NCBI GenBank assembly: GCA_002305355.1 | Contig: DBQS01000016.1 | Location: 36,279-100,278, forward strand | Direction: 5' to 3' | DNA length: 64,000 nt | DNA from: Patescibacteria group bacterium UBA1388 | GTDB lineage: Bacteria; Patescibacteriota; Microgenomatia; UBA1400; PJMF01 | Part shown: positions 1-64,000 of the stretch, one piece after another | Layout: each line of letters starts with the position of its first letter | Numbering within the stretch: the stretch's first letter is position 1 | Notes under the pieces: model-generated | The model's database searches: none | The model's input: the letters and a program-made list of their open reading frames with translations, nothing else | What the model was told of the DNA's origin: nothing | Made by a program: the position numbers and the translations under genes

Positions 1-58
1 CGATCAGTATGCTCCCTTTTTGTTCATCAAATGTGGTTTTTTTACCAATTTTTTTCAT
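1..58 (-). CDS. Partial CDS (N-terminus only; the gene continues beyond the window start). Possible additional pseudopilin.
   Basis: ATG at 58-56 on the minus strand reads MKKIGKKTTFDEQKGSILI..., lying 3 nt downstream of the stop of the upstream pilin-like gene. Context suggests another prepilin-type protein, but the motif is incomplete. Confidence 0.3.
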   Translation of the reverse strand, partial: MKKIGKKTTFDEQKGSILI

Positions 59-61
59 TAT

Positions 62-571
62 TTATCTCATGCCGATTGTAGTTTGGAACTCTCTACTTTC
101 AAAACCTGTATTTTGGACAATCGGACTCGTGACGGTGTACGAAATTTTCAATGCATGTTTACCGCCAGGATTTCCGAGTCTTTGAATTGAAAAATTGCTA
201 ATTTGGGTATCGAAATTTAATGGCTGATGTTGATCCTCAACAATCAACACTAACTGGCCATCATCAACTACATAAGTATAATTAACGCCCTCAATGATTA
301 ACTTTGCGGTAGGGGAATTCTCTCCCAATAATAATGGCTGTACGATATTTGCAGATCTTTTGATGTCATAGGCTAAACGAGCAAGTATAAACTGACCGTC
401 ACGTTCAACTGCTGATAAAGCTTGACTTTGGCTTTTCGCTTCCAAGATTGATAGGAAAAGGGAGCTGAGTTGCACGAACATCAGTGACACCAACGCAAAA
501 TATAGCAAGAGCTCGATTAATGTATAACCTTGATTGAATCTCTTAATGATCTTTTGATTTGTTTTTATCAT
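62..571 (-). CDS. Type IV pilin-like / pseudopilin with a prepilin-type N-terminal cleavage-methylation domain.
   Basis: N-terminus ...RFNQG|YTLIELLLYFALVSLMF has Gly followed by (F/Y)TLIE and a hydrophobic helix, the class III signal. Confidence 0.7.
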   Translation of the reverse strand: MIKTNQKIIKRFNQGYTLIELLLYFALVSLMFVQLSSLFLSILEAKSQSQALSAVERDGQFILARLAYDIKRSANIVQPLLLGENSPTAKLIIEGVNYTYVVDDGQLVLIVEDQHQPLNFDTQISNFSIQRLGNPGGKHALKISYTVTSPIVQNTGFESREFQTTIGMR

Positions 572-624
572 GACTTAGCTGCTTACTATTCATTTTTTGT
601 TCATTCTCATTATCCGCTCAATTG

Positions 625-2607
625 CTATGGAGAGTAATTGACAGTGACTGAATCAATCACTGGGGTACTGGAGCTATCCGCCGTTTCTAAAAAAACTTTA
701 TACTTAAAACATCTGCCAGGGTTTTCATAACCAGAATCATCATCATTGATAGGAATTGGCCCTTCATCTGTAAAAAATGTGGAGCTGGTTCCATCGGGAC
801 CAACAAAGATATATGATGGCTCAACGCAATTTCCGTTGACCGCATCTGCTACGGCCACTTGAAATTTTGCGCTGGTTTGATTGGGTACCATCTTATTCAT
901 CATCACATAATTAAAGGCGGTGGCATAACCAGCATCAAGATATTGAGATTCATAAGTGCCGGTAGTTGCAAATGAATCTCCGGCCCCACCTTCAATAATC
1001 TTGAACTCTGAAGTACTATCTTTGCTAACAATGTAAGAGTATGCTTCGCCATCTTGCTCTAACACACCATCAACCCCATAAACACCGGTATCTAAGTTGA
1101 GGCTGCCACACATTGTTGGATGTGATTCGTCAGTGATATCTACCACTTGATACTCTTCACCTCCAGTGCCAACAATAATTAGTTTGTTCTCGGTCACGAG
1201 TGCCAAGTCCCTGGGATTCATACCATGAGTGTCATATGTCCCAATGAGCGGAAGTGATCCGGATTTGCTAGTGGTGTCAATGATAAATAATTCCCTCATA
1301 TCCCCTGCCTCATCAGTGATGAGATATGCTCTGGTGCCAGTTTCATTTACTTCCACATCCTTACCACGTCTACTATTGACATTTGCGTATCCAACTCTTG
1401 ACAAACTTCTCGGATTAGAAACATCAATTATTTGCATTTCCCTCAAGCCAAAATCAAGCGCCACATAAGCATAATTTCCCTTCACATCAATTCTATAACC
1501 AGTTGCTGGCCACAACAAATAAGGACTCAAGTTGATTGAGTCAAGTTCGGGCAAATTGCCAGACTTATTAGTCAAGTCTACAGTGTGCAACTTGGGACCA
1601 ATCACCATATATGCCACGTTCCCAGACACATGCACTCCTTGCGCAGATCCCCACCAGTAAGTGTCATTAAAAACTGCTACCTCTTGCCCTGTTTCAAGAT
1701 CAACAACCAATAAATCTTTCGAAACGTCACCAGTCGCAATGTAAGCATAATTTTCATCAATGAAAATGTCATTGGTGTCATATCCTGCGATTTGATTGGC
1801 AATACTCACGCCAGGAGGATCATTTTGATCAATATCCATTTCTACAAATACTCCACCAGTACCATCGGTACCGCTAAAAGCCTTACCCTCAATCGCCCTC
1901 ACCACTTTAGCACGCCCTGTGCCAGGTAGGTCTAACTCGGTTCTAATGTAGTCGCTTGGTTTACACCAATTCCCTTTTCCACCAGAACCCAAAATGATTT
2001 CTCCGCCTTGATTATTTACCACCGCTGTGCCACTAGTGAATCCCTCTAAAAAATCTGCTTCACTCGTTTCGATTAAAGACAGATTGTCCAAATATCTAGT
2101 CATATAAATTACAGATGAGATCTGTGATGAGCTGGGTTGTTCCCAACTAATTTGAATGTCAATTTTTTTGATAGATGGATCAATAGTCCCACCTTCAGCA
2201 ATAATGTTTTCTGTTTCATCACGCATCACATCTGAAATAGTAAGTGCTCTTGTGAAGAGACCAGTTGTTTCTTCACCAGCCATAAGCGTCCAAGTCGATT
2301 CAGTCACTACCGGATGATAAACACCATTCGTGGCAATTGACTCCCAACTAGATTCTCTAATCACACGTAAAGCCTCCACGGTTTCAATGAGCAAACCATG
2401 CGCCTGAATTCTGTTCTGTCTTTGAGCGGAGCCTTGTTGAGAAGTAATAATTGCTCCAATTAAAGCAGGCGTAATAATTGCCATCAGGGCCATCACAACC
2501 AAAATTTCAATCAACAGTTGTCCCGAACTAGCGTTCCAGCTCTTCACAAATATTTGCCTCTGACCAGATAATTTTTGCAGAAACTTTAGATTAATTTTTT
2601 TGCGCAT
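625..2607 (-). CDS. Large (660 aa) prepilin-type protein fused to an LVIVD-repeat beta-propeller. Putative minor pilin or tip adhesin.
   Basis: N-terminus SSG|QLLIEILVVMALMAII is a prepilin motif. The body carries repeated blocks such as GNYAYVALDFGLREMQIIDVSNPRSLSRVGY, NKLIIVGTGGEEYQVVDITDESHP and LLVVDLETGQE, typical of LVIVD repeats. Confidence 0.7.
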   Translation of the reverse strand: MRKKINLKFLQKLSGQRQIFVKSWNASSGQLLIEILVVMALMAIITPALIGAIITSQQGSAQRQNRIQAHGLLIETVEALRVIRESSWESIATNGVYHPVVTESTWTLMAGEETTGLFTRALTISDVMRDETENIIAEGGTIDPSIKKIDIQISWEQPSSSQISSVIYMTRYLDNLSLIETSEADFLEGFTSGTAVVNNQGGEIILGSGGKGNWCKPSDYIRTELDLPGTGRAKVVRAIEGKAFSGTDGTGGVFVEMDIDQNDPPGVSIANQIAGYDTNDIFIDENYAYIATGDVSKDLLVVDLETGQEVAVFNDTYWWGSAQGVHVSGNVAYMVIGPKLHTVDLTNKSGNLPELDSINLSPYLLWPATGYRIDVKGNYAYVALDFGLREMQIIDVSNPRSLSRVGYANVNSRRGKDVEVNETGTRAYLITDEAGDMRELFIIDTTSKSGSLPLIGTYDTHGMNPRDLALVTENKLIIVGTGGEEYQVVDITDESHPTMCGSLNLDTGVYGVDGVLEQDGEAYSYIVSKDSTSEFKIIEGGAGDSFATTGTYESQYLDAGYATAFNYVMMNKMVPNQTSAKFQVAVADAVNGNCVEPSYIFVGPDGTSSTFFTDEGPIPINDDDSGYENPGRCFKYKVFLETADSSSTPVIDSVTVNYSP

Positions 2608-3118
2608 GCATCGCTCCTAATTGGTTAATTTCGAAATCAACTCGATCCCCAGTTGTTGAATTTTCCAAACTAAATGTATCTAAATCAGATTGATAGTTCA
2701 TGACTTCACCGCTTAACGGTAAAAATATAATTTGTCTATCAGGTATCGTCACTTCCCTAAATCTGACATCCTGAGGCAATGTCGCCACCACATTGGCGGA
2801 GTCGCTAGCTTGGAAAGTATCACCTTGAAACAAAACATATTGATCATCTCCTAAATAAACACCCTGAGGTAGTGCCTCATCGAGATTTGAATAATTGCCT
2901 TGCATGGCCTGCATTTGTTGTCTTTTCAAGTCGGAAACAAACATTTGTTGATACTCGCTGAGATTTGTTTTCGGGATTAATCCTGACAAAGAAATGCTAG
3001 AAATTGCAAACACTACTGTAAATAAGGCAAGCACAACTAATATTTCAACGAGCGTCATGCCTTTATCTTCATAAAGAATCGATCTGTGCAACCAATCCTT
3101 ACTTTTCCTGTTCATCAT
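2591..3118 (-). CDS. Type IV pilin-like protein (prepilin-type N-terminus).
   Basis: DKG|MTLVEILVVLALFTVVFAI motif. The ATGATG start at 3118/3115 gives MMNRKSKDW...; the longer ORF-track start at 3268 overlaps the kinase gene and is unlikely. Confidence 0.65.
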   Translation of the reverse strand: MMNRKSKDWLHRSILYEDKGMTLVEILVVLALFTVVFAISSISLSGLIPKTNLSEYQQMFVSDLKRQQMQAMQGNYSNLDEALPQGVYLGDDQYVLFQGDTFQASDSANVVATLPQDVRFREVTIPDRQIIFLPLSGEVMNYQSDLDTFSLENSTTGDRVDFEINQLGAMHAQKN

Positions 3119-5339
3119 TTGGGTCTTTCTTAACACTTTTTTCTTCGTGACGTTTGCGTAATTTTTTGAGTCCTTCCTCAGAATACACCGGCACTGTAAA
3201 ACTGAAAGTGGAACCTTTGCCATGACCGTCCGATTCAACCCAAATTTTCCCTCCGTGCAACTCAACAATTGATTTGCTGATGTACAAACCTAATCCAGTG
3301 CCTTGAGCTGAATCTTTGTTCGAAATGTAAGATTCTTTGAGCATACCAAATTTTTTAAACAACTTTGAAATTTGATCCCTCGCCAAACCTACTCCGGTAT
3401 CAATGACGCTGATCGTCACAAATTGTTTGGAAGCAGTTAGACATACTCTGACCTTACCTTGAGGGGGTGTGAATTTGAGTGCATTACCTATTAAATTAGT
3501 CAATACTTCAGCAATTTTATCTCGGTCTGCCATCACATCTGGTAAATCAGACATTTTCTGATGTTTAGCGGTCGGACACTCAATAGTGACCTGCACGTGA
3601 TGCGCTTCAGATCGAGGTTGAAATTCACCGACAATTTGTGACACTAATTCACCAATTTTTAGTTGGGTAATATTCAAAATAATTCTTCCTGATTCAATTC
3701 GCGAAATGTTCAACAAATCATTGATCAATTGTGACATTCTGTTGGCAGAGGCATATGCCCTATCTAAATAAAACTTTTGCTTGCGTTGCAACCTACCACC
3801 CTTGCCCGCCAAAGTCATCCAAATATAATTTTTGATTGAAACCATGGGAGTCCGCAACTCGTGAGAAGCAATTGATACAAATTCATCTTTAAGCTTGTCT
3901 AACTCCTGCAATTTTTTATTGGCAGCCAGTAATTGACTAGTAGCTCGTTCAATTTCATCCTCAAGTGTTATATTGAACCTGCGAATTTCTTCATAAGCTT
4001 TAGCATTTTCAATAGCAACTGCTGCTTGAGAGGCAATGATGTTAACTAACTTGGAGTCTCGGCTTGAAAAAGGATCGCCAGACAATTTCCCTCCCAAAGT
4101 AATTAGGCCTATTGTTTGACCCTCCTTAATCATCTCGATCACTAATTCAAACTCATATTTTTTAAAAATGTTCTGTAATTTGTTGTTGCTCAATGATTCG
4201 TAAATCATTAATTCATTGGGATGTAAAAGTTCTCCAATCTCTTTTTCATCAAGAACAGGTGTTTCGTCATACCCTTCACTAACAACCTGATATATCCCAT
4301 TTTCTTCAATTAAAATAATCATCCCTCTGTGAATTTTCATATTTTGTAACATACGTTGCAACAACTTCCGACATAAATCTTCCAGCAAGAGAGTGGATGC
4401 CATAATTAAAGTTAACTGGTGAAGCAATTCTTCGAAATCATAATAATCCTGATAAAAAATTTGATCCGTTGTTTTCGTAAGGAATTTTTTGAGTGGTTGC
4501 AGCGTAAATCCCACAGCAATAGACAAAAACACGAATATACTTGCTAAACGCAAATCTAACAAACTACCGAAAATCAAATTTGAAAACAAAAATAGAAAAA
4601 TACTTTGGAAAGTTGCAAAAATAATCAAGACTAAAAAATAGGAGACAGTTCTCGCTAGGACTGGCCTGATGTCTAAAAGTTGGTAACGACCAATGGCTGC
4701 GGCAACGGCCCCTCCTCCCAACAATAAAAATAATGGTGACCAATCAACAAACCAGGTAATATGAAAAATGAGCGGCAAAATTACCGTTGATACCAGCATT
4801 AAAATAAAGCTAATTGAAATACCGACTGCAATTAATTGCAGTTGTTGTCGCAAATAACCTTTGCTTAAACGGTATTTCCTGAACAGACTTGCTACTCCTC
4901 CCAAGATTGCACCTATCTGCAGCATCATAAATGACAACACTGCGGAACCAGCTTCGATTTGTAAAGTACCTGCTTCAATCGTAACTCTAGAAAAAATTAA
5001 TCCCGAATAAGCAAGAACAAAATTGAGCAAAACCCACAAAAAAAGAACGATTTGGATTTTCAAATTAAAAAATATTTTTTGTGTGGGAAATACTTTCACA
5101 AAACAAAAAAAGAAGGGACCAGCTGGAATGGCTGAAAATAGTATCATTTTAGAAAAGAAATCAAGGCCCATTTGAGAATTGGTATGTAAAGCTAAATAAT
5201 TAAAAATTGGGTAAAGACTAATGCAAAATAAAAGAAAAGCAAAATAGATATGAGTACCACTTTTCCTATTTTTGAGAATAATAAACAAGCCCAGTACAAA
5301 ACTGATTAAAGCAGTCAAGATGGCGATAAATAATTCCAT
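3099..5339 (-). CDS. Sensor histidine kinase: polytopic N-terminal membrane domain, GAF-like domain, HisKA, HATPase_c.
   Basis: At least 8 predicted TM helices at the N-terminus. H-box FVSIASHELRTPMVSIKNY. G-boxes GTGLGLYISKSIVELHGGKIWVESDGHGKGSTFSF. Confidence 0.8.
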   Translation of the reverse strand: MELFIAILTALISFVLGLFIILKNRKSGTHIYFAFLLFCISLYPIFNYLALHTNSQMGLDFFSKMILFSAIPAGPFFFCFVKVFPTQKIFFNLKIQIVLFLWVLLNFVLAYSGLIFSRVTIEAGTLQIEAGSAVLSFMMLQIGAILGGVASLFRKYRLSKGYLRQQLQLIAVGISISFILMLVSTVILPLIFHITWFVDWSPLFLLLGGGAVAAAIGRYQLLDIRPVLARTVSYFLVLIIFATFQSIFLFLFSNLIFGSLLDLRLASIFVFLSIAVGFTLQPLKKFLTKTTDQIFYQDYYDFEELLHQLTLIMASTLLLEDLCRKLLQRMLQNMKIHRGMIILIEENGIYQVVSEGYDETPVLDEKEIGELLHPNELMIYESLSNNKLQNIFKKYEFELVIEMIKEGQTIGLITLGGKLSGDPFSSRDSKLVNIIASQAAVAIENAKAYEEIRRFNITLEDEIERATSQLLAANKKLQELDKLKDEFVSIASHELRTPMVSIKNYIWMTLAGKGGRLQRKQKFYLDRAYASANRMSQLINDLLNISRIESGRIILNITQLKIGELVSQIVGEFQPRSEAHHVQVTIECPTAKHQKMSDLPDVMADRDKIAEVLTNLIGNALKFTPPQGKVRVCLTASKQFVTISVIDTGVGLARDQISKLFKKFGMLKESYISNKDSAQGTGLGLYISKSIVELHGGKIWVESDGHGKGSTFSFTVPVYSEEGLKKLRKRHEEKSVKKDPNDEQEK

Positions 5340-5345
5340 GCAGTG

Positions 5346-6482
5346 CTAGGGCAAATTAATCGCCTCCAAAACACTTCTGCGTGGCGTGTGAATTTCCCTA
5401 TTTACACTATACCCTAATCGAAAAAACATGTGAGGAGTAAGTTTGGGAATCCTGAAAAACGATTGCAAAAACGCTGGGTAGTTTTTGTTTTCAACCAAAG
5501 CTGCCATCGGCGTAGTGCTGATTCCAAAGTTTCGACAAACCAAAGCAACTAATTGATAAGCAATACCAGCTTGAATCCATGCCAAAATATTATTCTCAGA
5601 GCTAGCTATTAATCCTAACGCTGGTGCTGACTGTAAATTTTTAGCATCTTTGATCGACTGTATTTTCAATGGAAAAGCAAAAAACCTAATCACTATTGGT
5701 CCTAACCAAGACATCAAAAGTGGTAAACCTGAAACAAAACCGGGCATACCATCCGCTTGCTGAGTGTTGTTCGCTCGCAACCACTGGCTTAATTCTCTTC
5801 TGAAATTCTGATTCGCAGACATTTCATATGCTGCCTTCTTGTAAAGCTGAGCCAGTGTTTTAATTGTATCCCCATTTGATATAATTTTTAACTGAGATTT
5901 CGTAAATAATCTTACATAGTTGTTGATTAAATTTACAACTTGATTGGGAACAGTTTGAGAAAGATATTTCCCCTTATCTGAAAAACGTTTATCAATATTC
6001 TCAAACAGCCTACCGAGTATCATTAGTTTGGATATTTGATGATCATCTGTTGGTTTTTGAAATGAAACTTGAATTAATAATTCAAATCTTTTAACCCATA
6101 GGTCATTAACATTTGAAAAACAATTTTTAGTCTTAGTGATTCCTTGAAAATAGTTATCTTGATTAATATTTGATCTTTTCCGGTGAATTTCATAGTCAAT
6201 TTGATAACCATATGCTGCAGCAGCAACTTGTAAGTTTGTGATCATACAGCCGAGACTTATAAAAACACCCCTGTCAATGGGATCCGCGGCTGGCAGACGC
6301 AACTGATAATTTGGAGAAATTGTTAACCCGCCATCATTGACCTTTAACTTCCAAGGCTGCGTATTATGAGTTGATGGGGCAAGGATGCCCGCTTTCAAAC
6401 TTTCAGACACTACAACTGCTAATGATTTGTTGGATTGCGGTTGACGTAAATGATGCCAAGCTGCGTAATTGTGCTTATGCAT
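5346..6482 (-). CDS. Nitroreductase-superfamily (FMN oxidoreductase fold) protein with a long internal insertion.
   Basis: N-terminal ...AGILAPSTHNTQPWKLKV matches the nitroreductase APSxxNxQPW motif. C-terminal ...FFRLGYSVNREIHTPRRS matches the RLGY...PRR end of the fold. About 180 aa of non-canonical sequence lie between them. Confidence 0.6.
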   Translation of the reverse strand: MHKHNYAAWHHLRQPQSNKSLAVVVSESLKAGILAPSTHNTQPWKLKVNDGGLTISPNYQLRLPAADPIDRGVFISLGCMITNLQVAAAAYGYQIDYEIHRKRSNINQDNYFQGITKTKNCFSNVNDLWVKRFELLIQVSFQKPTDDHQISKLMILGRLFENIDKRFSDKGKYLSQTVPNQVVNLINNYVRLFTKSQLKIISNGDTIKTLAQLYKKAAYEMSANQNFRRELSQWLRANNTQQADGMPGFVSGLPLLMSWLGPIVIRFFAFPLKIQSIKDAKNLQSAPALGLIASSENNILAWIQAGIAYQLVALVCRNFGISTTPMAALVENKNYPAFLQSFFRIPKLTPHMFFRLGYSVNREIHTPRRSVLEAINLP

Positions 6483-7586
6483 TTAATTTACCTCCATCAT
6501 ATCTTCAAGATCAAATATACTTGGAAAATGAATTTTCGTTTGCTGACTAACAACCTTTTTGCGCAGGGCAATTTGTCTAACTAAAAAGGCAGTGATACCT
6601 GCGCCAACTGTCACCGAACTATACAGTTGTGGTCTACCAACCAAAGTTATTCCCAACTGGGTAACTGAGCGCTTTGCTCTAAGCGGCACATTATTTTTAC
6701 CAACTAAAGTTACCGCCAACATTTTCCGTTCATCATCGCTTAATTTTTGATTGACTATTTTATTTAATAAGGCTGCTTTCACCCTGCCATGAAAAGGTTG
6801 CAAACTTTCTAAGTCGTAACGTTCAACATCGAACAATACCGAATCACCCAAATTAGTGCACATCAAGAGAGGCAAACGGTACTTTTTCGCCATTTGTCTT
6901 AACAGGACTTTCATCGGAAAGTCATCTATTGCATCAATAAGCAATTGCGGCCGATTCTTTTCCCTCATTAATTTTTCTATTAATGTTTGAGTGGCTCTTT
7001 TCCGAATCACATTTAACTTTAAAAAAGGATCAAGCTGATATAAATCTTGAGCAACCCGCTCTGCTTTTGACTGACCAATAGCAAAGATATCGACCGGTAC
7101 ACGATTTAAATTTGATATCGAAAAATAATCATCATCACAAATTGTCATCCTCTGTGAAAAACCGCACTGGATGATAGTTTTCGCAATCACCCCGCCAATA
7201 GACATCCCAAAAATTGCAATCGGAAAGTCACGGAGTTGCAGCTGTTCTTTTGCTGAAATGAGTTTTTGATTACGGTTGGTGCGCAAAGCAAAAAAATTAT
7301 GCTCTGTAAGTAAGTGTACGATGGCATTTCTCCATGGATAATAGACCCACACGCCAATAATTTGATCTTGTTCTTTATTATCAGCTAAAAATTCTTGCAA
7401 CTTGGCTTGATTGCTTGCCACAGATGGATTAGTTATTTCAAATAATTCCCGTAGTTGGTCTTGGTAGTGATCAATTTTATTAACTTGAGGATGATGAGCT
7501 AACCATCTTGATAAGTCTTTAGGAGAGTGCGAATCAGCAGAAATTATGAAAGGTGAATATTCTGACTTCATTTGCTCATTCATCAA
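6483..7586 (-). CDS. ThiF/MoeB/E1-like adenylyltransferase-family protein with an N-terminal extension.
   Basis: IAIFGMSIGGVIAKTIIQCGF (GxGxxG Rossmann loop) followed by ICDDDYFSISNLNRV (D.D.V..SNLNRQ-type motif). There is zero-nt spacing to the downstream gene. Confidence 0.65.
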   Translation of the reverse strand: MMNEQMKSEYSPFIISADSHSPKDLSRWLAHHPQVNKIDHYQDQLRELFEITNPSVASNQAKLQEFLADNKEQDQIIGVWVYYPWRNAIVHLLTEHNFFALRTNRNQKLISAKEQLQLRDFPIAIFGMSIGGVIAKTIIQCGFSQRMTICDDDYFSISNLNRVPVDIFAIGQSKAERVAQDLYQLDPFLKLNVIRKRATQTLIEKLMREKNRPQLLIDAIDDFPMKVLLRQMAKKYRLPLLMCTNLGDSVLFDVERYDLESLQPFHGRVKAALLNKIVNQKLSDDERKMLAVTLVGKNNVPLRAKRSVTQLGITLVGRPQLYSSVTVGAGITAFLVRQIALRKKVVSQQTKIHFPSIFDLEDMMEVN

Positions 7587-7589
7587 ACC

Positions 7590-9116
7590 TTACTTCTTAA
7601 TCCATCGTTGCTTAATAATGGGGTTAAAATATTTGGGATGATGGTGTTCCCAAAAAATCACATTTGGTTCGGCCCTGCCATTAATAGTTTCATAGGTTTT
7701 TCTGTATGGTGAATTTTCAACTTTTAAAATCTCAACCAGTGTTTTCGTTACAGATTTTTTCAGTGATTTTGAACTTTTAATACCACTCTTTAACTCGACG
7801 TTAATATCTAATCTTTGATTCTGATCCCGATCATATCTGACTTCCATAGTAAATCTGCCAGTAACTGCTACCTCTAATTCGGAACGAAGTAATGCCCTTC
7901 TAATTGTTTCCGGATAAATCGTGAAACCATAAAAACTAACCGAAAAATCTCGCCTTTCGTAAACATAAACAAATGGTAGCTGCCAAACGGTATGATCTAT
8001 TTTTTCTTGTTTCGCAAGCTTCAGCAAATCTGTGCCATGTTCTTCAAAATTTTTAATCATCCTTTCAAAGGAAATTACTCTACCCCTATCTTTCAAATCA
8101 TAGCGTGCAAGTGGCAAACCACTATAGGCAGAACAAATTAAATCACCATCATCATCTTCAAAATAAAACATGTCTGGGAAAAATTGGGTTAAGGTAGGAA
8201 CACGATAGATTTTGTTAAAAACTTGATCAAAAATTACTTTGTTCAGATAAGCCTTTCTTCTTGCCAAAATTGAAAGTGGTGTTTCATAAGACATCGTACC
8301 CATATCCACCGTACCATATTGATTTAAAGTGTGCGTGAAAATATTTTCTAAGCCAGTTGCTTTCGCCACATAATCTCGAAAAGACTCACTAAATACTTCC
8401 GCCGCAAAAATAAAACCAAGGTCATATTGTTTCCACTTCAAACCCTCTCGTTTTGCTTCATCTAAAGTATCTTTGAGAAATGGTCCATAACTCCCAATAA
8501 TGATTTGATCAAAATATGGACCCAAGCGTTTGACAGCCTTAATGATTTCTGTCGCACTCACACCGGGTGTAATCACACTTAATGGATACTGTCTACTATC
8601 AGCAATGTATTTAATGGCTTGATAAGTAAACAAGCCTCCAATCCACTGCCCCATCGGAAAACCAACGATGTAGAGCGTAGTTTTCTGATCAATTTGAAAG
8701 TTTGTGAGCAAATATAATTCTGCCATTGCTGCATACTGCCAATCTTGATCCCTTTCCCTCGGAAAATAAAACGGTTCACCAGTTGATCCAGTAGTTGATG
8801 CAATTACAACTGGCTTTGAAGATAACTTACCATCCCACGATAAGGCATCAAGAGGATATTGTCTTAAATATGAGTTCTTACTAACTGGGGGTACCTTTTT
8901 AAAATCGGCAATTGTATTAATTGTGTGCGGCCTAATCTTGTGTTTACGTAAAAAATCTCGATAAGCAGGCACACGTAATGCCATCTGCTGAAATAATTGT
9001 AAAACGCGTTTGTCGCCTCTTTTTTGCCAATAATATTCTGGATTGTGTTGTAATTTGTAAAGTAATTTATTTGGTTGTAAATAGCCAGACGCTATTAATG
9101 TCCTGTTATTCTTCAT
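7590..9116 (-). CDS. PaaK-like (phenylacetate-CoA ligase / F390-synthetase family) adenylate-forming enzyme.
   Basis: ADFKKVPPVSKNSYLRQYP...VIASTTGSTGEPFYFPRERDQD aligns with PaaK DLRKFPCTTKQDLRDNYP...IHASSGTTGKPTVVGYTQNDID. The P-loop reads TTGSTGEP, with Glu where PaaK has Lys. The ATG at 9116 overlaps the upstream stop by 11 nt. Confidence 0.65.
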   Translation of the reverse strand: MKNNRTLIASGYLQPNKLLYKLQHNPEYYWQKRGDKRVLQLFQQMALRVPAYRDFLRKHKIRPHTINTIADFKKVPPVSKNSYLRQYPLDALSWDGKLSSKPVVIASTTGSTGEPFYFPRERDQDWQYAAMAELYLLTNFQIDQKTTLYIVGFPMGQWIGGLFTYQAIKYIADSRQYPLSVITPGVSATEIIKAVKRLGPYFDQIIIGSYGPFLKDTLDEAKREGLKWKQYDLGFIFAAEVFSESFRDYVAKATGLENIFTHTLNQYGTVDMGTMSYETPLSILARRKAYLNKVIFDQVFNKIYRVPTLTQFFPDMFYFEDDDGDLICSAYSGLPLARYDLKDRGRVISFERMIKNFEEHGTDLLKLAKQEKIDHTVWQLPFVYVYERRDFSVSFYGFTIYPETIRRALLRSELEVAVTGRFTMEVRYDRDQNQRLDINVELKSGIKSSKSLKKSVTKTLVEILKVENSPYRKTYETINGRAEPNVIFWEHHHPKYFNPIIKQRWIKK

Positions 9117-10161
9117 AAGATTCAATCTTTTGCAGATTAATTTCATCGGCAATAATGTGTGGCGAGCGCCTGGTTTTGGCACTAAGCTTAAAAATCTGGT
9201 CAAGCTCAGTGGCAATTGCATCCAGCTTTTTCATCATTCTGCGATGACTACGACGTGGGAACTCATACTCATCAACAACACTCATTAAACCACCGGCATT
9301 GATAATGTAGTCTGGGGTATAAAGAATATGACGCTCAAAAAGTAGATCTCCCATTTCTGAGGATGACAACTGATTGTTGGCGCCACCCGCTACTAATTGA
9401 CACTGCAGTTGCTTAACTGTTTTTTGATTAATACTACCGTACATAGCACATGGCACAAATACATCTACTGGCAAAGTAGCAATCGCTTCAGGTTTTACCA
9501 ATTCCACACGAGGATAAATTTTTTTAATGTTGGAAGTCACACTTTCTAAAACATCAGTCGCATAAATTTTTTCTGCCTCTGAGTAAAGTTGGCTGAGAAC
9601 TCCTGATCCAATTTTTCCCAAACCCTGAATGGCAAAACTCCTCTGATGCATTTCGTCATCACCAAAAACATGTTTCAAGCCCACTTTTAAGCCTTTAATA
9701 ATACCTGCCACAGTGTACTTCACAGGGTCAATTTCTCCGCCCACAACGTGTGAACTCAATTTCTTCAATTGCCGTACTTGCTGCCGACTCATGCCAATAT
9801 CTGCCCCGGTAATGAACATCCCAGCCAATAAATTAATCTGCTCCGCGTATGCTGCGGCCATGCGTGCTGTAAATTCTTCTGGGTGAGCAATAATCACAGC
9901 TTTTGCGCCACCATAAGATAAATTTCCAGCAGCTGATTTAAAAGACATTGTTTTCGATAAACGTAATACATCCCTCAGGGCTTCGACACGACTTGCATAG
10001 GGATAAATTCTAGTTGCCCCAAAAGACTTAAGTTTTTTTGAGCCACGATGAATGGCAATAAATCCTTCTAATTGTTGAGACGGTTGATTAAAGTAATGCA
10101 CGACTCGGTGTTGGTCATATTCCTCAAGATCGAGATTTGCTGTCAAACTGTTTTTTTTCAT
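9106..10161 (-). CDS. Glu/Leu/Phe/Val dehydrogenase family (leucine/phenylalanine dehydrogenase-like, NAD-dependent).
   Basis: IAIHRGS...GATRIYPYASRVEALRDVLRLSKTMSFKSAAGNLSYGGAKAVII, IQGLGKIG, DVFVPCAMYG, LVAGGANNQL and YTPDYIINAGG align motif-for-motif with Bacillus LeuDH. Both catalytic Lys positions are present. Confidence 0.85.
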   Translation of the reverse strand: MKKNSLTANLDLEEYDQHRVVHYFNQPSQQLEGFIAIHRGSKKLKSFGATRIYPYASRVEALRDVLRLSKTMSFKSAAGNLSYGGAKAVIIAHPEEFTARMAAAYAEQINLLAGMFITGADIGMSRQQVRQLKKLSSHVVGGEIDPVKYTVAGIIKGLKVGLKHVFGDDEMHQRSFAIQGLGKIGSGVLSQLYSEAEKIYATDVLESVTSNIKKIYPRVELVKPEAIATLPVDVFVPCAMYGSINQKTVKQLQCQLVAGGANNQLSSSEMGDLLFERHILYTPDYIINAGGLMSVVDEYEFPRRSHRRMMKKLDAIATELDQIFKLSAKTRRSPHIIADEINLQKIESYEE

Positions 10162-10229
10162 AGGTATTGTTAAAAAGTTTGCGACAACGTTTACTTGCTT
10201 TTTCTACCCCTAATCAGTATGCTTGGCTC

Positions 10230-10691
10230 ATGAACACATCTATTGCAACTTCAAACCCAATCGATTCGCCTCAATCTGCCAATAACAGTTATCCTACTAC
10301 AAAAAATGCAAATAGCAAAAATGGGAAGAAAATTTTGATAGCAGATGACGAACAATATATTCGGGAACTTTATGAAGAAGTATTAAGCAGTGAAGGATAC
10401 TCTGTTGAGGGAGTTTCCGATGGTAAAACAGCTCTGGAAAAAATTTCAGAGGGAGGGTGGGATCTAATTACTCTTGATGTAATTATGCCCAAGCTCGATG
10501 GCTTGGGAATCCTTACAAAACTTGAGGAAACTCCACCAAAAAAGAAAAATGGACCAATCATTTTGCTTACTAGTCTTGCCAATGACCCCGCCGTTCTAGA
10601 AGCTCAAAAAAAAGGTGCCACTCAAGTCATCATCAAAACTGATATTACTCCTAAGCAGTTGGTGGATCTGGTTAAAAAACAGATTGGTTAA
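10230..10691 (+). CDS. Single-domain response regulator (CheY-like receiver).
   Basis: KKILIADDEQYIRELYEEVL...LITLDVIMPKLDG...KKGATQVIIK. The ORF track starts at TTG 10167; ATG 10230 is the more likely start. Confidence 0.7.
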   Translation: MNTSIATSNPIDSPQSANNSYPTTKNANSKNGKKILIADDEQYIRELYEEVLSSEGYSVEGVSDGKTALEKISEGGWDLITLDVIMPKLDGLGILTKLEETPPKKKNGPIILLTSLANDPAVLEAQKKGATQVIIKTDITPKQLVDLVKKQIG

Positions 10692-10771
10692 GTAACACTG
10701 ATTATTTTAAAAATTTTTGCTGGAAATTTGGTACACTCGCTAGCTTGCTATAAATCAAAGACAAACAAATC

Positions 10772-11827
10772 TTATCTCGCGCCTACTGAGCCAATCAAAC
10801 CATAAATTGGAGCGATGATCGCCATCATCATCCCTCCCACCGCCAGTCCCACAAAAACAAGCAAGAGCGGTTCTAGCATAGCTGTCATTTTCTTTACAGA
10901 CTTACTCACCTTATAATCCATATTCTCAGATACATTTTGCATTGCTTCCTCAAGCGTGCCACTCTTCTCACCAACTTCCATTAACTTAATCATAATGCCA
11001 GGAATAATGTTCTGCTTGCTTTGTAAACCATGAGAAAAAGGATGACCAGCAACAGCTTGCTCTCGAGCTTGATCCACCAAATCTCTGACTTCTTTTTTTA
11101 AAATTACCTCCTGAGCAAGTTCTAATGAGGTGGTGATAGGGATACCAGAAGAAAGAAGTAAATGTAAACTCCGACTAAATCTGGTGATATCGATTTCACG
11201 AATTAGCTTAGAAACTCCAGGAAATGAAAATGCTATTTGTAAGATAAACTCACGTTTGGTTTGATACAAAACAAAAATAATCATCACTAACAACGCTACA
11301 ATTCCGAGTACAATTTGCCAATTGCCAGTCAAAGCGTTGGAAGTAAAGATTAATGCTTTCGTCGCCATTGGAAGAGTGACATTCAACCTTGTAAATACAG
11401 TTGAAATACGAGGAATAACAAACAATAACATACCCAACAACACGCCAATAAAAACAATCATCACGACAATCGGATAAAACATGGCTGACTTCACACCGTC
11501 AATGAATTCCATTTCTTTTTTAATATTCCCCTGCAAATCGTACAATGTTTCTTCAAGTGTACCTGCTTCTTCAGCGGCTTTAATCAAACTCACTGTGACT
11601 TTGTCGAAAGTATAAGGATATCTAGAAAAAGAGTCGGAAATTTGTTTGCCTGCAGAAATATCTTCACGCAAGGACAGTAAAATCTTTCTTTGGTTTCCTT
11701 TTGCTTCTGCGAGCAACGAGTCGACTGTTTCTGAAATAGGGATACCAGCCGACAACATCGTTTTTAAATTAGCGATTAAGCTAATTTTTTCCTCTTGCGC
11801 TAATCTAACTCTGCCGAATCCAAACAT
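10772..11827 (-). CDS. pilC: Type IV pilus assembly platform protein PilC / GspF family.
   Basis: Polytopic protein with two GspF-type repeats (GTLEETLYDLQ ... MFYPIVVMIVFIGVLLGMLLFVIPR). Lies 3 nt downstream of pilB. Confidence 0.85.
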   Translation of the reverse strand: MFGFGRVRLAQEEKISLIANLKTMLSAGIPISETVDSLLAEAKGNQRKILLSLREDISAGKQISDSFSRYPYTFDKVTVSLIKAAEEAGTLEETLYDLQGNIKKEMEFIDGVKSAMFYPIVVMIVFIGVLLGMLLFVIPRISTVFTRLNVTLPMATKALIFTSNALTGNWQIVLGIVALLVMIIFVLYQTKREFILQIAFSFPGVSKLIREIDITRFSRSLHLLLSSGIPITTSLELAQEVILKKEVRDLVDQAREQAVAGHPFSHGLQSKQNIIPGIMIKLMEVGEKSGTLEEAMQNVSENMDYKVSKSVKKMTAMLEPLLLVFVGLAVGGMMMAIIAPIYGLIGSVGAR

Positions 11828-11830
11828 GCC

Positions 11831-13525
11831 CTACTCCATTTCAGTCTTGGTCACTCTTAATACTTCTTCAATCGTGGTCATGCCCTTAGTAATTTTTTCA
11901 ATTCCATCATCAAACATGCTAGTTAATCCCTCTTTGAGGGCTTGTTCACTTATCGCATCTGCATCTGCTTTTTTGGCAATTAATTCTCGCAAATCCTTGG
12001 AAACTTCCAGAACTTCATAAATTCCAATTCTGCCCTTATAACCAGTGTTATGACACACTCGGCACCCTTGACCTCGATAAACTCTAACTTCTTTTTTATC
12101 ACCTACGGGAATGTAGTGTTTATTAATCGTTTCGAGAGAAAGATATTTTTGCAACTCTGTCACTGGTATTGTTTCTGAAACTCGACAATGTGGGCAGATC
12201 CTTCTCACCAGTCTTTGAGCTACAATCACATGCACCGTACCAGCTACTAAAAATGGCTCAACCTTCATATCAAATAACCGAGGCAACGAGGAAACTGCAT
12301 TGTTCGTGTGCAAGGTTGAGAAAACAAGATGTCCAGTCAAAGCCGCATTGATCGCAATGGCAGCGGTCTCATTGTCCCTAATTTCTCCCACAAATATGTA
12401 ATCAGGATCCTGTCTTAATAGGGACCTCAGACCATTGGCAAAAGTTAAATTTGTTTTTTCATTGACTTGCACCTGATTAGCACCTTTAATCCTATACTCA
12501 ACTGGATCTTCAATACTGGTGAGATTAGTTTCCCGCGTGTTGATCGTTTTTAGAATTGAGTAAATAGTAGTCGTTTTTCCAGATCCAGTTGGGCCGGTCA
12601 CCAAAATCATGCCGTCAGTTCTGGCAGCTGCCTTTTTAATTTTTACCAAATCTGTTTCATTAATACCTAGCTCTTCCAAAGAATAAGACCTAGCTTGAGA
12701 TGTCAACAGTCTCATCACAACTTTTTCGCCTTCTGCAATGGGAATTATTGAAACACGCAAGTCCAGTCGCTCTCCGTTAATATCCATTTTAATTTTACCG
12801 TCTTGTGCCGCTAAGTGCTGATCAGTTCTTAAGCTTGATAAAACTTTAATTCTAGTCACAATTCTACCGAGCAAGTCTTTAGGCAGACTGGCAATGTCAT
12901 GTAAAATCCCGTCAATCCTAAATCTGACCAACACCTCATCTTCATTGGGTTCAATATGAATATCTGATGCATGCTCTAAATAAGCAGCTTTAATCACTTC
13001 ATCGACCAATTTTTTAACGGGTGGATCGTGAGCAACTGTGCGCATCACTCTTCCATCTGCTTCATTCAGTAACTTACTAAATATTTCCTGAAAATCGGTG
13101 TGATAATTTAATAAGGTTTGATTTAAATCTTGTTCAGTAGCAAAAAAGATTTTGACTTGTTTGCCTGTTTTTTGGGCTACTAGTTTGGGTAAAATTTGAT
13201 TCTTAAAATCGGCTGTGGCAATACTGACATACTTTTCATCTTCTGCAAAAGTCACCATTTTATGACGTTTTGCTACCTCCTCAGGCATAATGTTCATCGT
13301 TTCATCAGAAATATTTTGTTTACTCAATTCAACAAATGGCACTTTAATTACTTCGGCAACTAACTTTCCCATAGCCTGATCGGTGGTATATCCTTTTTCA
13401 ACCAAACCATCCCAAAGACTCACATCTGTCTCTTCTGCAAATTTAGCGATTTTTTTGAGATCTGTGCGGCTGATAATTTTTTTAGCCAACAACAAATTGC
13501 TGAGTTGGGCATCAGTGAGTTGCAT
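11831..13525 (-). CDS. pilB: Type IV pilus assembly ATPase PilB / GspE family.
   Basis: GspE N-terminal domain, Walker A GMILVTGPTGSGKTTT, Walker B/Asp box and the C-terminal CxxC...CxxC zinc tetrad (CPHCR...CRVCHNTG). Confidence 0.9.
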   Translation of the reverse strand: MQLTDAQLSNLLLAKKIISRTDLKKIAKFAEETDVSLWDGLVEKGYTTDQAMGKLVAEVIKVPFVELSKQNISDETMNIMPEEVAKRHKMVTFAEDEKYVSIATADFKNQILPKLVAQKTGKQVKIFFATEQDLNQTLLNYHTDFQEIFSKLLNEADGRVMRTVAHDPPVKKLVDEVIKAAYLEHASDIHIEPNEDEVLVRFRIDGILHDIASLPKDLLGRIVTRIKVLSSLRTDQHLAAQDGKIKMDINGERLDLRVSIIPIAEGEKVVMRLLTSQARSYSLEELGINETDLVKIKKAAARTDGMILVTGPTGSGKTTTIYSILKTINTRETNLTSIEDPVEYRIKGANQVQVNEKTNLTFANGLRSLLRQDPDYIFVGEIRDNETAAIAINAALTGHLVFSTLHTNNAVSSLPRLFDMKVEPFLVAGTVHVIVAQRLVRRICPHCRVSETIPVTELQKYLSLETINKHYIPVGDKKEVRVYRGQGCRVCHNTGYKGRIGIYEVLEVSKDLRELIAKKADADAISEQALKEGLTSMFDDGIEKITKGMTTIEEVLRVTKTEME

Positions 13526-13566
13526 ACTTTTATCATATACTAAAAATTAACTAAAATGAAACTTTT

Positions 13567-14643
13567 GTTAGTCGCACATACTTTTCGGAAAATTGGTTGT
13601 AATAAATTGCACTGGTGATTGATAATTTAGTGCCATATGTGGTCGCTTGGTGTTGTACCAAGCTAAGTACTTAGTTAGTTTAACTTGGAAAGTGTTTAAG
13701 TCATAGTAGATCTCATCATTTCTGTTAATAAACTCTTCTTGGATGGTTCTGTTAAATCTTTCAACAACACCATTAATTTTGGGTGATCTAGGATAAATAA
13801 ATTGATGTTTAATTTTTTGCTTCTCCAGATACTGGTGAAATGTTTTAAAAAATTCTGACCCGTTGTCTGTTTGGACTGTATAAACTTGATGAGGCAAAAT
13901 ATTTTGGAATTCCTGAAAAGTAATTTTAGCTTGCAAGCTAGAGAGAGTGCTAACTTTCCTGACATGAGCTAGCTTTGTAAAGATATCGATACAACACATG
14001 AAGTTGTGTCGAGTGTTGTCGATATACACCACCACAGAGTCCATTTCGATATATCCTGGTTTAGTAACCTTAGGAGATCTTCTTGATCTATCTTTAGATA
14101 ATTTATTCTTTCTCTTAACTCTTCTTGGTGGATCAAAGAATAAGTTTCTTCTCCTAATCACTTTAGAAATAGTTCGACTGCTAATTGAGGGTATATTAAG
14201 CTCACCAGCATATTCATCTAAAAAGATCTTGAGTTTTCTTTCTCCAATGTTGCCATGCTGCTCTCTAAACTCACGAATAAACTGAACTAATCTCCAATCA
14301 GTCGTCATCTGTCTAACTCTCTTGGGACGAGTCTTCTTAGGTACCAGTGATAACAGAGCTTTTCCAGATTCTTCATACTTTCTTTTCCAGTCATACAAGG
14401 TAGATTTGCCAATCTTGAATGCTTGAATAGCTGATTTGTAGCCATATTTGTAGTAGTGATCTAGCACGTGGAGTCTAAACTTGGCAGGATCTGATTTATC
14501 AAAGTTAAGTGAGTTTTCAAGTGTCTTCATCAACCAATCATACTGATTGTTATATGAAAACAACTCAATATTTCGTCTAATCCCAACTCCTTGTTTAACT
14601 TTCACGACTATCTTTCCATTCCGGAAAGTATCGTGCGACATTC
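13567..14643 (-). mobile_element. IS481-family-like insertion sequence (1077 bp) with imperfect terminal inverted repeats and a 7-bp target-site duplication, AACTTTT.
   Basis: IRL is GTTAGTCGCACATACTTTTCGGAA (13567-). IRR, as the reverse complement of 14620-14643, is GAATGTCGCACGATACTTTCCGGAA. AACTTTT occurs at 13560-13566 and again at 14644-14650. A single transposase ORF fills the element. Confidence 0.75.
13568..14641 (-). CDS. DDE transposase (rve integrase core) with an N-terminal HTH, IS481-like.
   Basis: YIEMDSVVVYID...VQTDNGSEFF...INGVVERFNRT forms the D, D, E triad of the rve domain. The start codon lies inside the IR. Confidence 0.85.
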   Translation of the reverse strand: MSHDTFRNGKIVVKVKQGVGIRRNIELFSYNNQYDWLMKTLENSLNFDKSDPAKFRLHVLDHYYKYGYKSAIQAFKIGKSTLYDWKRKYEESGKALLSLVPKKTRPKRVRQMTTDWRLVQFIREFREQHGNIGERKLKIFLDEYAGELNIPSISSRTISKVIRRRNLFFDPPRRVKRKNKLSKDRSRRSPKVTKPGYIEMDSVVVYIDNTRHNFMCCIDIFTKLAHVRKVSTLSSLQAKITFQEFQNILPHQVYTVQTDNGSEFFKTFHQYLEKQKIKHQFIYPRSPKINGVVERFNRTIQEEFINRNDEIYYDLNTFQVKLTKYLAWYNTKRPHMALNYQSPVQFITTNFPKSMCD

Positions 14644-15923
14644 AACTTTTTATCACCCAAAAATCCAGTTACTTCTGGTCTAATTATTTCTTTTTGAATT
14701 AACAAACCAGACGTCACGGTAAACAATCCATAACGATCATTCAAAGTATCAACTGCCTGAGAGATTTGTTCTTGTTGCCACCAACCCGGAAACCAGCAGT
14801 CTTGAATTTCAGACCATGGTTTGAGCAAAGACACGCCAACGTGCAATCTAATCACTGGAAATTGATTTCGCCAATTGGGGTATAACTGATACTTAATTAA
14901 ATCAAACATTTCGCTGACGTGTCGAACATAATATTTCAGGGTAAGATGATCTGCCCAAAACTGATGATTGCCAGCCAATGAACAAAAAACCAAACGACCC
15001 GCCAACTTCATTTTACGTAATTTATAAATTACTTCCTCTGAAAGATTATAAAGTGTGGACATAATCAAATCTTGGCTGCTGCTCAACCTGTATCCAGTGA
15101 TTGAGCGACTGACACTTTTCATGTAGGGTAAGTCATTTGCCAAGCGTTTTAAAAACAGCGGTTCTTCACCACGACCCATTTTACGCAGTTCATCACTCCA
15201 AAAAGGACCAAACATCGATCTTAAAACTTCAGTGGGAATAAAATTAATTTGATAAGGTACAGTTACTCCAATTCTGCCAAGACGCTTCGCTAAACGTGGA
15301 CCAATTCCGCAAACGTCTTTAAACTGAGTTTGAGCTAATATAAGCGCTTTGTTTGCTGCTGTAACTTGCCGCACGCTACCCTTTGGCGCAGTTTCACCAA
15401 CCATTTTAGCTAAAAATCGATTCTCCGCGATCCCAATATTGCAGGTCACCCACTCTCCTAAAATTGATTTAACTTTATCTTGAATTTTCAAGGCAAAATT
15501 ATATGGTGAATCGTATAATTTTTGAATCTGAGCATAATCAATAAAAACTTCATCTAAAGAAAATACTTCTGTGCTGGGACTAAGCTGATCAAACAACTCC
15601 TTCAAGCGCTTGGTAGCCGAGAAATACATTTCAAAAGCGGCTGGCATCTCAACTAAGTCAGGAGCAAGCTGGTATGCCTCTGCTAAAGAACAACCGGTAC
15701 CAATACCTTTTAATTTTGCCTCTTTGGAAGCAGCAATCACACAACTTCTACCCAATTCTTTTACAACCACCACCGGCTTATTGCGCAAAGCGGGTGTTTC
15801 CTGTTGGAGAAGGGTGGCAAAGTAAGAATTAATATCAATGTGCAGTACAACTTGTTGTTTCAGATGGTTAAGTTCATTCACACCATACCTCCGCCAATTC
15901 CCACACCTCTTCACTCCGGTCAA
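14595..15923 (-). CDS. Y-family DNA polymerase (DinB/UmuC-like translesion polymerase). The 3' end was rewritten by the IS insertion.
   Basis: VVLHIDINSYFA and SLDEVFIDY match the DinB HVDMDCFFA and SLDEAYLD motifs. The last 16 codons (LNVARYFPEWKDSRES) are encoded by the IS terminus; the pre-insertion reading would end ...GDKKFHFS*. Confidence 0.8.
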   Translation of the reverse strand: MTGVKRCGNWRRYGVNELNHLKQQVVLHIDINSYFATLLQQETPALRNKPVVVVKELGRSCVIAASKEAKLKGIGTGCSLAEAYQLAPDLVEMPAAFEMYFSATKRLKELFDQLSPSTEVFSLDEVFIDYAQIQKLYDSPYNFALKIQDKVKSILGEWVTCNIGIAENRFLAKMVGETAPKGSVRQVTAANKALILAQTQFKDVCGIGPRLAKRLGRIGVTVPYQINFIPTEVLRSMFGPFWSDELRKMGRGEEPLFLKRLANDLPYMKSVSRSITGYRLSSSQDLIMSTLYNLSEEVIYKLRKMKLAGRLVFCSLAGNHQFWADHLTLKYYVRHVSEMFDLIKYQLYPNWRNQFPVIRLHVGVSLLKPWSEIQDCWFPGWWQQEQISQAVDTLNDRYGLFTVTSGLLIQKEIIRPEVTGFLGDKKLNVARYFPEWKDSRES

Positions 15924-16119
15924 AAATTAAACGATAATTATTACCCTGTGACATGACCGAGTATTGACGTTTGCTGATTTGGCTATCACGAATTTCCGAA
16001 ATAAAAGTTACCCTATCCACTGCATAAATCCTTCCTTGCCACTCAAATTTTCTAGGAATAAAATGGGCTTTTTTATAGACACCAACCACATTAATCCGCT
16101 CGCCAATAACCTGGTACAT
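15874..16119 (-). CDS. Hypothetical 81-aa protein immediately upstream of, and overlapping, the Y-family polymerase gene.
   Basis: ORF only. Position suggests a co-transcribed accessory gene (YolD-like is speculative). Confidence 0.3.
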   Translation of the reverse strand: MYQVIGERINVVGVYKKAHFIPRKFEWQGRIYAVDRVTFISEIRDSQISKRQYSVMSQGNNYRLIFDRSEEVWELAEVWCE

Positions 16120-16386
16120 ATCAATTTTCTTTCTTCAATCTGTTGAACGTATTTGTCAAAAGAGTAGAAAAAAACCCGAATATTAGCAAGAGGTATAAAT
16201 AGATCATTCATAACCAAATGCGTGGGTTTTCTTCGGTAAAAATTAAATAAAATCACGATTCTTTAGCAGATTACTTCCATAGATAGTCGTCCAAAAAATA
16301 ATCCGCTTTTATAAACAATTCCTCTCTTAATATATAAACCTAATCTACAAGTCTAGAGAAGATACCGTAAACAGCGCGTCAATTTC

Positions 16387-16416
16387 TTACAAAACACTTA
16401 CTGAAGCTGATACAAT
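16387..16416 (+). promoter_or_regulatory. Candidate sigma70-type promoter with extended -10 (TTACAA-18-TGaTACAAT) for the ccdA-like gene. Implies a leaderless or near-leaderless transcript.
   Basis: TTACAA at 16387-16392 and TGATACAAT at 16408-16416. The ATG lies at 16423, 7 nt after the -10. Confidence 0.3.
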
Positions 16417-16422
16417 GAAGAA

Positions 16423-17175
16423 ATGCTTACTTTCCCACTTGATGGTTCGCACGTTAATTTGAGCATTGCTTTTGTGGCTGGTTTCGTTACTTTTTTCGCA
16501 TCTTGTTTGCTGCCTCTAATACCCACCTATTTAGCTTATTTATCTGGAATTGCAATTAATGACCAATTAGACCAGTCAACTAAACCTAAGCGCTGGCTAA
16601 TAATCAAAGCCGCGGTGTTGTTTGTGTTAGGTTTTGTCACCATTTTCACAATCTTGGGTCTGGCTTTAATCGGCATTCAAACATGTACTAATGGCTATCG
16701 GGCAATAATGCAACGCTTGGCTGGTCTGTTATTCATAATTTTGGGTTTATTTATGTTAGGTATTTTTCGATTACCTTGGTTCAATCAAGATCATCGGTTA
16801 TCAATTCACCAAACTATTACTAAACATAAAAACTTGCATGCGCTAGCAATGGGAGTGGCATTTGGGTTTGGTTGGACACCCTGCATTGGACCAGTATTAG
16901 CAGTAATTTTATTTTGGGCCAGTCAGAGTACTTCACAATGGCAAGGCATCCTTCTTTTGGTTACCTATGGTTTAGGCTTGGGTTTGCCCTTTATTTTGAT
17001 CGCGGCAGCATTTGAAAAAGTATTCCCATTTATTAAAAAATCACGTCAACTGAGCTATTACTTGAACATTGTCGCCGCCATCATCATTGTCCTCGTGGGG
17101 GGATTATTACTCACAAATCAATTTCATGCTTTTTCTGGTTATCTACTAAAAGCCCTCAAATTATCTAGTCTTTAA
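16423..17175 (+). CDS. ccdA: CcdA/DsbD-family thiol-disulfide transporter (cytochrome c biogenesis-type).
   Basis: Six TM helices with Cys in TM1 (FFASCLLPLIPTY) and the conserved GWTPCIGPVLA motif. Confidence 0.7.
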   Translation: MLTFPLDGSHVNLSIAFVAGFVTFFASCLLPLIPTYLAYLSGIAINDQLDQSTKPKRWLIIKAAVLFVLGFVTIFTILGLALIGIQTCTNGYRAIMQRLAGLLFIILGLFMLGIFRLPWFNQDHRLSIHQTITKHKNLHALAMGVAFGFGWTPCIGPVLAVILFWASQSTSQWQGILLLVTYGLGLGLPFILIAAAFEKVFPFIKKSRQLSYYLNIVAAIIIVLVGGLLLTNQFHAFSGYLLKALKLSSL

Positions 17176-17266
17176 ATCTAAGCAAACAATGTCACTGGGT
17201 AACGAAACAATACGAATCTACCTTTCAAAAGTGTGGTGATAGTAAAAATGTTACATTTAGCACTCG

Positions 17267-17295
17267 TTGACATTATTTGCCAATTTTGCTACTAT
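17267..17295 (+). promoter_or_regulatory. Sigma70-like promoter TTGACA-17-TACTAT upstream of the Hsp20 gene. A strong SD (AAAGGAGAGG) follows at 17331-17340.
   Basis: TTGACA at 17267-17272, a 17-nt spacer, TACTAT at 17290-17295, then the ATG at 17344. Confidence 0.5.
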
Positions 17296-17343
17296 TTAGC
17301 CAAGTAGTAAGTTGATCGCTGTCAAAGCGGGAAAGGAGAGGTC

Positions 17344-17766
17344 ATGTCAATCATTCGGTGGAATCCTGCGATTAGCGCGCTCGGTCGTTGGCCCAACATC
17401 TGGGATGAAGAAGATTTTCCAACCTTCAACAGAGCGAATAATCTTGATGTATACGAAACTCAAGACGAAGTTGTAGTGAAAGCAAACGTAGCGGGAGTTC
17501 CAGCAGAGAAAGTAGATGTCACTTATGACAAAGGCGTGCTATGGATTCAAGCCAATGCTGAAGAATCATCTGAAGAAGACAAAAAGCATTACAGTCGTTC
17601 TTCATGGAGCTATTCTTACAAAGTAGCCGTACCAGGTGAAATTGATGAGAATCTTGACCCAGCTGCGGAAGTTGAGGATGGAGTGATTAAAGTCACATTT
17701 AAAAAATCGCCAGCTTCAAAACCCAAAAAGTTGCAGGTCTCACAAAAAGGAAAAAGCAAGTCTTGA
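17344..17766 (+). CDS. Small heat-shock protein (Hsp20/alpha-crystallin family).
   Basis: Alpha-crystallin domain LDVYETQDEVVVKANVAGVPAEKVDVTYDKGVLWIQA...GVIKVTFKK. Confidence 0.85.
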   Translation: MSIIRWNPAISALGRWPNIWDEEDFPTFNRANNLDVYETQDEVVVKANVAGVPAEKVDVTYDKGVLWIQANAEESSEEDKKHYSRSSWSYSYKVAVPGEIDENLDPAAEVEDGVIKVTFKKSPASKPKKLQVSQKGKSKS

Positions 17767-17785
17767 TATCAAGACTTGCTTTTTT
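17756..17785 (+). terminator. Rho-independent terminator for the Hsp20 gene.
   Basis: Perfect 11-bp stem GCAAGTCTTGA / TCAAGACTTGC with a 2-nt loop, followed by TTTTTT (17780-17785). The stem overlaps the stop codon. Confidence 0.7.
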
Positions 17786-17831
17786 AAAACCGTTACGCAA
17801 CATGATCAGCTGCTGTAAGTTTGGTTGTGTT

Positions 17832-18341
17832 TTACTCAGTTGCTAAAGTCCCAATTTGATATTTCGGTAAAAATGATCGGGCAATATCGGAATGAGGTTC
17901 ACCGTCCTTTGGTCGTTGATTGAAAATAGAAGTAGCATCTGTGCCACAACCTTCCAGTATTGCTGCTCCACCTGGATGACTTTGTGACTCAATAAAAGGA
18001 GTGACATCATAGACTTGACCCTCTATCACCAACCAACAATCAGTCGCGGTAGCGTGTGCTGCAACTTCTGAATAACTATAAAACTCACCCTCTGTTTCAT
18101 CATTTCCCATCTCCTCACCTGCAATTGTGTTCACATCATCGGTTCGCCCTTCAACTCCCTGACCCAGATCTAAGTTCTCCAGATCAGTCTCACTCTCTTG
18201 TTGATTAAAATTATCAGCAGCTTGTTCCTGAATACTCACATTTTCCGGAGGAGCTAACTGATTAGGTTGACCTTGACAAGCCGTCAACAACAATCCCGCG
18301 CTGAAAAACAGCATGCTTACTCTCAATATCTTGAAATTCAT
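17832..18341 (-). CDS. Lipoprotein with a C-terminal cytochrome b5-like heme-binding domain.
   Basis: Signal plus lipobox ...AGLLLTAC|QG. C-terminal CWLVIEGQVYDVTPFIESQSHPGGAAILEGCGTDATSIF carries the HPGG motif of b5-like domains. Confidence 0.6.
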   Translation of the reverse strand: MNFKILRVSMLFFSAGLLLTACQGQPNQLAPPENVSIQEQAADNFNQQESETDLENLDLGQGVEGRTDDVNTIAGEEMGNDETEGEFYSYSEVAAHATATDCWLVIEGQVYDVTPFIESQSHPGGAAILEGCGTDATSIFNQRPKDGEPHSDIARSFLPKYQIGTLATE

Positions 18342-18485
18342 AACATCTTTCTAAGTGTCTAATTGTTAATAAGACGCACTTTATCAAAAATAAATTTTTT
18401 GACAAGCGGTTTGATGCGATGAAGTATTCTCTTGCATCACCACAAAAATTAGCACTTATAATATGCTTTGACCATTGCTCTGACT

Positions 18486-19616
18486 ATGAACAAAAACCGT
18501 TTTCAAATTTTAATCACCGTCTTAAGCTTGTTCATATTTTTACTGGTTGTCTCAGTATCCGCTTTCTTATGGATCAGTTATCAAAGAACAATTGTCATTG
18601 CCTCTCCCAGCCCGCAACCTTCGCCATTATCGGCAATAAATCTGCCCACCCCTACCCCTGATCCGCTCGCTGCTTTTGGCTTACTGCTACTCGGTTACGG
18701 CGGAAGTGGACACGATGGTGGGAGTCTCACTGACACCATCATGCTCGCTTGGATAAATCCAAAAATTAAAAATGTGCATCTCATCTCAATTCCTAGAGAC
18801 GTGTGGGTCACTTTACCAATCACAGATCAAAGTGGTGAACCACTTTCTGAAAAGATCAATGCCGTCTATGCAATTGGTAATGATCTCAATCAATATCCCT
18901 ACCGTCCACCAGAATACTCAGCAACTGGTGCCGGTGGCCAATTAGTGATGAAGATTGTGCAGGATATTACTGGTCTACCAGTCAAATACTTCATTGCTCT
19001 TGATTTCAAAGGCTTTGAAAAGGCAATTGATCAATTGGGAGGCATCGACGTCGCTTTGCGGACTGGATTTGACGATCCATTTTATCCAATAGCAGGCAAG
19101 GAAAATGATACTTGTGAACACACTGAAGATGATATTGCCGCCCTCACTGCTACTCTAAGTGGGGAAAAATTAGACCAAATGTTTCCATGCCGATACGAAC
19201 ATCTTTACTTTGACGCGGGACAACATCATCTTGATGGTGAAACCGCCTTGAAATTTGTTCGTTCCAGACATTCTAGTCAAGCTGGTAGTGATTTTGCCAG
19301 AGCTGAAAGACAACAACTGGTTTTACAAACTATTAAACAAAAAGTGCTCTCTTTGCGGATAATTCCAAAAATTATTCCCCTCATCAATCAACTCTCATAT
19401 CACCTGCAAACTAATATTGATGCCTCCACCATTTCTCAATATAGTTCAGAGTTAAATGATTTGAATTCTTTTCAGATTCAGACTTTGGTACTTTCTGAAC
19501 AAAATGTATTACAAGCCAGTCGAAATAATCGCGGTCAATACGTACTACTCCCAAAATCTGAAAGCAGCTGGCAAGAAGTCCATACTTTTTTAAAAACCAA
19601 CATTAAAGATAAATAA
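18486..19616 (+). CDS. LytR-CpsA-Psr (LCP) family cell-envelope phosphotransferase.
   Basis: N-terminal TM anchor, then LLLLGYGGSGHDGGSLTDTIMLAWINP...ISIPRDVWV, the LCP core motifs. An alternative TTG start lies at 18468. Confidence 0.8.
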   Translation: MNKNRFQILITVLSLFIFLLVVSVSAFLWISYQRTIVIASPSPQPSPLSAINLPTPTPDPLAAFGLLLLGYGGSGHDGGSLTDTIMLAWINPKIKNVHLISIPRDVWVTLPITDQSGEPLSEKINAVYAIGNDLNQYPYRPPEYSATGAGGQLVMKIVQDITGLPVKYFIALDFKGFEKAIDQLGGIDVALRTGFDDPFYPIAGKENDTCEHTEDDIAALTATLSGEKLDQMFPCRYEHLYFDAGQHHLDGETALKFVRSRHSSQAGSDFARAERQQLVLQTIKQKVLSLRIIPKIIPLINQLSYHLQTNIDASTISQYSSELNDLNSFQIQTLVLSEQNVLQASRNNRGQYVLLPKSESSWQEVHTFLKTNIKDK

Positions 19617-19623
19617 CTGAAAT

Positions 19624-19642
19624 CATGAGGATCATCCTCATG
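19624..19642 (+). terminator. Hairpin (9-bp perfect stem CATGAGGAT / ATCCTCATG) directly after the LCP gene stop. Weak T-tract.
   Basis: Seen at 19624-19642, followed by CTTATTGCTCGTTTG. Confidence 0.35.
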
Positions 19643-19775
19643 CTTATTGCTCGTTTGCCCTTGATGAGCGTTAAAAAATTTGCTCATCGTAGTTATCTAT
19701 GATAAACTTCCAACAGCATGATTGATTAATAGCCCCATATATCAAAAAATACACACTAACTTCAGCTATATCTAA

Positions 19776-20486
19776 ATGGCAACATCACGCATTACCCTTT
19801 CACAAAAAAAACGTACTTTAAGATTCATTCACACCATTGGTCACGAGTTGAAACAACCTTTGAGTTTAATTAAGGCATATACTTACTACTTACGCAAATA
19901 CTTACCCAAAGATGAACAAGCTCAGCAGTATCCAATTAAAATCAGTCGTCAAGTGGACTTGCTGACTACAATGCTGAATGACATTGTGGAAACCTCAAAG
20001 CTCTCAATTAAAGAAATGAAGTTGTCTAAACAAAAGATTGAGTTAGGAAAGTTTGTCAAAAACCAAATTGCAGATCTTAGGTCTGCTTACCCCACCCGCA
20101 ATATTCAACTCGTGATAAAACATCATCCCAATTATATTCTGGGAGACAAGATGCGCTTGAGACAAGTAATCATGAATTTATTGACTAATGCACTTTCTTA
20201 TTCGAAGGCAGAGGATTCCATTCTTATTTCAATCAAACCAAGCCGCAAAACGATTCAACTGTCCATTACTGATCACGGCGTGGGAATTCACCAATCACAA
20301 TTAAAACATATTTTCGAACCTTACTACCGAACTGATGAATCTAAAAAAAGAGGAATTAAAGGCTTGGGATTAGGACTCGCAATCGTCAAAGAAATACTAA
20401 GGTTACACCAAGCCAAAATATCTGTCCAAAGTCAATTAAAGCGGGGCACGACATTTACAATCCGTTTTCCAAAAATAAGCATCTAA
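19776..20486 (+). CDS. Cytoplasmic sensor-less histidine kinase (HisKA + HATPase_c only).
   Basis: H-box IGHELKQPLSLIKAY. G-boxes GLGLGLAIVKEILRLHQAKISVQSQLKRGTTFTIRFP. No TM or sensor domain. Confidence 0.75.
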   Translation: MATSRITLSQKKRTLRFIHTIGHELKQPLSLIKAYTYYLRKYLPKDEQAQQYPIKISRQVDLLTTMLNDIVETSKLSIKEMKLSKQKIELGKFVKNQIADLRSAYPTRNIQLVIKHHPNYILGDKMRLRQVIMNLLTNALSYSKAEDSILISIKPSRKTIQLSITDHGVGIHQSQLKHIFEPYYRTDESKKRGIKGLGLGLAIVKEILRLHQAKISVQSQLKRGTTFTIRFPKISI

Positions 20487-20495
20487 CATCAACGA

Positions 20496-21173
20496 CTAGT
20501 CTGGCGGCGTCTGTATCATGTAACCAAAACCTCTGATTGATTTCAAGTATTTCTTGTGTTCATTTTCAATTTTTTTTCTTAAATATCCAACGTATACATC
20601 AACCACTCTTGTTTCTATATCTGGGTTACTATTCCAGATTCTAGACAAAATCATTTCCCTGCTTAACACCTTGTCGGGATTGGACATAAAATATTCAAGT
20701 AACTTAAATTCTTGAGCGGTCAAACTTATCGCCTTGCCCGCTTGAGTTACCTGATGAGTTGTGAGATTTAAAATTAAATCACCGACACGCAATTGTTGCA
20801 CAATTTTACCCCCTGAACGTAAACGAGCTTTGATGCGAGCGAGCAATACTTCTGGCACAATCGGTTTTGGAATGTAATCGTCTGCGCCCAAGTTTAAACC
20901 TTGGGCAATATCTTGCGGTGAACCCTCCGCAGTAATCATGATAACCTGAATTTGCGGATCATGAGCTTTGATTTTTTGACAAATTGTCCGTCCATCTAAA
21001 TCTGGCAAATTCAAATCTAGTAAGACTATTTCAGGACTGACTTTTTCAACGGAATTTAAGCCACTTAATCCCCGATAATCTACAAAAACCTGAAAACCTT
21101 CATCAACCAAAACATCTTTGATATAGTTGGCCATTTCCTGCTCATCTTCAATCACTTGAATAATACTATTCAT
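20496..21173 (-). CDS. OmpR-family response regulator (receiver + winged-helix DNA-binding domain).
   Basis: IVLLDLNLPDLDG ... LSRIWNSNPDIETRVVDVYVGYLRKKI...IRGFGY. Confidence 0.85.
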   Translation of the reverse strand: MNSIIQVIEDEQEMANYIKDVLVDEGFQVFVDYRGLSGLNSVEKVSPEIVLLDLNLPDLDGRTICQKIKAHDPQIQVIMITAEGSPQDIAQGLNLGADDYIPKPIVPEVLLARIKARLRSGGKIVQQLRVGDLILNLTTHQVTQAGKAISLTAQEFKLLEYFMSNPDKVLSREMILSRIWNSNPDIETRVVDVYVGYLRKKIENEHKKYLKSIRGFGYMIQTPPD

Positions 21174-21303
21174 ACGCCTCTCATCTACCTGCTGCTAGTT
21201 CTGTAATTATGCTTTAGTTCTCTTGATCAAAATTTTGAGGATTAGTATAGCATCTTTCCAGGTACTTATTTCACTAATATAATCAAACTAAATCGCACAC
21301 TAA

Positions 21304-21783
21304 TCATTCGGATCTCACACTAACTCTCTGGACGATCGGTATTGATGCCTCGGTATAACACGCCTTAATTTCAATCAGCTGGGGGTTAATTGCTCGAATC
21401 ACATAACCCGTTCGCTCAATTCCGGGTGCTTCTGTATCAACAGGTAAAGTTATATTTTTATCTAAAATATCAGCCAAGTTTAAACATTGAGTATGACCTA
21501 CCTGACAATGATTAGTATGCAAATTACATCCTTCTTGGCTAGTACCCAGCTGTTGCCACGAATCAGAAATCAGGGTGAGATGATCCTGGTCCAGATAATG
21601 ATTGATCGTGCTCGCTAAACTGGTTACCGCTACTTGCCGAATTTGGTCAGAATTTTGTGCAACTTTCTCGTGAGGATTGACCTTGTCGAGCAATAAAAAA
21701 AATGATCCTCCCACCAAAATGAAGCCTGCCAGCAAAGCTATCACAAGTAATGATAATCCATTAGACACATTAATAACTAACAA
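21304..21783 (-). CDS. Hypothetical membrane-anchored protein.
   Basis: N-terminal TM (LSLLVIALLAGFILVGGSFFLLL). No recognised domain. Confidence 0.35.
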   Translation of the reverse strand: MLVINVSNGLSLLVIALLAGFILVGGSFFLLLDKVNPHEKVAQNSDQIRQVAVTSLASTINHYLDQDHLTLISDSWQQLGTSQEGCNLHTNHCQVGHTQCLNLADILDKNITLPVDTEAPGIERTGYVIRAINPQLIEIKACYTEASIPIVQRVSVRSE

Positions 21784-21841
21784 GTACTACTTCTAGGATA
21801 TCAAGAAATATCAATCAAAACATCTAGAAGATTCGGAAACC

Positions 21842-22159
21842 CTAATCTTCCTGTAGTTTGCCTTGGAAAAAAGAAAACAACTGCTTACCCATATACTCTT
21901 GCCAAGACAAGGCAGGATCGTCAATTGGATACTCTTCGTCGAGATCAAGTAATATTTTTTTTAGTTCGTCTGGTTGGGGTTTAAATCCTAATAACTCTGG
22001 TAAATCAGACACATCGAGTAACCATCTCGTATACCATGTCTGCCAATGGTCACCTTTCCCATCACTGCCCGGATGAATACCTCGATAAGATTCGTAAGTT
22101 TGGGCGAAGAGATGGACAAAATCAGCTTCTGTTGACATTATTCTCCAATCTCCTGACAC
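21842..22159 (-). CDS. Hypothetical protein (105 aa).
   Basis: ORF only. Confidence 0.3.
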   Translation of the reverse strand: MSGDWRIMSTEADFVHLFAQTYESYRGIHPGSDGKGDHWQTWYTRWLLDVSDLPELLGFKPQPDELKKILLDLDEEYPIDDPALSWQEYMGKQLFSFFQGKLQED

Positions 22160-22433
22160 TTTGAGTCGGATGCTACTGGTAAGTAATTTTACTATAACAT
22201 TAATCTCAAAATTATTTCTATCATCATTTGCTCTATACAGGCATTAAATATTATTAACTAATTTTCTTTGCATCTGAATAATCTTCAACCGGCGTCACTA
22301 CCAGTAAAGTCTGGAACATCAAATTTCCATCGACGTGGTTGCTCTTACAATATTCTTACTCAATCTTACCGCTCCTGTCACTTTTCGGAAGTAGTCTCAA
22401 CCAACAGTAAAAAGTGAACAGTTCAAAAGGAGT

Positions 22434-22616
22434 ATGATGACAAAATCAGCAGGCAGAGATAGTAAAGGCAGATTTGTAACTGGATCAGAAGTGGCCAAAA
22501 TGGCTGGCAGAAAAGGGGGTAAGGCCGCTCAAAAAACCGGCAGAGCTCATCCTTTGACAAATAAAGAAAGAGCAAAAGGTGGTGAAAATTCTCACGTTAT
22601 TCCAAGTATGATGTAG
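22434..22616 (+). CDS. KGG-repeat general stress protein (YciG/Con-10-like).
   Basis: GRKGGKAAQKTG ... AKGGENSH repeats. Strong SD AAAAGGAG lies 7 nt upstream. Confidence 0.55.
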   Translation: MMTKSAGRDSKGRFVTGSEVAKMAGRKGGKAAQKTGRAHPLTNKERAKGGENSHVIPSMM

Positions 22617-22635
22617 CGGTTGAAAATCATTCGTT

Positions 22636-23112
22636 CTATGAACTTACAAAAGCTCCCTTTGGGGAGCTTTTTGGTGGAAGATGAGCATAAAGATCTTCAA
22701 TCAGTTGCTCGCTGGTACGAAGAGCATGGTCTAGGTATTTTTGATCTTGGTGATTAATATTAATCGTCACCTTGAAACTACCGATTGGATATTTCCACCA
22801 ATTCCACTCAGTACATCCCTCAAATTCTGCATCATCAGTCTTTGCTTTTAGCTGACATAATTGATCGATGACTAAGTGTTCAAATAAATGACCCATTTCA
22901 GTCTGCTTCACTTCCTCAGAAAATGTAAGGTTTTCATCATTAAAGCAAGTTGTCTCTAACACTGATGGCTGACGAACCTGTAAAAAATGATACATTTCTG
23001 GAAAACATGTCGTCGACCAACATGCTTTGGGAAAATTCATAATCAAGTCTGCATGCTGATGATGTATGAGCGTTTGATATTGAAAATTGGCAGATTGATA
23101 GTTTCTCATCAT
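22636..23112 (-). CDS. Hypothetical protein (158 aa).
   Basis: ORF only. Confidence 0.3.
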   Translation of the reverse strand: MMRNYQSANFQYQTLIHHQHADLIMNFPKACWSTTCFPEMYHFLQVRQPSVLETTCFNDENLTFSEEVKQTEMGHLFEHLVIDQLCQLKAKTDDAEFEGCTEWNWWKYPIGSFKVTININHQDQKYLDHALRTSEQLIEDLYAHLPPKSSPKGAFVSS

Positions 23113-23339
23113 ATTTTTACTTAATTTTTACAAATTTCTTACAATGTCTGATACCATGACAGATGCATTTACATACTGCAAGCCGCTAGCATCATTCCTA
23201 ACTGATGCTAGTGAAGCTGTTTGCAACCTTATAGTGCTAGGGAAAACACAAGTCCCATTCGGAATACAATCAGAATGCCATAAGTAATAGTCTGGTAATA
23301 AATGACCTAAATGATGAAAAGCCATATATAATACGGATT

Positions 23340-25376
23340 ATGAGCAGTAATCAATCTTCGTCTGCTCAATTTCGCGGACAACATTTGCTGCCATCTGCCG
23401 TCTCACCAACGACAAAGATGGTATCTTTTTTGAATCTCGTCCATCAGGAATTATCTTCTTCTCTTGATTATGAGAAAACTATTCAAAGACTCGGAAAATT
23501 GGCTGTGCCAGTTTTGGCAGATTTGTTTATGATTGATGCGCTCAACGATGAGGGCCGAATTGAAACGCTTGCCATTTTTAACCAAGATCAAAAATCACTT
23601 CAAATCGCACTTCAGTTGAGGAAAGAGCAACCTATTAGTTTAAAAGCTACTCACGGAATTGGCAAGGTTCTTCGTACTGGTTTGGCAGAATTTTTTCCAA
23701 ACTTAGAACCGGAAGTCATAAAAAAACTTTATCCCAAATCGTCTCATTTTCGGGCAGCCATTGCCACAAAACCACTTTCAATGATCATCACTCCGGTTAA
23801 AACTAGAAATAAGATATTTGGCGCTTTTACGTTTGTCACCAACCAACAATCAAACAGAAAATACTCCCATATCGATTTATCTATTGCTCAGGATTTTGCC
23901 CATAGTGCCGCCCTAGCGCTCCACAACGCATATCTATTTTCCGAAACTCAACAAGTTAGCCTCCGTTATGAGCATTTGTTTCGTGGTATTAATGAAGCAG
24001 TCATAATTTTAAATAACAAAGGCAAGATTATTGATGCGAACCCAACTGCTCAAAAAATGTTGAGTGTCTCCGAACGAGATTTTGGTAATCAGAGCTTAAA
24101 TCAATTTTGTTCACACAAAAATCAACCACATCCCACAATCTTCAGTCAATTGCAAAACCATCGTACTTGGCAAACTGAACTCTATTTAAGATCGAAAAAT
24201 AAACAACTATTTTATGTTGAGCTACGAGCACAAAAAATCTTACTTCCCAAAGAAACAATCTATTCAGTTGTCCTTCATGATTTGACCGAGAGTAAGCGGA
24301 CATTTGAAACCAATGCCCGGTTGGCTGCGATCATTGCTTCGTCAGATGAAGCAATTATTGGTTTGAGCTTGTCTCACACCGTAACAAGCTGGAACAAAGG
24401 CGCTGAAAAAACTTTCGGTTATTTAGCTTCAGAAGTAATCGGGAAACAAATAAATTTTATTTATCCCAAACACCTCCAACATGAACTACTGCATTTTTCA
24501 AAAATCGTTAAAGATGGACAAAGTATCGATCACTTTCAAACGCAAAGACTACATAAGAATGGCAAATTAATTGATATTTCAATTAGTATTTCTCCCATTA
24601 GAGATGCTAATGGCCAAATTATCGGCACATCAACTATTTCTCGCGATATCACCGAAAGACTTAAAATAGAAAAGAGAAAAGATGAATTCTTGAGTGTGGC
24701 AAGCCATGAATTAAAAACACCAATTACTAGTATTAAAGCCTATGCCCAAATTTTGGAAAAATACTTCATCGATCAAGATAAGTCAAAATGTATGGTCATT
24801 AGCAAGAAAATGAACCGCCAAATTGACCGTTTATCCCAGCTAGTCTACGACTTGTTAGACATCTCAAAAATTGAACTTGGTCAAATGCAACTTAATTATG
24901 AAAAAGTATGTTTGTACGATTTACTGAAAGAAGCGGTGGCAGATATGCAAGCCTTTGCAAAACAACGCATCACGTTGGTTGGCCGCAGATATGCTCCTAT
25001 TTGTGCTGACGCTTACCGAGTGGACCAAGTGATGATTAATTTACTCACAAATGCAATCAAGTACTCTCCTTCTTCGAAAGAAATTAAAGTTTCTCAAAAA
25101 AAAATTGGTCGGCAACTCCAAGTTAGCATTCAAGATTTCGGTATTGGCATTGATCCTAAACATTTTGATCAAATATTCAGTAGATTTTATAGGATTGAAG
25201 GTAAAGACTCGGATAGCTACGGTGGTTTGGGATTAGGCTTATATATTTCCCATCAAATTATTCAACGCCATGGCGGTAGTATGTGGGTAGAGAGTAGCCT
25301 GGGCAAAGGTTCAACTTTCTATTTCACACTGCAAATCGATAAAAAATGCGAGGAATTGAAAGACAATCAAAAATGA
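23340..25376 (+). CDS. Cytoplasmic sensor histidine kinase with GAF and PAS domains.
   Basis: PAS block TSWNKGAEKTFGYLASEVIGKQINFIY. H-box FLSVASHELKTPITSIKAYAQIL. HATPase GGLGLGLYISHQIIQRHGGSMWVESSLGKGSTFYF. Confidence 0.8.
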   Translation: MSSNQSSSAQFRGQHLLPSAVSPTTKMVSFLNLVHQELSSSLDYEKTIQRLGKLAVPVLADLFMIDALNDEGRIETLAIFNQDQKSLQIALQLRKEQPISLKATHGIGKVLRTGLAEFFPNLEPEVIKKLYPKSSHFRAAIATKPLSMIITPVKTRNKIFGAFTFVTNQQSNRKYSHIDLSIAQDFAHSAALALHNAYLFSETQQVSLRYEHLFRGINEAVIILNNKGKIIDANPTAQKMLSVSERDFGNQSLNQFCSHKNQPHPTIFSQLQNHRTWQTELYLRSKNKQLFYVELRAQKILLPKETIYSVVLHDLTESKRTFETNARLAAIIASSDEAIIGLSLSHTVTSWNKGAEKTFGYLASEVIGKQINFIYPKHLQHELLHFSKIVKDGQSIDHFQTQRLHKNGKLIDISISISPIRDANGQIIGTSTISRDITERLKIEKRKDEFLSVASHELKTPITSIKAYAQILEKYFIDQDKSKCMVISKKMNRQIDRLSQLVYDLLDISKIELGQMQLNYEKVCLYDLLKEAVADMQAFAKQRITLVGRRYAPICADAYRVDQVMINLLTNAIKYSPSSKEIKVSQKKIGRQLQVSIQDFGIGIDPKHFDQIFSRFYRIEGKDSDSYGGLGLGLYISHQIIQRHGGSMWVESSLGKGSTFYFTLQIDKKCEELKDNQK

Positions 25377-25792
25377 TCAACAAGAATCGAGAAAATCACC
25401 AGACTGTTTGGGTAGTCGACGATGATCAAGGTATTCTTGACGTGGTGAAAATTATATTTGAACAGGAATGTTTTCCAGGCAAATATTTTAGTGATCCTAA
25501 ACTGATGCAAGCAGAAATATCTCGGGGAAACCGGCCAAGCCTGTTGTTGCTTGATGTGTTTATGCGAGGTGTCAATGGCGTTAATATTGCGCTAAACTTA
25601 AAAAATCAGTGTCAAACGAAGCACATTCCAATTATCTTGCTGACTGCCGATCTCGATGCTGCTGAAAAAGCGAAACAAGCAAAAGTGGAAGGATTCTTAA
25701 CCAAGCCCTTTGACATCGCAGAATTATTAGCTGTCGTAAAAAAGTATGTCGTCATTGATCACCCAGGTCATGATCTACATCCTAACCCATAA
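25373..25792 (+). CDS. Single-domain response regulator (receiver), translationally coupled to the upstream kinase by an ATGA overlap.
   Basis: VWVVDDDQGILD...LLLDVFMRGVNG...ILLTADLD...GFLTKPF. The ATG at 25373 overlaps the kinase TGA at 25374-25376. Confidence 0.7.
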   Translation: MINKNRENHQTVWVVDDDQGILDVVKIIFEQECFPGKYFSDPKLMQAEISRGNRPSLLLLDVFMRGVNGVNIALNLKNQCQTKHIPIILLTADLDAAEKAKQAKVEGFLTKPFDIAELLAVVKKYVVIDHPGHDLHPNP

Positions 25793-26668
25793 GATAAAAC
25801 TTCTCCACAAAACCAATATCACCATCAATCCCAACATAATTCGCCAATTTGTACAAAAGAAGAGCGCTTCTACCAATAAAGCAGTCCATAAACCACCATA
25901 TTTTTTAAAGTACTCAAACCGACTTTTCCGATAAATTTTATTAAGATCTGATGATACCTGTATGTCTTCTTTTTTTTGATCATGGATCACTATTGCTTCC
26001 GGTAAGATGACCAGCTTTAAACCTGCTCGGCTAATCCTCCTCCCGAAGTCCCACTCCTCAAAATAAAGAAAGAAGCGAGCATCAAAGCGTCCCAGCGTAT
26101 GAAACAATTCCCGGCCAATCATCATGGCACATCCGGGAATAGCTGCCAATTTGGCTGAATCAAACCCGTCAATATTTGCCAGATAATGTCGACGTGCTAC
26201 CGGGTTTTGTGGCCACAAGCGATGTATGCTGGTGTGGCTCATCAAATAAGTCCAGATTGTAAGCGGACCACTACCTTGATAAATATATTCTTGGCCATTT
26301 GTGTGTAAAAGTGTTGGCGCGACTGCTCCCACATGAGAATGCTTGCTTAGATAATTACTCAACTGGCTAACGATGTCCGTTTTTACAATTACGTCTGGGT
26401 TTAAAAATAATAAATACTTGCCTGCTGCATGATCCGCTCCTAAATTATTGCCTCCCCCATAACCCAAATTTTGACCAGCAACCAAATAAGTAATGCTCTT
26501 TCTACCTCTTAATTGATCTGCCAATATCTCGTTGCCTTCATTGTCCACAATGATGATTTCGTAGTTTTCAATTGCGCACTTTTCTCGAATAGAATTCAAA
26601 CAACGATGCAACTGCTGTGCACTGCGATAATTCACGATGATAATTGAAACGAGAGGTAAACCAGACAT
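25775..26668 (-). CDS. Family 2 glycosyltransferase (GT-A fold).
   Basis: VSIIIVNYRS...IIIVDNEGNE...FLNPDV. Confidence 0.75.
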   Translation of the reverse strand: MSGLPLVSIIIVNYRSAQQLHRCLNSIREKCAIENYEIIIVDNEGNEILADQLRGRKSITYLVAGQNLGYGGGNNLGADHAAGKYLLFLNPDVIVKTDIVSQLSNYLSKHSHVGAVAPTLLHTNGQEYIYQGSGPLTIWTYLMSHTSIHRLWPQNPVARRHYLANIDGFDSAKLAAIPGCAMMIGRELFHTLGRFDARFFLYFEEWDFGRRISRAGLKLVILPEAIVIHDQKKEDIQVSSDLNKIYRKSRFEYFKKYGGLWTALLVEALFFCTNWRIMLGLMVILVLWRSFILWVRM

Positions 26669-26739
26669 TTACTTATTCTACTGCAAATCAAAATAGGGTG
26701 CGATCAGCTCATTAAATTGTTATATACTTAACAGCAATC

Positions 26740-28737
26740 ATGTTAAAACAAGGATTGCGAAAATGTTGGATGGTGATGGGGTTTATTTTACTGTCCTCAC
26801 TATCCTTCACATTCTTTACATTCTTTACAACGCAAAGTGTCGCTGCCAAATCATATCAGATCGATCGAGTTGAAATCACGGCACAAATCCGAGCTGATGG
26901 TAGTATGGCAGTTGAAGAAACGCGCACATACTCATTTGACGACAATTTTACTTTTGCCTATATTAAAAAAAATATTGTGCCGGATCAATCGAAATCTCCA
27001 GATAGAACCGAGCCATATCAGTTGAGCAATTTTGAAGTTTGCGATCAAAATACATGTTATCAACAATTAGCAGATGAGCAAATTGCGGCGGCCGATGTCG
27101 ATCGGCCGCCGCAAACCTTTTATGTACAAAACCAAGGCAACCAATACTACATAAAATGGTTTTATCGCTCCAGTCAAACCGAAGAATTTACACTTCGCTA
27201 CATAATCAGCAATGCCGTAACAATCCATCAAGATGTAGCTGAATTGTATTGGCAGTGGATTGGGGACGAGTGGGAAGTACCTCAATCCCATGTCACAGTT
27301 CAAGTTACTCTCCCTCCCAACATTCCCGGAGATGCGATTCAAGCGTGGGCACATGGACCACTAACTGGTATAGTCGCAATTCCTGACAATAATACCGTCA
27401 CCTTTGAAGCTCCGCGAGTAAAGGTGGGTGAGTTTTTTGAAGGCCGCATCATCCTTCCAAAAGATAATTTTACTGCCGGTGTTATTGGTGAGGGTTCCTC
27501 AGATAGCATTAAACAACAAGAAGCAGAATTTATTGCCCAAACTCAGCGAGATTTGGAAAAGAAAAATTTAATTGCAAGTGCGATTTCAATTTTTAGCCTA
27601 GTTGTCTTGGGTGGGATCATATTCAATTTTTATTGGGTAATTAAACGATTTTATCTACTTGGCAAAGATCTGCAGCTGCCGCAAGTTTCACTATCTGGTA
27701 AACTCTGGGAACCACCGAGCGAAATTGATTCTGCCCAGGTAGATCAACTGCTTTCTGGCAGCCAAAGCCTTACTCCCAAAGCATTTACGGCCACGATTTT
27801 ATCACTTATCCACAAACGAGTTTATAAAATGAGGCGGAGTGATCAAAAACAAGGTCTACTATTTAAAAAATTCAATTATTATCTAGAAAAACAAAGTCAT
27901 CAACAACAGAATTTATCGCAAATTGAAAAGGCAGTCTCTTCATTTTTGGAAAAGATAGGCACTAAATCAATCAAGTTTCAGGGACAGGCGGAAGAAGTGT
28001 TGCCACTTGAAGAAATCAGCAAATGGACGAGAACTCACCGTTCAACTGCTTATCATTTCTTTAAAAATTTGGAAAAAATTACTCACCAAAAAAACCTTAA
28101 GGAAGGTTACTTCGATCAAGCTGCAGATAAGTACAGTAAAAATTATTACACGGTGGTGTACTTCTTTTTACTAGGGGCAGCCCAATTTATGATGTTGATG
28201 AAAGTCAGCGATGTAATAGTAAACACCCCACTCTTATCAATCGGTTTGCTGGCAACTCCTATCGGCATAGTGCTTGCTATCATTGGCATCGTAGTCAATA
28301 TGATTTTCTTATCCCAAGGTCAAAAAAGAACAACTTTGGGTGCTAAAGAGGCAGCAAGTTGGAAAGCCTTTAAAAAACATATGGAAGATTACAAAAAAAC
28401 AGCCAACTACCCAATCGATTCAATTATTTTGTGGGAAAAATATTTAGTTTATGGTACTGTGCTGGGAGTTTCAAAAAAAGCACTCTCTCAACTACCAGTG
28501 TCATTTACTCCAGAAGATACACAGGTTGCCACAACTTATTGGGCTGGTAGCACAGATGGAGCTTCAAGCGATTTTTCTAGTTCGATTGCCGACATTTCAA
28601 GTGGGATTTCCGATGCTCTCAGCAGCATATCGTCTGCAGCTAGCTCATCCTATGGTGCCTCTGGCTCTGGCTCATCTGGTGGCGCTTCAGGCGGCGGTGG
28701 AGGCGGCGGTGGAGGCGGAGGCGGTGGAGCAGGCTAA
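26740..28737 (+). CDS. DUF2207-like membrane protein with a signal peptide, C-terminal TM helices and a Gly/Ser-rich tail.
   Basis: Architecture: N-terminal signal, about 230-aa extracytoplasmic domain, TM helices, then SGSGSSGGASGGGGGGGGGGGGGAG. Assigned by architecture only. Confidence 0.5.
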   Translation: MLKQGLRKCWMVMGFILLSSLSFTFFTFFTTQSVAAKSYQIDRVEITAQIRADGSMAVEETRTYSFDDNFTFAYIKKNIVPDQSKSPDRTEPYQLSNFEVCDQNTCYQQLADEQIAAADVDRPPQTFYVQNQGNQYYIKWFYRSSQTEEFTLRYIISNAVTIHQDVAELYWQWIGDEWEVPQSHVTVQVTLPPNIPGDAIQAWAHGPLTGIVAIPDNNTVTFEAPRVKVGEFFEGRIILPKDNFTAGVIGEGSSDSIKQQEAEFIAQTQRDLEKKNLIASAISIFSLVVLGGIIFNFYWVIKRFYLLGKDLQLPQVSLSGKLWEPPSEIDSAQVDQLLSGSQSLTPKAFTATILSLIHKRVYKMRRSDQKQGLLFKKFNYYLEKQSHQQQNLSQIEKAVSSFLEKIGTKSIKFQGQAEEVLPLEEISKWTRTHRSTAYHFFKNLEKITHQKNLKEGYFDQAADKYSKNYYTVVYFFLLGAAQFMMLMKVSDVIVNTPLLSIGLLATPIGIVLAIIGIVVNMIFLSQGQKRTTLGAKEAASWKAFKKHMEDYKKTANYPIDSIILWEKYLVYGTVLGVSKKALSQLPVSFTPEDTQVATTYWAGSTDGASSDFSSSIADISSGISDALSSISSAASSSYGASGSGSSGGASGGGGGGGGGGGGGAG

Positions 28738-28881
28738 AGACTGAAGTGAATTTTCTCCCAATCTTAGGTTGCAAAAATATTTGATATTTATTTCAGTTCT
28801 ATTAGTACATTTATCTATTAGTAAATTTATATTCGCTCTCCAACTCATAACCACTGATTATTGGTTAAAAATAGTCGCGCA

Positions 28882-29598
28882 TCACTCCGACTCACACTTA
28901 AGAATAAAGTCATTATTATTTGGGGTATCTAAATTTGGCATAAGTTGACAAGTTTCAGCAACAACCTGACTTTCCAAAGTTGCTTGAGCTCCATGGGTAT
29001 TGACTGGCTCAGTTTGCTTAGGAATTAGCTGCAAATCCTTTGAAATAAAATCCGCATTAGCATGATTAAACTCTTGCTGAGTTGTTGGCTCCATCGGAAT
29101 TAAATTATCCCCTATCGTCTTTTTATCACTAGTAGAGTTATTAATCTGCAAATTTGAATCTGTAGTATCTGGGAGGCGCTTATTCATTTGGTTTAGAGAA
29201 GGGTTTGAAAAATGAATACGGAGGTCTTGATGAGATGACAATTGACTCCATAGTTCTCGGCTTACATCTCCCAAGTAGTATGCTCCAACTTCGTCATAAT
29301 GGGCGGGATCAAGTACATCAAAAACGCAGTAAGGGCCAAATTTTTGACCATTGCTATCTTCAAGCGTCACCCACTCTCCCACATAATCCATCTTTAACGC
29401 TACATGGGCATGTTGAGCACAATTTTCGTCGATCTGCCCCCATGCCAATCGCTGCTCAATCGTCGCTCTCCGGGGATGTTCATTATAAGGCGTAACATAA
29501 CCATCAAGCGGTTGTGACTCACGCAACTCCGCAGCCGACGCTGGTGTTCCGACAAGCCAAGTCAGTAATGCTACTGCCCAGATGCCACTCTTGATCAT
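28882..29598 (-). CDS. Secreted hypothetical protein.
   Basis: Likely start MIKSGIWAVALLTWLVGTPASAAE (signal peptide). ATG at 29598. Confidence 0.4.
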   Translation of the reverse strand: MIKSGIWAVALLTWLVGTPASAAELRESQPLDGYVTPYNEHPRRATIEQRLAWGQIDENCAQHAHVALKMDYVGEWVTLEDSNGQKFGPYCVFDVLDPAHYDEVGAYYLGDVSRELWSQLSSHQDLRIHFSNPSLNQMNKRLPDTTDSNLQINNSTSDKKTIGDNLIPMEPTTQQEFNHANADFISKDLQLIPKQTEPVNTHGAQATLESQVVAETCQLMPNLDTPNNNDFILKCESE

Positions 29599-29742
29599 AC
29601 GAATCGCTTTTTCTTGATCAAGTTTGTTCTGATGATTTTCTCTGCCCAGCAGCTCATTAAAAAACATAAAGACAAAGTATACCCAGATAGCAAAAAATGA
29701 CAACCCAAAGGATTATTGTTTCCGTTAAATTATTGCTGTTTT

Positions 29743-31383
29743 CTAATACTCAGAAAGCCGATAAAGACAATCGCTTTCATGACAAGCAACCAGTTGCAAC
29801 TCTGGAGTATTTTTCACAGCTAAGCGAATCAATTCTGGATCATGCGCTCTCACGTCAACATAACTCCATCGATCGTCAAACATTTGTTGATATTCTCCAT
29901 AATGAATCAAGACTAATTCCACTTGATTATTTTTTAATATTTCGACGCTGTGAGCGTTAGGAAAATCTTTGTATAGAGCCTGAATTTCTATGATACGCTG
30001 AGGAGGAACTAAGCCACTAACACCATTAAATAACTTTTTTCCATGCTTTACCTGATAAAGTAATCTTTCATCTGCAACATTGCTATATGGTGTCATATCC
30101 CAAAGATATATCGGCAGTTCAATCAGCACTGCTCCCTCTGCCTCCCTAACGTGGTGATATATATCTGGCACGTCAGTTTGAATCTGAAAAAATGGCATCT
30201 GCTGAGAACTGTAAATCAACATCATCATCGCTCCACCAAACAAACAACACCTCATCCATGCTGTTTTCATACATGAATTATTGACCAATGAACCCAATAT
30301 CAAAGCAGCCCCAAAGTTGAATAGTATACTCCACCTTGTGACCGCCCGAAAAGCATTCGCTCCAGGCAAAATGTAGTACACAATTGCATAAGGCAGTGGG
30401 ATCGGAAAACCTAATGGCTTCCAAGTTTCCTCTCCAATTTTAATGACTGGTCCTAACATAAAAATCAAGCCAAAGACCATCATCCAGATTAAGGATGAGT
30501 GGGAGATCACTAAGCGGTGACGATGATAAGATTCTGTTGCATAAAATGACAATATACCTAGCAAAAAAAATAGCAGTATCAAGTCAAATTTAAACAATCT
30601 TTCCAAACCGTAAGCCGAGTGAGCAGTATCCCTGATGGTTCTGACTAGATTGAGCTCATGTGCGGTAAAAACATATGGCAGATAAAAAATGACTGATACG
30701 AAAATTAGTAGTAGCAGGTGACTCACAAAAATCTTATTCTTCATACACTGCCGCCACCAGCCTTGTCCAATAATTAAAGTTGCAGCAATCGCCACAAGAA
30801 AATATGCCGTCATCGGATCATTCAATGCCTGATAGAGATATGACAAACAAAAACCAATTAAATATCGATATTTATTGTTATTAACATATTTCATCAAAAA
30901 ATATATTCCCAAAGGAATACCAGCTACCAAAAAACTTTGTAAATGAACAGCAAATTCTAGGCGCAGGTACGAAAATGCAAACAAAAAAGCAGTTGCATAT
31001 ACAGCAAGCTTTTTACCATAAAGTTCTCTTGCTAAAATAAACATTGCTAAAAAAGTAAACACAGATCCACTCAACAAATGAATATTAAGATTCAAAATTA
31101 ATTGATCTGACAGTGCCCCTAACGGAAGATCCAGAATTGCTGTCGAGAGGAATGGCACTGAGTAGGTGAGCGTGTTTGCGTATGGGTAAAAAAACGGTAG
31201 ATTATATAAATTTTCATTAGCAACTAAACTTTGACCAACTTGATAAATCAACCAAGCAATTAATGGTCCATCATTGGGGGAGGTGGTGACAGATGAAAAA
31301 TTACCTAGCAGAGGAAAGAAGATCGTTAAAGTGATCATGACGCCAAATAAAGAAGGATAAAATAAACTCTGCCAGAATTTCAT
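29743..31383 (-). CDS. Polytopic membrane protein (about 12 TM), possibly a GT-C-type glycosyltransferase/oligosaccharyltransferase-like.
   Basis: Hydrophobicity pattern only. Confidence 0.35.
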   Translation of the reverse strand: MKFWQSLFYPSLFGVMITLTIFFPLLGNFSSVTTSPNDGPLIAWLIYQVGQSLVANENLYNLPFFYPYANTLTYSVPFLSTAILDLPLGALSDQLILNLNIHLLSGSVFTFLAMFILARELYGKKLAVYATAFLFAFSYLRLEFAVHLQSFLVAGIPLGIYFLMKYVNNNKYRYLIGFCLSYLYQALNDPMTAYFLVAIAATLIIGQGWWRQCMKNKIFVSHLLLLIFVSVIFYLPYVFTAHELNLVRTIRDTAHSAYGLERLFKFDLILLFFLLGILSFYATESYHRHRLVISHSSLIWMMVFGLIFMLGPVIKIGEETWKPLGFPIPLPYAIVYYILPGANAFRAVTRWSILFNFGAALILGSLVNNSCMKTAWMRCCLFGGAMMMLIYSSQQMPFFQIQTDVPDIYHHVREAEGAVLIELPIYLWDMTPYSNVADERLLYQVKHGKKLFNGVSGLVPPQRIIEIQALYKDFPNAHSVEILKNNQVELVLIHYGEYQQMFDDRWSYVDVRAHDPELIRLAVKNTPELQLVACHESDCLYRLSEY

Positions 31384-31486
31384 GTCTCCGATTGTAAACT
31401 ACCAATCAAAGCGTCTACCAGAATAGTTGCTTTTCAACCCCACTTCATTTACTATTAGCACATAATATATTGATATATTATTTTTT

Positions 31487-32533
31487 ATGACAAAATGGTT
31501 TAAAGAACACATCCCAACCTTGACAATACTAGGATTGCTCGTTGCAACCGCTCTCACCATGATTATTTTCGGAGATCCTCAACCTCTTGAAAAAGCAGTA
31601 ATTTCAGGATCAATTAACTTAAACGGAATTGATTCAAAAATTGCATTAAACAAAGGTAATCTCGTACTTATGCAAAGGCAGCATGGTCAATCGGATTTTG
31701 TAACAACCAATCTCATAATGCCTTTGGCCGATGAACAAACCTGGAGTTGGACTGAAGCTAAATCTGGCGTGACATATGACCTGCAATCCGACCTCTTTTT
31801 TAATGGGCAGCATGTTGCATCCAGCAATATTCTGACAGTTACCGCCCCGGCAACAGATCAAGTATTTACCTTTAACATTCAGTCGCTCAATTTAGCTGAA
31901 GATGTTATTCCTGAAACAAAGGCAATAATTACAGGCAAAGTTTTCATCGACGGCTTCATACCCGATGCAGCTACGATCTCAATTTTTGCGTCTGGTCAAA
32001 GTTTGCAGGATACTGAACAAGTTATCACCAATCTACCTGCCCAAGCGATCACTGATTTTGCATGGGAAGGTGCTTTGTCCGGTCAAGAATATCAATTGGA
32101 AGCACGGTTAATTGATGCAGATGGCACTCCAATTGGCACTTCACGGAAATATACTTTGGTTGCTCCAGCCAAATCAGAAATCTTACAACTGAGCTCTCAA
32201 GCCACTCCGCTACTGTTAGAAGAGACATCTCAAACAGCCTCAATTTCTGGCGAAGTACACATCTCAGGACCACTCACTGCCAACAGTAGCGTGCTACTGT
32301 TGCAACGAACCATCGGTGATTCCAATTTTACTGCCTTTGACAGATTAAATCCAACGGTTCAGCTTGATTGGACATTGCCAAATTTAACACCTGGACAAAA
32401 GTTGGAAATTACCGCGGTAATGCAAGTTAATGAACAAAATACAGCAACGGGAGAAATTATCACCCCAACAGCTCCCGCCTCAAACCAAATAATTAATCTC
32501 GACACAGGTCTGAACTTGTCTAATCCTCTTTAG
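31487..32533 (+). CDS. N-terminally anchored extracytoplasmic hypothetical protein.
   Basis: TM LTILGLLVATALTMIIF, then a Thr/Ser-rich beta-type sequence. Confidence 0.35.
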   Translation: MTKWFKEHIPTLTILGLLVATALTMIIFGDPQPLEKAVISGSINLNGIDSKIALNKGNLVLMQRQHGQSDFVTTNLIMPLADEQTWSWTEAKSGVTYDLQSDLFFNGQHVASSNILTVTAPATDQVFTFNIQSLNLAEDVIPETKAIITGKVFIDGFIPDAATISIFASGQSLQDTEQVITNLPAQAITDFAWEGALSGQEYQLEARLIDADGTPIGTSRKYTLVAPAKSEILQLSSQATPLLLEETSQTASISGEVHISGPLTANSSVLLLQRTIGDSNFTAFDRLNPTVQLDWTLPNLTPGQKLEITAVMQVNEQNTATGEIITPTAPASNQIINLDTGLNLSNPL

Positions 32534-32805
32534 CAAGCAAAAGACATTTGTGAAAACATGATTCACCATGAGCGTCACTATTTGAAATAGAGATCTCTAA
32601 AAAGCAATCCACGCAATCAACACTGACCGCTCAACAATATCCTGCCTCATCAATGAACCTCCCAAGGGAAACAATCAGCAACTCAATATGAATAACAACC
32701 ACCACTAGTATCTGGCTGTTGACCTTTCACTAATCTAAATCGAAATCCCAATCTTAACCAATGTATGCCTGGCTTTAGGTCATAGCTGTAATATAGTGAG
32801 TTCTC

Positions 32806-33378
32806 TTAACTCAATTTCTTGAGCCGCTTGGGTCGGGGAAAGCTAAAAAGACGTAACAACCGAAAACCTAAGGCAGTTGTAAAAATTCCATGGGTGAGAA
32901 TTATTAATCCCATCATCCCAACAGAAAGTGTAAGTGACAATTGAAAGTGACTGAACAACAAGAATGATAGTAGTAGCAAGACCAGTGCGTGGAATTTTAA
33001 TATTAATTCACCTTCAAATTTTGCGTTACCTGTTTGAAGTGAGATGAAAAGGTTGCAAATTCCCACTGTTAAAATCCAACTCGCCATCACAAAAATTAAT
33101 CCGGCCAATGTAATTTGAGGAAAGAAAACAATTAAGCACCCAGCCATTAAGGCAATCATTCCCTGGCAGAAAAATGTCCACCAAGCATCATCTTTTTGTT
33201 CCTCCACAAGAACCAAAATTGTTAATATTGCCGCTTCCAGTAAAAAGTAAAAACCGAGAATAGTCATTAAAACTCTCATCGCTTTATCAGGGTTTGCCAT
33301 CAAAATCAAACCTGCGAATAGTGTCACCAAGCCTCTCGTCACGATTAGCCATTTTTGATGAACATAGTTGTCCCACAT
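32806..33378 (-). CDS. DUF308/HdeD-like small multi-TM membrane protein.
   Basis: Repeated G(x)nL/F TM hairpins (LVTLFAGLILMANP..., MTILGFYFLLEAA). Paralogous to the next gene. Confidence 0.45.
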   Translation of the reverse strand: MWDNYVHQKWLIVTRGLVTLFAGLILMANPDKAMRVLMTILGFYFLLEAAILTILVLVEEQKDDAWWTFFCQGMIALMAGCLIVFFPQITLAGLIFVMASWILTVGICNLFISLQTGNAKFEGELILKFHALVLLLLSFLLFSHFQLSLTLSVGMMGLIILTHGIFTTALGFRLLRLFSFPRPKRLKKLS

Positions 33379-33453
33379 CGTATGAACTCCTCTCTAATTG
33401 TATCTCGCCTTATCACTTGACATGTTTTTCTCTTACCCCATCACTAAATACGA

Positions 33454-34089
33454 TCACACGTGCGGCATTGTTCGCACTCGCAAAGACATAATCACCATTC
33501 CAATACCACCTATCAAGGTTAAAATGGATACTGCAAACACCATCGTGACAAACTTGGCAGCAATGGGCATACCCAATAGCACAATTCCCAAAATTAAATA
33601 CAAAATGCCAGCTAAAAAGTAACTCCAAGACCAATCATAACCAAATTTTTCTGTAGATTGATTGCCAATAAATATCTTTAACACCCCATTTCCCAATAAA
33701 ACCAAAGCAATCAGCCAATTCATGACGGTTGGTGTGAGCATGCCCACAAAAATCGCGTTGTTCATGATTCCCAAACCAGTAATCATACTTAATACTCCAC
33801 CAAATAAACTCATCCCTTTCAACTCTAGAAATAGATTGGAAAAGATGATCACTAAATCAATCAAGCCTACTACCAACCAATAAAATCCTAAGACTGTCAC
33901 CAAGGCAGTCGGAGTTTCCACCGCCCCAAAGATAAGCATTATTCCAGTCAAAACAGTTATGATTCCTTGAATTAATAACAACCACCAACTATTTGAAAGT
34001 GTTTGTAATGCTGCTTGTTTGTTAGTTTTTTTTGACCGAACAGATCTTGGCATATGGAAATCCTTTCCGATTAGTTTTGTGAATATCAT
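33454..34089 (-). CDS. DUF308/HdeD-like small multi-TM membrane protein (paralog).
   Basis: LLLIQGIITVLTGIMLIFGA..., VLGFYWLVVGLIDLV. Confidence 0.45.
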   Translation of the reverse strand: MIFTKLIGKDFHMPRSVRSKKTNKQAALQTLSNSWWLLLIQGIITVLTGIMLIFGAVETPTALVTVLGFYWLVVGLIDLVIIFSNLFLELKGMSLFGGVLSMITGLGIMNNAIFVGMLTPTVMNWLIALVLLGNGVLKIFIGNQSTEKFGYDWSWSYFLAGILYLILGIVLLGMPIAAKFVTMVFAVSILTLIGGIGMVIMSLRVRTMPHV

Positions 34090-34245
34090 GAGTGGTGAGC
34101 GGTTTGATATTAATTGAAGTTAATTATAAACATTAATATCTATTTGTCATTATTATGATATCTTATCAACTGCCTGTCTAAAAACTTGCACAAACTCCAC
34201 ACAATGTCATTAGGAAAAAATAAAAATTTGAGAAAAAAAGAATTA

Positions 34246-35978
34246 TTATTTGCAAAAAATAGCTAACTTATTAGTATCCCTCAAAACCGTTTGCCACTCA
34301 TTCAGATCAATAACTTGAGCCACAACGTGCACCGTAGTCGGATCATAATATTTGATCGCCAACTGGGGTGGGATCTGATCACCAGGACCCGCAATATACA
34401 GCGTTTTTGTATCAGACAGCTGTTGAGTACAAATGATATCCCTTGGTTCTAAATCACCAAATTCATATTTATCAAGCTTGGTCGGATGCTGAAAACCTGC
34501 TTGATCAGGTTCTGGAAATACTACAACTTGTCGATACCATGCGGGATTAAGTTGCCCATACCAGGCAAGAGCAATATGAGCATCAGGAAAATGTTGATGG
34601 AAATAAATTCGTTGATAATTGTCGCTGATTTCCAAGACATCAATGACTGCTTGTTTTGGTAAGGGGTATGATCGCCAACTATACTGTACTGGATAAATTA
34701 CCCAATAACTAACTAAAAATCTGGCAGTTATAATAAGTGTTGCCACGAGAAAGAACGTGGCGACTGATTTATCATGTGTCTTTTTACTGACCCACTTCCA
34801 ACTAGCAAATAATCCCATCCCAATAATAATGGCTGCAAAAGGCATTAAAGCTGCGCCTCTAATCACTTGCGGAGGACCTGCTAAGCTGCTTGGAATTACC
34901 GCTAAAATCCACATAATCATAAACATTAGCCATGTCGGTTGGGCCCTTTTTCGCCATATAAAAACCATGCCTATCACGTAAAACGGGTAGAGAATCCATA
35001 TAAATTCACCCCACCCAGGCATTGAAGTATAAACCAAATCAGATCCTCCTCCATCAAAAAATAAAAATGTGGGTAAAATAAAATGGGCATGATGAGACAC
35101 TATTTTCTCTAGATATGTCAGTGGCTTATTAAATAGCAACTTACACAACAAGCTTAATCGAGGGTCAACAATGAAACAATTAGCTCTTTGTTCATTAACA
35201 GTCATGGTTACTCCCTGGTCTGAGAAGATTGAAACTTGATTAAATCTGGCGGTACCTGCAGGAGATAATACTTGCGTCAAAAGAGGAAGTACAAGTAAAC
35301 AAAAAATAAGAACAGCCAGCAAAAAGCTTTTTCTCGGTAATTTATACTTCCAAATAATTACCCCAACCACTAGTCCAAACAAGGGCACCAACATCCGGAA
35401 CGCTACATAACTGTAAACTGCTCCTGCCAACGACATTCCTAATACCCATACCCAAATTTTTTTAGCATTGGGGTTTTGAATAATTTTGACAGCCGCCAAA
35501 ACCCCAAACAGAAAAAATGCTGTTGCTAAATGAGATTCAATTGCTAATCGAGAAAGATGAATTGGCCATGGAGAAATGGCAACTACTATACTAGCTAATA
35601 AGCTTGCCAATCGTTTGTTAGTTAAAACATACGTCAGCTAATAACTAGCAATGATAATCAATATACCAGCCAAGAGGGAAGGTATTTTGAGTGCCAAATC
35701 ATTCACTCCAAACATAACAAAGCTGATTACTGTCAGATAGATATAAGCCGGCAACTTATAATCACCAAATGCTTTAAATAAACGAGCGGAAATTTTTCTC
35801 CCCATTCATCTTGGCCGGTATTCAAAATCGAAAATGCGTTGTACGCAATGCTCATTTCATCATGCACCAACACCAACTTATCAAGATTAACTATTCTGAA
35901 AAATAAACTAATAGACACAATCAACACTAAAGTTAAAACATGCCAGTTATTCATGATGTATTGATGAAACCGCCGCAT
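34246..35978 (-). pseudogene. Disrupted GT-C family (ArnT/PMT-like, GT39/83-type) membrane glycosyltransferase. One -1 frameshift at a homopolymer plus one in-frame TAG.
   Basis: N-terminal fragment MRRFHQYIMNNWHVLTL...HDEMSIAYNAFSILNTGQDEWGEKFPL ends at TGA 35733-35735. The protein continues in another frame as ARLFKAFGDYKLPAYIYLTVISFVMFG...IIIASY. Adding one T to the T5 run at 35793-35797 restores the frame. TAG at 35638-35640 then separates the 454-aa C-terminal ORF. Confidence 0.5.
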
Positions 35979-36118
35979 AATATTGCATTCCAAGTAAATT
36001 GAAAAGTATTTCGCTAAAAAAAGTTTACATCGCTTTTCAAAATTTATAATTCGAATAATTATGGTCAGGTGCGATGCTTTGACAGTTGCCACCCTCAAAT
36101 TCGTAGTCTTGATTGTTG

Positions 36119-37924
36119 CTACATCCGCTGCGGCACCTCTATCCCTAATAATTCCAGTCCTAAACGGAGCACCCGTCCAAAAGCAGTCGTCAGAACAAGT
36201 CTGGCAGTGGTTTGAGCCCGATCATCAGTCACGATCTGCACCGAGTGATAAAATCTGGTGAAATTTTTCGCCAAGTCATAGAGATAAATTGCCAATCCTG
36301 AAGGGTTATAATTGGCCGCTGCTTGCTCAATCGATTCCGGAAATTTGGCCAAAGACAGGACCAACTGAAACTCCTCTTCTGTACCTAGCTCCAGGTGATC
36401 AAAATCCGGTTGAAAAATGTGCTCATCAAACTGACCTTTTTGCAGTAGTGATTGAGATCTGGCATAAGCATATTGTAAGTAAGCAGCACTATTTCCTTCT
36501 AAAGAGATAATCTTATCCCAATCAAAAGTAATGGTGCGACCCGGATCACCTGATAAATCTGTCCACTTGATGGCACCAATCGCCACTTGGTGAATTAATC
36601 GCTCTTTATCTTCAACGTTCTCAACCCGAGTTCTTTCTTCAACCAACTTGGTCGCCCGCTTAATGGCTTCATCGATCACCTCATCAAGCATCACCACCCG
36701 TCCTTTTCTAGTAGACATCTTGCCATCGGGCAATCTGATCATGCCAAATGAAACATGTTTCATTTGCGCAGGCTCAGCATAGCCCAACCGATGCATGATC
36801 TCAAAAAGTTGTTTTAAGTATAAGTTTTGGTCATTACCCACTACATAAATTAAATGATCAGCGCGTAATTCGGTGAGACGATATTTAGCAGTCGCGATAT
36901 CCCGCGTCATATAAATTGTGGCACCGTCAGATTTTTGAATAATGCTTGTCCCCAACCCCACATCTTCAAGATTAATCACGACTGCGCCTTCACTTTCCTG
37001 CGCGACACCCTTCTGATATGCCTCGTGAATGATTTCCTGGAGCATAGGTTCGTAAAAACTCTCACCAAGTGCCAAATCAAACTTGACACCAAGCCGGTCA
37101 TAAGTTTTCTGAAAATCAGCTAAAGACCAGTCCACTATCTGTTGCCAGCGTTTGCGAGCTGTTTTATCACCCTCTTCTAATCTTTTAAACCATGCGCGGC
37201 CGGCGGCTTTGATTTTTGCCGCTTGTTTGGTCGCTTCATCTAGGTCTTGATGAACATAATATTCTGACTGCGGATCGCCGGCCGCACTTACTTTGACATA
37301 CAATTTTTGCAACTCTGGAATAGGATCTTTGGCAATCTGCGCCTCATCCCCCCACAGCTCAATCGCCGCTAACAAGTGGCCAAACTGAGTACCCCAATCG
37401 CCAAGATGATTATCCTTGACCACTTCATACCCCAACTTCAAATAAATTTTAGCAAGTGCATCACCAATGATCGTTGATCGCAAATGACCTACACTCATCC
37501 GTTTGGCAATATTGGGCGAAGACATATCGATCACCACTTTGTGAGGCTGCGCTAAACTGTTGGCGCCGTAATCATCAGCCTGTTGCCAAATTTGCTGCAA
37601 AACCCGATTGGTGAACTGGGTTTTTTTTAAACTGACGTTAATATAAGCACCGACTGCAAAATAATGGTCAACCAAACTGCTTGATTCCACCATAAGCTTC
37701 TTCGTTAAACTGTCCGCGATCGCGGCTGGATCAGCGTGCAATTCTTGGCTAAAAATGCCACAATGGAAACCTAAATCTCCCACTTCAGTGGCTGGCACAC
37801 TAATAATCGGCACTTTGTTAGCTAATTCAGGTGAAATCCCACTGCGCTGCAATGCAGCTCGAATCTCGTCTTTAATTTTTGCTAATACTGGCTGATTTGG
37901 TGAATCGTGAGCTATGTTTAACAT
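36119..37924 (-). CDS. argS: Arginine--tRNA ligase.
   Basis: Class I aaRS with HIGH-like region, KMSTRKG (KMSKS-type) motif, anticodon-binding DALR C-terminal domain ending ...VPQRM. Length 601 aa. Confidence 0.9.
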   Translation of the reverse strand: MLNIAHDSPNQPVLAKIKDEIRAALQRSGISPELANKVPIISVPATEVGDLGFHCGIFSQELHADPAAIADSLTKKLMVESSSLVDHYFAVGAYINVSLKKTQFTNRVLQQIWQQADDYGANSLAQPHKVVIDMSSPNIAKRMSVGHLRSTIIGDALAKIYLKLGYEVVKDNHLGDWGTQFGHLLAAIELWGDEAQIAKDPIPELQKLYVKVSAAGDPQSEYYVHQDLDEATKQAAKIKAAGRAWFKRLEEGDKTARKRWQQIVDWSLADFQKTYDRLGVKFDLALGESFYEPMLQEIIHEAYQKGVAQESEGAVVINLEDVGLGTSIIQKSDGATIYMTRDIATAKYRLTELRADHLIYVVGNDQNLYLKQLFEIMHRLGYAEPAQMKHVSFGMIRLPDGKMSTRKGRVVMLDEVIDEAIKRATKLVEERTRVENVEDKERLIHQVAIGAIKWTDLSGDPGRTITFDWDKIISLEGNSAAYLQYAYARSQSLLQKGQFDEHIFQPDFDHLELGTEEEFQLVLSLAKFPESIEQAAANYNPSGLAIYLYDLAKNFTRFYHSVQIVTDDRAQTTARLVLTTAFGRVLRLGLELLGIEVPQRM

Positions 37925-38305
37925 ACTGGGAATTATAAACTAACAATTATCAGCCTCATTCCTACTGTATAGGTCACCCATATTCCGGAAGATGTTTGAA
38001 CCTAAACACCAGGCAATTGGTTGTCATTAATTATCAGTCCTAACTTGACTAGGTTGTCAACGAATGCTAACCATTGCTGAAAATTTTGACATATACTCAG
38101 TATACCCATGAATCAGTAGAAAAGTGAGTGGGGAGATTGCATGATTAGGATTGCTGTTTTTTTTGATAAATTTTTTATTTCACAATCTAAAAAAGAAGTT
38201 AAATTGTATTGAGAGATGAAATGTTGAAATATGGTGGATGAAATGTAGTAATTAATATGTGTTACACTTCTTCCATAATTTTCATTCTCTAAAGCAAAAC
38301 CAGCT

Positions 38306-38773
38306 ATGACCACAAAAAAAGCATTTACCATTCCGCTCACAAAACAAGCCTTGCGTCAATTTCAAAAGCAACTTTCTAAACTAAAAAATGAAAGAGTTGA
38401 AGTCATGGCACGACTCAAAACTGCCAGAGAAATGGGCGATCTATCAGAAAATGGCGCCTACAAGTATGCCAAGTTTGAGTTGAGTTCGATTGGTAGACAA
38501 ATGAGGGAACTGCAGCACATTCTAGATCAAGCCGTTGTCACCACCAAGCAGATTAATGGTCAGGTTGGTTTTGGCAGCGTGGTTGAGCTGGAACGAAATG
38601 GAGTTAGAACCACCTACCAGATGGTAAGTGGCTATGAATCAGACCTTAGTCAACATAGGTTGTCGATTGAGAGTCCTCTCGGTCAAGCCTTATTAAACAG
38701 ACGAGTTGGTAAAAAGGTGATTGTCAACGCTCCAGTTGGTCAGCTAGAATACACAATTGTTAGTATTGATTGA
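38306..38773 (+). CDS. greA: Transcription elongation factor GreA.
   Basis: N-terminal coiled coil with ...AREMGDLSENGAYKYAKFELSSIGRQMRELQ. C-terminal FKBP-like fold VGKKVIVNAPVGQLEYTIVSI. Length 155 aa. Confidence 0.85.
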   Translation: MTTKKAFTIPLTKQALRQFQKQLSKLKNERVEVMARLKTAREMGDLSENGAYKYAKFELSSIGRQMRELQHILDQAVVTTKQINGQVGFGSVVELERNGVRTTYQMVSGYESDLSQHRLSIESPLGQALLNRRVGKKVIVNAPVGQLEYTIVSID

Positions 38774-38782
38774 AAATTTATT

Positions 38783-39082
38783 GTGCCAATCCCAAAATAC
38801 CTGCGTTTCCATCAACTGATGATGGAACAAAACGCCACACTTTTCGCCAAATTCAAACCCATTCATGATGGATTTGCAGCTTCACCCGATGAGTGGGCGG
38901 TACAGTTTCATAGTGTGGGAAGAGATGTCACAGACGTGTGCCGAGATTGGGAAAGAAGATTATGCTATGGATCTGAAAAAGGGCAATACGCTAAATTTTC
39001 CTATAAATTATCTGATAAATTTTGGGGAGAAATTAAAAAAGATTTTCCGTTGATTGAACAAGTGGGGTTAATCAAATCTTGA
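38783..39082 (+). CDS. Hypothetical protein (99 aa).
   Basis: ORF only. Confidence 0.3.
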   Translation: MPIPKYLRFHQLMMEQNATLFAKFKPIHDGFAASPDEWAVQFHSVGRDVTDVCRDWERRLCYGSEKGQYAKFSYKLSDKFWGEIKKDFPLIEQVGLIKS

Positions 39083-39239
39083 CCACATCGTGACCAACAG
39101 CAACTCACTAGTAATCAAATAAATACCAAAAAAACTAAACAGAAAGTCAATTCTGAAACTGAACCATTGTAGCTGGCATTGTATAACTTTACCCGATTAT
39201 TCGCGGAAAACAATGGTGCGTATATGACTCGTTTATATA

Positions 39240-39270
39240 AAAAAATAACCCCCCGCTTTCTTGCGGGGGG
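39240..39270 (-). terminator. Rho-independent terminator with a poly-C/poly-G stem (CCCCCCGC-TTTCTT-GCGGGGGG), T-tract on the minus strand.
   Basis: Stem at 39248-39269. The minus-strand reading is followed by TTATTTTTTT. Lies 65 nt downstream of the 39334 gene stop. Confidence 0.6.
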
Positions 39271-39333
39271 TTTCAAGTTTAGAGCCGAGTCTGTCCTCTC
39301 AGCCCTCTTACTTGATACTCACACCATTATTTC

Positions 39334-39897
39334 TTAATTTGAAAAACCATGCATCCGCAGCATCTCTGCCGGCATTTCACTTCTTAAATCTTCATCATTT
39401 GCACCAGCTATGTCTTTGTGAAAACCACAACCGTACCATTTGCCACCATATTTTCCTGGACCAAAATGCAAAGCTGCTATGTCAATACCATTTTCCTCTG
39501 CCCAGGTCACCATTTCATCATGCTGCGCTTGCATGATAGCAACCCGATCCTCGAAAGACATATCTTTTAATTCTTCCCTCATATCTTGATAAATCTGCTG
39601 ATTTTCCTGATGCTTAGCCAAAATTAATTGTTTTTGATTTTCCGTGATTAGACCAGCGACAACTGCTTCTTGTAATTCATCTTCATAGCGTGCCTGTATT
39701 TGTTGCTGCCTCTCCTCACGCAATTCATCAAATACTACTTGTACCTCTTGTTCGTCTTTGCCAAATTTGTCTGCCAATCTCCTGACTAAAGTATCTTCAT
39801 CAGCTCCAAAACCAAAAGCATCTGCCCGATCAGTTGCTAAAATCATAATTCCAACTAAAAAAATAAATGTAGGAATAAGTAAAATGCGTTTTTTCAT
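39334..39897 (-). CDS. Secreted helical protein, possibly LTXXQ/Spy-CpxP-like.
   Basis: Signal peptide, charged helical body, one [LI]TxxQ motif (GLITENQKQ). Located downstream of a response regulator-histidine kinase (RR-HK) pair. Confidence 0.35.
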   Translation of the reverse strand: MKKRILLIPTFIFLVGIMILATDRADAFGFGADEDTLVRRLADKFGKDEQEVQVVFDELREERQQQIQARYEDELQEAVVAGLITENQKQLILAKHQENQQIYQDMREELKDMSFEDRVAIMQAQHDEMVTWAEENGIDIAALHFGPGKYGGKWYGCGFHKDIAGANDEDLRSEMPAEMLRMHGFSN

Positions 39898-39974
39898 ATA
39901 GAGCAGTAATTGATAATTATTTAAATATAACGTACCAAATTGAGAAAATCTTGAAAACTAATTACACTCATCTC

Positions 39975-40997
39975 TCAACCTTTTGATGGTAACCAGACAG
40001 AAAAAGTGCTGCCTTTGCGTACTGCTGACGTGACCATAATTTGACCGCCATGTTGGTCAACGATTTTTTGAGCCACCGATAAACCAAGTCCATACCCATG
40101 GTGTTGATAATTGCCACGAGTTTGATCTGCCCGATAAAACCTTTCAAAAATATGAGGGAGATCTCGGTGGGAGATTCCGCTTCCAAAATCTGTCACTTCT
40201 AACAAAACTTGGTTTTTTCGTTTATTGAGCTTAACTTTGATCACCGACCTTTTCGGGCTATACTTTAATGCATTATCAAGCAAAATTAGCACTAAATCTA
40301 AAAGTGCTCCTTCATCACCCCATACCCAATATTTAGTTTTCCCCTTTTCCAGTTGAATCGTGATCTCTTTTTTTTGGGCAGTGGCTTCCAAATATTCCAT
40401 ACCCCTAGTCACAATCTTTGTTAGGTTAAGCGGTTTTTTAATTAGCTGTTGATCTGTGACTTTTGCCAACCTTAATAAACTCTGACTGAGTGACTCCAGG
40501 CTTGTGACATCCTCTAAATTTTCCTTCAAAATTTTTTTCGTTTTTTTATCAAGTGCCCGATCCATTAAATTGACTTCAAGCGATGTTTTTAAGGCTGTGA
40601 TTGGAGTTTTCAATTCATGAGCTGCGTCGCCAATAAAGCGTTTTTGTTCCTCATGGATTTCTTCAATTGGCTTGAGTGTTTTGCCACTCAGAAAATACCC
40701 CGCTGCAGCAAAAAAAACAATAATAATTAAATTTATAATGATAAGCTGACCAGCAATTTGACTTTGAGCATTTCTTAAATCCTGAGGTGTAATTCTCCTC
40801 CCAAATCCTGGCCTACTTTGCAATCCAACTCCAGGCCATTCTTGCTGCAAGCGTTGTTCTATTCTGATATATTCTTGCTCTAAAACCGATGAAACGCGCA
40901 CATAAATCACGCCACTTAAAGAAGAAGTTATCAAAACGATGATCAGTAAGTACCACAGCGTTAATCTAATGCGAGCTGAAGCGAACATATCCGCCAT
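39975..40997 (-). CDS. Membrane sensor histidine kinase (2 TM, HisKA, HATPase_c).
   Basis: H-box IGDAAHELKTPITALKTSLEV. G-boxes GYGLGLSVAQKIVDQHGGQIMVTSAVRKGSTFSVWLP. Confidence 0.8.
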   Translation of the reverse strand: MADMFASARIRLTLWYLLIIVLITSSLSGVIYVRVSSVLEQEYIRIEQRLQQEWPGVGLQSRPGFGRRITPQDLRNAQSQIAGQLIIINLIIIVFFAAAGYFLSGKTLKPIEEIHEEQKRFIGDAAHELKTPITALKTSLEVNLMDRALDKKTKKILKENLEDVTSLESLSQSLLRLAKVTDQQLIKKPLNLTKIVTRGMEYLEATAQKKEITIQLEKGKTKYWVWGDEGALLDLVLILLDNALKYSPKRSVIKVKLNKRKNQVLLEVTDFGSGISHRDLPHIFERFYRADQTRGNYQHHGYGLGLSVAQKIVDQHGGQIMVTSAVRKGSTFSVWLPSKG

Positions 40998-40998
40998 A

Positions 40999-41679
40999 TT
41001 AATCAGTCACTCCAAACTTGTAACCAAATCCACGAACCGTGTGAATTAAGGGCTTTTCCTTCGGAAAAGCCCGATCTATTTTATTTCTCAAATAACCAAT
41101 GTAAACCTGAGCGGTGTTAGGTAAAACATCACTATCATAACTCCATACCTGCTCTGTGAGCTGATCCTTGGAAAGCACTTGTCCTTCATGCCTCATTAAA
41201 AATTCCAACAGCGCAAATTCTTTACGAGATAAAGAGATCGATTTGCCTGTTCTAGTTACCGCAAAACTTGTAGGATTAAGTTGCAGTGAACCAGACTGTA
41301 AAACTTCATTGACTTGTTTCTGTGGCCTTCTCGAAAGCGCCCGCACTCTGGCTAAGAGCTCGGTAAAAGCAAAAGGTTTGCCCAAATAATCGTCCGCCCC
41401 AGCATCCAAACCTTCTACCCGATCCTCGAGTTGAGTCTTGGCGGTCAACATTAAAATTGGCGTGTGATTACCAGCTGTTCTTAACTGCCGACAGATCTCC
41501 ATACCTGTCATGCTAGGTAACATTCTGTCCAAAATAATCACGTCATACTTTTCACCATCCGCCAAATCAAAACCTGTCGCTCCATCATAGGCCACATCCA
41601 CTATATAAGATTTAACTTCCAAACCTTTTTTGATGTAATTCGCAATTCGGTGTTCATCTTCAATTACCAAAATTTTCAT
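40999..41679 (-). CDS. OmpR-family response regulator.
   Basis: KILVIEDEHRIANYI...VIILDRMLPSMTG...VRGFGYKF. Lies 1 nt upstream of the kinase. Confidence 0.85.
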   Translation of the reverse strand: MKILVIEDEHRIANYIKKGLEVKSYIVDVAYDGATGFDLADGEKYDVIILDRMLPSMTGMEICRQLRTAGNHTPILMLTAKTQLEDRVEGLDAGADDYLGKPFAFTELLARVRALSRRPQKQVNEVLQSGSLQLNPTSFAVTRTGKSISLSRKEFALLEFLMRHEGQVLSKDQLTEQVWSYDSDVLPNTAQVYIGYLRNKIDRAFPKEKPLIHTVRGFGYKFGVTD

Positions 41680-41907
41680 TTCTTAGGTATTATAAACTCT
41701 TTCTTGAGAATAAGTTGAAAATTTTCACATATAAATAGTTTTTATTACCGAGGAATATCCTAGTACTATTATTCTACATTTCATCATGAAATCTTTTGAA
41801 AGATATCAAACTAACTTTTTAAATGTGAATTTTTAATTGTTTAAAGCAGTAATTTTTTTCAGCGTGAATCGGAATATAATAATCCAGTAGTTCAGTATTA
41901 TTATATT

Positions 41908-42546
41908 GTGGCCACCACTCAAACAGACCTCCAATTTAAATTTGTTGAGCAATATATCAAACCTGTCACTGATGATACTCGCCTCAGACAAGCATTTCTT
42001 ACAACGCCGCGTACCTTGTTTGTGCCAAAACAATATCGCTCTCAAGCTTACCAGGACCATGCTATCCCACTTGATCACAACCAATCCATCAGTCAACCCA
42101 GTTTAGTTGCGTTGATGATCGACCTTTGTCAGTTAAAATCTGAACACAAAGTGTTGGAAATTGGCACGGGTTCTGGTTATCAAACCGCTCTCCTTTCCAA
42201 GTTAGTGCGAGCAGTTTATTCAATCGAAATTCATCCAAAACTAGCAGCATCCGCCCAAAGAAAATTGCATAGTTTAAAAATTTTGAACGCACATATTATC
42301 GTCGGTAATGGTCAATTTGGGTATTCTGTCCAAGCTCCATACGACGCCATCATTGTGACTGCGAGTGGCAAAAAATTGCCACCTGCATTAGTTGCACAAT
42401 TAGCACCAAACGGCTTGATTGTTTTTCCTCTTAAACATGATGATGGCAAAGAATATTTGTACCGTGGAATTAAGAAAAATGGCTTAGAGTTGCAATTGAT
42501 TGAACCTGTTAGATTCGTGCCGTTAATTAATTCTAAAAGAGACTGA
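41908..42546 (+). CDS. pcm: Protein-L-isoaspartate O-methyltransferase.
   Basis: PRTLFVP ... VLEIGTGSGYQTALLSKLV (SAM motif I) ... YDAIIVTAS. Length 212 aa. Confidence 0.85.
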   Translation: MATTQTDLQFKFVEQYIKPVTDDTRLRQAFLTTPRTLFVPKQYRSQAYQDHAIPLDHNQSISQPSLVALMIDLCQLKSEHKVLEIGTGSGYQTALLSKLVRAVYSIEIHPKLAASAQRKLHSLKILNAHIIVGNGQFGYSVQAPYDAIIVTASGKKLPPALVAQLAPNGLIVFPLKHDDGKEYLYRGIKKNGLELQLIEPVRFVPLINSKRD

Positions 42547-42654
42547 CATAGGTTGACGGCGTGATAATTAATCGACAGTTTCTAACCTAAGTAGAACAGG
42601 ATACTCAAAACTTAGCTAAAAAATGGCAAAACAAAGCAAATACTGAGAATTAAC

Positions 42655-43599
42655 TTATATCCTAATCAATTGATATTCCAGCGAACCCAAACCAATTCGA
42701 TTCGCATATGCAAAAATACCGTAATCGTTGAACGGTCTTTTACCTTCTCTTTTTTCCAACAGATCAAAACAGGCTTTGTCAATTGCCACAGGATCTGTTG
42801 AAGCCAACAAACCTAGATCATCATAAATAAGTGGCATTGGTTCACCATCACAATCACAATTAGCAGTAATATTGATCGCAAAATTTAAATAAATATATTT
42901 TTGGCCATGCACTGCTGCTAAAGCATATTCTGCCACTCTCTCAGCAAATGTTTGACCATAATAAACATAATCATCATTCCAAATTTGGGAGCTACCAGTA
43001 GGCACTTGACTCGCTTTTGCCCAGTCAATTCTTTCTGTGACAGGGATTTCTACCTTGGCATGCGCCTCAGTTTTTCCACGACCAGACGCAAAACCAATTC
43101 CCAGTTGTTTGATTGCCCCGCCAAACCCAGTCATGATGTGCCCCTTAAAGTGACTCATCGCCAACACCTGATTTTGATCGGATAAACCTGCGGCAATCTT
43201 GCAGGTCTTGAAATGCTTGCCATTTCTTATCGATACCTCCACGTGGTCAAAACCGTCTTCGCCGTCAGCTATCTTGGCAGGAATATCTGTAAAGCCATGA
43301 TCTTTTAACACTTGCAAGTGTTTGTCTTCGGTTGAACGAATTCCAGCAGCGGTATTAGTTTCAATGTAGTACGGCTTAATTTCTTGATCTAATAAGTGGT
43401 CGATCAGATCTGAGTATGTCTGTGGTCTGGTAAATGTAGTATTTCCTGGTTCTCCTGAATGAATTTTGATGGGTAAATTTTTTTGTAAACTGAGTTGTTC
43501 ACTCTCGACTAGTTTTTTGAAAATTTGCAGCGTACCGGCTGCTAAAGCATCTGGATTAGTGAGCTTCTTGGCTGAAAGAAAGTAAACATTAGTCATCAT
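42655..43599 (-). CDS. Hypothetical protein, possibly DUF362-like.
   Basis: The start was moved to ATGATG at 43599/43596, because the ORF-track start overlaps the terminator hairpin. Family assignment is weak. Confidence 0.35.
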   Translation of the reverse strand: MMTNVYFLSAKKLTNPDALAAGTLQIFKKLVESEQLSLQKNLPIKIHSGEPGNTTFTRPQTYSDLIDHLLDQEIKPYYIETNTAAGIRSTEDKHLQVLKDHGFTDIPAKIADGEDGFDHVEVSIRNGKHFKTCKIAAGLSDQNQVLAMSHFKGHIMTGFGGAIKQLGIGFASGRGKTEAHAKVEIPVTERIDWAKASQVPTGSSQIWNDDYVYYGQTFAERVAEYALAAVHGQKYIYLNFAINITANCDCDGEPMPLIYDDLGLLASTDPVAIDKACFDLLEKREGKRPFNDYGIFAYANRIGLGSLEYQLIRI

Positions 43600-43649
43600 A
43601 GTGGGCAGTCTAACATACTTTATTGACTCAATAAATATAAAATTCAGCA

Positions 43650-43673
43650 CCCCCCCCGCCTTTGGCGGGGGGG
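43650..43673 (-). terminator. Rho-independent terminator with a poly-C/poly-G stem (CCCCCCCGCC-TTT-GGCGGGGGGG).
   Basis: The minus-strand reading is followed by a T-rich CTGAATTTTATATTTAT. Lies downstream of the 43734 gene. Confidence 0.5.
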
Positions 43674-43733
43674 TAGGAATCAGTCTTCAGATATGGTCCC
43701 AATAAGGGTTACACTGTTAAGTAAATAGTATTC

Positions 43734-44153
43734 TTATTGTTGCCATCTACCCATACCACTACCCTGATTTTTACCTTGACCAGTGCCATTTTGTCCACTG
43801 TTCTGATCACCAGCTTGACCGGCACCGTTTCTCAAGCCCAAACCGAGCTCAGTGCGAATTTGCTTCGCTCCTTCAACATCACCGGCTGCTGCTAAACGAT
43901 GCGCTTCAGCAAAGCGAGGAAAGTTTTCCTCATTGACCATCTGCGTCACTCGACCCTTACCAGCCATCAATTCTGACCAAGCTTGATAGTCGTTGTTTTC
44001 AAAAGCTGCCAGCATGGCTGCATGTCTTTCTTCAGTATGATTGGGACCCTGTACACTGGGATCTCCCTGATAAGCTGCTGCTGCTCCAGAACCCATAGTC
44101 AAGCCTCCAAGCATTACGGCGGCGGCTATTAAACCGATGTATTGTTTCTTCAT
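43734..44153 (-). CDS. Small secreted helical protein with a Gly/Gln-rich C-terminus.
   Basis: Signal MKKQYIGLIAAAVMLGGLTMGSGAAAA. Confidence 0.4.
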   Translation of the reverse strand: MKKQYIGLIAAAVMLGGLTMGSGAAAAYQGDPSVQGPNHTEERHAAMLAAFENNDYQAWSELMAGKGRVTQMVNEENFPRFAEAHRLAAAGDVEGAKQIRTELGLGLRNGAGQAGDQNSGQNGTGQGKNQGSGMGRWQQ

Positions 44154-44476
44154 TTGCTCCTCCTTTCAAAAGGATAAATTGATAACGAGGCAGATCATAA
44201 CGTTAGCTGTTGAAAAGTTAATGAAGATTTGTTGAGTGAACGATGAGAAATCTGCAATCCTTAACTTAGCTTGATCATTGCTTGACAAAATATTGAACAT
44301 GCATCATCTTTATTCAATCCAACACCGAGCTCAAATATATCTGTCATCGGATGAAAACTATAATTATAGGAAAATTTGACATTATCGTTTAGTGCGCAAT
44401 TTGTGAGCAGGCTAATTGATTCGCTTCCTTGAGATTTTCAGTACAAAATTTATTTTTAACCACCCGCGTTAGATCG

Positions 44477-45274
44477 TCACTCAACCATGCTTTCAAATTT
44501 TTTATTGAAAGTTGTCAATATTTGCGTGAATGTTACTTCAAATTCTTCAGCAGTTAATGAACTTGAAAAATGATGCCCATCTCTTTGTCCATCAGAAAAA
44601 CTCAAATTATCCATCAGATTATTTGGTCCACGGAAAATATCCACGTCAAATGTGATTTCATATCCATGCTCCCAATCTTCACGATCTGTCCTAATTGAAA
44701 CTGAATTATCTGGATTATCTTCTGGAATTAGATCAATTTTCATTCTCGCTTGGGCAGTTTCTGCCACGTTGATTGGCTGTCTATCATTTTTGATTTCAAT
44801 GGGCATTACATATTTTTTAGGTCTAACTAAAATTCTGATCATCCGATATTTACTGCTACCCAAAGTAATATTTTCCGCATAATAAGCACTAATCATATCC
44901 CCAAGTTCTGCGTGTTTCATTTCAAGCTTTTTATTTTTGGTCAAAGGCACTAAATTTTCGGTAAGAGACCTACATACTCCAGCAATCGTCTCAACCCGTC
45001 TTAACACGAATTCGTAGTTCTTAGAATTCAACCGAGCTGGATCTCGTGCAATTTGATAAGAATATTCTGCAATTGAAGACAATGTCAGCATCAATGCATC
45101 CCATACTGTGTTAGCGGCGAGCTTATCTTTTTCAGCAGAATTAAGACCAATGTCTGGAAATAATAAAACTGCATTGTCTTCTTCGCCTGTGTTGCAATAA
45201 CGTTTGATATTTCTCATTACTTTTTCCAATTCTGGAATGTTTTTGGCTATTTCACTGTCGTTTTCTAACATCAC
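44477..45274 (-). CDS. Hypothetical cytoplasmic protein (265 aa).
   Basis: ORF only. Adjacent to the IS-terminus remnants. Confidence 0.35.
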   Translation of the reverse strand: MMLENDSEIAKNIPELEKVMRNIKRYCNTGEEDNAVLLFPDIGLNSAEKDKLAANTVWDALMLTLSSIAEYSYQIARDPARLNSKNYEFVLRRVETIAGVCRSLTENLVPLTKNKKLEMKHAELGDMISAYYAENITLGSSKYRMIRILVRPKKYVMPIEIKNDRQPINVAETAQARMKIDLIPEDNPDNSVSIRTDREDWEHGYEITFDVDIFRGPNNLMDNLSFSDGQRDGHHFSSSLTAEEFEVTFTQILTTFNKKFESMVE

Positions 45275-45404
45275 TTTTATCCGATCTATATATACAACTG
45301 GTGTTAATACTGAAATTAGTTTATCACGACTAATGCAACAACCATCAACAGCAATATGTCATACTGTTAGACACCAGCATCATGAATGAGCGTACTGTAA
45401 AAGA

Positions 45405-45788
45405 CTAATGATGGTGCTCTTCTTCAGCGGCCATAGCTTCATCGCGAGTGGCATGAATCGTGCCAGCGGGATGATTTGGCGGAGAATAAAGCGTGTACAG
45501 CTTCAAGTCATTGCTGCCAGTATTAGTTAGATTGTGCTCACTCCCCGCTGGCACAACTACCGCTGATCCATCTTTGATAGCAAACGTTTCACCATCAATC
45601 AACACTTCTCCCTCACCTTCATCAACTCTAAAAAATTGATCAACATGGTCGTGGACTTCTTTACCAATGTCTTCTCCTGGCTTTAAACTCATCAACACCA
45701 GTTGAGTGTGCTCACCGGTAAAAATCACTTCGCGAAAATTAAAATTTTCTTTAGTCAATTTTTCAATATCATCTACAAAACCTTTCAT
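45405..45788 (-). CDS. Cupin-domain protein.
   Basis: Two-motif cupin pattern G(x)5HxH...: GEDIGKEVHDHVDQFFRV ... VVPAGSEHNLTNTG. Confidence 0.65.
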   Translation of the reverse strand: MKGFVDDIEKLTKENFNFREVIFTGEHTQLVLMSLKPGEDIGKEVHDHVDQFFRVDEGEGEVLIDGETFAIKDGSAVVVPAGSEHNLTNTGSNDLKLYTLYSPPNHPAGTIHATRDEAMAAEEEHHH

Positions 45789-45843
45789 CCTATCCTCCTT
45801 TCAAAAGATATTAAATATATATACTGGTTTCATTATATACCCG

Positions 45844-45956
45844 CTTTCACGACTACCTTTCCATTCCGGAATGTATCGTGCCCAATTCATCATCGAAATG
45901 TATTGTGCAATATTTACAACTGCTGAGATCATTTACATTCCGAAAAGTATCGCGCC
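45844..45956. repeat. Two direct copies of IS-terminus-like sequence, related to the right end of the 13567-14643 IS.
   Basis: 45844-45882 CTTTCACGACTACCTTTCCATTCCGGAATGTATCGTGCC matches 14602-14640 with 3-4 mismatches. 45932-45956 TTTACATTCCGAAAAGTATCGCGCC is a second copy in the same orientation. Confidence 0.5.
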
Positions 45957-46060
45957 TCGTACTCAATATGTCCATTCCACCATAACAAAGCATGTCTTTC
46001 CAAGTAAATCTAGTTTCTAATTTTCCCTTTTGCAAAAATTTATTGTAGGATGGATACAAT

Positions 46061-46948
46061 ATGGCAAATCATCATCCCACCCAACCAAATCCTGTCCCAG
46101 ACAATACAACTGTCAATCAGTCAATGCCAACAACTGCTCAGTCAGCTCAAACCAACCCCGTTGCACCACCCAACCAAGCTGCTCAACCCCTACAAACTAC
46201 ACCTAAGCCCAGCCAACCTACCCCCAACCAACCAGCACCCGCCCAATCTCAGACAACAGCAACTCCTACTCTCTCCACAGACAACATCGCACCCGCTGTT
46301 TATGGTCAAAAACCCAGTTCAAAAAATAAACTTGCCATCATGCTAATCATCTTTGTGTTTCTGGCAGCTCTCGCTGCCGGTGTCTATTTTATGTTTGGCG
46401 AACAACTCATCGATCAATTTACCCCAGCCCCTTCTGAACCAGAGCGAGAGGTATTTGTTGATCCTCTGCTCGATATGCCGGGCGCAACTTCTGGTAGTTA
46501 TATGTTAGATAATGATCCTACTGTGATCTATGAAGAGGACCCTGCGATTACCGAACCAACAACTTCTCAAGATGACGGGCAACTTTCCACTACAAAACCT
46601 AGTGCCACTCCAACTTCTCTCTCAGAAGCTAACGAATTGTCATTGCCAAAATACACCAACTCAACATATGGTTTTGAGGTTTCCTACCCAGACTCATATC
46701 AGCTGATGACCGATAGTGAAAATCTTTATGGACACCCGAATGGCGTGGCGCTACTGTATAAAGGCGGCCAAGCCTACGACATTGTCATTGAAGTATGGGA
46801 TACTGAGGCTGAATATCAAGCTGCCTATGTGGGCAGAGCCAACGACCTGAAAGTTATTCAAAATCAAGGCAAATTTATCACCATTCTCAACAACACCCAA
46901 GAACCAGATAATCAGGCAATTATTGATTCATTCAAATTGGTAAATTAA
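46061..46948 (+). CDS. Membrane-anchored protein with a Pro/Gln/Thr-rich low-complexity N-terminus and a C-terminal extracytoplasmic domain.
   Basis: PQ-rich 90 aa, TM LAIMLIIFVFLAALAAGVYFMF, then a C-terminal domain. Confidence 0.4.
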   Translation: MANHHPTQPNPVPDNTTVNQSMPTTAQSAQTNPVAPPNQAAQPLQTTPKPSQPTPNQPAPAQSQTTATPTLSTDNIAPAVYGQKPSSKNKLAIMLIIFVFLAALAAGVYFMFGEQLIDQFTPAPSEPEREVFVDPLLDMPGATSGSYMLDNDPTVIYEEDPAITEPTTSQDDGQLSTTKPSATPTSLSEANELSLPKYTNSTYGFEVSYPDSYQLMTDSENLYGHPNGVALLYKGGQAYDIVIEVWDTEAEYQAAYVGRANDLKVIQNQGKFITILNNTQEPDNQAIIDSFKLVN

Positions 46949-47180
46949 TTTTTTTACTTATTTAACCTTTTGTTGTTTGCCCGATCGATTGGCTCTTAAT
47001 TCAACAACTGCTGATCAACATCATGCTCAATGTTATCATCGTTTAGATAAAATTTTGTTTTCCCCAATTTTGTCAACAAGTTGAATTTTCACACGCCAAA
47101 ACAGCAATGGTTAGGTTTTATCCCTTGCTGGTTTCAGAAACTTAACAACAAGCTCTGGCTCATATGAATAATAACTTGAG

Positions 47181-47849
47181 CTAACTTGAGGTAGTCACGC
47201 TTTTGAAACTGAGTAACTTTGTTTCTTTAATCTTAGTCGATCTCACAAACAATAGACCGGCCATGAAACAATGAATCAAAAATTCTGATACAGGATATAA
47301 AGCTGTCAAAATTGAGTAATTTTCTAAAGAAACAATTATTAAGGCAAACCTCAATATGTTCATCCTAAAAAACAATTGCGTTTCCGTATGTGGCTGCGAC
47401 CAAGATTTTCTTATTGTCGGACCATATGCCAACAAATTAGTCAGTGTGATCAGGATGGCAGACACTATCGGCTGCTTTGCAACTAACCATAATATTAACG
47501 CCAAAATTGTTAATCCAAAAAATAATTTATCCATCAAGGTAGCTGTTTGATTATTCCAATTTTTTAAGCTTAAAAAAAACACTGTGACAATCAACATCGC
47601 CGCTACAAACGTTGCCGTACTTCCAAAACCCGCTCCACCTCGAACCTGGAGTGCAAAAGCAATGAGAGTAATAAAGCCAAATAGAAACCAACTGTAAATG
47701 TGAGGTTTTGTTTTCCCTTTGATAATGTCTAGAATATAGGGAAAATAGCTGACAATTGTTATAAAAACTGCCACAACACCAAGTACTGTCTTGATATTTA
47801 TCACAGATGATATTTTACACCTCGACTGAATGATTTGATACCGCTCCAC
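47181..47849 (-). CDS. Six to seven-TM membrane protein, possibly PQ-loop/SemiSWEET-like with an internal duplication.
   Basis: Two similar halves (YFPYILDIIKGKTKPH / YGPTIRKSWSQPH). Weak. Confidence 0.3.
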   Translation of the reverse strand: MERYQIIQSRCKISSVINIKTVLGVVAVFITIVSYFPYILDIIKGKTKPHIYSWFLFGFITLIAFALQVRGGAGFGSTATFVAAMLIVTVFFLSLKNWNNQTATLMDKLFFGLTILALILWLVAKQPIVSAILITLTNLLAYGPTIRKSWSQPHTETQLFFRMNILRFALIIVSLENYSILTALYPVSEFLIHCFMAGLLFVRSTKIKETKLLSFKSVTTSS

Positions 47850-48070
47850 AGATGACCTGATGGAGAAGTACTCCTAGTACGATATTGACAGTATGTGATA
47901 CTGATCTATCGCAACTTGTTGAATGAATTTGCTTTATCAATGTACTCAATAATTACTATTCCCGCCTGGATTATTATCAAGTTGAGTATGATGATTTTGC
48001 GACATAAAATACCACGCACGTTAAGTATCCACTGATTGTGCAATGTCCCAAATAGTTATATGATCACAAT

Positions 48071-48571
48071 ATGACAGATACATCAGAAACACCTTCTAAA
48101 GAAGATCAAAAAAATTCCCCAAAAGAATCATCAAGGTTTAAAAAAATCAGAGGAAATCACAAATTCCGGATTGGCTTGATCGTTTTCTTGATGGCCATCG
48201 TGGTGATCATGTTTATTTTCTGGCAAAAAGCTAGAATTGCTTTGGTCATCGTTTTCATTACTTTGCTAGCAGCCCTTGGTTTGGAAGTTTCCCAAAATGA
48301 CTGGGATTTGGGTAAGTTGTGGGAAACAGGTTCATTTCAAGAATCAAAAATTGCTCGTGATGAAGCGGGTAATGTCCTTTATGATATGTTTGGTAACATC
48401 ACCACCGATTCCAGCGTAGGCAAAAAAGCTGATGAATACAATTGTAGTGATTTTGAAACGCAACCAGCAGCGCAAGCATTCTTTGAAAAAGTGGGTGGTG
48501 TTGGCAATGATGTCAATCGATTAGACGGTGATAAAGACGGTGAAGCATGCGAATCGCTGCCAAAAAACTAA
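48071..48571 (+). CDS. Membrane-anchored protein with a C-terminal Excalibur calcium-binding domain.
   Basis: [14 protein letters not shown]...[11 protein letters not shown] matches the Excalibur signature DxDxDGxxCE. Confidence 0.55.
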
Positions 48572-48616
48572 TTTTCAATCAACAATAATTACAGATTGCG
48601 ATGTTTTTAAATTATA

Positions 48617-49021
48617 CTAATTAATGTCGTGCTTCCAAAAAATAGCAGTCAAATTAACTCCACCGTTTGCGGCCTTAATTGCTTTTCTCAGTTCGTATTG
48701 ACTAATGCTACCATCAAGTGGCTCTTGATCTGGAATATTACCAGTATAATAACTTTCTAAAACCGGTAAAGCGCGCTCATCACCCAACTGACTGAGTCCC
48801 CAAATTGCATCATTTCTAGCCTTATATCCCCGTTCCTCGTCCTGTAATTGAGCAATTAAAGCAGTTGTACAATCTCCTTGATATTCCCATTGGGCAGTTT
48901 TGCACAAATTTTTCATGGAATAGCCAATCCAAGTTGCCCCAATCACAAACACGAGCATGATGAGACTTAGACCCACCGCTCCCAACCAGAGCAACAAATT
49001 GATTGATGTCTTAATTTTCAT
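48617..49021 (-). CDS. N-terminally anchored protein with HEAT/PBS-lyase-like repeats.
   Basis: NDAIWGLSQLGDERALPVLESYY resembles the PBS-lyase HEAT repeat. ATGA overlap with the upstream XRE gene. Confidence 0.4.
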   Translation of the reverse strand: MKIKTSINLLLWLGAVGLSLIMLVFVIGATWIGYSMKNLCKTAQWEYQGDCTTALIAQLQDEERGYKARNDAIWGLSQLGDERALPVLESYYTGNIPDQEPLDGSISQYELRKAIKAANGGVNLTAIFWKHDIN

Positions 49022-49194
49022 TGATCCCTTTCCTTACTAGTCACAAAAATGTCATCAACTTTTACATCAAAAAAATTTGCCATTTTGAAAGCCAAGCCCA
49101 AAGAAGGCAAATATTTATTGGCTTCAATGGCAATCACTGTCTGGCGAGAAACATCCAGCTTTTCAGCTAGCTGTTCCTGCGTCAGATCATACAT
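49018..49194 (-). CDS. XRE-family helix-turn-helix transcriptional regulator (small, about 58 aa).
   Basis: MYDLTQEQLAEKLDVSRQTVIAIEANKYLPSLGLAFKMANFFDVKVDDIF. Confidence 0.75.
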   Translation of the reverse strand: MYDLTQEQLAEKLDVSRQTVIAIEANKYLPSLGLAFKMANFFDVKVDDIFVTSKERDQ

Positions 49195-49213
49195 GGCGCG
49201 ATAAATTTTTAAT

Positions 49214-49639
49214 TTATTTTTGATCAGATTTTCCTCCAAATTTTTTCTGCAACCAATAATAACTAAGGGCAAATATCACAATTAACAAGAGTGTTAGGTA
49301 AGCCAGAATCATACCAATTGATTCAATGTATAAAAATTCTCCTTTGGCAAATACTGGAAAAACGTCTCCGTGAGAAGGAATTAAAAGCAGCAATGCACAG
49401 ATTGCGACAGTTGGGGCAAAGATGGCATAAGTGGTGTGAGCCGCTTTCTCTCTAATACTTTGCTCACGCTCATCAATAGCGAGCTTGGCTTGAGATTGGA
49501 CCGTCATTAAAAAAATGATTGCTGTTAGCACTCCCACAACTGCCAGCAAGTACAATTTTAACCAGAGCGCAACTACTACAATCGTAATAATAAACAAAAG
49601 GGCTGCCGCCCTAAGAAGGTGATAATTTCTTTTATTCAT
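49214..49639 (-). CDS. Small 3-4 TM membrane protein, partner of the XRE regulator.
   Basis: Hydrophobic helices. Positioned in the same operon as the XRE gene. Confidence 0.4.
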   Translation of the reverse strand: MNKRNYHLLRAAALLFIITIVVVALWLKLYLLAVVGVLTAIIFLMTVQSQAKLAIDEREQSIREKAAHTTYAIFAPTVAICALLLLIPSHGDVFPVFAKGEFLYIESIGMILAYLTLLLIVIFALSYYWLQKKFGGKSDQK

Positions 49640-49739
49640 AGCTTCATTGTAAATTATATATTACATAATGTCAAGTTTAATTTACATTAGTAGTTTAAAT
49701 CCGCAATACTTGATAGAATGATGAAAGATTAAAACTCAT

Positions 49740-50696
49740 ATGCCTAAAAAAATTCCCGTGACGATATTTACTGGCTTTCTTGGTTCAGGTAAGACCACCA
49801 TCATTCTGAATCTGATTGACTATCTGCAAAGCATTGGCCAACAAGTGGTTTACATCAAGAATGAGATTGGTACGACTGATATTGATGCAGAAATTGTGAG
49901 TGAAAAACAAATCCAGACTAAAAAGCTTCTCAATGGATGCGTTTATCACACTTTGGTTGGTCCGATTACCAATGCTGTGAATGATTTGATCGAGAAATTC
50001 AACCCTGACCGCATAATTATTGAGACCGCAGGTACAGATGAAACCTCCAATCCGATTGTTTTGGGAATTAATATCAGCAGCCATCCCAGGTTGGTCAGAG
50101 ATGGAATCATTACTGTGATTGATGTGGTTAACTTTAATAACTATAAGTACCTGGATGATTATAACCGCGATCAATCAAATTTTATTGATTTAATTGTGTT
50201 TAATAAAGTTGAGTTGGTTGACGAAGATCGAAAAAGGGCAGTTGTTGCATATGTGAGGGAGTTTAACGAACGTTCACCCATTGTAGAAGCACCAGAAGGA
50301 AAACTTAATCCTCATCTTGCATTTGGCATGAATCTTCCAACGGAGGACGATCAAACTCAAGATAAAAACAAAGTAAATCATTTTAAAAAAGATCATATCA
50401 ACACCTTTACTTATACATCCCATCATACTTTTGATGAGAAAAAACTAGAAAATGCATTTCGAAATTTTCCCAAAAATGTAATTCGTTACAAAGGTTATAT
50501 TAAAACCACCCAGGGCATGAAAATAATCAATGGTGTTTATAATAGATTCGATTGGCTGGCGCCGTCCGATCAAACTGAGGTGAACACGACACGACTTGTT
50601 ATTATCGGATATGAAGTTAAAGACAGTCGACTAGATATGATCAATCAATTGGATAGCTGTGCTGTGACAATGCAAGATGAAAGGCAACTGAAATGA
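49740..50696 (+). CDS. CobW/COG0523-family G3E P-loop GTPase (putative metallochaperone).
   Basis: VTIFTGFLGSGKTTIILNLI Walker A at the N-terminus. CobW_N then CobW_C layout. Confidence 0.8.
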   Translation: MPKKIPVTIFTGFLGSGKTTIILNLIDYLQSIGQQVVYIKNEIGTTDIDAEIVSEKQIQTKKLLNGCVYHTLVGPITNAVNDLIEKFNPDRIIIETAGTDETSNPIVLGINISSHPRLVRDGIITVIDVVNFNNYKYLDDYNRDQSNFIDLIVFNKVELVDEDRKRAVVAYVREFNERSPIVEAPEGKLNPHLAFGMNLPTEDDQTQDKNKVNHFKKDHINTFTYTSHHTFDEKKLENAFRNFPKNVIRYKGYIKTTQGMKIINGVYNRFDWLAPSDQTEVNTTRLVIIGYEVKDSRLDMINQLDSCAVTMQDERQLK

Positions 50697-50830
50697 AGTG
50701 GAATCATTAAAAATTTTGTCTAGCCGATTATTTATTTCAGTTGTACCTGAAATTTTAGCTAAGCATGTGAAGTCTGAAAGATCAGGGTTTTCTTGTTATT
50801 TTAAAATTACAAATTATTTGCAAAATAAAT

Positions 50831-51052
50831 ATGGAGATCATTGCTTTAGTCCATCCCCGTTCAAAAAAAGAAAAAGTGGAAAGCCTGGGTAATAATCACT
50901 TTAAAGTCTATGTCACTGCCCCACCTACTGATGGGAAAGCCAACCAGGCAGTGTTGGTTATTTTAGCAAAATATTTAAATATCAAGAAAAGCCAAATTGC
51001 ATTGGTGCGAGGCGAGAAATCCAAGCGAAAAGTTTTTGAGGTTCAACCCTGA
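50831..51052 (+). CDS. YggU/DUF167 (UPF0235) family small protein.
   Basis: VHPRSKKEKVESLGNNHFKVYVTAPPTDGKANQAVLVILAKYLNIKKSQIALVRGEKSKRK. Confidence 0.6.
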   Translation: MEIIALVHPRSKKEKVESLGNNHFKVYVTAPPTDGKANQAVLVILAKYLNIKKSQIALVRGEKSKRKVFEVQP

Positions 51053-51185
51053 TAATTTTGATTGTGAGTGGTCAATAAAAATTTTGAAGGTGACTTAAAA
51101 ATACTACAAACATATTGCTTAACCAATAGTCAGCAAATGACTCGCAAATATCCATTTCTTGTTTCAGCTGGCTTGAACAAGAAAT

Positions 51186-53660
51186 CTAGATCAAGAGTGT
51201 CCCTCCTGCACCAACTTCAGTACGCAACAACGCATCCGCGACTTTATCAATTACGATTTGATTAATCGCTCTTTCCAGATGCCTCGCGCCAAATTCCTTG
51301 CTATAACCAGCTTGATACACTTGCTGAAATGTCTGATCACTAATCTGTAAAGTGATACCTTTTTCCTGTAACATTTTCTGGGAAAATATTCGGAGTTTAC
51401 GTTTGGCAATTTCTACAACATCTTCATATGAAAGTGGATGATACAACACAACACCATCAAAACGATTGACAAATTCTGGTCGTAAAATATCTTGCTGCAC
51501 CAAATAAGCAATCATCTCCTCAACTGATATCTCATTAGATAAATTTTGATACAGATAGTCACTCCCTGCATTAGAAGTCGCCACTACTACTGTGTGCTTG
51601 AAAGAAATATTTTCTCCTTTGCCATTGGTTAAATACCCTTCATCAAAAATTGTCATCAGTGCTAATTGGACTGAACGATGAGCTTTTTCAATTTCATCAA
51701 GCAACACTACTGAGTAAGGCTGTTTGTGGACTGCTTCTGTCAAAGCGCCTGCTGTGGGGTTGGTAGTTGAGCCAATCAAAGCTTCCAAACTCGCCTCTGT
51801 CACAAACTGCGCGCAATCAATTCTCACCAAGTGGTTGAGGTTGCCAAAAAATACTTTCGCCAGGGTTTTAGCAGTCTCCGTTTTACCCACACCAGTTGCC
51901 CCTAAAAAAAGAAAGGCGCCCATCGTCTTTTCTCTACCAGATAATTCCAAATTTGCCCTTTTGAGTGCACTGGATAATTGTTGAATGGCGTGCTTCTGAC
52001 CAACAATGGTTGCCGCTAAAGTTTCTTCTAACCTCGATAATTTGTCCTTTTGCTCGACCGTCAGCTCACCAATCATGCTATTGGTCTGTTTGGAAAAGAG
52101 AGCGTGCACATCTGCCTCGGTTACCACTTGATTTTGACTATACTTGGCAACCAACTCTAAAGCTCTCACCGAACTAGACGGTTGAGGTAAATTTGGATAT
52201 ACATAACTGGCATATTTTTCAATTTCTTTGATAGCAAAGAAAGTGAAGTATTTTTGCTTTGATTCAAATGAGGTAAGTAGATTGAGCAGCAGTTTGATTG
52301 TCTCTTCTCTACTCGAAGGCAACAGATCAATCGTATGCACCGAGGACAAAAATAAATTATCTTGTCTAATAACGTCCTTAAAATTGGTTTGGGTAGCTGT
52401 CATTAAAATCTTGACTTTATAGCGACCACTGACGCTACTTAAAACTGTGCTCAGGTTAGTTCCTTTTTGAGTGTTTTGTAAATAACGATCAACGTTGGCG
52501 ATCACCAAAATAATATTACCAGCGTGATGAGCTTCCGCTAAAACTTTTTCAAAAATGAAGTTTTTTGATTCTGCACTTTCAGAAGCCGATAAAGCCGCAT
52601 CTACATCCAACAACATCACCCGGTGGTCAGCTAGTTCAGGTGTAGTTTTCCCATCATAAATTCTTTTTGCTAAGAATTGCACCAGAGTCATCTTACCTGT
52701 GCCAGGAGCACCGCTCACCAGCACACTACTCACTGATGAACGTGAAAAAATTTGTTCAACCTGAGTGGTGACCTCTTGATGGATATCAAATTGCAACTGA
52801 TCAATACCCATGCTGGCTACATCGGTTGCGTACCGATCAATGGTTGGTGTATAACCAAATGCCCAATCTTTCCCGATCGATCTGGACTCACTCAATTTAC
52901 GAACCGTCCAAAATTGTTTGTCGTGATATTTTTTGATTTCATCTTCAATCACCCAGTTGCAAAGAAGCTGACAATCATGAATTGATAAACGGTGAGTGAT
53001 CAATAATTGCGAGTGCTCTTCTCGTGCTAACTCCTTAAATAAGATAGCAACCAACAACGATGATTTAGTATAAAACTGTTTGACTTGGGCATCATCCATA
53101 GGCTGCAACAAAGTAGTTGCACCGTTGCCCAACAATGTAAAAATTTTTTCTCGATCAGCAGTCTCAAATCTCAATCTCAAAAAGATTTCTCTGACTCGCG
53201 CATCATTTTGCATCGCGCTCACTAATAATCTTGGAGAACGTTGATATGATTTGTAAAGTTTGGGCAAGTGCGGGTGAGTTGCCGAAAACAAATAATAGTA
53301 CAAAGGAAAGTACACAAAGGTAATCGCCCAGACCGTGACTAACCCTAACCACACCACAATGAACATTGCCATCATCATGAGTCCCCAAAAAATGGTCGCC
53401 GACCGGATAATTGCGCCCATCATCGCGCTAACTGCATTATAAGAAAAGACGTCAAACATATCCTCAAAATCTAGTCCTTTTCTGGTACGCACCCGCATCA
53501 AGCGTTTCCAGGGAGCAAACAAGGTTTTGGCATGACGTGTAATGCCATACAGGTTCCAAAAATAGTAAAGATAATTGCGGAGAATTAACCACAGAAACGC
53601 AAGACCATCAACCAAGTACCACTGGAACGCCCGGGAAATAAACGGCATATCATTCATCAT
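51186..53660 (-). CDS. Hsp100/Clp-family double AAA+ ATPase with an N-terminal membrane anchor and a degenerate D1 Walker B.
   Basis: N-terminal TM helices (residues about 60-120). D1 Walker A SGAPGTGKMT, but the Walker B position reads IILVIANVDRY with no DE. D2 Walker A LGATGVGKTE, Walker B VVLLDEIEKAH, sensor VVATSNAGS. No ClpN domain and no IGF/IGL ClpP loop seen. Confidence 0.7.
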   Translation of the reverse strand: MMNDMPFISRAFQWYLVDGLAFLWLILRNYLYYFWNLYGITRHAKTLFAPWKRLMRVRTRKGLDFEDMFDVFSYNAVSAMMGAIIRSATIFWGLMMMAMFIVVWLGLVTVWAITFVYFPLYYYLFSATHPHLPKLYKSYQRSPRLLVSAMQNDARVREIFLRLRFETADREKIFTLLGNGATTLLQPMDDAQVKQFYTKSSLLVAILFKELAREEHSQLLITHRLSIHDCQLLCNWVIEDEIKKYHDKQFWTVRKLSESRSIGKDWAFGYTPTIDRYATDVASMGIDQLQFDIHQEVTTQVEQIFSRSSVSSVLVSGAPGTGKMTLVQFLAKRIYDGKTTPELADHRVMLLDVDAALSASESAESKNFIFEKVLAEAHHAGNIILVIANVDRYLQNTQKGTNLSTVLSSVSGRYKVKILMTATQTNFKDVIRQDNLFLSSVHTIDLLPSSREETIKLLLNLLTSFESKQKYFTFFAIKEIEKYASYVYPNLPQPSSSVRALELVAKYSQNQVVTEADVHALFSKQTNSMIGELTVEQKDKLSRLEETLAATIVGQKHAIQQLSSALKRANLELSGREKTMGAFLFLGATGVGKTETAKTLAKVFFGNLNHLVRIDCAQFVTEASLEALIGSTTNPTAGALTEAVHKQPYSVVLLDEIEKAHRSVQLALMTIFDEGYLTNGKGENISFKHTVVVATSNAGSDYLYQNLSNEISVEEMIAYLVQQDILRPEFVNRFDGVVLYHPLSYEDVVEIAKRKLRIFSQKMLQEKGITLQISDQTFQQVYQAGYSKEFGARHLERAINQIVIDKVADALLRTEVGAGGTLLI

Positions 53661-53724
53661 AGCAGATAGGGAACTAGAAATAATCTTCTAAAATTAATCT
53701 CTCAGAGTCCAGTTGCTGTCCAGT

Positions 53725-54210
53725 CTATTGAGGATCAGCTAAATTTTCAAGCAGTGTACTTTTTGGCTGCCCAAGCCGCCGATAAGTCAGGTCGATAGCA
53801 AACTTTCCCGCCAACATCGCCATAATTATGAGTACTAAACCAATAAAACCACTTATTTCTACGTCTTTACCAAAAATAAAGTCCAACACAGCCAGGAAAA
53901 CAAACTTAGAAAAAAACATCACTAGCCAAACGCTCAACACTAGCCACACTTTAGCCGCTTTACCATTTTTACTTTTGAAGTATTTAGCAATTTTTTTCTT
54001 CAACTCTAGGGTTAAGTAAGTCAAGATCTGCATCACCACCGCAACCATAAACGTGGTAGAGTAAGAAGTTGTGTTTAAAATGTCAGTGTAGTCATTAAAA
54101 AATCCCAATACTACTGCATAAACTAGTACTCCTAGCACCATTTGCAGAAATAAATCCTGCTTAGGAGTAGTAACAGATTTTAGAGTGGAAGCAGACTTGG
54201 GTTTGGTCAT
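53725..54210 (-). CDS. Small four-TM membrane protein.
   Basis: Hydrophobicity. Sits between the giant HD protein and the Clp-like gene. Confidence 0.4.
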   Translation of the reverse strand: MTKPKSASTLKSVTTPKQDLFLQMVLGVLVYAVVLGFFNDYTDILNTTSYSTTFMVAVVMQILTYLTLELKKKIAKYFKSKNGKAAKVWLVLSVWLVMFFSKFVFLAVLDFIFGKDVEISGFIGLVLIIMAMLAGKFAIDLTYRRLGQPKSTLLENLADPQ

Positions 54211-54302
54211 AATGAGTGATTATATAGCAAAACTGAAAATTTGGCTGATTTTGTTATCATTGAATCACAATTGTTCAGGCGAGTAGGAGATCTAATTAAT
54301 CA

Positions 54303-57300
54303 TTAAATGCGCTCTATAGCTTCGACCAACTTATCAAATTTTGGCTGGTATTTTTCACTGAAAGTCACCGGCGGCTTTCCTTGTGAGTTGCCAAATTGAA
54401 AAATATAACCCAAATTGTTTTTGTCTTTTCGTCCAGACGCATCGGCGGTATAACTGCCAGCATCACTGCTGTAATAAATCCTAATGAGTTCTAACACTTC
54501 TCTGGGTTGTGTTCGAAGTGTTTTAGCCAAACTTTTAATTTTTCGAACAGCTTTTTCTAGAGAGCCCTCAATTGTGGCAGTCACAAAATACTCACCCAAG
54601 ATATCCTGATCCACTACCGCCATTAATTTTTCCGATTCTTTAGGAGATAAACCGCAGGCCGGAAGAGCAAATTGTAGAATTTTTTTTGAGTACTCGTGTT
54701 GTTCAAATTTTTTGCCATCTTTTGCAGCCAATGATTTACCAATGTCATGGAGTGCCAATAAAATTCGGAAGTTGTCTTTGGTAATTGCACTCAAGTCATA
54801 GTCATTCGCAAAGTACTTTTCAAATTGTGCCATAACCATTAGGGTGTGCTCACGCAATGTGTATTTTTCGCTCACTCCAGAATCAAGCGTATATAGTGCC
54901 TTCATATACGGACAACTTTCAAATGCCTGAATTAATTGGTCTGGCGAAAATTGGCTTACGGTCAAGCAACTGTTAATTAGCTGAGAATCTATTTGGTTGC
55001 TTTGATAATCTTCAATGAAAAATTGCACTCTGCCATTTATGTCACAAACTGGAATATAAAAACCATTGTTGGCAATTTGAAAATAAAGTTGCTGTAGCTG
55101 CAAATCAGTCAAGTTGCCGTTGATCACAATCGCATCGATCTCTGTCGCGGCAATACCTGTCCGCACTCCATAGTGTCTCTGACCCAATAAACGTGACGGA
55201 ATTAATTCGTATCTATCTTTTCTTTTTCTTCTAAAATCTCCTTCTGGTTTAGTGTTATTTTTAAAGGAGAGATAAAACTGTTCCCTATCCCTAATTACAA
55301 AAGATACTCCACCATAATGATTATCTATAATACCCTGCAGATCTACTTCATGCTCATCTCCTTGTAAGTCTGAAGGTAAAATTCTAAAAAAATCTGCGTC
55401 ATAGGGGGTTCTATCTGAGTTAGCGGTATCACCCTCGGAACCAAGAAACTCCCTTGACTTAAAGCCGGTTTGTAATATGGAGTGACAATTATCAATATTG
55501 ACGGCTTTGATCAGATCACCAGCTGCAAAATTTAGTGTCCGATGACGATCGTCTCTGTTTTCAAATTGACTTTCAGCACTTGATCCTTGCTTACTCAACA
55601 GCTGCAAGGAACTAAGATTCCTTTCATGAGCTAATAATTTAACCTCATTCATCCTACTCAGAATCTCCTCAATCGTGCCATATCCGGCAGTAGAAAAGTA
55701 TTTTTCAACCAGATAATCTACTATGTTTGCGTCAGCAGATCCCACTAATTCTATTAATTGACGATATTGATCACTCAAAGGTAAATTTTTTTGAGGTACA
55801 TTATTTTTGGGATTCTTAATATCGTGGGATAGAATTGCTTTGATTTGTTGAAAGAAACTGTCTAATATAGTCGCCTCTTCCTCACTTACACCTTGAAATT
55901 CCGATGCACGAGCGCGATCTAATATGGCTTGATTTTCTCGCATCTCGGTTAGAAAAGACATTAGACTTTGATCCGCTGAATCAATGGCAATGTGTAGTAA
56001 ATCTCTCCAAAAAACCATTTTCACCACGTCAACATTGGATAGACTTTGCTCAGTTACAGTTCCCGATTCAATTAACTGATCAACATTTTCCGCGAGCATT
56101 CTTAAAAATGGGCTTAAATTTGCCTCACTCCCCCTACTCTTCAACTCTTTCCAAAATCTTGTCTCTCTGAAAATTGTGCCAGTCTGGAAATACAATCTCT
56201 CAAACACTAAATATTGCCTCACAAAAAGTGGTACATTATTGGCAATAAATATTTCTCCAATCTCTTTTGCAGCTTGCTTGGCTTGTTCTAAGGACAGCGG
56301 CAATAATTGTGGCAGCAATTCTTTGGAAAATATCTCAAGGTCTGGAATGCCTAATGATGAGATGTAATCATCAATATCCATGGCTTTCATGATATCGTCT
56401 ACACTCTTTAGACCAATACTGCTTAAGGTTAAATAAAGTCCTATTGATCTATTCTTTGATTTGTTAACAAATCTTTCATCAGCTTTGTATATTTTTAGCA
56501 TTTCTATAATCTGAGCAGCATTATTGCCGTCAAATAATTTAACCAATGCCAGTTGGATATAAGCATTAAATTCAAGAAAGTCGCGACTAGTCATCGTGTC
56601 TCTAAGAAAATCAACACACGCAAATGGATCTAGATCATCACACATATGTTCAATCGCGAACTTGACCCTATTAGTGAGTTCTCTATAAGCTGACGAGTTG
56701 ATCAGATTGCACGCAGTTTGTGCAGTTTTGATATCTACACCACGATTTATCAAACTATAAAGTGGTAGTGAATCCTTAAAAAATGATGAATTTCTCAAAA
56801 TAGAATTAATCTGTTTGGCGATAATTACATATTCACCGATTTGACCTGCTTTTTTATCCGGAATGATTGAATTTATCAAGCCTTTCTGGATAATCGTTTC
56901 AAAAGATGCAAATTCCTGGGCGTGTGACAATAGTGCGTCACAGATCTCCTTATTACTTAACAACCCTAAATATTTTTTGTATTCTTCCATGTTAAGCTGA
57001 TCACCCTTAGCAAATAAACTTGGATCAAGAAAATACTGTTCGAAATAATGCTCATCGTTTTCATCCCTGATCAACTCGACATAGAGTGAGAGAATCTCAT
57101 TCAGCTCATCTATTTGAACATGATAAAGAGTAATCAACTTAATCAACGCATCTACACCAAGATAGGAAAGATATTTAAAAGCCTTGTGTTCATAGATTTT
57201 ATCTTCAAACAAAAAGTGGATTAATAAATCCACCTCTTCTTGATAAGGTTTGCTTGTAAAGTAATCCACCAAAAATCTCCGAACATTGGTGCTCAAGCTA

Positions 57301-57533
57301 GCTAGCTGGGGATGAGTTAGTAATCGGACTACAAAATCATAAAGATCAGGATTTTCCAGATTCTTGATTTCCAACATACTCTTAATCTTTGGGTCGAGTT
57401 GTTGCTCCAGCTCTGCCAGTGGTGCATTATTATCTGAGATGGGATCAATAACTTCTTCAAGATCATGCTCTATTGATGTGGGTGGCAACTCAGCAACTGG
57501 TGATGCCAATTTATCTAATTCTGCTTCACTCAT
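54303..57533 (-). CDS. Giant (1076 aa) uncharacterised protein: a long alpha-helical repeat-like N-terminal region and a C-terminal HD-type phosphohydrolase domain.
   Basis: C-terminal H...HD...H...D motif set: LREHTLMV, LALHDIGK, FEQHEYS, AVVDQDILGEY. No P-loop. The central region carries HYGGVSFVIRD with no clear family. Confidence 0.55.
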   Translation of the reverse strand: MSEAELDKLASPVAELPPTSIEHDLEEVIDPISDNNAPLAELEQQLDPKIKSMLEIKNLENPDLYDFVVRLLTHPQLASLSTNVRRFLVDYFTSKPYQEEVDLLIHFLFEDKIYEHKAFKYLSYLGVDALIKLITLYHVQIDELNEILSLYVELIRDENDEHYFEQYFLDPSLFAKGDQLNMEEYKKYLGLLSNKEICDALLSHAQEFASFETIIQKGLINSIIPDKKAGQIGEYVIIAKQINSILRNSSFFKDSLPLYSLINRGVDIKTAQTACNLINSSAYRELTNRVKFAIEHMCDDLDPFACVDFLRDTMTSRDFLEFNAYIQLALVKLFDGNNAAQIIEMLKIYKADERFVNKSKNRSIGLYLTLSSIGLKSVDDIMKAMDIDDYISSLGIPDLEIFSKELLPQLLPLSLEQAKQAAKEIGEIFIANNVPLFVRQYLVFERLYFQTGTIFRETRFWKELKSRGSEANLSPFLRMLAENVDQLIESGTVTEQSLSNVDVVKMVFWRDLLHIAIDSADQSLMSFLTEMRENQAILDRARASEFQGVSEEEATILDSFFQQIKAILSHDIKNPKNNVPQKNLPLSDQYRQLIELVGSADANIVDYLVEKYFSTAGYGTIEEILSRMNEVKLLAHERNLSSLQLLSKQGSSAESQFENRDDRHRTLNFAAGDLIKAVNIDNCHSILQTGFKSREFLGSEGDTANSDRTPYDADFFRILPSDLQGDEHEVDLQGIIDNHYGGVSFVIRDREQFYLSFKNNTKPEGDFRRKRKDRYELIPSRLLGQRHYGVRTGIAATEIDAIVINGNLTDLQLQQLYFQIANNGFYIPVCDINGRVQFFIEDYQSNQIDSQLINSCLTVSQFSPDQLIQAFESCPYMKALYTLDSGVSEKYTLREHTLMVMAQFEKYFANDYDLSAITKDNFRILLALHDIGKSLAAKDGKKFEQHEYSKKILQFALPACGLSPKESEKLMAVVDQDILGEYFVTATIEGSLEKAVRKIKSLAKTLRTQPREVLELIRIYYSSDAGSYTADASGRKDKNNLGYIFQFGNSQGKPPVTFSEKYQPKFDKLVEAIERI

Positions 57534-57801
57534 AGAGTCATCTTAGCAGATACAAGTAGGGGGATTCTAGATCTGCTTGACCAAGATTGGAAGTTTTAAG
57601 TTTTGTCTGGAGTAGTCAATCTAGCACAGAAAAACCTTTGCTCACCAAATTCTCTTAATAAATTATTAACTGCTACTTATTGCTTTTATAATCAATTCTC
57701 AATGATTATCTAGTTGCAGTCATCATAATTTTTTGCAATTGTATTGCAGCCAACTGGTAGTCTATGATTGAAATTGATATTAAGTTAGGTTTTTCATCCA
57801 T

Positions 57802-58785
57802 ATGGCCCAAACAAATGAGACAATACCTTTAGAAATTTTAGCAAGCGAAGAGATTCCATCTATTAATTCTAATGGTCGTCTAAGAAGAGTGGGCATGAGA
57901 ATTTTTCGAAAAGGCGCTGAGATATTAACTAACATGCCCGGTAGTGAAAATTTTGTTCCTTACTTAAGATTGGCTGCTTCTGAAACACTTTGTCGCTTTC
58001 AGTACGGACGGGGAGACATGCCTCTGGTAGTGGGTATAGAAACCACATCCATATGCAATCGAAAATGTTCTTACTGCACGCAAAACAACCCTGAATTTAG
58101 AGATAAACACCCTACTAAATACATGAGTGCAGATTTATATACGAAAATTATTCAAGAATTGGCGGAATTTCAAAGAACATTTGATAAGAAAGGGTTTTGT
58201 GGAACATTGCATTTAAACGGTTTTGGAGAACCTTTGAAAGATCCAAGCATTATCAGCAGAGTTGAGGAGGCAAGAAACGCACTAGCAGAAGCAAGAATTG
58301 GTTTTTATTCAAATGGTGATTTACTCACTGAAGACAAATATCTGCAACTACGCGCCGCTGGCATTGACGAGATTTTAATAACTCCCCATGGTGGTCAACA
58401 TCCAAAAAAATTAGTTTCCCTAGCAACAAAATATAAGCAAGATCGCATCATTACCTTGCTGCCTCCTTTAGTGACATATTCTAACCGTGGGGGCGAGGTT
58501 GAATTAGGCGATAAAACCCAACAATCCCCTGTCCGTCATTGCATTCATCCAACTTATGCATTAGAGATAACCTCGAATGGAGTGGCAATTTATTGTGCAA
58601 ACGACTCAATGTTAAGAAGACCCAGAGGAAATGTGGCAGAGTCTTCAATAATGAGTATTTGGGATGATCCAACTTATGTGAAATTAAGACGCGATTTAAG
58701 ACGCGGCAATATTGACCGGCTGCCGGATGTTTGCCTAGCTTGCAGAACCAATGGTTCTAATCCATCAGCAAACAATAATGCTTAA
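57802..58785 (+). CDS. Radical SAM enzyme with a C-terminal SPASM/twitch-like Cys-rich domain and an N-terminal extension of about 75 aa.
   Basis: CNRKCSYC (CxxxCxxC) at residues about 85-92. C-terminal C...P...LEITSNGVAIYC and DVCLAC. Confidence 0.75.
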   Translation: MAQTNETIPLEILASEEIPSINSNGRLRRVGMRIFRKGAEILTNMPGSENFVPYLRLAASETLCRFQYGRGDMPLVVGIETTSICNRKCSYCTQNNPEFRDKHPTKYMSADLYTKIIQELAEFQRTFDKKGFCGTLHLNGFGEPLKDPSIISRVEEARNALAEARIGFYSNGDLLTEDKYLQLRAAGIDEILITPHGGQHPKKLVSLATKYKQDRIITLLPPLVTYSNRGGEVELGDKTQQSPVRHCIHPTYALEITSNGVAIYCANDSMLRRPRGNVAESSIMSIWDDPTYVKLRRDLRRGNIDRLPDVCLACRTNGSNPSANNNA

Positions 58786-58808
58786 ACCAATTAAAACTTC
58801 TTAGAACG

Positions 58809-59384
58809 TTATCCGCATCTTTTTGAAATGCTGATAAATATATAGAGTAAAGCGAAAAATAAAATCGTCCAACTGAGAATAAACAAAATCAACTTCGGTG
58901 CAAGCAACACAGGAACCAACCAAACCACACTCACGATGGCTAGAGTAAATATTGATAAATAAACTAAGCTAATAAATATTACACTTTGCCTTAATTTAAG
59001 ACGTGATTGATTTTTCCAAATCCTTTTAAATAAAACCTGGGCCAAAAACCCAACCCCGGCCAACACTACCAAGACTATCAGCACCTGGATAAAACTAGTG
59101 TTTGGTACGAGTTGACCAACAATCAACAGCTCTACTGCTTGATATGGTTGTGCCAATAATATTTGTTTTTGATTGATTGTACTAGAAATATTCTCATGAT
59201 TCATACTCAGGGCAATTAGGCCGACCGGCAATGCTGATAAAATCAATAGATTAAAAATCAATAATCCCAGCAAGGTGTGAAGACAGTAATCAAGCAAAAT
59301 TTTGATGATTTGATGTACTATTTTTGGGCAAGAGAGAATTTTTGAATAATTTTTGCTTTTTTTCACTTCTTGATTATAGAACAA
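58809..59384 (-). CDS. Multi-TM membrane protein.
   Basis: Hydrophobicity only. Confidence 0.35.
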   Translation of the reverse strand: MFYNQEVKKSKNYSKILSCPKIVHQIIKILLDYCLHTLLGLLIFNLLILSALPVGLIALSMNHENISSTINQKQILLAQPYQAVELLIVGQLVPNTSFIQVLIVLVVLAGVGFLAQVLFKRIWKNQSRLKLRQSVIFISLVYLSIFTLAIVSVVWLVPVLLAPKLILFILSWTILFFALLYIFISISKRCG

Positions 59385-59493
59385 TTTTTGGGGATTTTTA
59401 AAATGTAAATTTAAATCTCGCTTCTTTATTGCATGCTAAATAATTTGAAATCAAATTTATGATCAGGTTTGAATCCATAAGTTATAATAACAT

Positions 59494-60966
59494 ATGCAAA
59501 AAGAACGACTTTCAAGAAGAGATTTTCTAAAACTGGCAGCAGTCCCAATCGGAGTAGCTATTCTCGGAATTGAAGACTGTCAAAATTTGCATGCAGAAAG
59601 TTCTCCCGATCAACTAATCACCCCCGAATCAACGGATGGCTCCTACTGGCCATCGATGTACGATGTTGGTTATTGGGATGTTGTGAAGAATCAAAGCTAT
59701 TACTACAAAATGGGAGAAGTAATCCAAAAAATTAAGTATAGCCACAACGTCACAGCTGTTGGTTTTGGTTTTGAAACGCATATCCCAATTGGTAAAGACA
59801 AGCGTGTAGGCCCCAACTCAAATACTGTTAGTGAAGACTGGTTTTCATCAACGCCAGAAGGATCATATCAATTTAGATATCAAGATTTTATGACAACTTA
59901 TGGGGAATATATGGAGTATCTATATAATCTCTCTACTAATGAGGGTTTTAATGATTTTAAGATCAATATTGAATATCGAGTAATTCAACATCTTGATCCA
60001 AGTGTCATGATGTGTGTATTAAGCGATTTAACCGACGCAATTACCTGTAATTCAAATAATTATTCACTAACACTCGTTAATATCAATTACCTATTAAATC
60101 CTCTGAACAACTCAAATGAAAATAAGCTGATTGATGGTGAAATACTTCGATTTGCACTTACCCATGAATTTTTGCATTCTACCCGTGACTTGAATGGATA
60201 TGTTAGGTCATATATGGATGAGGCGTTCGCTGATGCATTTGCTATTGATTACTACACCGCCCATCCGCTTACACCACTCTATGACAAACAAAAAGTGATC
60301 TCAATAATCAGGACTAATAGGGCAAAGTTATTCTTTGATCGTCGACAAATCAGCAATAAAGCATCAGAAGGTTACGAACACTCTGCCTTGGTTTCACAAC
60401 TGATGAGAAAATATCAATACAACTGGCAGCAAGTCTTTGCAAATCTTAAAGCCAGCAGATGTCACTTATTTCGATTATCCTATGACGAGATACTGCAAAT
60501 AATTTTCCCCAATATTGATCTTGAAGAAGCCTATGTCCAATATTTGGGGCAAGCCTTGCTAGATCCTGGTGTTGGAGACGCAGATTTGTTTGATCACGTT
60601 AGACAGATGCGGCAAGACAACATTAATTTACTGGAAATAGGTTTCCCAGACCAAACATTCACTCTTCAGCCGGGAGAATTCAAATATATTGCTTTTGATA
60701 CAACAAGTATTAGGGGTGATTTCACACCCCAGTTGAAAGTGACCGATGAATTGCTGGCAGGCATGTTGATAGAAGATGAACAACGCATTGTTAGAGTACA
60801 TAATGGCACACTTTTCCGTGAAAAAGATGAGGGCAGACACGTGGGTTTTGTGATCTATAATCATGGTGAGTCTGACGGCACTGTTGTCATGACGGCATTT
60901 GATTTAAGATCATTAACAGAAAGAACTCATTTGCCAAATATTTTAAATAGCTCCTCTCCATTTTGA
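59494..60966 (+). CDS. Tat-signal exported protein with an HExxH motif (putative zinc metallopeptidase).
   Basis: N-terminus MQKERLSRRDFLKLAAVPIGVAILGI is a consensus twin-arginine motif (SRRxFLK). Internal FALTHEFLHSTRD has HExxH. Confidence 0.5.
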   Translation: MQKERLSRRDFLKLAAVPIGVAILGIEDCQNLHAESSPDQLITPESTDGSYWPSMYDVGYWDVVKNQSYYYKMGEVIQKIKYSHNVTAVGFGFETHIPIGKDKRVGPNSNTVSEDWFSSTPEGSYQFRYQDFMTTYGEYMEYLYNLSTNEGFNDFKINIEYRVIQHLDPSVMMCVLSDLTDAITCNSNNYSLTLVNINYLLNPLNNSNENKLIDGEILRFALTHEFLHSTRDLNGYVRSYMDEAFADAFAIDYYTAHPLTPLYDKQKVISIIRTNRAKLFFDRRQISNKASEGYEHSALVSQLMRKYQYNWQQVFANLKASRCHLFRLSYDEILQIIFPNIDLEEAYVQYLGQALLDPGVGDADLFDHVRQMRQDNINLLEIGFPDQTFTLQPGEFKYIAFDTTSIRGDFTPQLKVTDELLAGMLIEDEQRIVRVHNGTLFREKDEGRHVGFVIYNHGESDGTVVMTAFDLRSLTERTHLPNILNSSSPF

Positions 60967-61403
60967 AAATCAATTTGTCGTTTTTCTTGAATTTTTTTTG
61001 CTATCACAGCCGGCAAAATAACCAAAGACAAAAGTACAAAGAACCAAGTATCACCTCGCCAAAAATAGTAAGTTTGCAGCACTTCCGTCAAATTGAGATG
61101 ACGAATAAACACATTCATCCCCGTTTCAAACACTATCGTCATTATCATCCATATCAATCCTACAAAATAAAGATCCCGTGAACGGTAATTTTGATGCACA
61201 TTTTTTAGAAATGCGTATATCGCCAGTGCAAATAATAGTATTGCAGTTAATGAACTAATTTGATGAGCCCAAATGCCAATTATCGGTTCAAGTAGAGGTT
61301 TATAAGTTGTCTCTCTAATAACTGCATTGACCAGTGCCATTGATAGCAATATGAACCAGAAAGCAATTGATTTTAAATAAAAGCGATTCATTTTGATTAT
61401 CAT
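60927..61403 (-). CDS. Four-TM membrane protein.
   Basis: Hydrophobicity only. Confidence 0.35.
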   Translation of the reverse strand: MIIKMNRFYLKSIAFWFILLSMALVNAVIRETTYKPLLEPIIGIWAHQISSLTAILLFALAIYAFLKNVHQNYRSRDLYFVGLIWMIMTIVFETGMNVFIRHLNLTEVLQTYYFWRGDTWFFVLLSLVILPAVIAKKIQEKRQIDFQNGEELFKIFGK

Positions 61404-61596
61404 GTCAATGGTATTATCTAGTTTTTAAACAAAAATAAACACTCTCTAATTGTAAGACTGTAAAAATTTAACATACTTTCAATCAGCATAAAATAGTGGT
61501 TGTTATGATTAATGACATAATGCGCCATGTCAGTCACCTTAATGTGACAAAGATCACTTCAACACCTATAATCAGCTTCATCATTCATCTATAGCA

Positions 61597-62259
61597 ATGT
61601 CAAAACAAACTTCTCAACCCGTGATTAAATTTGCAGATGTTTCGCTGCAGTTTAGTCACAAAGAAATTTTTGATCACCTTAATTTGACTATCAATTCAGG
61701 AGAAAAATTGGTGATTTTTGGTAAGTCAGGGATTGGCAAAAGTTCCTTGCTCAAACTAATTTTGGGGTTCGTCAGACCAGACTCTGGCGATGTCTATATC
61801 TTGGATAAGAAAGTTTGTTCCAATCATATTAACTGGGTAAGAACCAAAGTGGCATACGTTGACCAAGATGTGATGATTGGCGAAGGGCAAGTTGAAGATT
61901 TAATCAATGAGTATTTTTCTTTTCAAGCCAATCAGCAGCTAACTGTGAGCCGAAAGAAGGTCCTCTCTCTCATGACTGAGTTTGAATTACCCTCAACCCT
62001 GCTTCAACAAAATATTCAAGAACTGTCTGGAGGAGAAAGACAGCGGCTAGCTTTGGTGATTGCTTTATTGCTAAAAAGACCAATTATTTTACTAGATGAA
62101 GTCACAGCATCACTTGATCCGACTTCCAAAAAAATTGTGATTGCCAATCTATTAAAACAGAAAGACCTGACTGCCATCATCGTCACCCATGATCAAGAAT
62201 GGAAAAAACTGCCCCAAGTAAAATTATTTGATTTTAAGGATCAGAAATGGATACGATAG
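61597..62259 (+). CDS. ABC transporter ATP-binding protein (YbbL/FetA-like).
   Basis: Walker A GKSGIGKSSLLKLILG, signature LSGGERQRLALVIALL, Walker B ILLDEVTASLD. Confidence 0.8.
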   Translation: MSKQTSQPVIKFADVSLQFSHKEIFDHLNLTINSGEKLVIFGKSGIGKSSLLKLILGFVRPDSGDVYILDKKVCSNHINWVRTKVAYVDQDVMIGEGQVEDLINEYFSFQANQQLTVSRKKVLSLMTEFELPSTLLQQNIQELSGGERQRLALVIALLLKRPIILLDEVTASLDPTSKKIVIANLLKQKDLTAIIVTHDQEWKKLPQVKLFDFKDQKWIR

Positions 62260-63029
62260 ATATTTCGGTGCTAGGATTGATTGCTGCCTTTGCACTAATT
62301 ATTCCCACCTTGCTTGCTGATCAATATTTTCAGCTAGGCTTGCGGCGAGACTCGTTGACCTCAATTGCCAAAATGTCACTCCAACTAATGTTGGTTGGCT
62401 TTTTTTTGGAGTATATATTTCAGCAAAACAGCTGGTGGTTAAATTTGACTTGGTTTGCCTTAATGGTAGGTACAGCAGTTTTTTCTACCGTTGATAGAGC
62501 AAAAATTGATTTAAAACCCATCTGGTGGCTAATTTTGATTACATTTGCAATTCCTACTCTGCTAGTCTTGATTTACTTCAATTCTTTCATCATCCGGCTA
62601 GATTACTTATTTGATGCTAGGTATTTAATCGCATTAGGCGGTATGTTGCTTGGCAACGTTTTGAGCACCAACATTGTAGCAATCAATAATTTCTTTCAAA
62701 ATATCAAAGATCAACAGAAATATTATTTATATAGATTGGCGATGGGAGCAACGCGCAAAGAAGCTTTAGCGCCCTTTTTTAAACAGAGCGTGCAACTCGC
62801 CATCTCACCCAGCCTCGCCAAGACCGCCACGATTGGGATTGTGTCGCTTCCTGGCATGATGAGCGGCCAAATAATTGCTGGCTCATCTCCTAGTACTGCG
62901 ATTAAATATCAAATTGCCATCATGATTGCAATTTATGTGGCGAGCATGTTGAGCGTGATTATGACGATTCTATTGACCAGCTGGAAAAGTTTTGACGGCT
63001 GCGGAATGCTAAAACAAAGTCGCACTTAA
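62247..63029 (+). CDS. ABC exporter permease, YbbM/FetB (UPF0014)-like. Overlaps the ATPase gene by 13 nt.
   Basis: About 260 aa with 7-8 TM helices. Matches the YbbM-type size and pairing. Confidence 0.6.
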   Translation: MDTIDISVLGLIAAFALIIPTLLADQYFQLGLRRDSLTSIAKMSLQLMLVGFFLEYIFQQNSWWLNLTWFALMVGTAVFSTVDRAKIDLKPIWWLILITFAIPTLLVLIYFNSFIIRLDYLFDARYLIALGGMLLGNVLSTNIVAINNFFQNIKDQQKYYLYRLAMGATRKEALAPFFKQSVQLAISPSLAKTATIGIVSLPGMMSGQIIAGSSPSTAIKYQIAIMIAIYVASMLSVIMTILLTSWKSFDGCGMLKQSRT

Positions 63030-63168
63030 AATTTTAATCCTATTTTTTTCGGGCAGTATTCTTAGATTTTTTTTCTAGTAATATCTCAGGACTCATTTGA
63101 GTAATATGAAGAATGAGGGGTATCAGTACGACCGCTCCCGTTACAATCAAACCAATTATGAGTTGAAA

Positions 63169-64000
63169 TCATAAGCTGATATATTCTTTTGCGGCCGGCA
63201 CACTAAAATCATCTTTCACATCAGTCAATACTGTTGGCCAATTAGGTAAATCTGCTGGTAAATCTCCGTTGGTGTGAGTAATAACATAAACAAATTCATT
63301 ATTACGAGTCAATTCTTCCATCCCCATCATTTCTATTTCGTCAAAATTATCGTAAACATCAGGCGGATATAAATTTATCACCCAAACCATACTTTCTTCA
63401 TCAGCGCAAGCAGCTGGATTCTGTGGCTCAGTCTCAAAGCTGGCACCTTGATCTAAGCTATAACAATAACCATAACTGGGATACTCACCCTCTAGATGCA
63501 ACGGGCGTTGTTTAATTAGTCTAAAAACAGGATCATCCAAATAATAACTAAAACTATTGGCTGTATCCGAAGAATTTGCAACGTAAATTTTTCCTGGTCT
63601 GTCAACGTCATTTGCACCAGCGCTTGGCGCAGTGCTCATCTCTGTATCAGGAGCAGATTTTAATGCTACAGTTTGCAAACCAATAACTTTGTCTTCCCAT
63701 AGAGTAGCGTTGAGCAGATCATCGTAGCTGACAAATAATTGTATATCTTCACTAACATCTTGATCAATTTCTGCTTCAAAAGAAGGTTCTCTACCTAGTA
63801 ATTGATTAAGTTGCTCTAAAGAAGTAGCTGCATAAAAATCCTTAGGTTCCAAATTAAGATAAATCCCATTTTCTAGTTCTACGTCAAAATTAAAGTGTTG
63901 CCGAGCTACAAAGTCACCGTCTTGAAACACAAAAATTTCATCTAAATAGATATATTTCCAATTCTCCAAAATCTGGTCATTATCTTTGGCAATAGTAAAG
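63169..64000 (-). CDS. Acidic hypothetical protein, N-terminally truncated by the window edge.
   Basis: The reading frame stays open upstream of the TTG at 63969 through to position 64000. Confidence 0.4.
   Translation of the reverse strand, partial: FTIAKDNDQILENWKYIYLDEIFVFQDGDFVARQHFNFDVELENGIYLNLEPKDFYAATSLEQLNQLLGREPSFEAEIDQDVSEDIQLFVSYDDLLNATLWEDKVIGLQTVALKSAPDTEMSTAPSAGANDVDRPGKIYVANSSDTANSFSYYLDDPVFRLIKQRPLHLEGEYPSYGYCYSLDQGASFETEPQNPAACADEESMVWVINLYPPDVYDNFDEIEMMGMEELTRNNEFVYVITHTNGDLPADLPNWPTVLTDVKDDFSVPAAKEYISL

Follow-up and report, generated by a model that had tools for sequence, protein, structure and literature searches.

An enzyme and kinase module joined to the minor-pilin genes of a type IV pilus operon in a Patescibacteria clade

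Why are four enzyme genes, a histidine kinase gene and a set of pilin genes packed into one co-directional array? We analyzed this question at one end of a 64,000-nucleotide stretch (the window) of contig DBQS01000016.1 from Patescibacteria group bacterium UBA1388. A preliminary description had proposed either kinase-sensed control of a pilus or enzymatic modification of the pilins.

Composition and boundaries of the array

The ORF listing shows nine minus-strand genes running from 10161 down to 1, the last one cut by the window edge. The preliminary description was right that the array is co-directional, tight and operon-like, but it announced ten genes (its own list held nine), and the coordinate 58 that it took as the array end is the start of the truncated gene. 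The spacing that it gave, overlaps or gaps of ≤6 nt with a single 53-nt exception, is borne out by the ORF listing and by gene calls made independently on a Logan contig of identical sequence.

A dehydrogenase gene (9106-10161) overlaps by 11 nt a PaaK-like gene (7590-9116), which is followed after 6 nt by a ThiF gene (6483-7583) and then, with a 0-nt gap, by a nitroreductase-like gene (5346-6482). Another 6 nt separate the latter from the 7TM-GAF histidine kinase gene (3099-5339), which overlaps by 17 nt the gene for minor pilin 1 (GspH/ComGD-like; 2591-3115). This in turn overlaps by 17 nt the pilin-LVIVD gene (625-2607). Beyond the 53-nt gap lies minor pilin 3 (ComGF/ComGD-like; 62-571) and, 3 nt further, a fourth pilin-like ORF (1-58) that starts at 58, reads MKKIGKKTTFDEQKGSILI and leaves the window. 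Pfam matches confirmed the family calls made earlier (ELFV dehydrogenase, ThiF, Nitroreductase, HisKA_7TM+GAF+HisKA+HATPase_c, N_methyl and LVIVD). The kinase thus combines a 7TM region with GAF, HisKA and HATPase_c domains; its hydropathy scan gave the eight clear transmembrane peaks previously described, plus one weaker.

Upstream, the array is bounded by a divergent plus-strand gene for a receiver-only (CheY-like) response regulator (10230-10691). Its ORF spans 10167-10691 and opens with a TTG at 10167, although the ATG at 10230 is the likely start. The protein matches Pfam Response_reg (E 2.5e-23), and the Pfam scan found neither an output domain nor a DNA-binding domain. Further upstream, on the minus strand, lie the genes for a PilC-type platform protein (T2SSF, Pfam E 5e-45; 10772-11827) and a PilB-type assembly ATPase (T2SSE; 11831-13525), which together form the upstream half of a split pilus operon. 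An IS element adjoins the locus.

The search for internal promoters and terminators gave matches at chance level only (43 promoter-like against 47 expected; 11 terminator-like against 11.2 expected, those on the array strand all within genes). Neither the 53-nt gap nor the junction between PilC and the regulator folded better than shuffled sequence. The 68-nt divergent region between regulator and dehydrogenase (10162-10229; the matching gap is 65 nt in the relative L002) showed no standout consensus promoter and no stable structure; it is presumably the promoter region for the array. Because no terminator was found in the interval between PilC and the cassette, read-through from PilBC may also occur.

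Two modules and their join

The pilin genes (module B) make up the half of a type IV pilus operon that encodes its minor pilins. Minor pilin 1 carries the N_methyl/TIGR02532 motif KG/MTLVEIL, and a homologue lies directly 3' of PilC in 40 of 49 related loci. The pilin-LVIVD protein (LVIVD E 6e-18) has a ComGE-like N-terminus with the motif SG/QLLIEIL, and all 80 of its metagenome homologues are in pilus operons; it is a modular minor pilin with an LVIVD beta-propeller and probably a pilus-tip adhesin. Related loci keep minor pilin 3 (N_methyl motif QG/YTLIELL) behind the LVIVD pilin. The start of the fourth pilin-like gene matches the N-terminus of the genes found at this point of the array (133 aa and 138 aa) in L002 and in a second relative, L087, both of which also have T2SSE and T2SSF annotated at the matching position. 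After the last complete pilin, relatives carry three further genes, for the fourth pilin-like protein, a protein of ~300-400 aa and a major-type pilin. We also surveyed 49 informative metagenome loci holding LVIVD-pilin homologues. The usual contiguous order is PilB-PilC-pilin-LVIVD pilin-pilin-...-major pilin, and in 40 of these loci PilC is followed directly by pilins with no enzymes nearby. Pilus operons of this type commonly have orphan receiver-only regulators without a kinase.

The other genes form a second unit (module A). We examined the surroundings of PaaK-like homologues in 80 species-level genomes, of which 53 had full flanks and were informative. All 53 encode both the PaaK-like protein and ThiF. 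For 50 of them a full-length homologue of the same 7TM kinase lies downstream of this pair, always co-directional, so that the linkage of cassette and kinase seen earlier in one genome is general. A dehydrogenase or a class I/II aminotransferase that replaces it is present in 48 genomes, never both; the oxidase is found in 41 (about one module in four lacks it), the regulator in 32 and an alpha/beta hydrolase in 12. Gene orders are permuted among genomes and single-ORF fusions occur (ThiF::NR in 8, NR::ABH in 6, also ThiF::ABH and PaaK::ThiF), so that ThiF is found fused to oxidase, hydrolase or PaaK-like enzyme; fusions and permuted orders together indicate that the enzymes belong to one pathway. 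Module A consists of a hydrophobic/aromatic amino-acid dehydrogenase (elsewhere an aminotransferase), a PaaK-fold enzyme, ThiF, an Acg-type oxidase with or without the hydrolase, a 7TM(-GAF) kinase and a receiver-only regulator. In a class of shorter kinases, of roughly 530-610 aa, the 7TM region scores under the model's gathering cutoff, and the one member scanned gave no GAF match. The regulator, too, belongs with the cassette: a homologous divergent gene adjoins it in many genomes, and the window protein reaches 88% identity to this class at best, against only ~35% to regulators preceding PilB in pilus operons.

Only in the window's clade does module A sit precisely where PilC would otherwise meet the first minor pilin, and an insertion running from divergent regulator to kinase is found in few of the 49 LVIVD-pilin loci. 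Among the 53 informative genomes, pilins follow the kinase directly only in the relative with 84% identity, and pilus genes lie near the module at 2-3 loci, which is about chance and no enrichment across Patescibacteria; in nearly all other genomes the cassette has no pilins nearby. The array order, pilins included, is nevertheless held within the clade, as the synteny comparison showed: L087 keeps an identical 15-gene layout at 35-47% identity for dehydrogenase, ThiF, nitroreductase-like protein and kinase, 60% for the PaaK-like protein and 28-43% for the pilins. In 6 of 6 clade members the kinase gene either overlaps the pilin gene or lies ≤13 nt from it. Two of the relatives, L091 and L092, keep the pilins and the kinase-to-pilin junction behind the divergent regulator while carrying different enzymes, with a decarboxylase-like enzyme paired with the kinase in L092. 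Full-length kinase homologues (35-45% identity) are found next to this pilus operon in three or more arrangements: placed after PilC, immediately upstream (...HK-RR-PilB-PilC) and convergent downstream. Because of this recurrence, kinase-linked control of the pilus, as first proposed, is plausible.

The join might also be neutral, with one landing in the clade ancestor that was then inherited, and the tight kinase-pilin junction a by-product with no functional link to the pilus. We give this reading a limited but real chance. The rarity of pilus genes near the module in the 53 genomes and its absence from 40 of 49 pilus operons of this type speak for it, and one clade could have retained the layout by plain descent. 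The density of isolated pilins within 10 kb (about 11 in 1.3 Mb) does not exceed the expectation for genomes of this kind, some of these pilins sit amid glycolysis genes, and the neighboring IS element points to a rearrangement-prone region. A neutral join fits less well with a layout kept while all module and pilin proteins but the PaaK-like one diverged to 28-47% identity, with relatives that swap enzymes but retain the run from regulator through kinase to pilin, or with a kinase family found beside this operon in two further, independent arrangements. The frequent orphan receiver-only regulators without a kinase in such pilus operons also weigh against it.

Enzymes of the cassette and a proposed mechanism

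The dehydrogenase matches Pfam ELFV_dehydrog and ELFV_dehydrog_N. It scores 262 bits against the NCBIfam ScyB Trp dehydrogenase model, under the cutoff of 600, and 188 and 187 bits against LeuDH and TrpDH in the PDB; it belongs to the Leu/Trp/Phe clade, and we predict an amino-acid dehydrogenase that depends on NAD(P). The PaaK-like protein (508 aa) has no Pfam match and only weak matches to NCBIfam PaaK models. Its AlphaFold model (pLDDT 85.8) retrieved PaaK1 as the top Foldseek match (E 8e-21), along with BT_0428, 2-hydroxyisobutyryl-CoA ligase and ClxA, which confirmed the earlier call at the level of the modeled fold, that of a putative adenylate-forming enzyme of the ANL superfamily. A crystal structure of ClxA contains an aryl-acid adenylate. 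The PaaK-like family is widely conserved in Patescibacteria (>1458 homologues found), with an invariant P-loop TGSTGEP and C-terminal Lys502.

ThiF (Pfam ThiF E 4e-20) scores 240.6 bits against the NCBIfam Rv1355c family over residues 3-358, the runner-up model reaching 52 bits, and its catalytic Asp (D220, DxxD) and nucleotide-binding motifs (NLNR, GxSxG) are invariant. The oxidase matches Pfam Nitroreductase/TM1586_NiRdase and reaches 192 bits for the Acg family, whose cutoff is 199; it has a further match to the Rv1355c model at positions 370-456, and its segment APSTHNTQPW aligns with the Acg structure 2YMV. Against the Rv1355c model a fused ThiF::oxidase from CPR reaches 342 bits, and the FDO portion of this fusion clears the Acg cutoff; both the fusion and the window ThiF stay below the Rv1355c equivalog cutoff of 476. 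From these matches, ThiF appears to be an adenylating/cyclising enzyme of Rv1355c (TrzS) type and its partner an Acg-type flavin oxidase. The pair resembles OxzB, TyzBC and TrzS, which suggests small-molecule rather than protein chemistry.

This bears on the proposal that the enzymes modify the pilins, ThiF and the PaaK-like enzyme activating pilin C-termini and the oxidase and dehydrogenase tailoring them. Co-directional enzyme genes tightly coupled to four pilin genes invite that idea, and the ThiF family does include modifiers of peptide C-termini such as MccB and PaaA (PMC12596934). The ~100-aa N-terminal extension ahead of the Pfam ThiF match might also speak for it, but this extension belongs to the Rv1355c-family model, whose alignment begins at residue 3-4, and the closest characterised relatives use N-acyl amino acids. 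The shared C-terminal motif once envisaged was not found: six pilin-operon products from two genomes end in QKN, YSP, GMR, EIE, TSV and ATR. Gaps of ≤6 nt leave no room in the array for a gene encoding a small carrier or precursor. Genomes without a nearby pilin also conserve the cassette, the pilins of this operon usually lack such enzymes nearby, and L091 and L092 keep pilins and kinase with other enzymes. With no C-terminal tag, no co-occurrence beyond the clade and a ThiF and oxidase of Rv1355c/OxzB type, we consider pilin modification highly improbable.

We think it probable, if far from certain, that the array is a module that makes and senses an amino-acid-derived signal and has captured minor-pilin transcription. 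The dehydrogenase or aminotransferase would interconvert an amino acid and its 2-oxo acid. The PaaK-like enzyme would use ATP to activate a carboxylic acid and yield an N-acyl amino acid, substituting for the acyl-CoA N-acyltransferase of known oxazolone pathways; the usual products of PaaK relatives are CoA thioesters, not amides. ThiF would then adenylate and cyclise the N-acyl amino acid and the flavin oxidase desaturate it, giving an oxazolone-type (or derived) small molecule rather than a modified protein. The polytopic kinase may sense this metabolite or a precursor and phosphorylate the CheY-like regulator, which would work through protein-protein contact; a regulator that lacks a DNA-binding domain has no obvious route to transcriptional control, which weighs against this reading. 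Because the oppositely oriented regulator gene separates PilC from the cassette, the cassette promoter most likely drives transcription of the clade's minor pilins; production of the pilus tip would then be coupled to the signalling module.

We think it rather unlikely that the kinase senses a compound from outside (an amino acid, an aryl acid or a metabolite of the host) which the enzymes then break down, salvage or detoxify, with the cell making no signal of its own and the pilins as passengers. A dehydrogenase or aminotransferase with a PaaK-type ligase does follow the logic of aryl-acid and amino-acid catabolism, the module's alpha/beta hydrolase resembles catabolic C-C hydrolases and enol-lactonases, and the decarboxylase-like enzyme of L092 would suit such a role. 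However, ThiF and FDO pairs are so far known from oxazolone biosynthesis only, no conserved downstream catabolic genes lie beside the module, and a regulator without DNA-binding output would be unusual for inducing a catabolic operon.

Comparison with known systems

MccB, PaaA, ThiF/ThiS and MoeB/MoaD share with the window ThiF the ThiF-fold adenylation domain, nucleotide-binding motifs and catalytic Asp. Unlike them, the array has no substrate peptide, beta-grasp carrier or conserved C-terminal tag, and the closest family of its ThiF uses small molecules.

Rv1355c (TrzS), TyzB/TyzC and OxzB have been shown experimentally to be N-acyl-oxazolone synthases (PMC12856293, PMC10404671, PMC12596934, bioRxiv 10.1101/2020.06.11.147165), and N-acyl amino acids are the substrates of the Rv1355c/OxzB-type pair of ThiF and flavin oxidase (PMC12856293, PMC10404671). 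The pathways are OxzAB of Pseudoalteromonas rubra and TyzACB and TrzAS (= Rv1356c/Rv1355c) of Mycobacterium tuberculosis. The window agrees with them in its best ThiF model (Rv1355c), in its Acg/FDO oxidase and in the ThiF::oxidase fusions of CPR relatives, and their aromatic or hydrophobic amino-acid-derived substrates fit its Leu/Trp/Phe-type dehydrogenase. It differs in lacking an N-acyltransferase of OxzA/TyzA/TrzA type and in a ThiF score under the equivalog cutoff. A PaaK-fold enzyme and a dehydrogenase or aminotransferase, sometimes with a hydrolase, join the ThiF/oxidase pair, and the module comes with a 7TM histidine kinase and, in most cases, a receiver-only regulator, neither of which known oxazolone loci have. 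Its hosts are Patescibacteria, whereas the known oxazolone pathways come from Proteobacteria or Actinomycetota.

LuxM/LuxN, CqsA/CqsS and Legionella LqsA/LqsS/LqsR pair an autoinducer synthase with a polytopic sensor kinase, and Lqs has a receiver-type regulator without classical DNA-binding output. The array likewise places genes for the putative synthesis of a small molecule from amino-acid or acyl precursors beside a multi-pass histidine kinase, and its product would act as a signal. Its enzymes are unrelated to theirs, and the sequence relation seen goes no further than the generic kinase core.

Type IV pili are themselves under two-component or CheY-like control in PilS/PilR and in the Chp system with PilG/PilH. 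Unlike these, the array has neither a PilR-type sigma-54 activator nor a CheA-type kinase, and its kinase is accompanied by a biosynthetic cassette in an association limited to one CPR subclade. What they have in common is a histidine kinase and single-domain receivers encoded with pilus genes, and related CPR pilus operons carry further orphan receiver-only regulators.

Layout of the array and its place in a pilus operon

The co-directional genes at the left edge of the window number nine, not ten as in the preliminary description, whose strand assignment and junction spacing were reproduced by the ORF listing and by gene calls made separately on a public contig of identical sequence. All lie on the minus strand: a dehydrogenase (9106-10161), a PaaK-like enzyme (7590-9116), a ThiF-like protein (6483-7583), a nitroreductase-like flavin oxidase (5346-6482), a histidine kinase (3099-5339), a pilin (2591-3115), a pilin-LVIVD protein (625-2607), a further pilin (62-571) and a fourth pilin-like ORF with its start at 58, truncated by the window edge. 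Genes past that edge were read from relatives. From the dehydrogenase downward, the junctions measure -11, +6, 0, +6, -17, -17, +53 and +3 nt. The family labels proposed for these genes were all borne out by Pfam and NCBIfam, and that of the PaaK-like enzyme by structure. The eight membrane segments proposed for the kinase became eight to nine in a simple hydropathy analysis.

The upstream border of the array is a gene for a receiver-only response regulator (10167/10230-10691) that is divergent from it, and PilC- and PilB-type genes lie beyond on the minus strand (Pfam matches and the layout of relatives). An IS-type transposase gene with rve integrase core and HTH domains (13568-14641, minus strand) is located between PilB and a gene for a DinB-like polymerase (14595-15923). 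This insertion beside the pilus locus is recent, because two relatives (L002 and L087; L-numbers denote loci of relatives) have no gene there.

The sole sizeable gap, of 53 nt, is reduced to 14 nt in relatives or replaced by an overlap, and folding against shuffled sequence revealed no structure in it. Folding of the PilC/regulator junction and of the regulator/dehydrogenase region was no better than that of shuffles, a result that tells little either way in Patescibacteria (CPR bacteria). The same holds for a consensus scan for internal promoters and terminators, features that would have spoken against the array being a single unit: matches were as frequent as expected from shuffles, and those on the coding strand were intragenic. 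Rfam and tRNA scans of the 64,000-nt window gave no matches at all; it contains neither rRNA nor tRNA genes.

The three complete pilin genes encode a class III signal (G↓xxxxE and a hydrophobic helix), and T2SSE and T2SSF genes are present upstream. The truncated fourth pilin-like protein is without Glu5. In the LVIVD pilin, the residue at +1 after the predicted cleavage Gly is Gln (SG↓QLLIEIL), not the usual Phe or Met, and this is kept in L002 and L087.

To which unit these pilins belong was apparent from a survey of 80 metagenome loci encoding LVIVD-pilin homologues (35-62% identity), 49 of which were informative. The usual order is (response regulator), PilB, PilC, pilin, LVIVD pilin, pilin, a protein of ~130 aa, one of ~350-400 aa and the major pilin, with the pilins directly after PilC in 40 of the 49 loci. 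Viewed from the cassette (the dehydrogenase, PaaK-like, ThiF and oxidase genes), pilins stand behind the kinase only in an 84%-identity relative among 80 loci; other isolated pilins are 7-8 kb off, and lie between glycolysis genes in one examined locus (L010). The pilin genes therefore belong to a unit other than the cassette, and the array is composite in architecture. Because PilC and the pilins are usually contiguous, the layout in the window is a derived one, in which the divergent regulator, the enzymes and the kinase have been inserted after PilC and ahead of the first minor pilin.

The clade defined by this insertion comprises the window, L002 (84% identity), L089 (63%), L087, L090, L091, L092 and L098. 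L087 retains 60% identity in the PaaK-like enzyme, 35-47% in the dehydrogenase, ThiF, oxidase and kinase and 28-43% in the pilins. The kinase and first pilin genes overlap or are separated by at most 13 nt in each of the six members that show this junction (window, L002, L087, L091, L092 and L098). Synteny is thus kept within the insertion clade but is absent in most cassette and pilin loci outside it.

An enzyme and kinase module across Patescibacteria

For a census, PaaK-like homologues were traced to 80 genome loci at species level, whose genes were assigned by HMMs made for this analysis, one per family. The counts refer to the 53 of these loci with flanks of 3 kb or more upstream and 6 kb or more downstream. 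All 53 contain the PaaK-like and ThiF genes. A histidine kinase, always co-directional, adjoins the enzymes in 50, and it is in this conserved adjacency that the module resembles pairs of an autoinducer synthase and a membrane sensor kinase. Either a dehydrogenase (31 loci) or a class I/II aminotransferase (17), never both, occurs in 48 of the 53 loci, the nitroreductase-type oxidase in 41, the receiver-only regulator in 32 and an alpha/beta hydrolase (HsaD/BphD/enol-lactonase-like) in 12. The gene set stays together although its order is sometimes permuted, and single-ORF fusions of ThiF to oxidase (8), oxidase to hydrolase (6), ThiF to hydrolase and PaaK to ThiF link all cassette enzymes. 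The joining of the enzyme cassette to a kinase, as the preliminary description had it, is therefore real, and the census shows the link to be much more general than the window.

The aminotransferase gene is usually divergent and is found mostly in Saccharibacteria-type loci (L005-L084 census). Two of the fusions are rare: PaaK-like to ThiF (L034, 3024-5693, 889 aa, from Liptonbacteria) and ThiF to alpha/beta hydrolase (L045, 11512-13476, 654 aa). On a complete Saccharibacteria chromosome (L065, CP064992.1, ~8700-15800), the genes for the aminotransferase, ThiF and kinase seem split into several ORFs, which reflects either pseudogenisation of the module or assembly indel errors.

The PaaK-like enzyme has more than 1458 homologues at ~50-60% identity, and those that are informatively named are all from Patescibacteria (Roizman-, Gottesman-, Doudna-, Magasanik-, Woese- and Saccharibacteria, and others). 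Many third-party MAGs carry titles such as 'uncultured Gammaproteobacteria', 'Pseudomonadales' or 'Polyangiaceae' despite gene content of the Patescibacteria type (L006, L007, L010, L012, L036, L067 and others), and a 3.8-kb contig with a 57%-identical PaaK-like gene (protein record P0014) is labelled Jordarchaeaceae archaeon. Such non-Patescibacteria titles are probably labelling or binning errors.

The kinase of the array combines a HisKA H-box (SHELRTP in the translation) with HATPase_c, and its homologues fall into a long class (~690-775 aa) and a short class (~530-610 aa). The one short-class kinase that was scanned matched the 7TM family below the Pfam gathering cutoff and gave no GAF match. 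According to Pfam and NCBIfam, the regulator consists of a receiver domain alone, with no output domain. Kinase homologues with 35-45% identity over the full length are also paired with other enzymes: a pyruvoyl-type histidine-decarboxylase-like protein and an uncharacterised 224-aa protein (L092, 5457-7029), a divergent 489-aa ThiF and an uncharacterised 373-aa protein (L091, 2034-4639), a methyltransferase-like protein (L163, 1296-2279), and a fusion of oxidase and ThiF in reversed domain order (L143, 941-4200). It appears that the kinase can exchange its enzyme partner.

Related pilus operons encode two more conserved receiver-only regulators (L095, L112, L118, L131, L169 and others; for example L169, 1152-1517 and 9185-11960). 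The first directly precedes PilB; the second comes after the major pilin, with a DUF87/TrwB-type ATPase of ~785 aa next in line. The two belong to paralogue classes other than that of the cassette regulator, and a kinase is usually absent from the operon. The regulator before PilB was considered as a counterpart of the cassette regulator and rejected, the two sharing ~35-39% identity as against 74-76% within each class.

Predicted chemistry of the cassette

The PaaK-like enzyme has no Pfam family match, and its best NCBIfam scores lie far below the phenylacetate-CoA ligase equivalog cutoffs (33 bits vs 700 and 27.9 vs 646). Its AlphaFold model (pLDDT 85.8) shows the two-domain PaaK fold. The top Foldseek match is PaaK1 (2y27; E 7.6e-21; TM 0.64 query-normalised and 0.76 target-normalised), and the structural neighbours are CoA ligases and ClxA, an enzyme crystallised with an aryl-acid adenylate according to the Foldseek match list. 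Enzymes of the ANL type have a P-loop of the pattern (T/S)GS(T)GxP and a catalytic Lys near the C-terminus. Here TGSTGEP in the P-loop and the C-terminal K502 fit this pattern, with full or at least 95% conservation. On sequence, this is a distinct family.

The ThiF-like protein matches Pfam ThiF (E 4e-20), and its best model, over nearly the full length, is the NCBIfam 'Rv1355c family' (240.6 bits; runner-up 52 bits). D220 (in DxxD), NLNR and GxSxG are invariant among 82 family members, and D220 would be equivalent to D217 of Rv1355c (TrzS of Mycobacterium tuberculosis), as judged from motif and position. The oxidase matches the Acg family (192 bits vs a cutoff of 199) and the C-terminal part of the Rv1355c model (58.6 bits), and retains the PSxHNxQPW segment of the Acg structure. 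The two genes abut in the window with a 0-nt gap and are fused in 8 genomes. A fused CPR homologue, whose oxidase half exceeds the Acg cutoff of 199 (217 bits in the L085 fusion), reaches 342.3 bits on the Rv1355c model. The equivalog cutoff of that model, 476 bits, is above the scores of the ThiF, the oxidase and the fused homologue alike. TrzS converts N-acyl-tryptophan to N-acyl tryptazolone (PMC12856293), and derivatives of tyrosine and phenylalanine undergo the same conversion by TyzB/TyzC and OxzB (PMC10404671; bioRxiv 10.1101/2020.06.11.147165). Oxazolone formation is described in a recent review as the sole ThiF-like chemistry on a small molecule (PMC12596934).

The dehydrogenase has both ELFV domains and scores ~187 bits against LeuDH and TrpDH vs ~51 against GDH, which puts it in the Leu/Trp/Phe (hydrophobic/aromatic) clade, not with GDH; it is under the ScyB equivalog cutoff (262 vs 600). 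That the dehydrogenase and the aminotransferase replace each other and never occur together points to a step between an amino acid and a 2-oxo acid in the pathway. An ATP-driven route would lead to an N-acyl amino acid, which may then be cyclised and desaturated. An N-acyltransferase of the type that partners the known synthases (OxzA/TyzA/TrzA) was found neither in the array nor in the conserved neighbourhood of the 80 loci.

The alternative raised in the preliminary description, that the enzymes modify the pilins, fails every available test. E1-like modifiers of protein or peptide C-termini rely on a conserved substrate tag or a dedicated carrier or precursor, and the array has neither: the C-termini of the pilins are unrelated, with no common motif among the six of the window and L002, and there is no carrier or precursor gene, nor room for an extra one. 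In nearly all genomes the cassette lacks accompanying pilins, and in 40 of 49 loci the pilins lack the cassette. Also counting against modification, the enzymes are swapped and the pilins retained in L091 and L092, and the closest characterised relatives of the ThiF and oxidase act on small molecules. The cassette thus more probably makes a small-molecule product, and the array should not be annotated as a pilin-modification system.

Relation to the pilus and wider meaning

Control of minor-pilin expression or pilus function through the kinase is plausible within the insertion clade. The array layout persists over deep divergence, and in L091 and L092 regulator, kinase and pilins are kept while the enzymes between them differ. 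Full-length kinase homologues adjoin the pilus operon in the order cassette, kinase, regulator, PilB, PilC and pilins in L085 and L143, and L169 shows a convergent downstream layout (RR<-HK<-ThiF<). These pilus operons often have extra receiver-only regulators, usually without a kinase. L154 and L155 also show kinase, regulator, PilB and PilC, but with a short 438-aa kinase that is no more than a candidate member of the same family. Against such control, the module is near pilus genes in just 2-3 of the 53 loci across Patescibacteria, the independent juxtaposition events are few, and the regulator lacks an output domain.

Of the preliminary interpretation, then, the linkage of enzymes and kinase stands, while pilin modification, with no tag, no carrier and no co-occurrence outside the clade, does not. 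On balance we favour the view that a type IV pilus operon received a conserved Patescibacteria module, which would synthesise and sense a metabolite, and that this module probably captured minor-pilin transcription. Rather unlikely, in our judgement, is the bolder proposal of a lineage-wide CPR signalling system, in which an amino-acid-derived oxazolone-type signal made by the cell itself (through ligase, ThiF cyclase and flavin oxidase) would be read by the 7TM(-GAF) kinase and would here gate production of a pilus-tip complex that serves host contact or DNA uptake. If this is true, bacterial oxazolones would gain a first physiological role, a question that their discoverers leave open (PMC12856293; bioRxiv 10.1101/2020.06.11.147165), and CPR bacteria a first described circuit dedicated to cell-cell or host sensing.

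The nearly constant coupling of a ThiF and flavin oxidase pair to a membrane sensor kinase makes for a concrete, testable signalling hypothesis, and the conservation of the module amid tiny Patescibacteria genomes probably reflects importance for their lifestyle. In cultivated Saccharibacteria, attachment to the host and motility are driven by type IV pili (PMC12206443). Because pili drive host attachment there and pilus tip genes are joined to the kinase here, the insertion clade is suited to asking whether the module controls host interaction. What makes the finding interesting is the prospect of a testable role for oxazolone-type metabolites, together with a candidate CPR signalling circuit. 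The searchable literature yielded no description of the cassette or module, queries combining it with CPR gave irrelevant papers, and the main text of papers on Saccharibacteria genetics is silent on it.

Compared with the known oxazolone synthases, the ThiF-like domain and the adjacent or fused flavin oxidase are common to both, whereas the equivalog score and the acyltransferase are missing here. Known pathways employ an acyl-CoA N-acyltransferase, while the invariant partner here is an adenylating enzyme of the PaaK fold. Three known kinds of system meet in the array: a pathway of ThiF and flavin oxidase of the oxazolone type, two-component signalling and a type IV pilus operon.

Follow-up and report, generated by a model that had tools for sequence, protein, structure and literature searches.

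A minus-strand open reading frame (625..2607) in the window, the whole 64-kb stretch of Patescibacteria DNA analysed here, raises the question of what kind of protein joins a prepilin-type N-terminus to a beta-propeller, and what it might do for a pilus. The frame encodes 660 amino acids and contains SSG|QLLIEILVV (residues 27-38), IIDVSNPRSLSRVGY and YQVVDITDESHP. Sequence comparison excludes a chance open reading frame by the many homologues that were found, which include more than 160 close ones (identity 41-99%), while 1,426 clusters at 50% identity match the family in a profile search at E <= 1e-30. We conclude that the protein, called the LVIVD-pilin in the following, is a type IV minor pilin with a built-in seven-bladed propeller that is probably displayed at the pilus tip for attachment.

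Domain architecture

The open reading frame, its LVIVD match, the AlphaFold2 model and the alignment A1 of the family together describe the whole gene as one modular minor pilin of 660 residues. In the AlphaFold2 model (pLDDT 87) a disordered leader is followed by a pilin helix, an antiparallel sheet and a propeller with beta-strand segments on either side. The leader comprises residues 1-29 (2521..2607, minus strand, as are all features described here), ends with Gly29 and has a pLDDT below 50 over residues 1-27. The pilin alpha-1 helix (residues 30-86, 2350..2520), as placed by DSSP and by profile alignment, begins with QLLIE and has Glu34 at position +5, and the globular pilin beta-sheet (residues 87-175, 2083..2349) has six strands between residues 95 and 170. 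An N-terminal beta-strand segment (residues 176-216, 1960..2082; strands at 176-210) closes with a W214-C215 motif and leads into the seven-bladed LVIVD beta-propeller (residues 217-541, 985..1959), which is supported by the model, Foldseek and Pfam. The protein ends with a C-terminal beta-strand segment (residues 542-660, 628..984; strands at 544-659).

The fusion of a prepilin-type N-terminus to an LVIVD propeller, which the sequence-only reading had proposed, is borne out by the signal G29|QLLIE34, the LVIVD match and the propeller matches. The extent of the repeats had been overestimated at about 600 amino acids. The LVIVD propeller covers about 325, and the rest belongs to the globular domain of the pilin and the two beta-strand segments.

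Prepilin signal and pilin module

The class III signal and the hydrophobic stretch read G29|QLLIE34ILVVMALMAIITPALIGAII, with Gly at -1 and Glu at +5. These two positions are strongly conserved in the family. Gly-1 is found in 38 and Glu+5 in all of the 39 aligned relatives, and both are kept in 76 of 76 orthologues from species-level genomes. Leaders within the family differ in both length and sequence but retain Gly-1, and Gly29 is the predicted prepilin peptidase cleavage site. Residue +1 is an atypical Gln, neither Phe nor Met. Neither Pfam N_methyl (PF07963) nor TIGR02532 matches the 660-residue protein even at E <= 1, so that of the two Pfam families expected from the sequence alone LVIVD was found and N_methyl was not. 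The miss is probably due to the Gln at +1 depressing the score; N_methyl matches 14 of the 39 aligned relatives (E <= 0.01), and the family profile aligns with the G|FTLIELL N-termini of solved pilins. Because of this Gln, processing and methylation of the protein are assumptions. The prepilin peptidase motif G-x-G-D-x-K is absent from the six-frame translation of the window, and the peptidase must therefore be encoded elsewhere in the genome.

The structure prediction shows a pilin helix of 58 residues (DSSP) with Glu at +5, and not a plain signal peptide. The helix spans residues 29-86 in the model of the whole protein and 27-86 in a model of the pilin module (pLDDT 88 overall, with block values of 93-98 across residues 31-170). 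The predictions thus contain both elements by which the pilin fold is recognised, a long alpha-1 helix and an antiparallel beta-sheet. A Foldseek search of the isolated module against the PDB returned noise only (best E = 0.045), and when PDB sequences were searched with profiles of the whole family or of the N-terminal module, pilins aligned over the first 30-40 residues only and no relative with a solved structure was found.

To which class of minor pilins does the module belong? Among the pilin classes, NCBIfam ComGE is the best match for 22 of 26 N-terminal modules, always below the curated cut-off (26-30 bits against 49). It is followed by GspI with 5 matches, likewise below cut-off, XpsI with 4 and PilV with 2. 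The gene is also the second in an H-I-J-K set whose final member has no Glu5. From the profile matches and the gene order, residues 30-175 are most likely an I-type (ComGE/GspI-like) pilin module.

The propeller and its flanking segments

Pfam LVIVD (PF08309; the LVIVD repeat is InterPro entry IPR013211) matches the protein in four stretches with 64.4 bits against a cut-off of 20.2 (E = 6e-18), and it matches 36 of the 39 aligned relatives. In the AlphaFold2 model, 28 strands lie between residues 221 and 540, which we read as seven blades of four. Foldseek matched generic propellers with seven or eight blades (E about 1e-10, target-normalised TM up to 0.7).

The flanking segments have conserved positions of their own: F186, G202, L206, W214 and C215 in the N-terminal segment, and 19 positions with at least 90% conservation in the C-terminal one, including the motifs GYENPGRCF and NYSP and the pair Cys594/Cys633. 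Pfam yields no family for residues 542-660. Judging from the topology of the model and from the family variant P0121, in which the propeller is duplicated, the two segments may form one beta-sandwich that is split by the propeller. A disulfide between C215 and C500 might close the propeller and a second one, C594-C633, might lie within the C-terminal segment. Both proposals are based on conservation and on the observation that each propeller copy of P0121 has its own WC...CGG pair. Another variant, P0127, has an extra ConA-like lectin domain.

Altogether the grafted module has a length of about 485 residues (about 55 kDa) and is acidic. Its net charge has a median of -24.5 in 78 orthologues (range -59 to -5), and each of its regions is neutral or negative.

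Gene neighbourhood and conservation

Four minor pilin genes stand in a row here, and the LVIVD-pilin gene is the second of them. The upstream gene (2591..3118, with the start codon assigned from the 99%-identical locus L001) encodes an H-type (GspH/ComGD-like) pilin of 175 residues with the signal G|MTLVE, which matches N_methyl and TIGR02532 above cut-off and GspH with E = 6.5e-5. Its 3' end is overlapped by 17 nt by the start of the LVIVD-pilin gene. Downstream is a J-type (ComGF/GspJ-like) pilin of 169 residues (62..571, G|YTLIE), which is supported by weak profile matches: ComGF matches 13 of 26 orthologues and Verru_Chthon cassette protein C 14 of 26, all below cut-off. Of the fourth gene the window contains the first 19 codons (1..58), with the signal G|SILIA and no Glu5, before the gene runs past the window edge; its full length in L001 is 133 residues. 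A K-type assignment is suggested by its place in the gene order, by the lack of Glu5 and by a handful of weak matches to PilX_N and ComGG (3 of 22 each). Searches of PDB sequences and Pfam families gave no match for this protein, nor for a neighbouring membrane protein of 408 residues, for which a PilM-PilN/GspL-like fusion would be a guess.

The short prepilins suspected on either side of the gene are therefore real, and there is a third one at the window edge. Glu5 is present in the first three members of the run and missing in the fourth, and the order agrees with H-I-J-K and ComGD-GE-GF-GG. The start and stop codons of the minor pilin genes overlap or are closely spaced, which is consistent with an operon. 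Upstream on the same strand are genes for a PilC-type platform protein (10772..11827; Pfam T2SSF, E = 5e-45) and a PilB-type extension ATPase (11831..13525; T2SSE plus MshEN, T2SSE E = 3.9e-128).

This arrangement is mostly conserved in related genomes. The usual order in 81 related loci is pilB-pilC-H-[LVIVD-pilin]-J-K-(membrane protein)-major pilin, in which we detected J in 77, K in 75, PilC in 71, H in 70, the major pilin in 69 and PilB in 63. In nearly all of them the LVIVD-pilin gene sits between the H- and J-type genes, and in most the pilC gene is upstream of the minor pilins, in many cases directly adjacent. Glu5 follows the same pattern in the orthologue sets (H-type 70/70, J-type 77/77, K-type 0/75, major pilin 100%). 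In core minor pilins, a tip complex is capped by a subunit without Glu5 (PMC10191384), and the gene orders of ComGD-GE-GF-GG and PulH-I-J-K are the same as the one described here (PMC10191384, Table 1). A conserved flanking set whose last member has no Glu5 is the signature of such a complex, which speaks for the earlier suggestion of a priming or tip complex.

At least 138 species-level genomes encode a member of the family, and all informatively titled records of the related loci come from Microgenomates-type Patescibacteria (CPR), a large group whose members are ultrasmall and uncultivated. The LVIVD-pilins have a median identity of 43%, compared to 29-37% for the other minor pilins. This conservation fits better with a conserved ligand or a structural role than with a host-specific receptor.

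Comparison with known systems

By the definition of Raynaud et al. 2021 the LVIVD-pilin counts as a modular pilin, since it consists of a pilin module (residues 30-175) and an LVIVD propeller that is not specific to pili. The architecture itself is already known. Dataset S1 of that survey contains the combination IPR012902 - IPR013211 (LVIVD), and its LVIVD rows total about 30 proteins, including one Falkowbacteria protein with 12-13 repeats; the motif is described there as having an unknown function and the LVIVD case is merely counted (PMC8179133).

Other modular pilins are PilB and PilC of Streptococcus sanguinis, whose grafted modules are adhesive (PMC8179133). In both, as in the LVIVD-pilin, the class III signal belongs to a small pilin module, to which a bulky module of no pilus-specific kind is joined, a vWA module in PilB and a ConA-like lectin module in PilC (PMC8179133; PMC9934059). 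Both are minor pilins thought to be located at the tip. The differences are the grafted module, which here is a propeller with beta-strand flanks, and the carrier. Here the graft is borne by the I-type member of four minor pilins, whereas the I-like PilA of S. sanguinis is not modular.

A propeller-bearing pilin is also known from genetic work in Saccharibacteria, namely PilX2 of Nanosynbacter lyticus TM7x, a minor pilin with a C-terminal seven-bladed beta-propeller. It is required for host binding, which its deletion halves, and it was proposed as a pilus adhesin analogous to PilY1 (Grossman et al. 2025, PMC12206443). The propeller of PilX2 is built from RCC1 repeats and not from LVIVD repeats. 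PilX2 furthermore has no predicted prepilin-peptidase signal and belongs to an accessory, non-essential second pilus, whereas the LVIVD-pilins keep Gly-1 and Glu5 and are encoded in the pilB-pilC operon in most of the related loci.

PilY1/PilC of type IVa pili likewise shares its locus with minor pilins and is presented on the tip complex that they form. Its conserved domain is a seven-bladed beta-propeller (PMC8179133, PMC12206443), so the statement that the LVIVD-pilin uses a different fold from PilY1 has to be corrected: the fold class is the same and the family differs. PilY1 does not itself belong to the pilins, and its propeller (IPR008707) serves as a carrier that docks on minor pilins, whereas the LVIVD-pilin is anchored by a covalently fused pilin module. 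The PilY1/PilC propeller family has no Pfam match to the 660-residue protein at E <= 1, and given this and the pilin module we reject membership in the PilY1 family.

The gene set as a whole resembles GspH-I-J-K, PilH-I-J-K and ComGD-GE-GF-GG, in which four consecutive minor pilin genes lie beside the ATPase and platform genes. As in these sets, which form a priming complex located at the tip, three members have Glu5 and the last has none, and the best matches, weak as they are, come in the order D/H, E/I, F/J, G/K. Known I subunits have about 100-130 residues, in contrast to the 660 of the LVIVD-pilin, whose matches stay below the curated cut-offs. GspK has its extra domain on the K subunit and not on the I subunit. 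CofB and TcpB of type IVb pili are also large minor pilins with extra beta-rich domains after the pilin module; they are located at the tip and engage a partner. However, their extra domains are a beta-repeat and a beta-sandwich instead of a propeller, and as homotrimers they replace the HIJK set, of which the LVIVD-pilin is one member.

Proposed function and alternative explanations

We consider the LVIVD-pilin most likely to be the I-type minor pilin of a tip or priming complex that bears a ligand-binding module, and we hold with moderate confidence that this modular pilin carries its grafted propeller to bind a ligand. Prepilin peptidase would cut the protein after Gly29, and the mature form would begin with QLLIE, its Glu5 docking the pilin beneath the subunit above. 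The N-terminal 146 residues of the mature protein would serve as the I-type (GspI/PilI/ComGE-class) module, and together with the H-, J- and K-type minor pilins they would make up the complex from which the pilus grows, capped by the K-type subunit without Glu5. As an H-I-J-K complex that starts pilus growth ends up at the pilus tip, the propeller and its beta-strand segments would be carried at or beside the tip and bind their ligand there. The likeliest ligand would be a conserved surface component of the cells to which these episymbiotic bacteria attach. The LVIVD-pilin would thus act as an adhesin, and a role that elsewhere belongs to a separate PilY1/PilC protein may here be built into a core pilin.

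In an alternative explanation, the propeller binds no external ligand. It could instead be a structural cap or assembly factor whose contacts, perhaps to the J- and K-type subunits or to the cell envelope, serve to stabilise or gate the priming complex. The high conservation of the LVIVD-pilin relative to the other minor pilins and its presence in every family locus examined would agree with this, as would the propeller of PilC/PilY1, for which a role as carrier in contact with minor pilins was proposed, with the effector role left to other modules (PMC8179133). However, the pilin module already supplies an anchor, so that a second carrier seems redundant. The duplicated propeller and the added lectin domain in family variants follow the typical pattern of effector modules, and deletion of the propeller-pilin in TM7x cut host binding and changed the number and length of filaments, which were still made. 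We regard this explanation as improbable.

Another possibility is a competence-type DNA-uptake (Com-like) pilus, on which the propeller module would assist in taking hold of DNA or nucleotides outside the cell. Both the gene order and the best model matches, weak as they are, point to ComGD, ComGE, ComGF and ComGG. These bacteria probably depend on external nucleotides. Their reduced genomes are described as being without many normally essential pathways (PMC11665869). On the other hand, Pfam detects no known DNA-binding domains in the LVIVD-pilin, and the major pilin is at the end of the operon and not in the position of comGC. We give less weight to a DNA receptor because of the strongly acidic charge of the grafted module, which is unfavourable for direct DNA binding. 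We therefore think this function somewhat more doubtful still.

The least probable explanation is that the prepilin signal only exports a propeller protein and anchors it at the cell surface, without its being incorporated into a filament as a pilus subunit, for which the size of the grafted module, the atypical Gln at +1, the missed N_methyl match and the precedent of archaeal sugar-binding proteins, which carry class III signals, could be cited, but the prediction contains a full pilin module of helix and sheet and thus more than a signal, Glu5, which matters for docking in the filament, is invariant in the LVIVD-pilins, and the position of the gene between its H- and J-type neighbours is fixed in nearly all 81 loci.

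Relevance for Patescibacteria

Attachment to other microbes is thought to be the way of life of Patescibacteria, and type IV pili are their best candidates for host contact (PMC12206443). Experimental studies are known from Saccharibacteria only. For the Microgenomates-type branch, the LVIVD-pilin family provides a concrete, conserved and easily recognised candidate for the part of the pilus that makes the contact. The family is, moreover, a clear example of a grafted module borne by a core priming-complex subunit and not by an accessory pilin. It lends further weight to the idea that domain grafting is a way in which pili acquire functions, and it leaves the current concepts unchanged.

More tentatively, and as a rather unlikely generalisation, the I subunit of the universal four-pilin priming complex may itself have become a tip effector throughout the Microgenomates-type Patescibacteria, with the conserved acidic propeller capping every pilus of the main pilB-pilC operon. 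Because the module is better conserved than the other minor pilins, its ligand might be the same throughout, for instance a common glycan of the cell envelope, in place of lineage-specific receptors. If this were true, host attachment in many uncultivated lineages could be approached through a single molecular handle that can be tested.

Results

The propeller pilin is encoded by one uninterrupted 660-aa ORF on the minus strand (window 625-2607), with AGGAG 6 nt 5' of a start codon that overlaps the 3' end of the preceding pilin gene by 17 nt. Every sequence string quoted in the earlier, sequence-only reading is found in this ORF. Its N-terminus is MRKKINLKFLQKLSGQRQIFVKSWNASSG↓QLLIEILVVMALMAIITPALIGAII (arrow, putative cleavage site), a charged leader up to Gly29 followed by a hydrophobic segment that has Glu34 at +5. 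That reading had proposed two Pfam searches: LVIVD (PF08309) matched in four stretches with 64.4 bits (E = 6e-18; cut-off 20.2 bits), and N_methyl gave no match to the propeller pilin. The NCBIfam families ComGE (E = 5e-6) and GspI match residues 29-78 weakly, both below their cut-offs.

An AlphaFold2 model built on an alignment of 39 relatives (mean pLDDT 87, pTM 0.70) predicts both a pilin module and a seven-bladed LVIVD propeller. A disordered leader (residues 1-27) is followed by a single helix (29-86) and a six-stranded sheet (95-170), in the model the classic pilin layout. Short strands at 176-210 precede the 28 propeller strands (221-540), which split into seven blades of four with the LVIVD pattern in each, and more strands follow at 544-659. 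The strands flanking the propeller probably belong to a single beta-sandwich that would hold the propeller as an insertion. The class III signal, the LVIVD match and the modelled propeller confirm the observation of a prepilin N-terminus joined to an LVIVD propeller, and the predicted helix and sheet, with Glu34 at +5, agree with a pilin-type N-terminus. The repeats had been placed across about 600 aa; this needs correcting, as the propeller strands are confined to residues 221-540. Foldseek against the PDB returned many 7- and 8-bladed propellers (E about 1e-10; TM up to 0.6-0.7 normalised by target) at only 9-15% sequence identity, so the propeller is generic and has no close solved relative. 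When modelled by itself (pLDDT 88), the pilin module had no significant match among PDB structures, and a sequence search gave no relative with a solved structure.

On the minus strand, pilB (11831-13525) comes first and is followed by pilC (10772-11827). The H-type minor pilin (2591-3118, G↓MTLVE) lies directly before the propeller-pilin gene and the J-type (62-571, G↓YTLIE) after it, and a further K-type prepilin (G↓SILIA) starts at position 58 on the same strand. A 99%-identical contig, L001, runs beyond the window edge. There the K-type gene encodes 133 aa (L001 12549-12950), and a 408-aa single-pass membrane protein (L001 12947-14173, plus strand) lies between it and the major pilin, which has 157 aa, the motif G↓FTLIELLVV and a GspG-like match. 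Pfam, NCBIfam and the PDB gave no match to the 408-aa protein, which we guess may be a PilM-PilN/GspL-like protein of the assembly platform. Between pilC and the minor pilins lie a response regulator, transcribed divergently, and a five-gene insert (3099-10161, minus). The insert, all on the minus strand, encodes a Glu/Leu/Phe/Val-dehydrogenase-like protein (9106-10161), a 543-aa protein without a family (7590-9221), a ThiF/E1-like protein (6483-7586), a nitroreductase-like protein (5346-6482) and a 7TM-GAF histidine kinase (3099-5339). The insert may represent a small unit for modification or biosynthesis, with the kinase as a possible regulator of the pilus. Immediately upstream of pilB, also on the minus strand, are genes for an rve-family transposase or integrase (13568-14641) and a Y-family (ImpB/MucB) DNA polymerase (14595-15923). 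Elsewhere in the window, two large minus-strand ORFs of 1076 aa (54303-57533) and 546 aa (29743-31383) have no Pfam match at E <= 0.1.

A scan with one genome per species gave 138 loci, 80 of which were taken further and searched, together with one earlier locus, by tblastn with the operon proteins. The comparison with related genomes suggested by the sequence-only reading shows a conserved pilin set around the propeller pilin in these 81 loci, and nearly all of them have the order pilB-pilC-H-[propeller pilin]-J-K-(408-aa homologue)-major pilin. The J-type pilin was detected in 77/81, the K-type in 75/81, PilC in 71/81, the H-type in 70/81, the major pilin in 69/81, PilB in 63/81 and the 408-aa homologue, at about 23% identity, in 44/81. 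In most loci pilC directly adjoins the H-type gene; the histidine kinase is directly upstream of it in 10 of the 81. Median identity is 43% for the propeller pilin and 29-37% for the H, J and K pilins; PilB, PilC and the major pilin lie at 50-59%, the 408-aa protein at 23%. Among the TPA-assembled MAG records with this Patescibacteria-type operon, many (including L005, L007-L011 and L014) bear the title "uncultured Pseudomonadales bacterium" or "uncultured Gammaproteobacteria bacterium", apparently a mislabel.

Across species, the H, J and major pilins share the motif G↓FT(L)(I/V)E, with Glu at +5 in 100%. The propeller-pilin family has G↓Q(S/T/L)(L/I)(I/V)E (Glu at +5 in 76/76), and the K-type has G↓Q(A/T)L(V/I) followed by T/A/I/V (0/75). 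The usual +1 residue is Gln in the propeller pilin (57/76) and K-type (58/75) orthologues and Phe in the H-type, J-type and major pilins; the window's own K-type pilin has Ser. Gln at the N-terminus could undergo methylation or cyclise to pyroglutamate. Within the set, the first gene weakly matches GspH/ComGD, the propeller pilin, as second gene, ComGE (22/26) or GspI (5/26), the third ComGF (13/26) and the fourth PilX_N (3/22) or ComGG (3/22). These class matches are weak but ordered, and correspond to the H-I-J-K / ComGD-GE-GF-GG arrangement.

A search of 5.8 billion proteins gave more than 160 homologues. Among the 120 listed, identity is 41-99% and length nearly always 612-672 aa; they are annotated as "hypothetical protein" or "prepilin-type ... 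domain-containing protein" and come from Pacebacteria, Woesebacteria, Levybacteria, Shapirobacteria and "Patescibacteria group" MAGs. In the 39-sequence alignment Glu34 is found in 39/39, Gly29 in 38/39 and Gln at +1 in 25/39, and four cysteines are conserved (215, 500, 594 and 633). A DsbD-type membrane protein is encoded at window 16423-17175 (plus) and a DsbA/thioredoxin-like protein at L001 17733-18521 (plus), just 3' of the pilus operon; these genes are consistent with extracellular disulfides among the four cysteines. Searching 1.84 billion representatives clustered at 50% identity with a profile returned 1,426 proteins at E <= 1e-30; the top 150 are all below 1e-123 and mostly full-length matches (600-710 aa). 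Variants include P0121 (1027 aa), a tandem pair of propellers with a WC...CGG cysteine pair in each, P0127 (897 aa) with an extra ConA-like lectin domain (Laminin_G_3), P0223 (953 aa) with more canonical LVIVD repeats, and P0261 (1998 aa) with 11 matched stretches.

Discussion

The propeller pilin has a class III signal, in which Gly-1 and Glu5 are invariant, and a fixed place in a conserved pilus operon. It satisfies the definition of modular pilins of Raynaud et al. 2021 (PMC8179133). Their Dataset S1 contains this architecture, IPR012902 and then 1 to 13 copies of IPR013211, in rows that add up to about 30 proteins, and the motif is termed "of unknown function"; the database entry for IPR013211 is the LVIVD repeat. 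It therefore belongs among the modular minor pilins as an uncharacterised member with an architecture already catalogued. We rejected a PilY1/PilC identity, as there is no family match and the protein is itself a pilin. The sequence-only interpretation was largely right, but its "different fold" from PilY1 is incorrect because the two share the seven-bladed propeller fold class.

Sets of the H-I-J-K type form a complex at the tip that has a Glu5-less subunit as its cap and initiates filament assembly (Pelicic 2023 review, PMC10191384). We infer that the propeller pilin works like an I-type core minor pilin, although it falls below both curated cut-offs (ComGE, GspI) and is five times larger. 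Prepilin peptidase would cut after Gly29, and the pilin module would join the H, J and K subunits in a priming complex. The grafted module, about 485 residues long (176-660), would therefore be carried at or beside the pilus tip, where it may bind a ligand. This binding role is supported by analogy: the grafted modules of Streptococcus sanguinis PilB and PilC are adhesive (PMC8179133), and TM7x PilX2, a propeller-bearing pilin, is required for host binding (PMC12206443). The family variants back it as well, one with an added ConA-like lectin domain and others with a duplicated propeller. The grafted module is strongly acidic (median net charge -24.5), which counts against direct DNA binding. 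The higher conservation of the propeller pilin relative to the other minor pilins points to a structural role or a ligand that is itself conserved, not to a fast-evolving host-specific receptor.

Our literature search found no paper on the LVIVD pilin family or its operon position, and the functional precedent comes from another Patescibacteria lineage. What is new here is the assignment of the propeller pilin as the I member of a conserved four-pilin set, the propeller-in-sandwich layout suggested by the model, and the near-universal presence of the gene in the main pilus operon of Microgenomates-type lineages.

Follow-up and report, generated by a model that had tools for sequence, protein, structure and literature searches.

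The four enzyme genes described here encode an amino-acid dehydrogenase (DH), a PaaK-fold ligase, a ThiF/E1-like protein and an Acg-like flavin oxidase (NTR). They make up the enzymatic core of a unit of six genes that is kept across ultra-small Patescibacteria, and we propose, with a probability of about 0.6, that this unit specifies an oxazolone (azlactone) pathway in a form peculiar to Patescibacteria (CPR), organized in one operon with a 7TM sensor histidine kinase. The ThiF protein and the oxidase quite probably act on a small, N-acyl-amino-acid-like substrate. A first-pass annotation had read the genes either as a route to aryl-acyl-CoA or as a RiPP-style toolkit and had regarded neither as a described pathway; the combination of ThiF with an Acg-like oxidase is, however, the module of described oxazolone synthetases.

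Architecture and conservation of the gene cluster

The stretch of 64,000 nucleotides that was analyzed is referred to as the window, and the features of the unit within it are listed in Table 1. Open reading frames and junction sequences bear out the initially annotated head-to-tail arrangement of four minus-strand genes: dehydrogenase stop and ligase ATG overlap by 11 nt, the ligase stop is followed after 3 nt by the TTG of ThiF, the gap between the ThiF stop and the oxidase ATG is 0 nt, and the kinase starts 6 nt past the oxidase stop, all intra-operon gaps being ≤6 nt. Such tight coupling, from which co-translation had been suggested, goes beyond chance, as co-directional junctions in 82 related loci have a median gap of 3 nt (≤20 nt in 232 of 302). 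The four genes are thus real, but the unit is larger than the cassette originally delimited, with the kinase gene downstream and a divergent receiver gene upstream. The receiver probably begins at Met22 (position 10230), because the TTG at 10167 leaves just 5 nt to the dehydrogenase start. As in other Microgenomates-type loci, the cluster in the window lies amid type IV pilus genes.

Table 1. Features of the six-gene unit (positions within the window)
Feature	Position	Strand	Remarks
Stand-alone receiver	10167..10691	+	Pfam Response_reg; divergent from dehydrogenase
Amino-acid dehydrogenase (DH)	9106..10161	-	first operon gene; ELFV family
PaaK-fold ligase	7590..9116	-	start = Met36 of longer ORF 7590-9221
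ThiF/E1-like protein	6483..7586	-	TTG start; NF005901 match
Acg-like flavin oxidase (NTR)	5346..6482	-	NF047509 match; nitroreductase superfamily
7TM sensor histidine kinase	3099..5339	-	Pfam HisKA_7TM, GAF, HisKA, HATPase

Co-occurrence was counted in the 53 Patescibacteria loci whose flanks are complete. ThiF is present in all 53, the oxidase in 43 and a dehydrogenase or an aminotransferase (AT) in 49, and an α/β-hydrolase (ABH) is often added. Linkage persists even though gene order is reshuffled, and the genes are fused in many combinations (DH~LIG, LIG~ThiF, ThiF~LIG, DH~LIG~ThiF, ThiF~NTR, NTR~ABH and ThiF~ABH, LIG being the ligase). Co-occurrence and fusions together identify one functionally coupled, conserved cassette and not a set of scattered housekeeping genes, in agreement with the grouping in the first-pass annotation. 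Since the oxidase is lacking in about 10 of the 53 loci and both dehydrogenase and aminotransferase in four, these steps must be dispensable or provided in trans, a point against the pathway proposed below.

Family assignment of the encoded proteins

The domain identities first assigned stood as regards the ELFV dehydrogenase, ThiF, the nitroreductase superfamily and the PaaK fold, with the qualification that the ligase matched no Pfam family and that its sequence matches to PaaK are weak. The window ThiF aligned to positions 4-339 of the 722 in NF005901 (“Rv1355c family”) with 240.6 bits; every other ThiF family scored ≤52 bits, and the ThiF, MoeB, TcdA and Cap2 models fell far below that for Rv1355c. 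Aligned with Escherichia coli ThiF, it retains Arg162 (NLNR), Lys174 and Asp221 (ThiF Asp127) and lacks the Zn-binding CxxC motifs and Cys184. Asp221 belongs to the adenylation motif and is what we take to be the counterpart of TrzS Asp217; the TrzS D217A variant has lost cyclase activity (PMC12856293).

The oxidase matched the Acg family model NF047509 with 192.2 bits (cut-off 199; residues 29-373, model positions 3-317 of 319). Its FMN-region motif APSTHNTQPW (35-44), invariant or nearly so, aligns with MsAcg, and its AlphaFold model (pLDDT 88.3) found its best PDB match in Acg from Mycobacterium smegmatis (2YMV, E = 1.9e-13, 374 columns), which is also the reference structure for the TrzS oxidase domain (PMC12856293). 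The insertion of roughly 180 aa once thought to split the nitroreductase fold is not borne out by this end-to-end match and the superposition on 2YMV, which indicate a normal fold for the family: relatives measure 315-382 aa, and lineage-specific parts are confined to about 28 residues (about 103-130, pLDDT <50) and a 17-aa N-terminal extension. As both recur in the closest relative (L062), the assembly artefact that had been considered is ruled out.

The ThiF match to the Rv1355c model and the Acg match of the oxidase together show the pair to be an Rv1355c/TrzS-family module divided over two genes. We propose that ThiF, the equivalent of the N-terminal half, is an ATP-dependent cyclodehydratase and that the oxidase, a member of the Acg-like (FDO) subgroup and the equivalent of the C-terminal half, is a Calpha-Cbeta desaturase. 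In several relatives the two are fused; one of these (L002) covers positions 11-645 of the 722 in NF005901 with 381.5 bits and reaches 229 bits with the Acg family model.

For the ligase, PaaK models reached ≤33 bits against cut-offs of 646-700, whereas Foldseek searches with its AlphaFold model (pLDDT 79.6) returned PaaK1/PaaK2 (E = 2e-20), BT_0428 and HCL as top matches and ClxA, a PaaK-fold amide ligase (PMC12519233, PMC9400959), at rank 23 (E = 3.6e-13). Across 15 family members, invariant residues comprise G110/S111/G113/E114/P115 in the P-loop, YGTVDxGT (267-274), RYDLKD (338-343), ERxDFS (387-392) and the C-terminal K502. The P-loop Glu (TTGSTGEP) that had been noted in place of a family Lys is therefore present and invariant but no anomaly, because this position is Lys in PaaK2 and Asn in the PaaK homologue BT_0428 and the family has no invariant Lys. 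The family has more than 1459 homologues; 497 clusters at 50% identity match with E ≤ 1e-30, and 151 loci occur among GTDB species representatives; of the 80 loci listed, all that are informatively labelled belong to Patescibacteria. The ligase is a distinct PaaK-fold adenylate-forming family, found so far in Patescibacteria only. The chances are about even that it is the N-acylating enzyme, that is, an ATP-dependent N-acyl-amino-acid synthetase; alternatively, it could act like PaaK and form a CoA thioester, the gene for an acyltransferase then lying outside the cluster.

The dehydrogenase carries the Pfam domains ELFV_dehydrog_N and ELFV_dehydrog and is closest in sequence to Leu and Trp dehydrogenases. 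Among NCBIfam models, that for the Trp dehydrogenase ScyB scores highest (262 bits, cut-off 600), LeuDH 6acf (188 bits) and TrpDH 5b37 (187 bits) are its PDB sequence matches, and its K-x-x-A and GG-x-K lysine motifs align with both, suggesting a NAD-dependent enzyme of the Leu/Phe/Trp type that reversibly turns a hydrophobic or aromatic amino acid into the corresponding 2-oxo acid. In 39 of the 41 loci that carry it, its gene directly precedes that of the ligase, and the two are fused in P0186 and P0264. At other loci its place is taken by a class I/II aminotransferase, and the two almost never coincide (DH 32, AT 18, both 1 of the 53 loci). This non-orthologous replacement argues for the interconversion of amino acid and 2-oxo acid as the step concerned.

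The kinase combines an N-terminal 7TM sensor (HisKA_7TM) with GAF, HisKA and HATPase domains and is encoded downstream and co-directionally in 52 of the 53 loci. Cluster-linked kinases come in two lengths, roughly 540 aa without a GAF domain and roughly 725 aa, and all carry the same, moderately conserved 7TM sensor (residues 1-300), which is missing from six other kinase ORFs or fragments in the flanks and from three short ORFs within clusters. HisKA_7TM has no known ligand. The receiver (Response_reg, residues 56-169) has no output domain; its gene adjoins the cluster in 37 of the 53 loci, and all 59 cluster-adjacent regulators are receiver-only proteins of 120-174 aa, which makes it unlikely that the two-component system is a mere transcriptional switch for the operon.

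Proposed pathway and competing explanations

The order of steps that we propose follows gene order and fusions. The dehydrogenase, or elsewhere the aminotransferase, would convert reversibly between the amino acid, hydrophobic or aromatic, and the corresponding 2-oxo acid and thereby supply one ligase substrate. The ligase would adenylate a carboxylic acid and use it to acylate an amino acid at its amino group, standing in for the acyl-CoA-dependent acyltransferases OxzA, TyzA and TrzA. ThiF would then adenylate the carboxylate of the resulting N-acyl amino acid, the amide oxygen closing a 5(4H)-oxazolone ring, and the oxidase would introduce the Calpha-Cbeta double bond. Where present, the α/β-hydrolase may open or transfer the reactive ring. 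Finally, the co-transcribed kinase would sense the product and signal through receiver-only rather than DNA-binding regulators. Cyclization and desaturation are suggested by homology to TrzS, TyzBC and OxzB, the remaining steps and the identity of the product by genomic context. Many Patescibacteria inhabit anoxic settings. Characterized oxidases of this kind use O2 (PMC12856293), and the two facts together weigh against the proposal. A signalling role for oxazolones is itself a proposal in the literature (PMC12856293, de Rond preprint). That the pathway product is the ligand of the kinase is a tentative idea to which we give somewhat less than even odds, as adjacency alone is no demonstration, the 7TM sensor is only moderately conserved and HisKA_7TM has no known ligand; nevertheless, with so constant a kinase partner the function of oxazolone-type molecules becomes testable.

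The pairing of an E1-like protein with a nitroreductase-fold enzyme is also found in TOMM systems (McbBCD, SagBCD), where ring formation is followed by oxidation, and would fit a RiPP-like apparatus that installs azol(in)es in a precursor peptide. Such an explanation is hardly credible here. TOMM formation requires YcaO and a precursor peptide; YcaO is absent among conserved neighbours, and the 82 loci contain no conserved small ORF, in line with the earlier failure to spot an obvious precursor, nor do gaps of ≤6 nt in the window favour one. The oxidase is of the Acg/FDO type, and the Rv1355c-type ThiF keeps an intact ATP site. To our knowledge, ATP-site residues are missing in the E1-like docking proteins of TOMM systems. 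The genes thus do encode a heterocycle-forming pair, as had been suspected, albeit of the oxazolone synthetase and not the TOMM/RiPP type, and characterized relatives take N-acyl amino acids, not peptides (ThiF-like enzymes of RiPP pathways are reviewed in PMC12596934). It is also very unlikely that ThiF is a protein-directed E1 serving a sulfur carrier, a ubiquitin-like C-terminus or the kinase/regulator, in housekeeping or in conjugation and defence. General ThiF/MoeB/E1 similarity and weak matches (≤40 bits) to E1 domains in PADLOC E1-E2 defence proteins are offset by the loss of the E. coli ThiF cysteines, by the better fit to the Rv1355c model, and by the lack of a conserved ThiS/MoaD/Ubl-sized ORF and of an E2 or JAB partner in the 20-kb neighbourhoods and the 64-kb window, the scope of all statements on partner genes.

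Amino-acid catabolism or salvage linked to a two-component system, with a 2-oxo acid formed by dehydrogenase or aminotransferase and a derived acid converted to its acyl-CoA by a PaaK-like ligase, ThiF and oxidase being accessory or unrelated, is improbable, although adjacency of dehydrogenase and ligase is the most stable one, CoA ligases are the nearest structures and JGI labels ligase relatives phenylacetate-CoA ligase. The PaaK equivalog models fail by a wide margin, and the conserved neighbours include neither a decarboxylase nor a 2-oxoacid oxidoreductase nor paa genes. CoA-ester catabolism offers ThiF no role, yet its presence in every locus and its fusion to the ligase in several proteins place it in the ligase's pathway. 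The aryl-acyl-CoA route first suggested may hold for the dehydrogenase-ligase pair alone and leaves ThiF, oxidase and kinase unexplained. A less remote, though still unlikely, explanation is that an oxazolone-type or N-acyl-dehydroamino-acid product acts as an antimicrobial, host-directed or membrane-active effector, the two-component system only controlling or accompanying its production. The enzymology evidence is identical to that for signalling, antimicrobial N-acyl tyrosine derivatives and stress-linked oxazolone production are mentioned in the literature (PMC12856293, de Rond preprint), and Microgenomates-type clusters, including that in the window, sit among pilus genes. Regulators without DNA-binding output are, however, ill suited to control transcription of the operon, an invariable sensor encoded downstream of the enzymes is the arrangement expected of a synthase-receptor pair, and conserved neighbours include no exporter or immunity gene.

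Comparison with known systems

With PaaK, HCL and ClxA, the ligase shares the fold, adenylation motifs and C-terminal catalytic Lys. It differs from PaaK-type enzymes in its low identity (~15%), some 70 additional residues, the invariant P-loop Glu, failure in PaaK family models, absence of a paa operon and obligate linkage to, and fusion with, ThiF and dehydrogenase. CqsA/CqsS, LuxM/LuxN and AgrBDCA are circuits of an autoinducer synthase and a polytopic membrane kinase. The Patescibacteria unit resembles them in that genes for small-molecule biosynthesis share a transcript with a kinase gene and the multi-pass membrane sensor of this kinase lacks a large extracytoplasmic domain, and differs in its unrelated enzymes and sensor family (HisKA_7TM) and in its receiver-only partner regulators.

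OxzAB from Pseudoalteromonas rubra and TyzACB also combine a ThiF-like cyclase with a flavin oxidase of the nitroreductase superfamily acting on a small N-acyl amino acid, either fused as in the oxazolone synthetase OxzB (bioRxiv 10.1101/2020.06.11.147165) or encoded by adjacent genes as in TyzB/TyzC from M. tuberculosis (PMC10404671), and cyclize and desaturate N-acyl-Tyr/Phe (PMC10404671, PMC12596934). Their ThiF/FDO subclusters are reported to be distinct from that of TrzS. The window protein is nearest to the Rv1355c model. Their N-acylating enzyme belongs to another class than the putative one here, and no kinase linkage has been described for them. The closest parallel is the N-acyl tryptazolone pathway TrzAS (Rv1356c-Rv1355c) of M. 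tuberculosis, M. smegmatis and Rhodococcus jostii RHA1, in which TrzS cyclizes N-acyl-Trp in an ATP-dependent step and then desaturates it in an O2-dependent one (PMC12856293). ThiF and oxidase correspond to the two halves of TrzS, which some CPR relatives likewise fuse, both the Asp of the adenylation motif and the FMN-region motif are kept, and 2YMV is the best oxidase match for both. The window genes are split, however, and because the window proteins and even fused relatives remain below the equivalog cut-off (381.5 vs 476 bits), the substrate may differ from N-acyl-Trp. In place of a TrzA-type acyl-CoA N-acyltransferase, the window has the PaaK-fold ligase and dehydrogenase (aminotransferase elsewhere), and Patescibacteria loci often add an α/β-hydrolase. 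While TrzAS belongs to Actinomycetota and adjoins c-di-GMP turnover genes in M. tuberculosis, the cassette belongs to Patescibacteria and is co-transcribed with a 7TM histidine kinase.

Composition and conservation of the gene unit

The first-pass annotation had described four head-to-tail enzyme genes on the minus strand, joined by an 11-nt overlap, a 3-nt gap and a 0-nt gap, and the junction sequences agree with this description. The genes code for an amino-acid dehydrogenase (DH), a PaaK-fold ligase, a ThiF-like protein and an Acg-like flavin oxidase of the nitroreductase superfamily, and a downstream 7TM histidine kinase gene and a divergent receiver gene are members of the same unit (see table). 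Because the TTG start of the receiver gene at 10167 leaves 5 nt to the DH start codon, Met22 (10230) is the more plausible start. Promoter and terminator consensus scans within the cassette returned sites no more often than in shuffled sequence, and the median gap at co-directional junctions in 82 related loci is 3 nt. Neither tRNA genes nor Rfam families at the gathering threshold were detected in the whole 64-kb window, the GC content of which is 35-44%, with a negative GC skew in every 2-kb window except one.

Coordinates of cassette genes, surrounding genes and the 260-aa protein of related loci (L numbers: loci homologous to the cassette); all other positions refer to the window
Feature	Position	Strand	Remarks
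DH	9106-10161	minus	six-frame ORF listing and translation
Ligase	7590-9116	minus	start is Met36 of longer ORF 7590-9221; six-frame ORF listing and translation
ThiF-like protein	6483-7586	minus	six-frame ORF listing and translation
Nitroreductase-like oxidase	5346-6482	minus	six-frame ORF listing and translation
Histidine kinase, 746 aa	3099-5339		start 6 nt past nitroreductase stop; HisKA_7TM, GAF, HisKA, HATPase
Receiver-only response regulator	10167-10691	plus	divergent from DH
PilC-like T2SSF	10772-11827	minus	upstream of cassette
PilB-like T2SSE ATPase	11831-13525	minus	upstream of cassette
rve-family integrase/transposase (HTH + rve_3)	13568-14641	minus	overlaps end of polymerase gene
Y-family (ImpB/MucB/SamB) DNA polymerase	14595-15923	minus	just upstream of pilus genes
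Prepilin-like gene with N_methyl motif	2591-3118	minus	downstream of cassette
Prepilin-like 660-aa LVIVD-repeat protein	625-2607	minus	pilin-like N-terminus; downstream of cassette
Prepilin-like gene	62-571	minus	downstream of cassette
260-aa protein	L004 11762-12544		at hydrolase position
260-aa protein	L031 12594-13376		at hydrolase position
260-aa protein	L035 9289-10053		at hydrolase position
260-aa protein	L033 6769-6957		at hydrolase position

When one genome of each GTDB species was scanned, 151 loci were found; among the 80 listed, those with informative labels are from Patescibacteria (CPR), namely Roizman-, Gottesman-, Woese-, Woyke-, Doudna-, Magasanik-, Adler-, Kaiser-, Lipton- and Nomurabacteria, Paceibacterota and Saccharibacteria. 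Host range was read from the labels of the homologous loci, and many records are labelled 'bacterium' only. MAG records titled 'uncultured Gammaproteobacteria', 'Polyangiaceae' or 'Pseudomonadales' carry a Patescibacteria-type cluster with 49-84% identity (L007, L008, L011-L013, L015, L017, L024, L034, L035, L046, L051, L062, L081), and one homologous protein (P0014) is encoded on a 3.8-kb contig labelled Jordarchaeaceae archaeon. These titles look like placeholder or mis-binned taxonomy and not like real host range.

ORFs in the loci were called and labelled by iterated profile searches seeded with the window proteins, and the 53 loci with full flanks (20-kb neighbourhoods) served as the base for component counts. 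The ligase was the seed for collecting the loci, so that these counts give the frequency of the other genes in ligase loci and not the reverse: ThiF is present in 53/53, the 7TM kinase in 52, a DH or an aminotransferase (AT) in 49 (DH 32, AT 18, both 1), the oxidase in 43, the receiver in 37 and an α/β-hydrolase (ABH), or its probable divergent form, in 18. Gene order varies (e.g., ThiF-DH-ligase-oxidase or oxidase-DH-ligase-ThiF-ABH), and linkage is kept nonetheless. Fusions tie all enzymes together: DH-ligase (P0186), ligase-ThiF (P0166 and L033), ThiF-ligase (P0263), DH-ligase-ThiF (P0264), and also ThiF-oxidase, oxidase-ABH and ThiF-ABH. Linkage, fusions and oxidase features shared with L062, the locus closest to the window, speak against the outcomes that had been named as damaging to the idea of a unit, i.e., independent housekeeping genes, lack of co-occurrence or an assembly artefact. 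In a complete Saccharibacteria genome (CP064992.1, L060, ~8700-15800), AT, oxidase and kinase each consist of two adjacent ORF fragments; this cluster may be decaying, or the assembly may contain frameshift errors.

In the reduced genomes of Patescibacteria, small-molecule pathways have rarely been assigned. Conservation of a unit of six to seven genes in such minimal genomes, in loci labelled Microgenomates, Parcubacteria and Saccharibacteria alike, makes a role in the lifestyle of these organisms likely. The pilus-type genes around the cassette are arranged in the same way in L062. A link of the unit to type IV pili was considered and rejected, as only 11/83 loci have a nearby pilin-like gene and only 4 have PilB/PilC; the pilus genes are a lineage-specific neighbourhood and not part of the unit. 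The integrase/transposase gene in the same region may be an insertion sequence.

Predicted functions of the enzymes

The ThiF-like protein scores 240.6 bits on the NCBIfam model NF005901 ('Rv1355c family protein'), over the N-terminal half of the model, and at most 52 bits on all other ThiF, MoeB, TcdA and E1 models, the ThiF/MoeB family cut-offs being 159-376. In an alignment with E. coli ThiF from MG1655, Arg162 (NLNR), Lys174 and Asp221 correspond to Arg70, Lys83 and Asp127 of the reference and are kept in at least 90% of 64 CPR orthologues; judged by these residues, the adenylation site is intact. The zinc CxxC pairs and Cys184 of E. coli ThiF are absent from the window protein in this alignment. 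The best sequence matches among solved structures are PDB 9EGB/9EGC/9EGD (E = 4e-10; 'THIF-type NAD/FAD binding fold domain-containing protein', ~265 aa, 7 chains), and no paper on 9EGB/9EGC was found in the literature searched.

The match of the oxidase to the Acg-family FMN oxidoreductase model spans the full length (192 bits, cut-off 199); on the Rv1355c model the C-terminal portion is matched, and the oxidase alone scores 58.6 bits. The AlphaFold model of the oxidase (pLDDT 88.3, pTM 0.89) has its best fold match in M. smegmatis Acg (2YMV, 374 columns), and orthologues of the protein have lengths of 315-382 aa. The stretch of about 180 aa that had been taken for an insertion splitting the nitroreductase fold is therefore normal architecture of this subgroup, whose members, monomeric flavin-dependent oxidases, carry a large lid-like insertion (PMC10404671). 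Specific to the window are only a 17-aa N-terminal extension and a ~28-aa loop (~103-130, pLDDT below 50), both of which are common to the nearest relative L062. Distant relatives of the oxidase (~25% identity, two labelled Bacteroidota) are encoded in a different conserved cluster (L087, 5744-12569; L088, 1143-7941) together with a small ferredoxin, a Cys/Met-metabolism PLP enzyme, an acetyl-CoA hydrolase/transferase and a four-subunit 2-oxoacid:ferredoxin oxidoreductase. ThiF is not among the neighbours of these non-CPR relatives, and the cluster may represent another role for Acg-like oxidases.

The ligase matches no Pfam family, its sequence matches to PaaK are weak, and the PaaK family models fail on it (TIGR02155, 28.3 bits, cut-off 646; NF041878, 33.4 bits, cut-off 700). 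When the structure that AlphaFold predicted for it from 15 homologues (pLDDT 79.6) was searched with Foldseek, the top 18 matches were PaaK1/PaaK2/BT_0428 (E 2e-20 to 3e-17), with PaaK1/PaaK2 first, and 2-hydroxyisobutyryl-CoA ligase and the amide ligase ClxA (E = 3.6e-13) were among the further matches. The P-loop, YGTVDxGT, RYDLKD, ERxDFS and the C-terminal Lys502 are invariant in the family, and on the basis of the predicted structure the protein is a PaaK/short-ANL-fold enzyme with adenylation motifs. The glutamate that had been noticed in the P-loop (TTGSTGEP) is real and family-invariant, but it is not anomalous: PaaK2 has Lys and BT_0428 has Asn at this site, so that no conserved catalytic residue is lost. 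More than 1459 homologues of 53-84% identity occur in a large protein collection, and a full HMMER scan (E <= 1e-30) gave 497 clusters formed at 50% identity.

In known pathways, N-acylation precedes the ThiF step. Since the PaaK-fold ligase is the invariant partner of ThiF and an acyl-CoA N-acyltransferase of the OxzA/TyzA/TrzA type is absent among the recurrent neighbours in 82 loci (20-kb neighbourhoods), the ligase would, on the simplest reading, N-acylate the amino acid with ATP in place of acyl-CoA. ClxA is a PaaK-fold enzyme that makes amide bonds directly (PMC12519233, PMC9400959). The ligase may instead be a CoA ligase that works with an acyltransferase encoded elsewhere in the genome. 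An N-acylating ligase would provide the ThiF substrate by a route that does not depend on CoA, which would be of interest for enzymology and biocatalysis.

The DH carries both ELFV domains (Pfam). Full-length alignments to leucine dehydrogenase (6acf) and tryptophan dehydrogenase (5b37) score ~187 bits each and match the catalytic lysine motifs; on the ScyB model the DH reaches 262 bits against a cut-off of 600, and these scores do not fix substrate specificity. As the DH gene is located directly upstream of the ligase gene in 39 of the 41 DH-carrying loci, and two proteins are DH-ligase fusions, the DH product is most likely a ligase substrate. Loci without DH have a class I/II aminotransferase gene (PF00155, 228 bits), usually divergent from the ligase gene and directly upstream of it. 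The only reaction common to DH and AT is the interconversion of amino acid and 2-oxo acid, which argues that the pathway needs this step and not NAD chemistry as such.

The α/β-hydrolase gene is absent from the window. It directly precedes the kinase gene in 19/19 loci that carry it, the hydrolase is frequently fused to the oxidase, and C-C hydrolases and 3-oxoadipate enol-lactonase are among its best family matches. Since oxazolones are cyclic esters of the activated kind, the hydrolase could, speculatively, open or transfer the oxazolone ring. At the hydrolase position, four loci encode a 260-aa protein for which no Pfam or NCBIfam match was found; it has an invariant GGMSGG, Asp and His, weakly resembles the α/β-hydrolase profile around the nucleophile elbow (hhalign probability 33%), and is probably a divergent Ser-Asp-His hydrolase.

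Sensor kinase and alternative readings of the cassette

The whole 300-residue N-terminal 7TM sensor aligns across every cluster-linked kinase, and no match to it was found in six other kinase ORFs or fragments from the flanks or in three short ORFs within clusters. Conservation of the sensor is modest and does not outline a clear polar pocket. By length, the kinases form two classes that differ in the presence of GAF, and the gene is downstream and co-directional in 52/53 full-flank loci. All 59 adjacent regulators (59/59; 120-174 aa) are receiver-only, so that they probably do not provide a DNA-binding switch for the operon. A bactofilin (~160 aa, PF04519, 92 bits) is encoded right downstream of the cluster kinase in eight loci (L020, L034, L044, L045, L053, L063, L081, L085), several of which are labelled Magasanikbacteria.

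The discoverers of bacterial oxazolones have called the physiological role of these compounds 'a major unresolved question', with signalling a suggestion only (PMC12856293). As the pathway is tied to one specific kinase in 52/53 loci, there is a concrete receptor candidate and an oxazolone role becomes testable. That the pathway product is the ligand of the kinase is a tentative proposal, with the odds somewhat against it. A bolder reading goes further, and we give it a probability of 0.3: Patescibacteria would possess dedicated chemical signalling in which DH or AT, ligase, ThiF and oxidase build a signal from a scavenged amino acid, and the oxazolone or a derived N-acyl-dehydroamino acid would be the cognate ligand of the HisKA_7TM kinase, which would act via receiver-only regulators on cell behaviour, e.g., pili or attachment. 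If true, an oxazolone would have its first assigned receptor, and the HisKA_7TM sensor family, for which no ligand was found on record, its first ligand; the compound would also be a candidate for signalling between cells, or between episymbiont and host, in CPR bacteria. A serious alternative is that the product is an effector and not a signal.

Other readings concern the enzymes themselves. The ThiF-nitroreductase pairing had been likened to TOMM-type tailoring in the first-pass annotation, which had also remarked that a YcaO partner and a precursor peptide are missing. The second statement was borne out: YcaO is not among the conserved neighbours, and when ORFs of 18-95 aa outside labelled genes were clustered for 82 loci, only shadow frames recurred and neither a precursor peptide nor a small carrier was found. 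The likeness itself was abandoned, and a RiPP/TOMM system is very unlikely, given the missing YcaO and small ORF, the intact ATP site of a ThiF of the Rv1355c type and the Acg-type oxidase. Also very unlikely is a sulfur-carrier or defence E1: the missing CxxC pairs and Cys184, the lack of a small carrier ORF and the low family-model scores speak against the former, and a search for defence systems with PADLOC matched ThiF only through generic E1 domains, at no more than 40 bits, and none of the other enzymes. The obligate ThiF and the ThiF fusions are left unexplained by a catabolic PaaK route; no paa catabolic operon genes occur around the ligase gene in 82 loci, where its neighbours are DH/AT, ThiF, oxidase, hydrolase and kinase. 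The public labels 'phenylacetate-CoA ligase', 'nitroreductase' and 'ThiF/MoeB' are probably wrong on function for the cassette genes, and oxazolone formation by ThiF and oxidase is the function that we predict.

Relation to oxazolone synthetases and signalling circuits

In Pseudoalteromonas rubra, the ThiF-nitroreductase di-domain enzyme OxzB makes tyrazolones from the N-acyl-Tyr that the acyltransferase OxzA provides (bioRxiv 10.1101/2020.06.11.147165; PMC12596934), and TyzB (ThiF) and TyzC (oxidase) of M. tuberculosis perform the same chemistry with TyzA (PMC10404671). TrzS (Rv1355c) catalyzes ATP-driven cyclisation of N-acyl-Trp followed by O2 desaturation; cyclisation is lost in the D217A variant and desaturation is impaired in R540A (PMC12856293). 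Oxazolones do not survive acid or methanol (PMC12856293). Neither of the two readings in the first-pass annotation had been regarded as a described pathway, but the pairing of ThiF with an Acg-like oxidase is a described oxazolone synthetase module. In these synthetases the oxidase is fused or adjacent to ThiF, as in the window with its 0-nt gap and in several fused relatives; TrzS is one protein, and the window ThiF and oxidase correspond to a split form of its architecture. A fused relative of 761 aa (L002) covers positions 11-645 of the 722-position Rv1355c model with 381.5 bits, and neither this protein nor the window ThiF alone (240.6) reaches the equivalog cut-off of 476 bits. By these scores, the window enzymes appear to be close relatives of TrzS and not equivalogs, with Rv1355c as the closest family, and their substrate need not be N-acyl-Trp.

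An acyl-CoA N-acyltransferase gene is adjacent in the OxzB, Tyz and TrzS clusters, whereas the CPR loci have the PaaK-fold ligase instead. The chemistry at the core of the cassette has been described before; new are its occurrence in Patescibacteria, the replacement of the acyltransferase by a ligase, the DH/AT feeder, the hydrolase and the near-obligatory kinase, and no paper linking oxazolone biosynthesis, ThiF/nitroreductase or the ligase family to Patescibacteria was found in the literature searched. CqsA/CqsS, LuxM/LuxN and Agr are synthase-receptor pairs, and the cassette is like these circuits in that its biosynthetic genes are co-transcribed with a polytopic membrane kinase.
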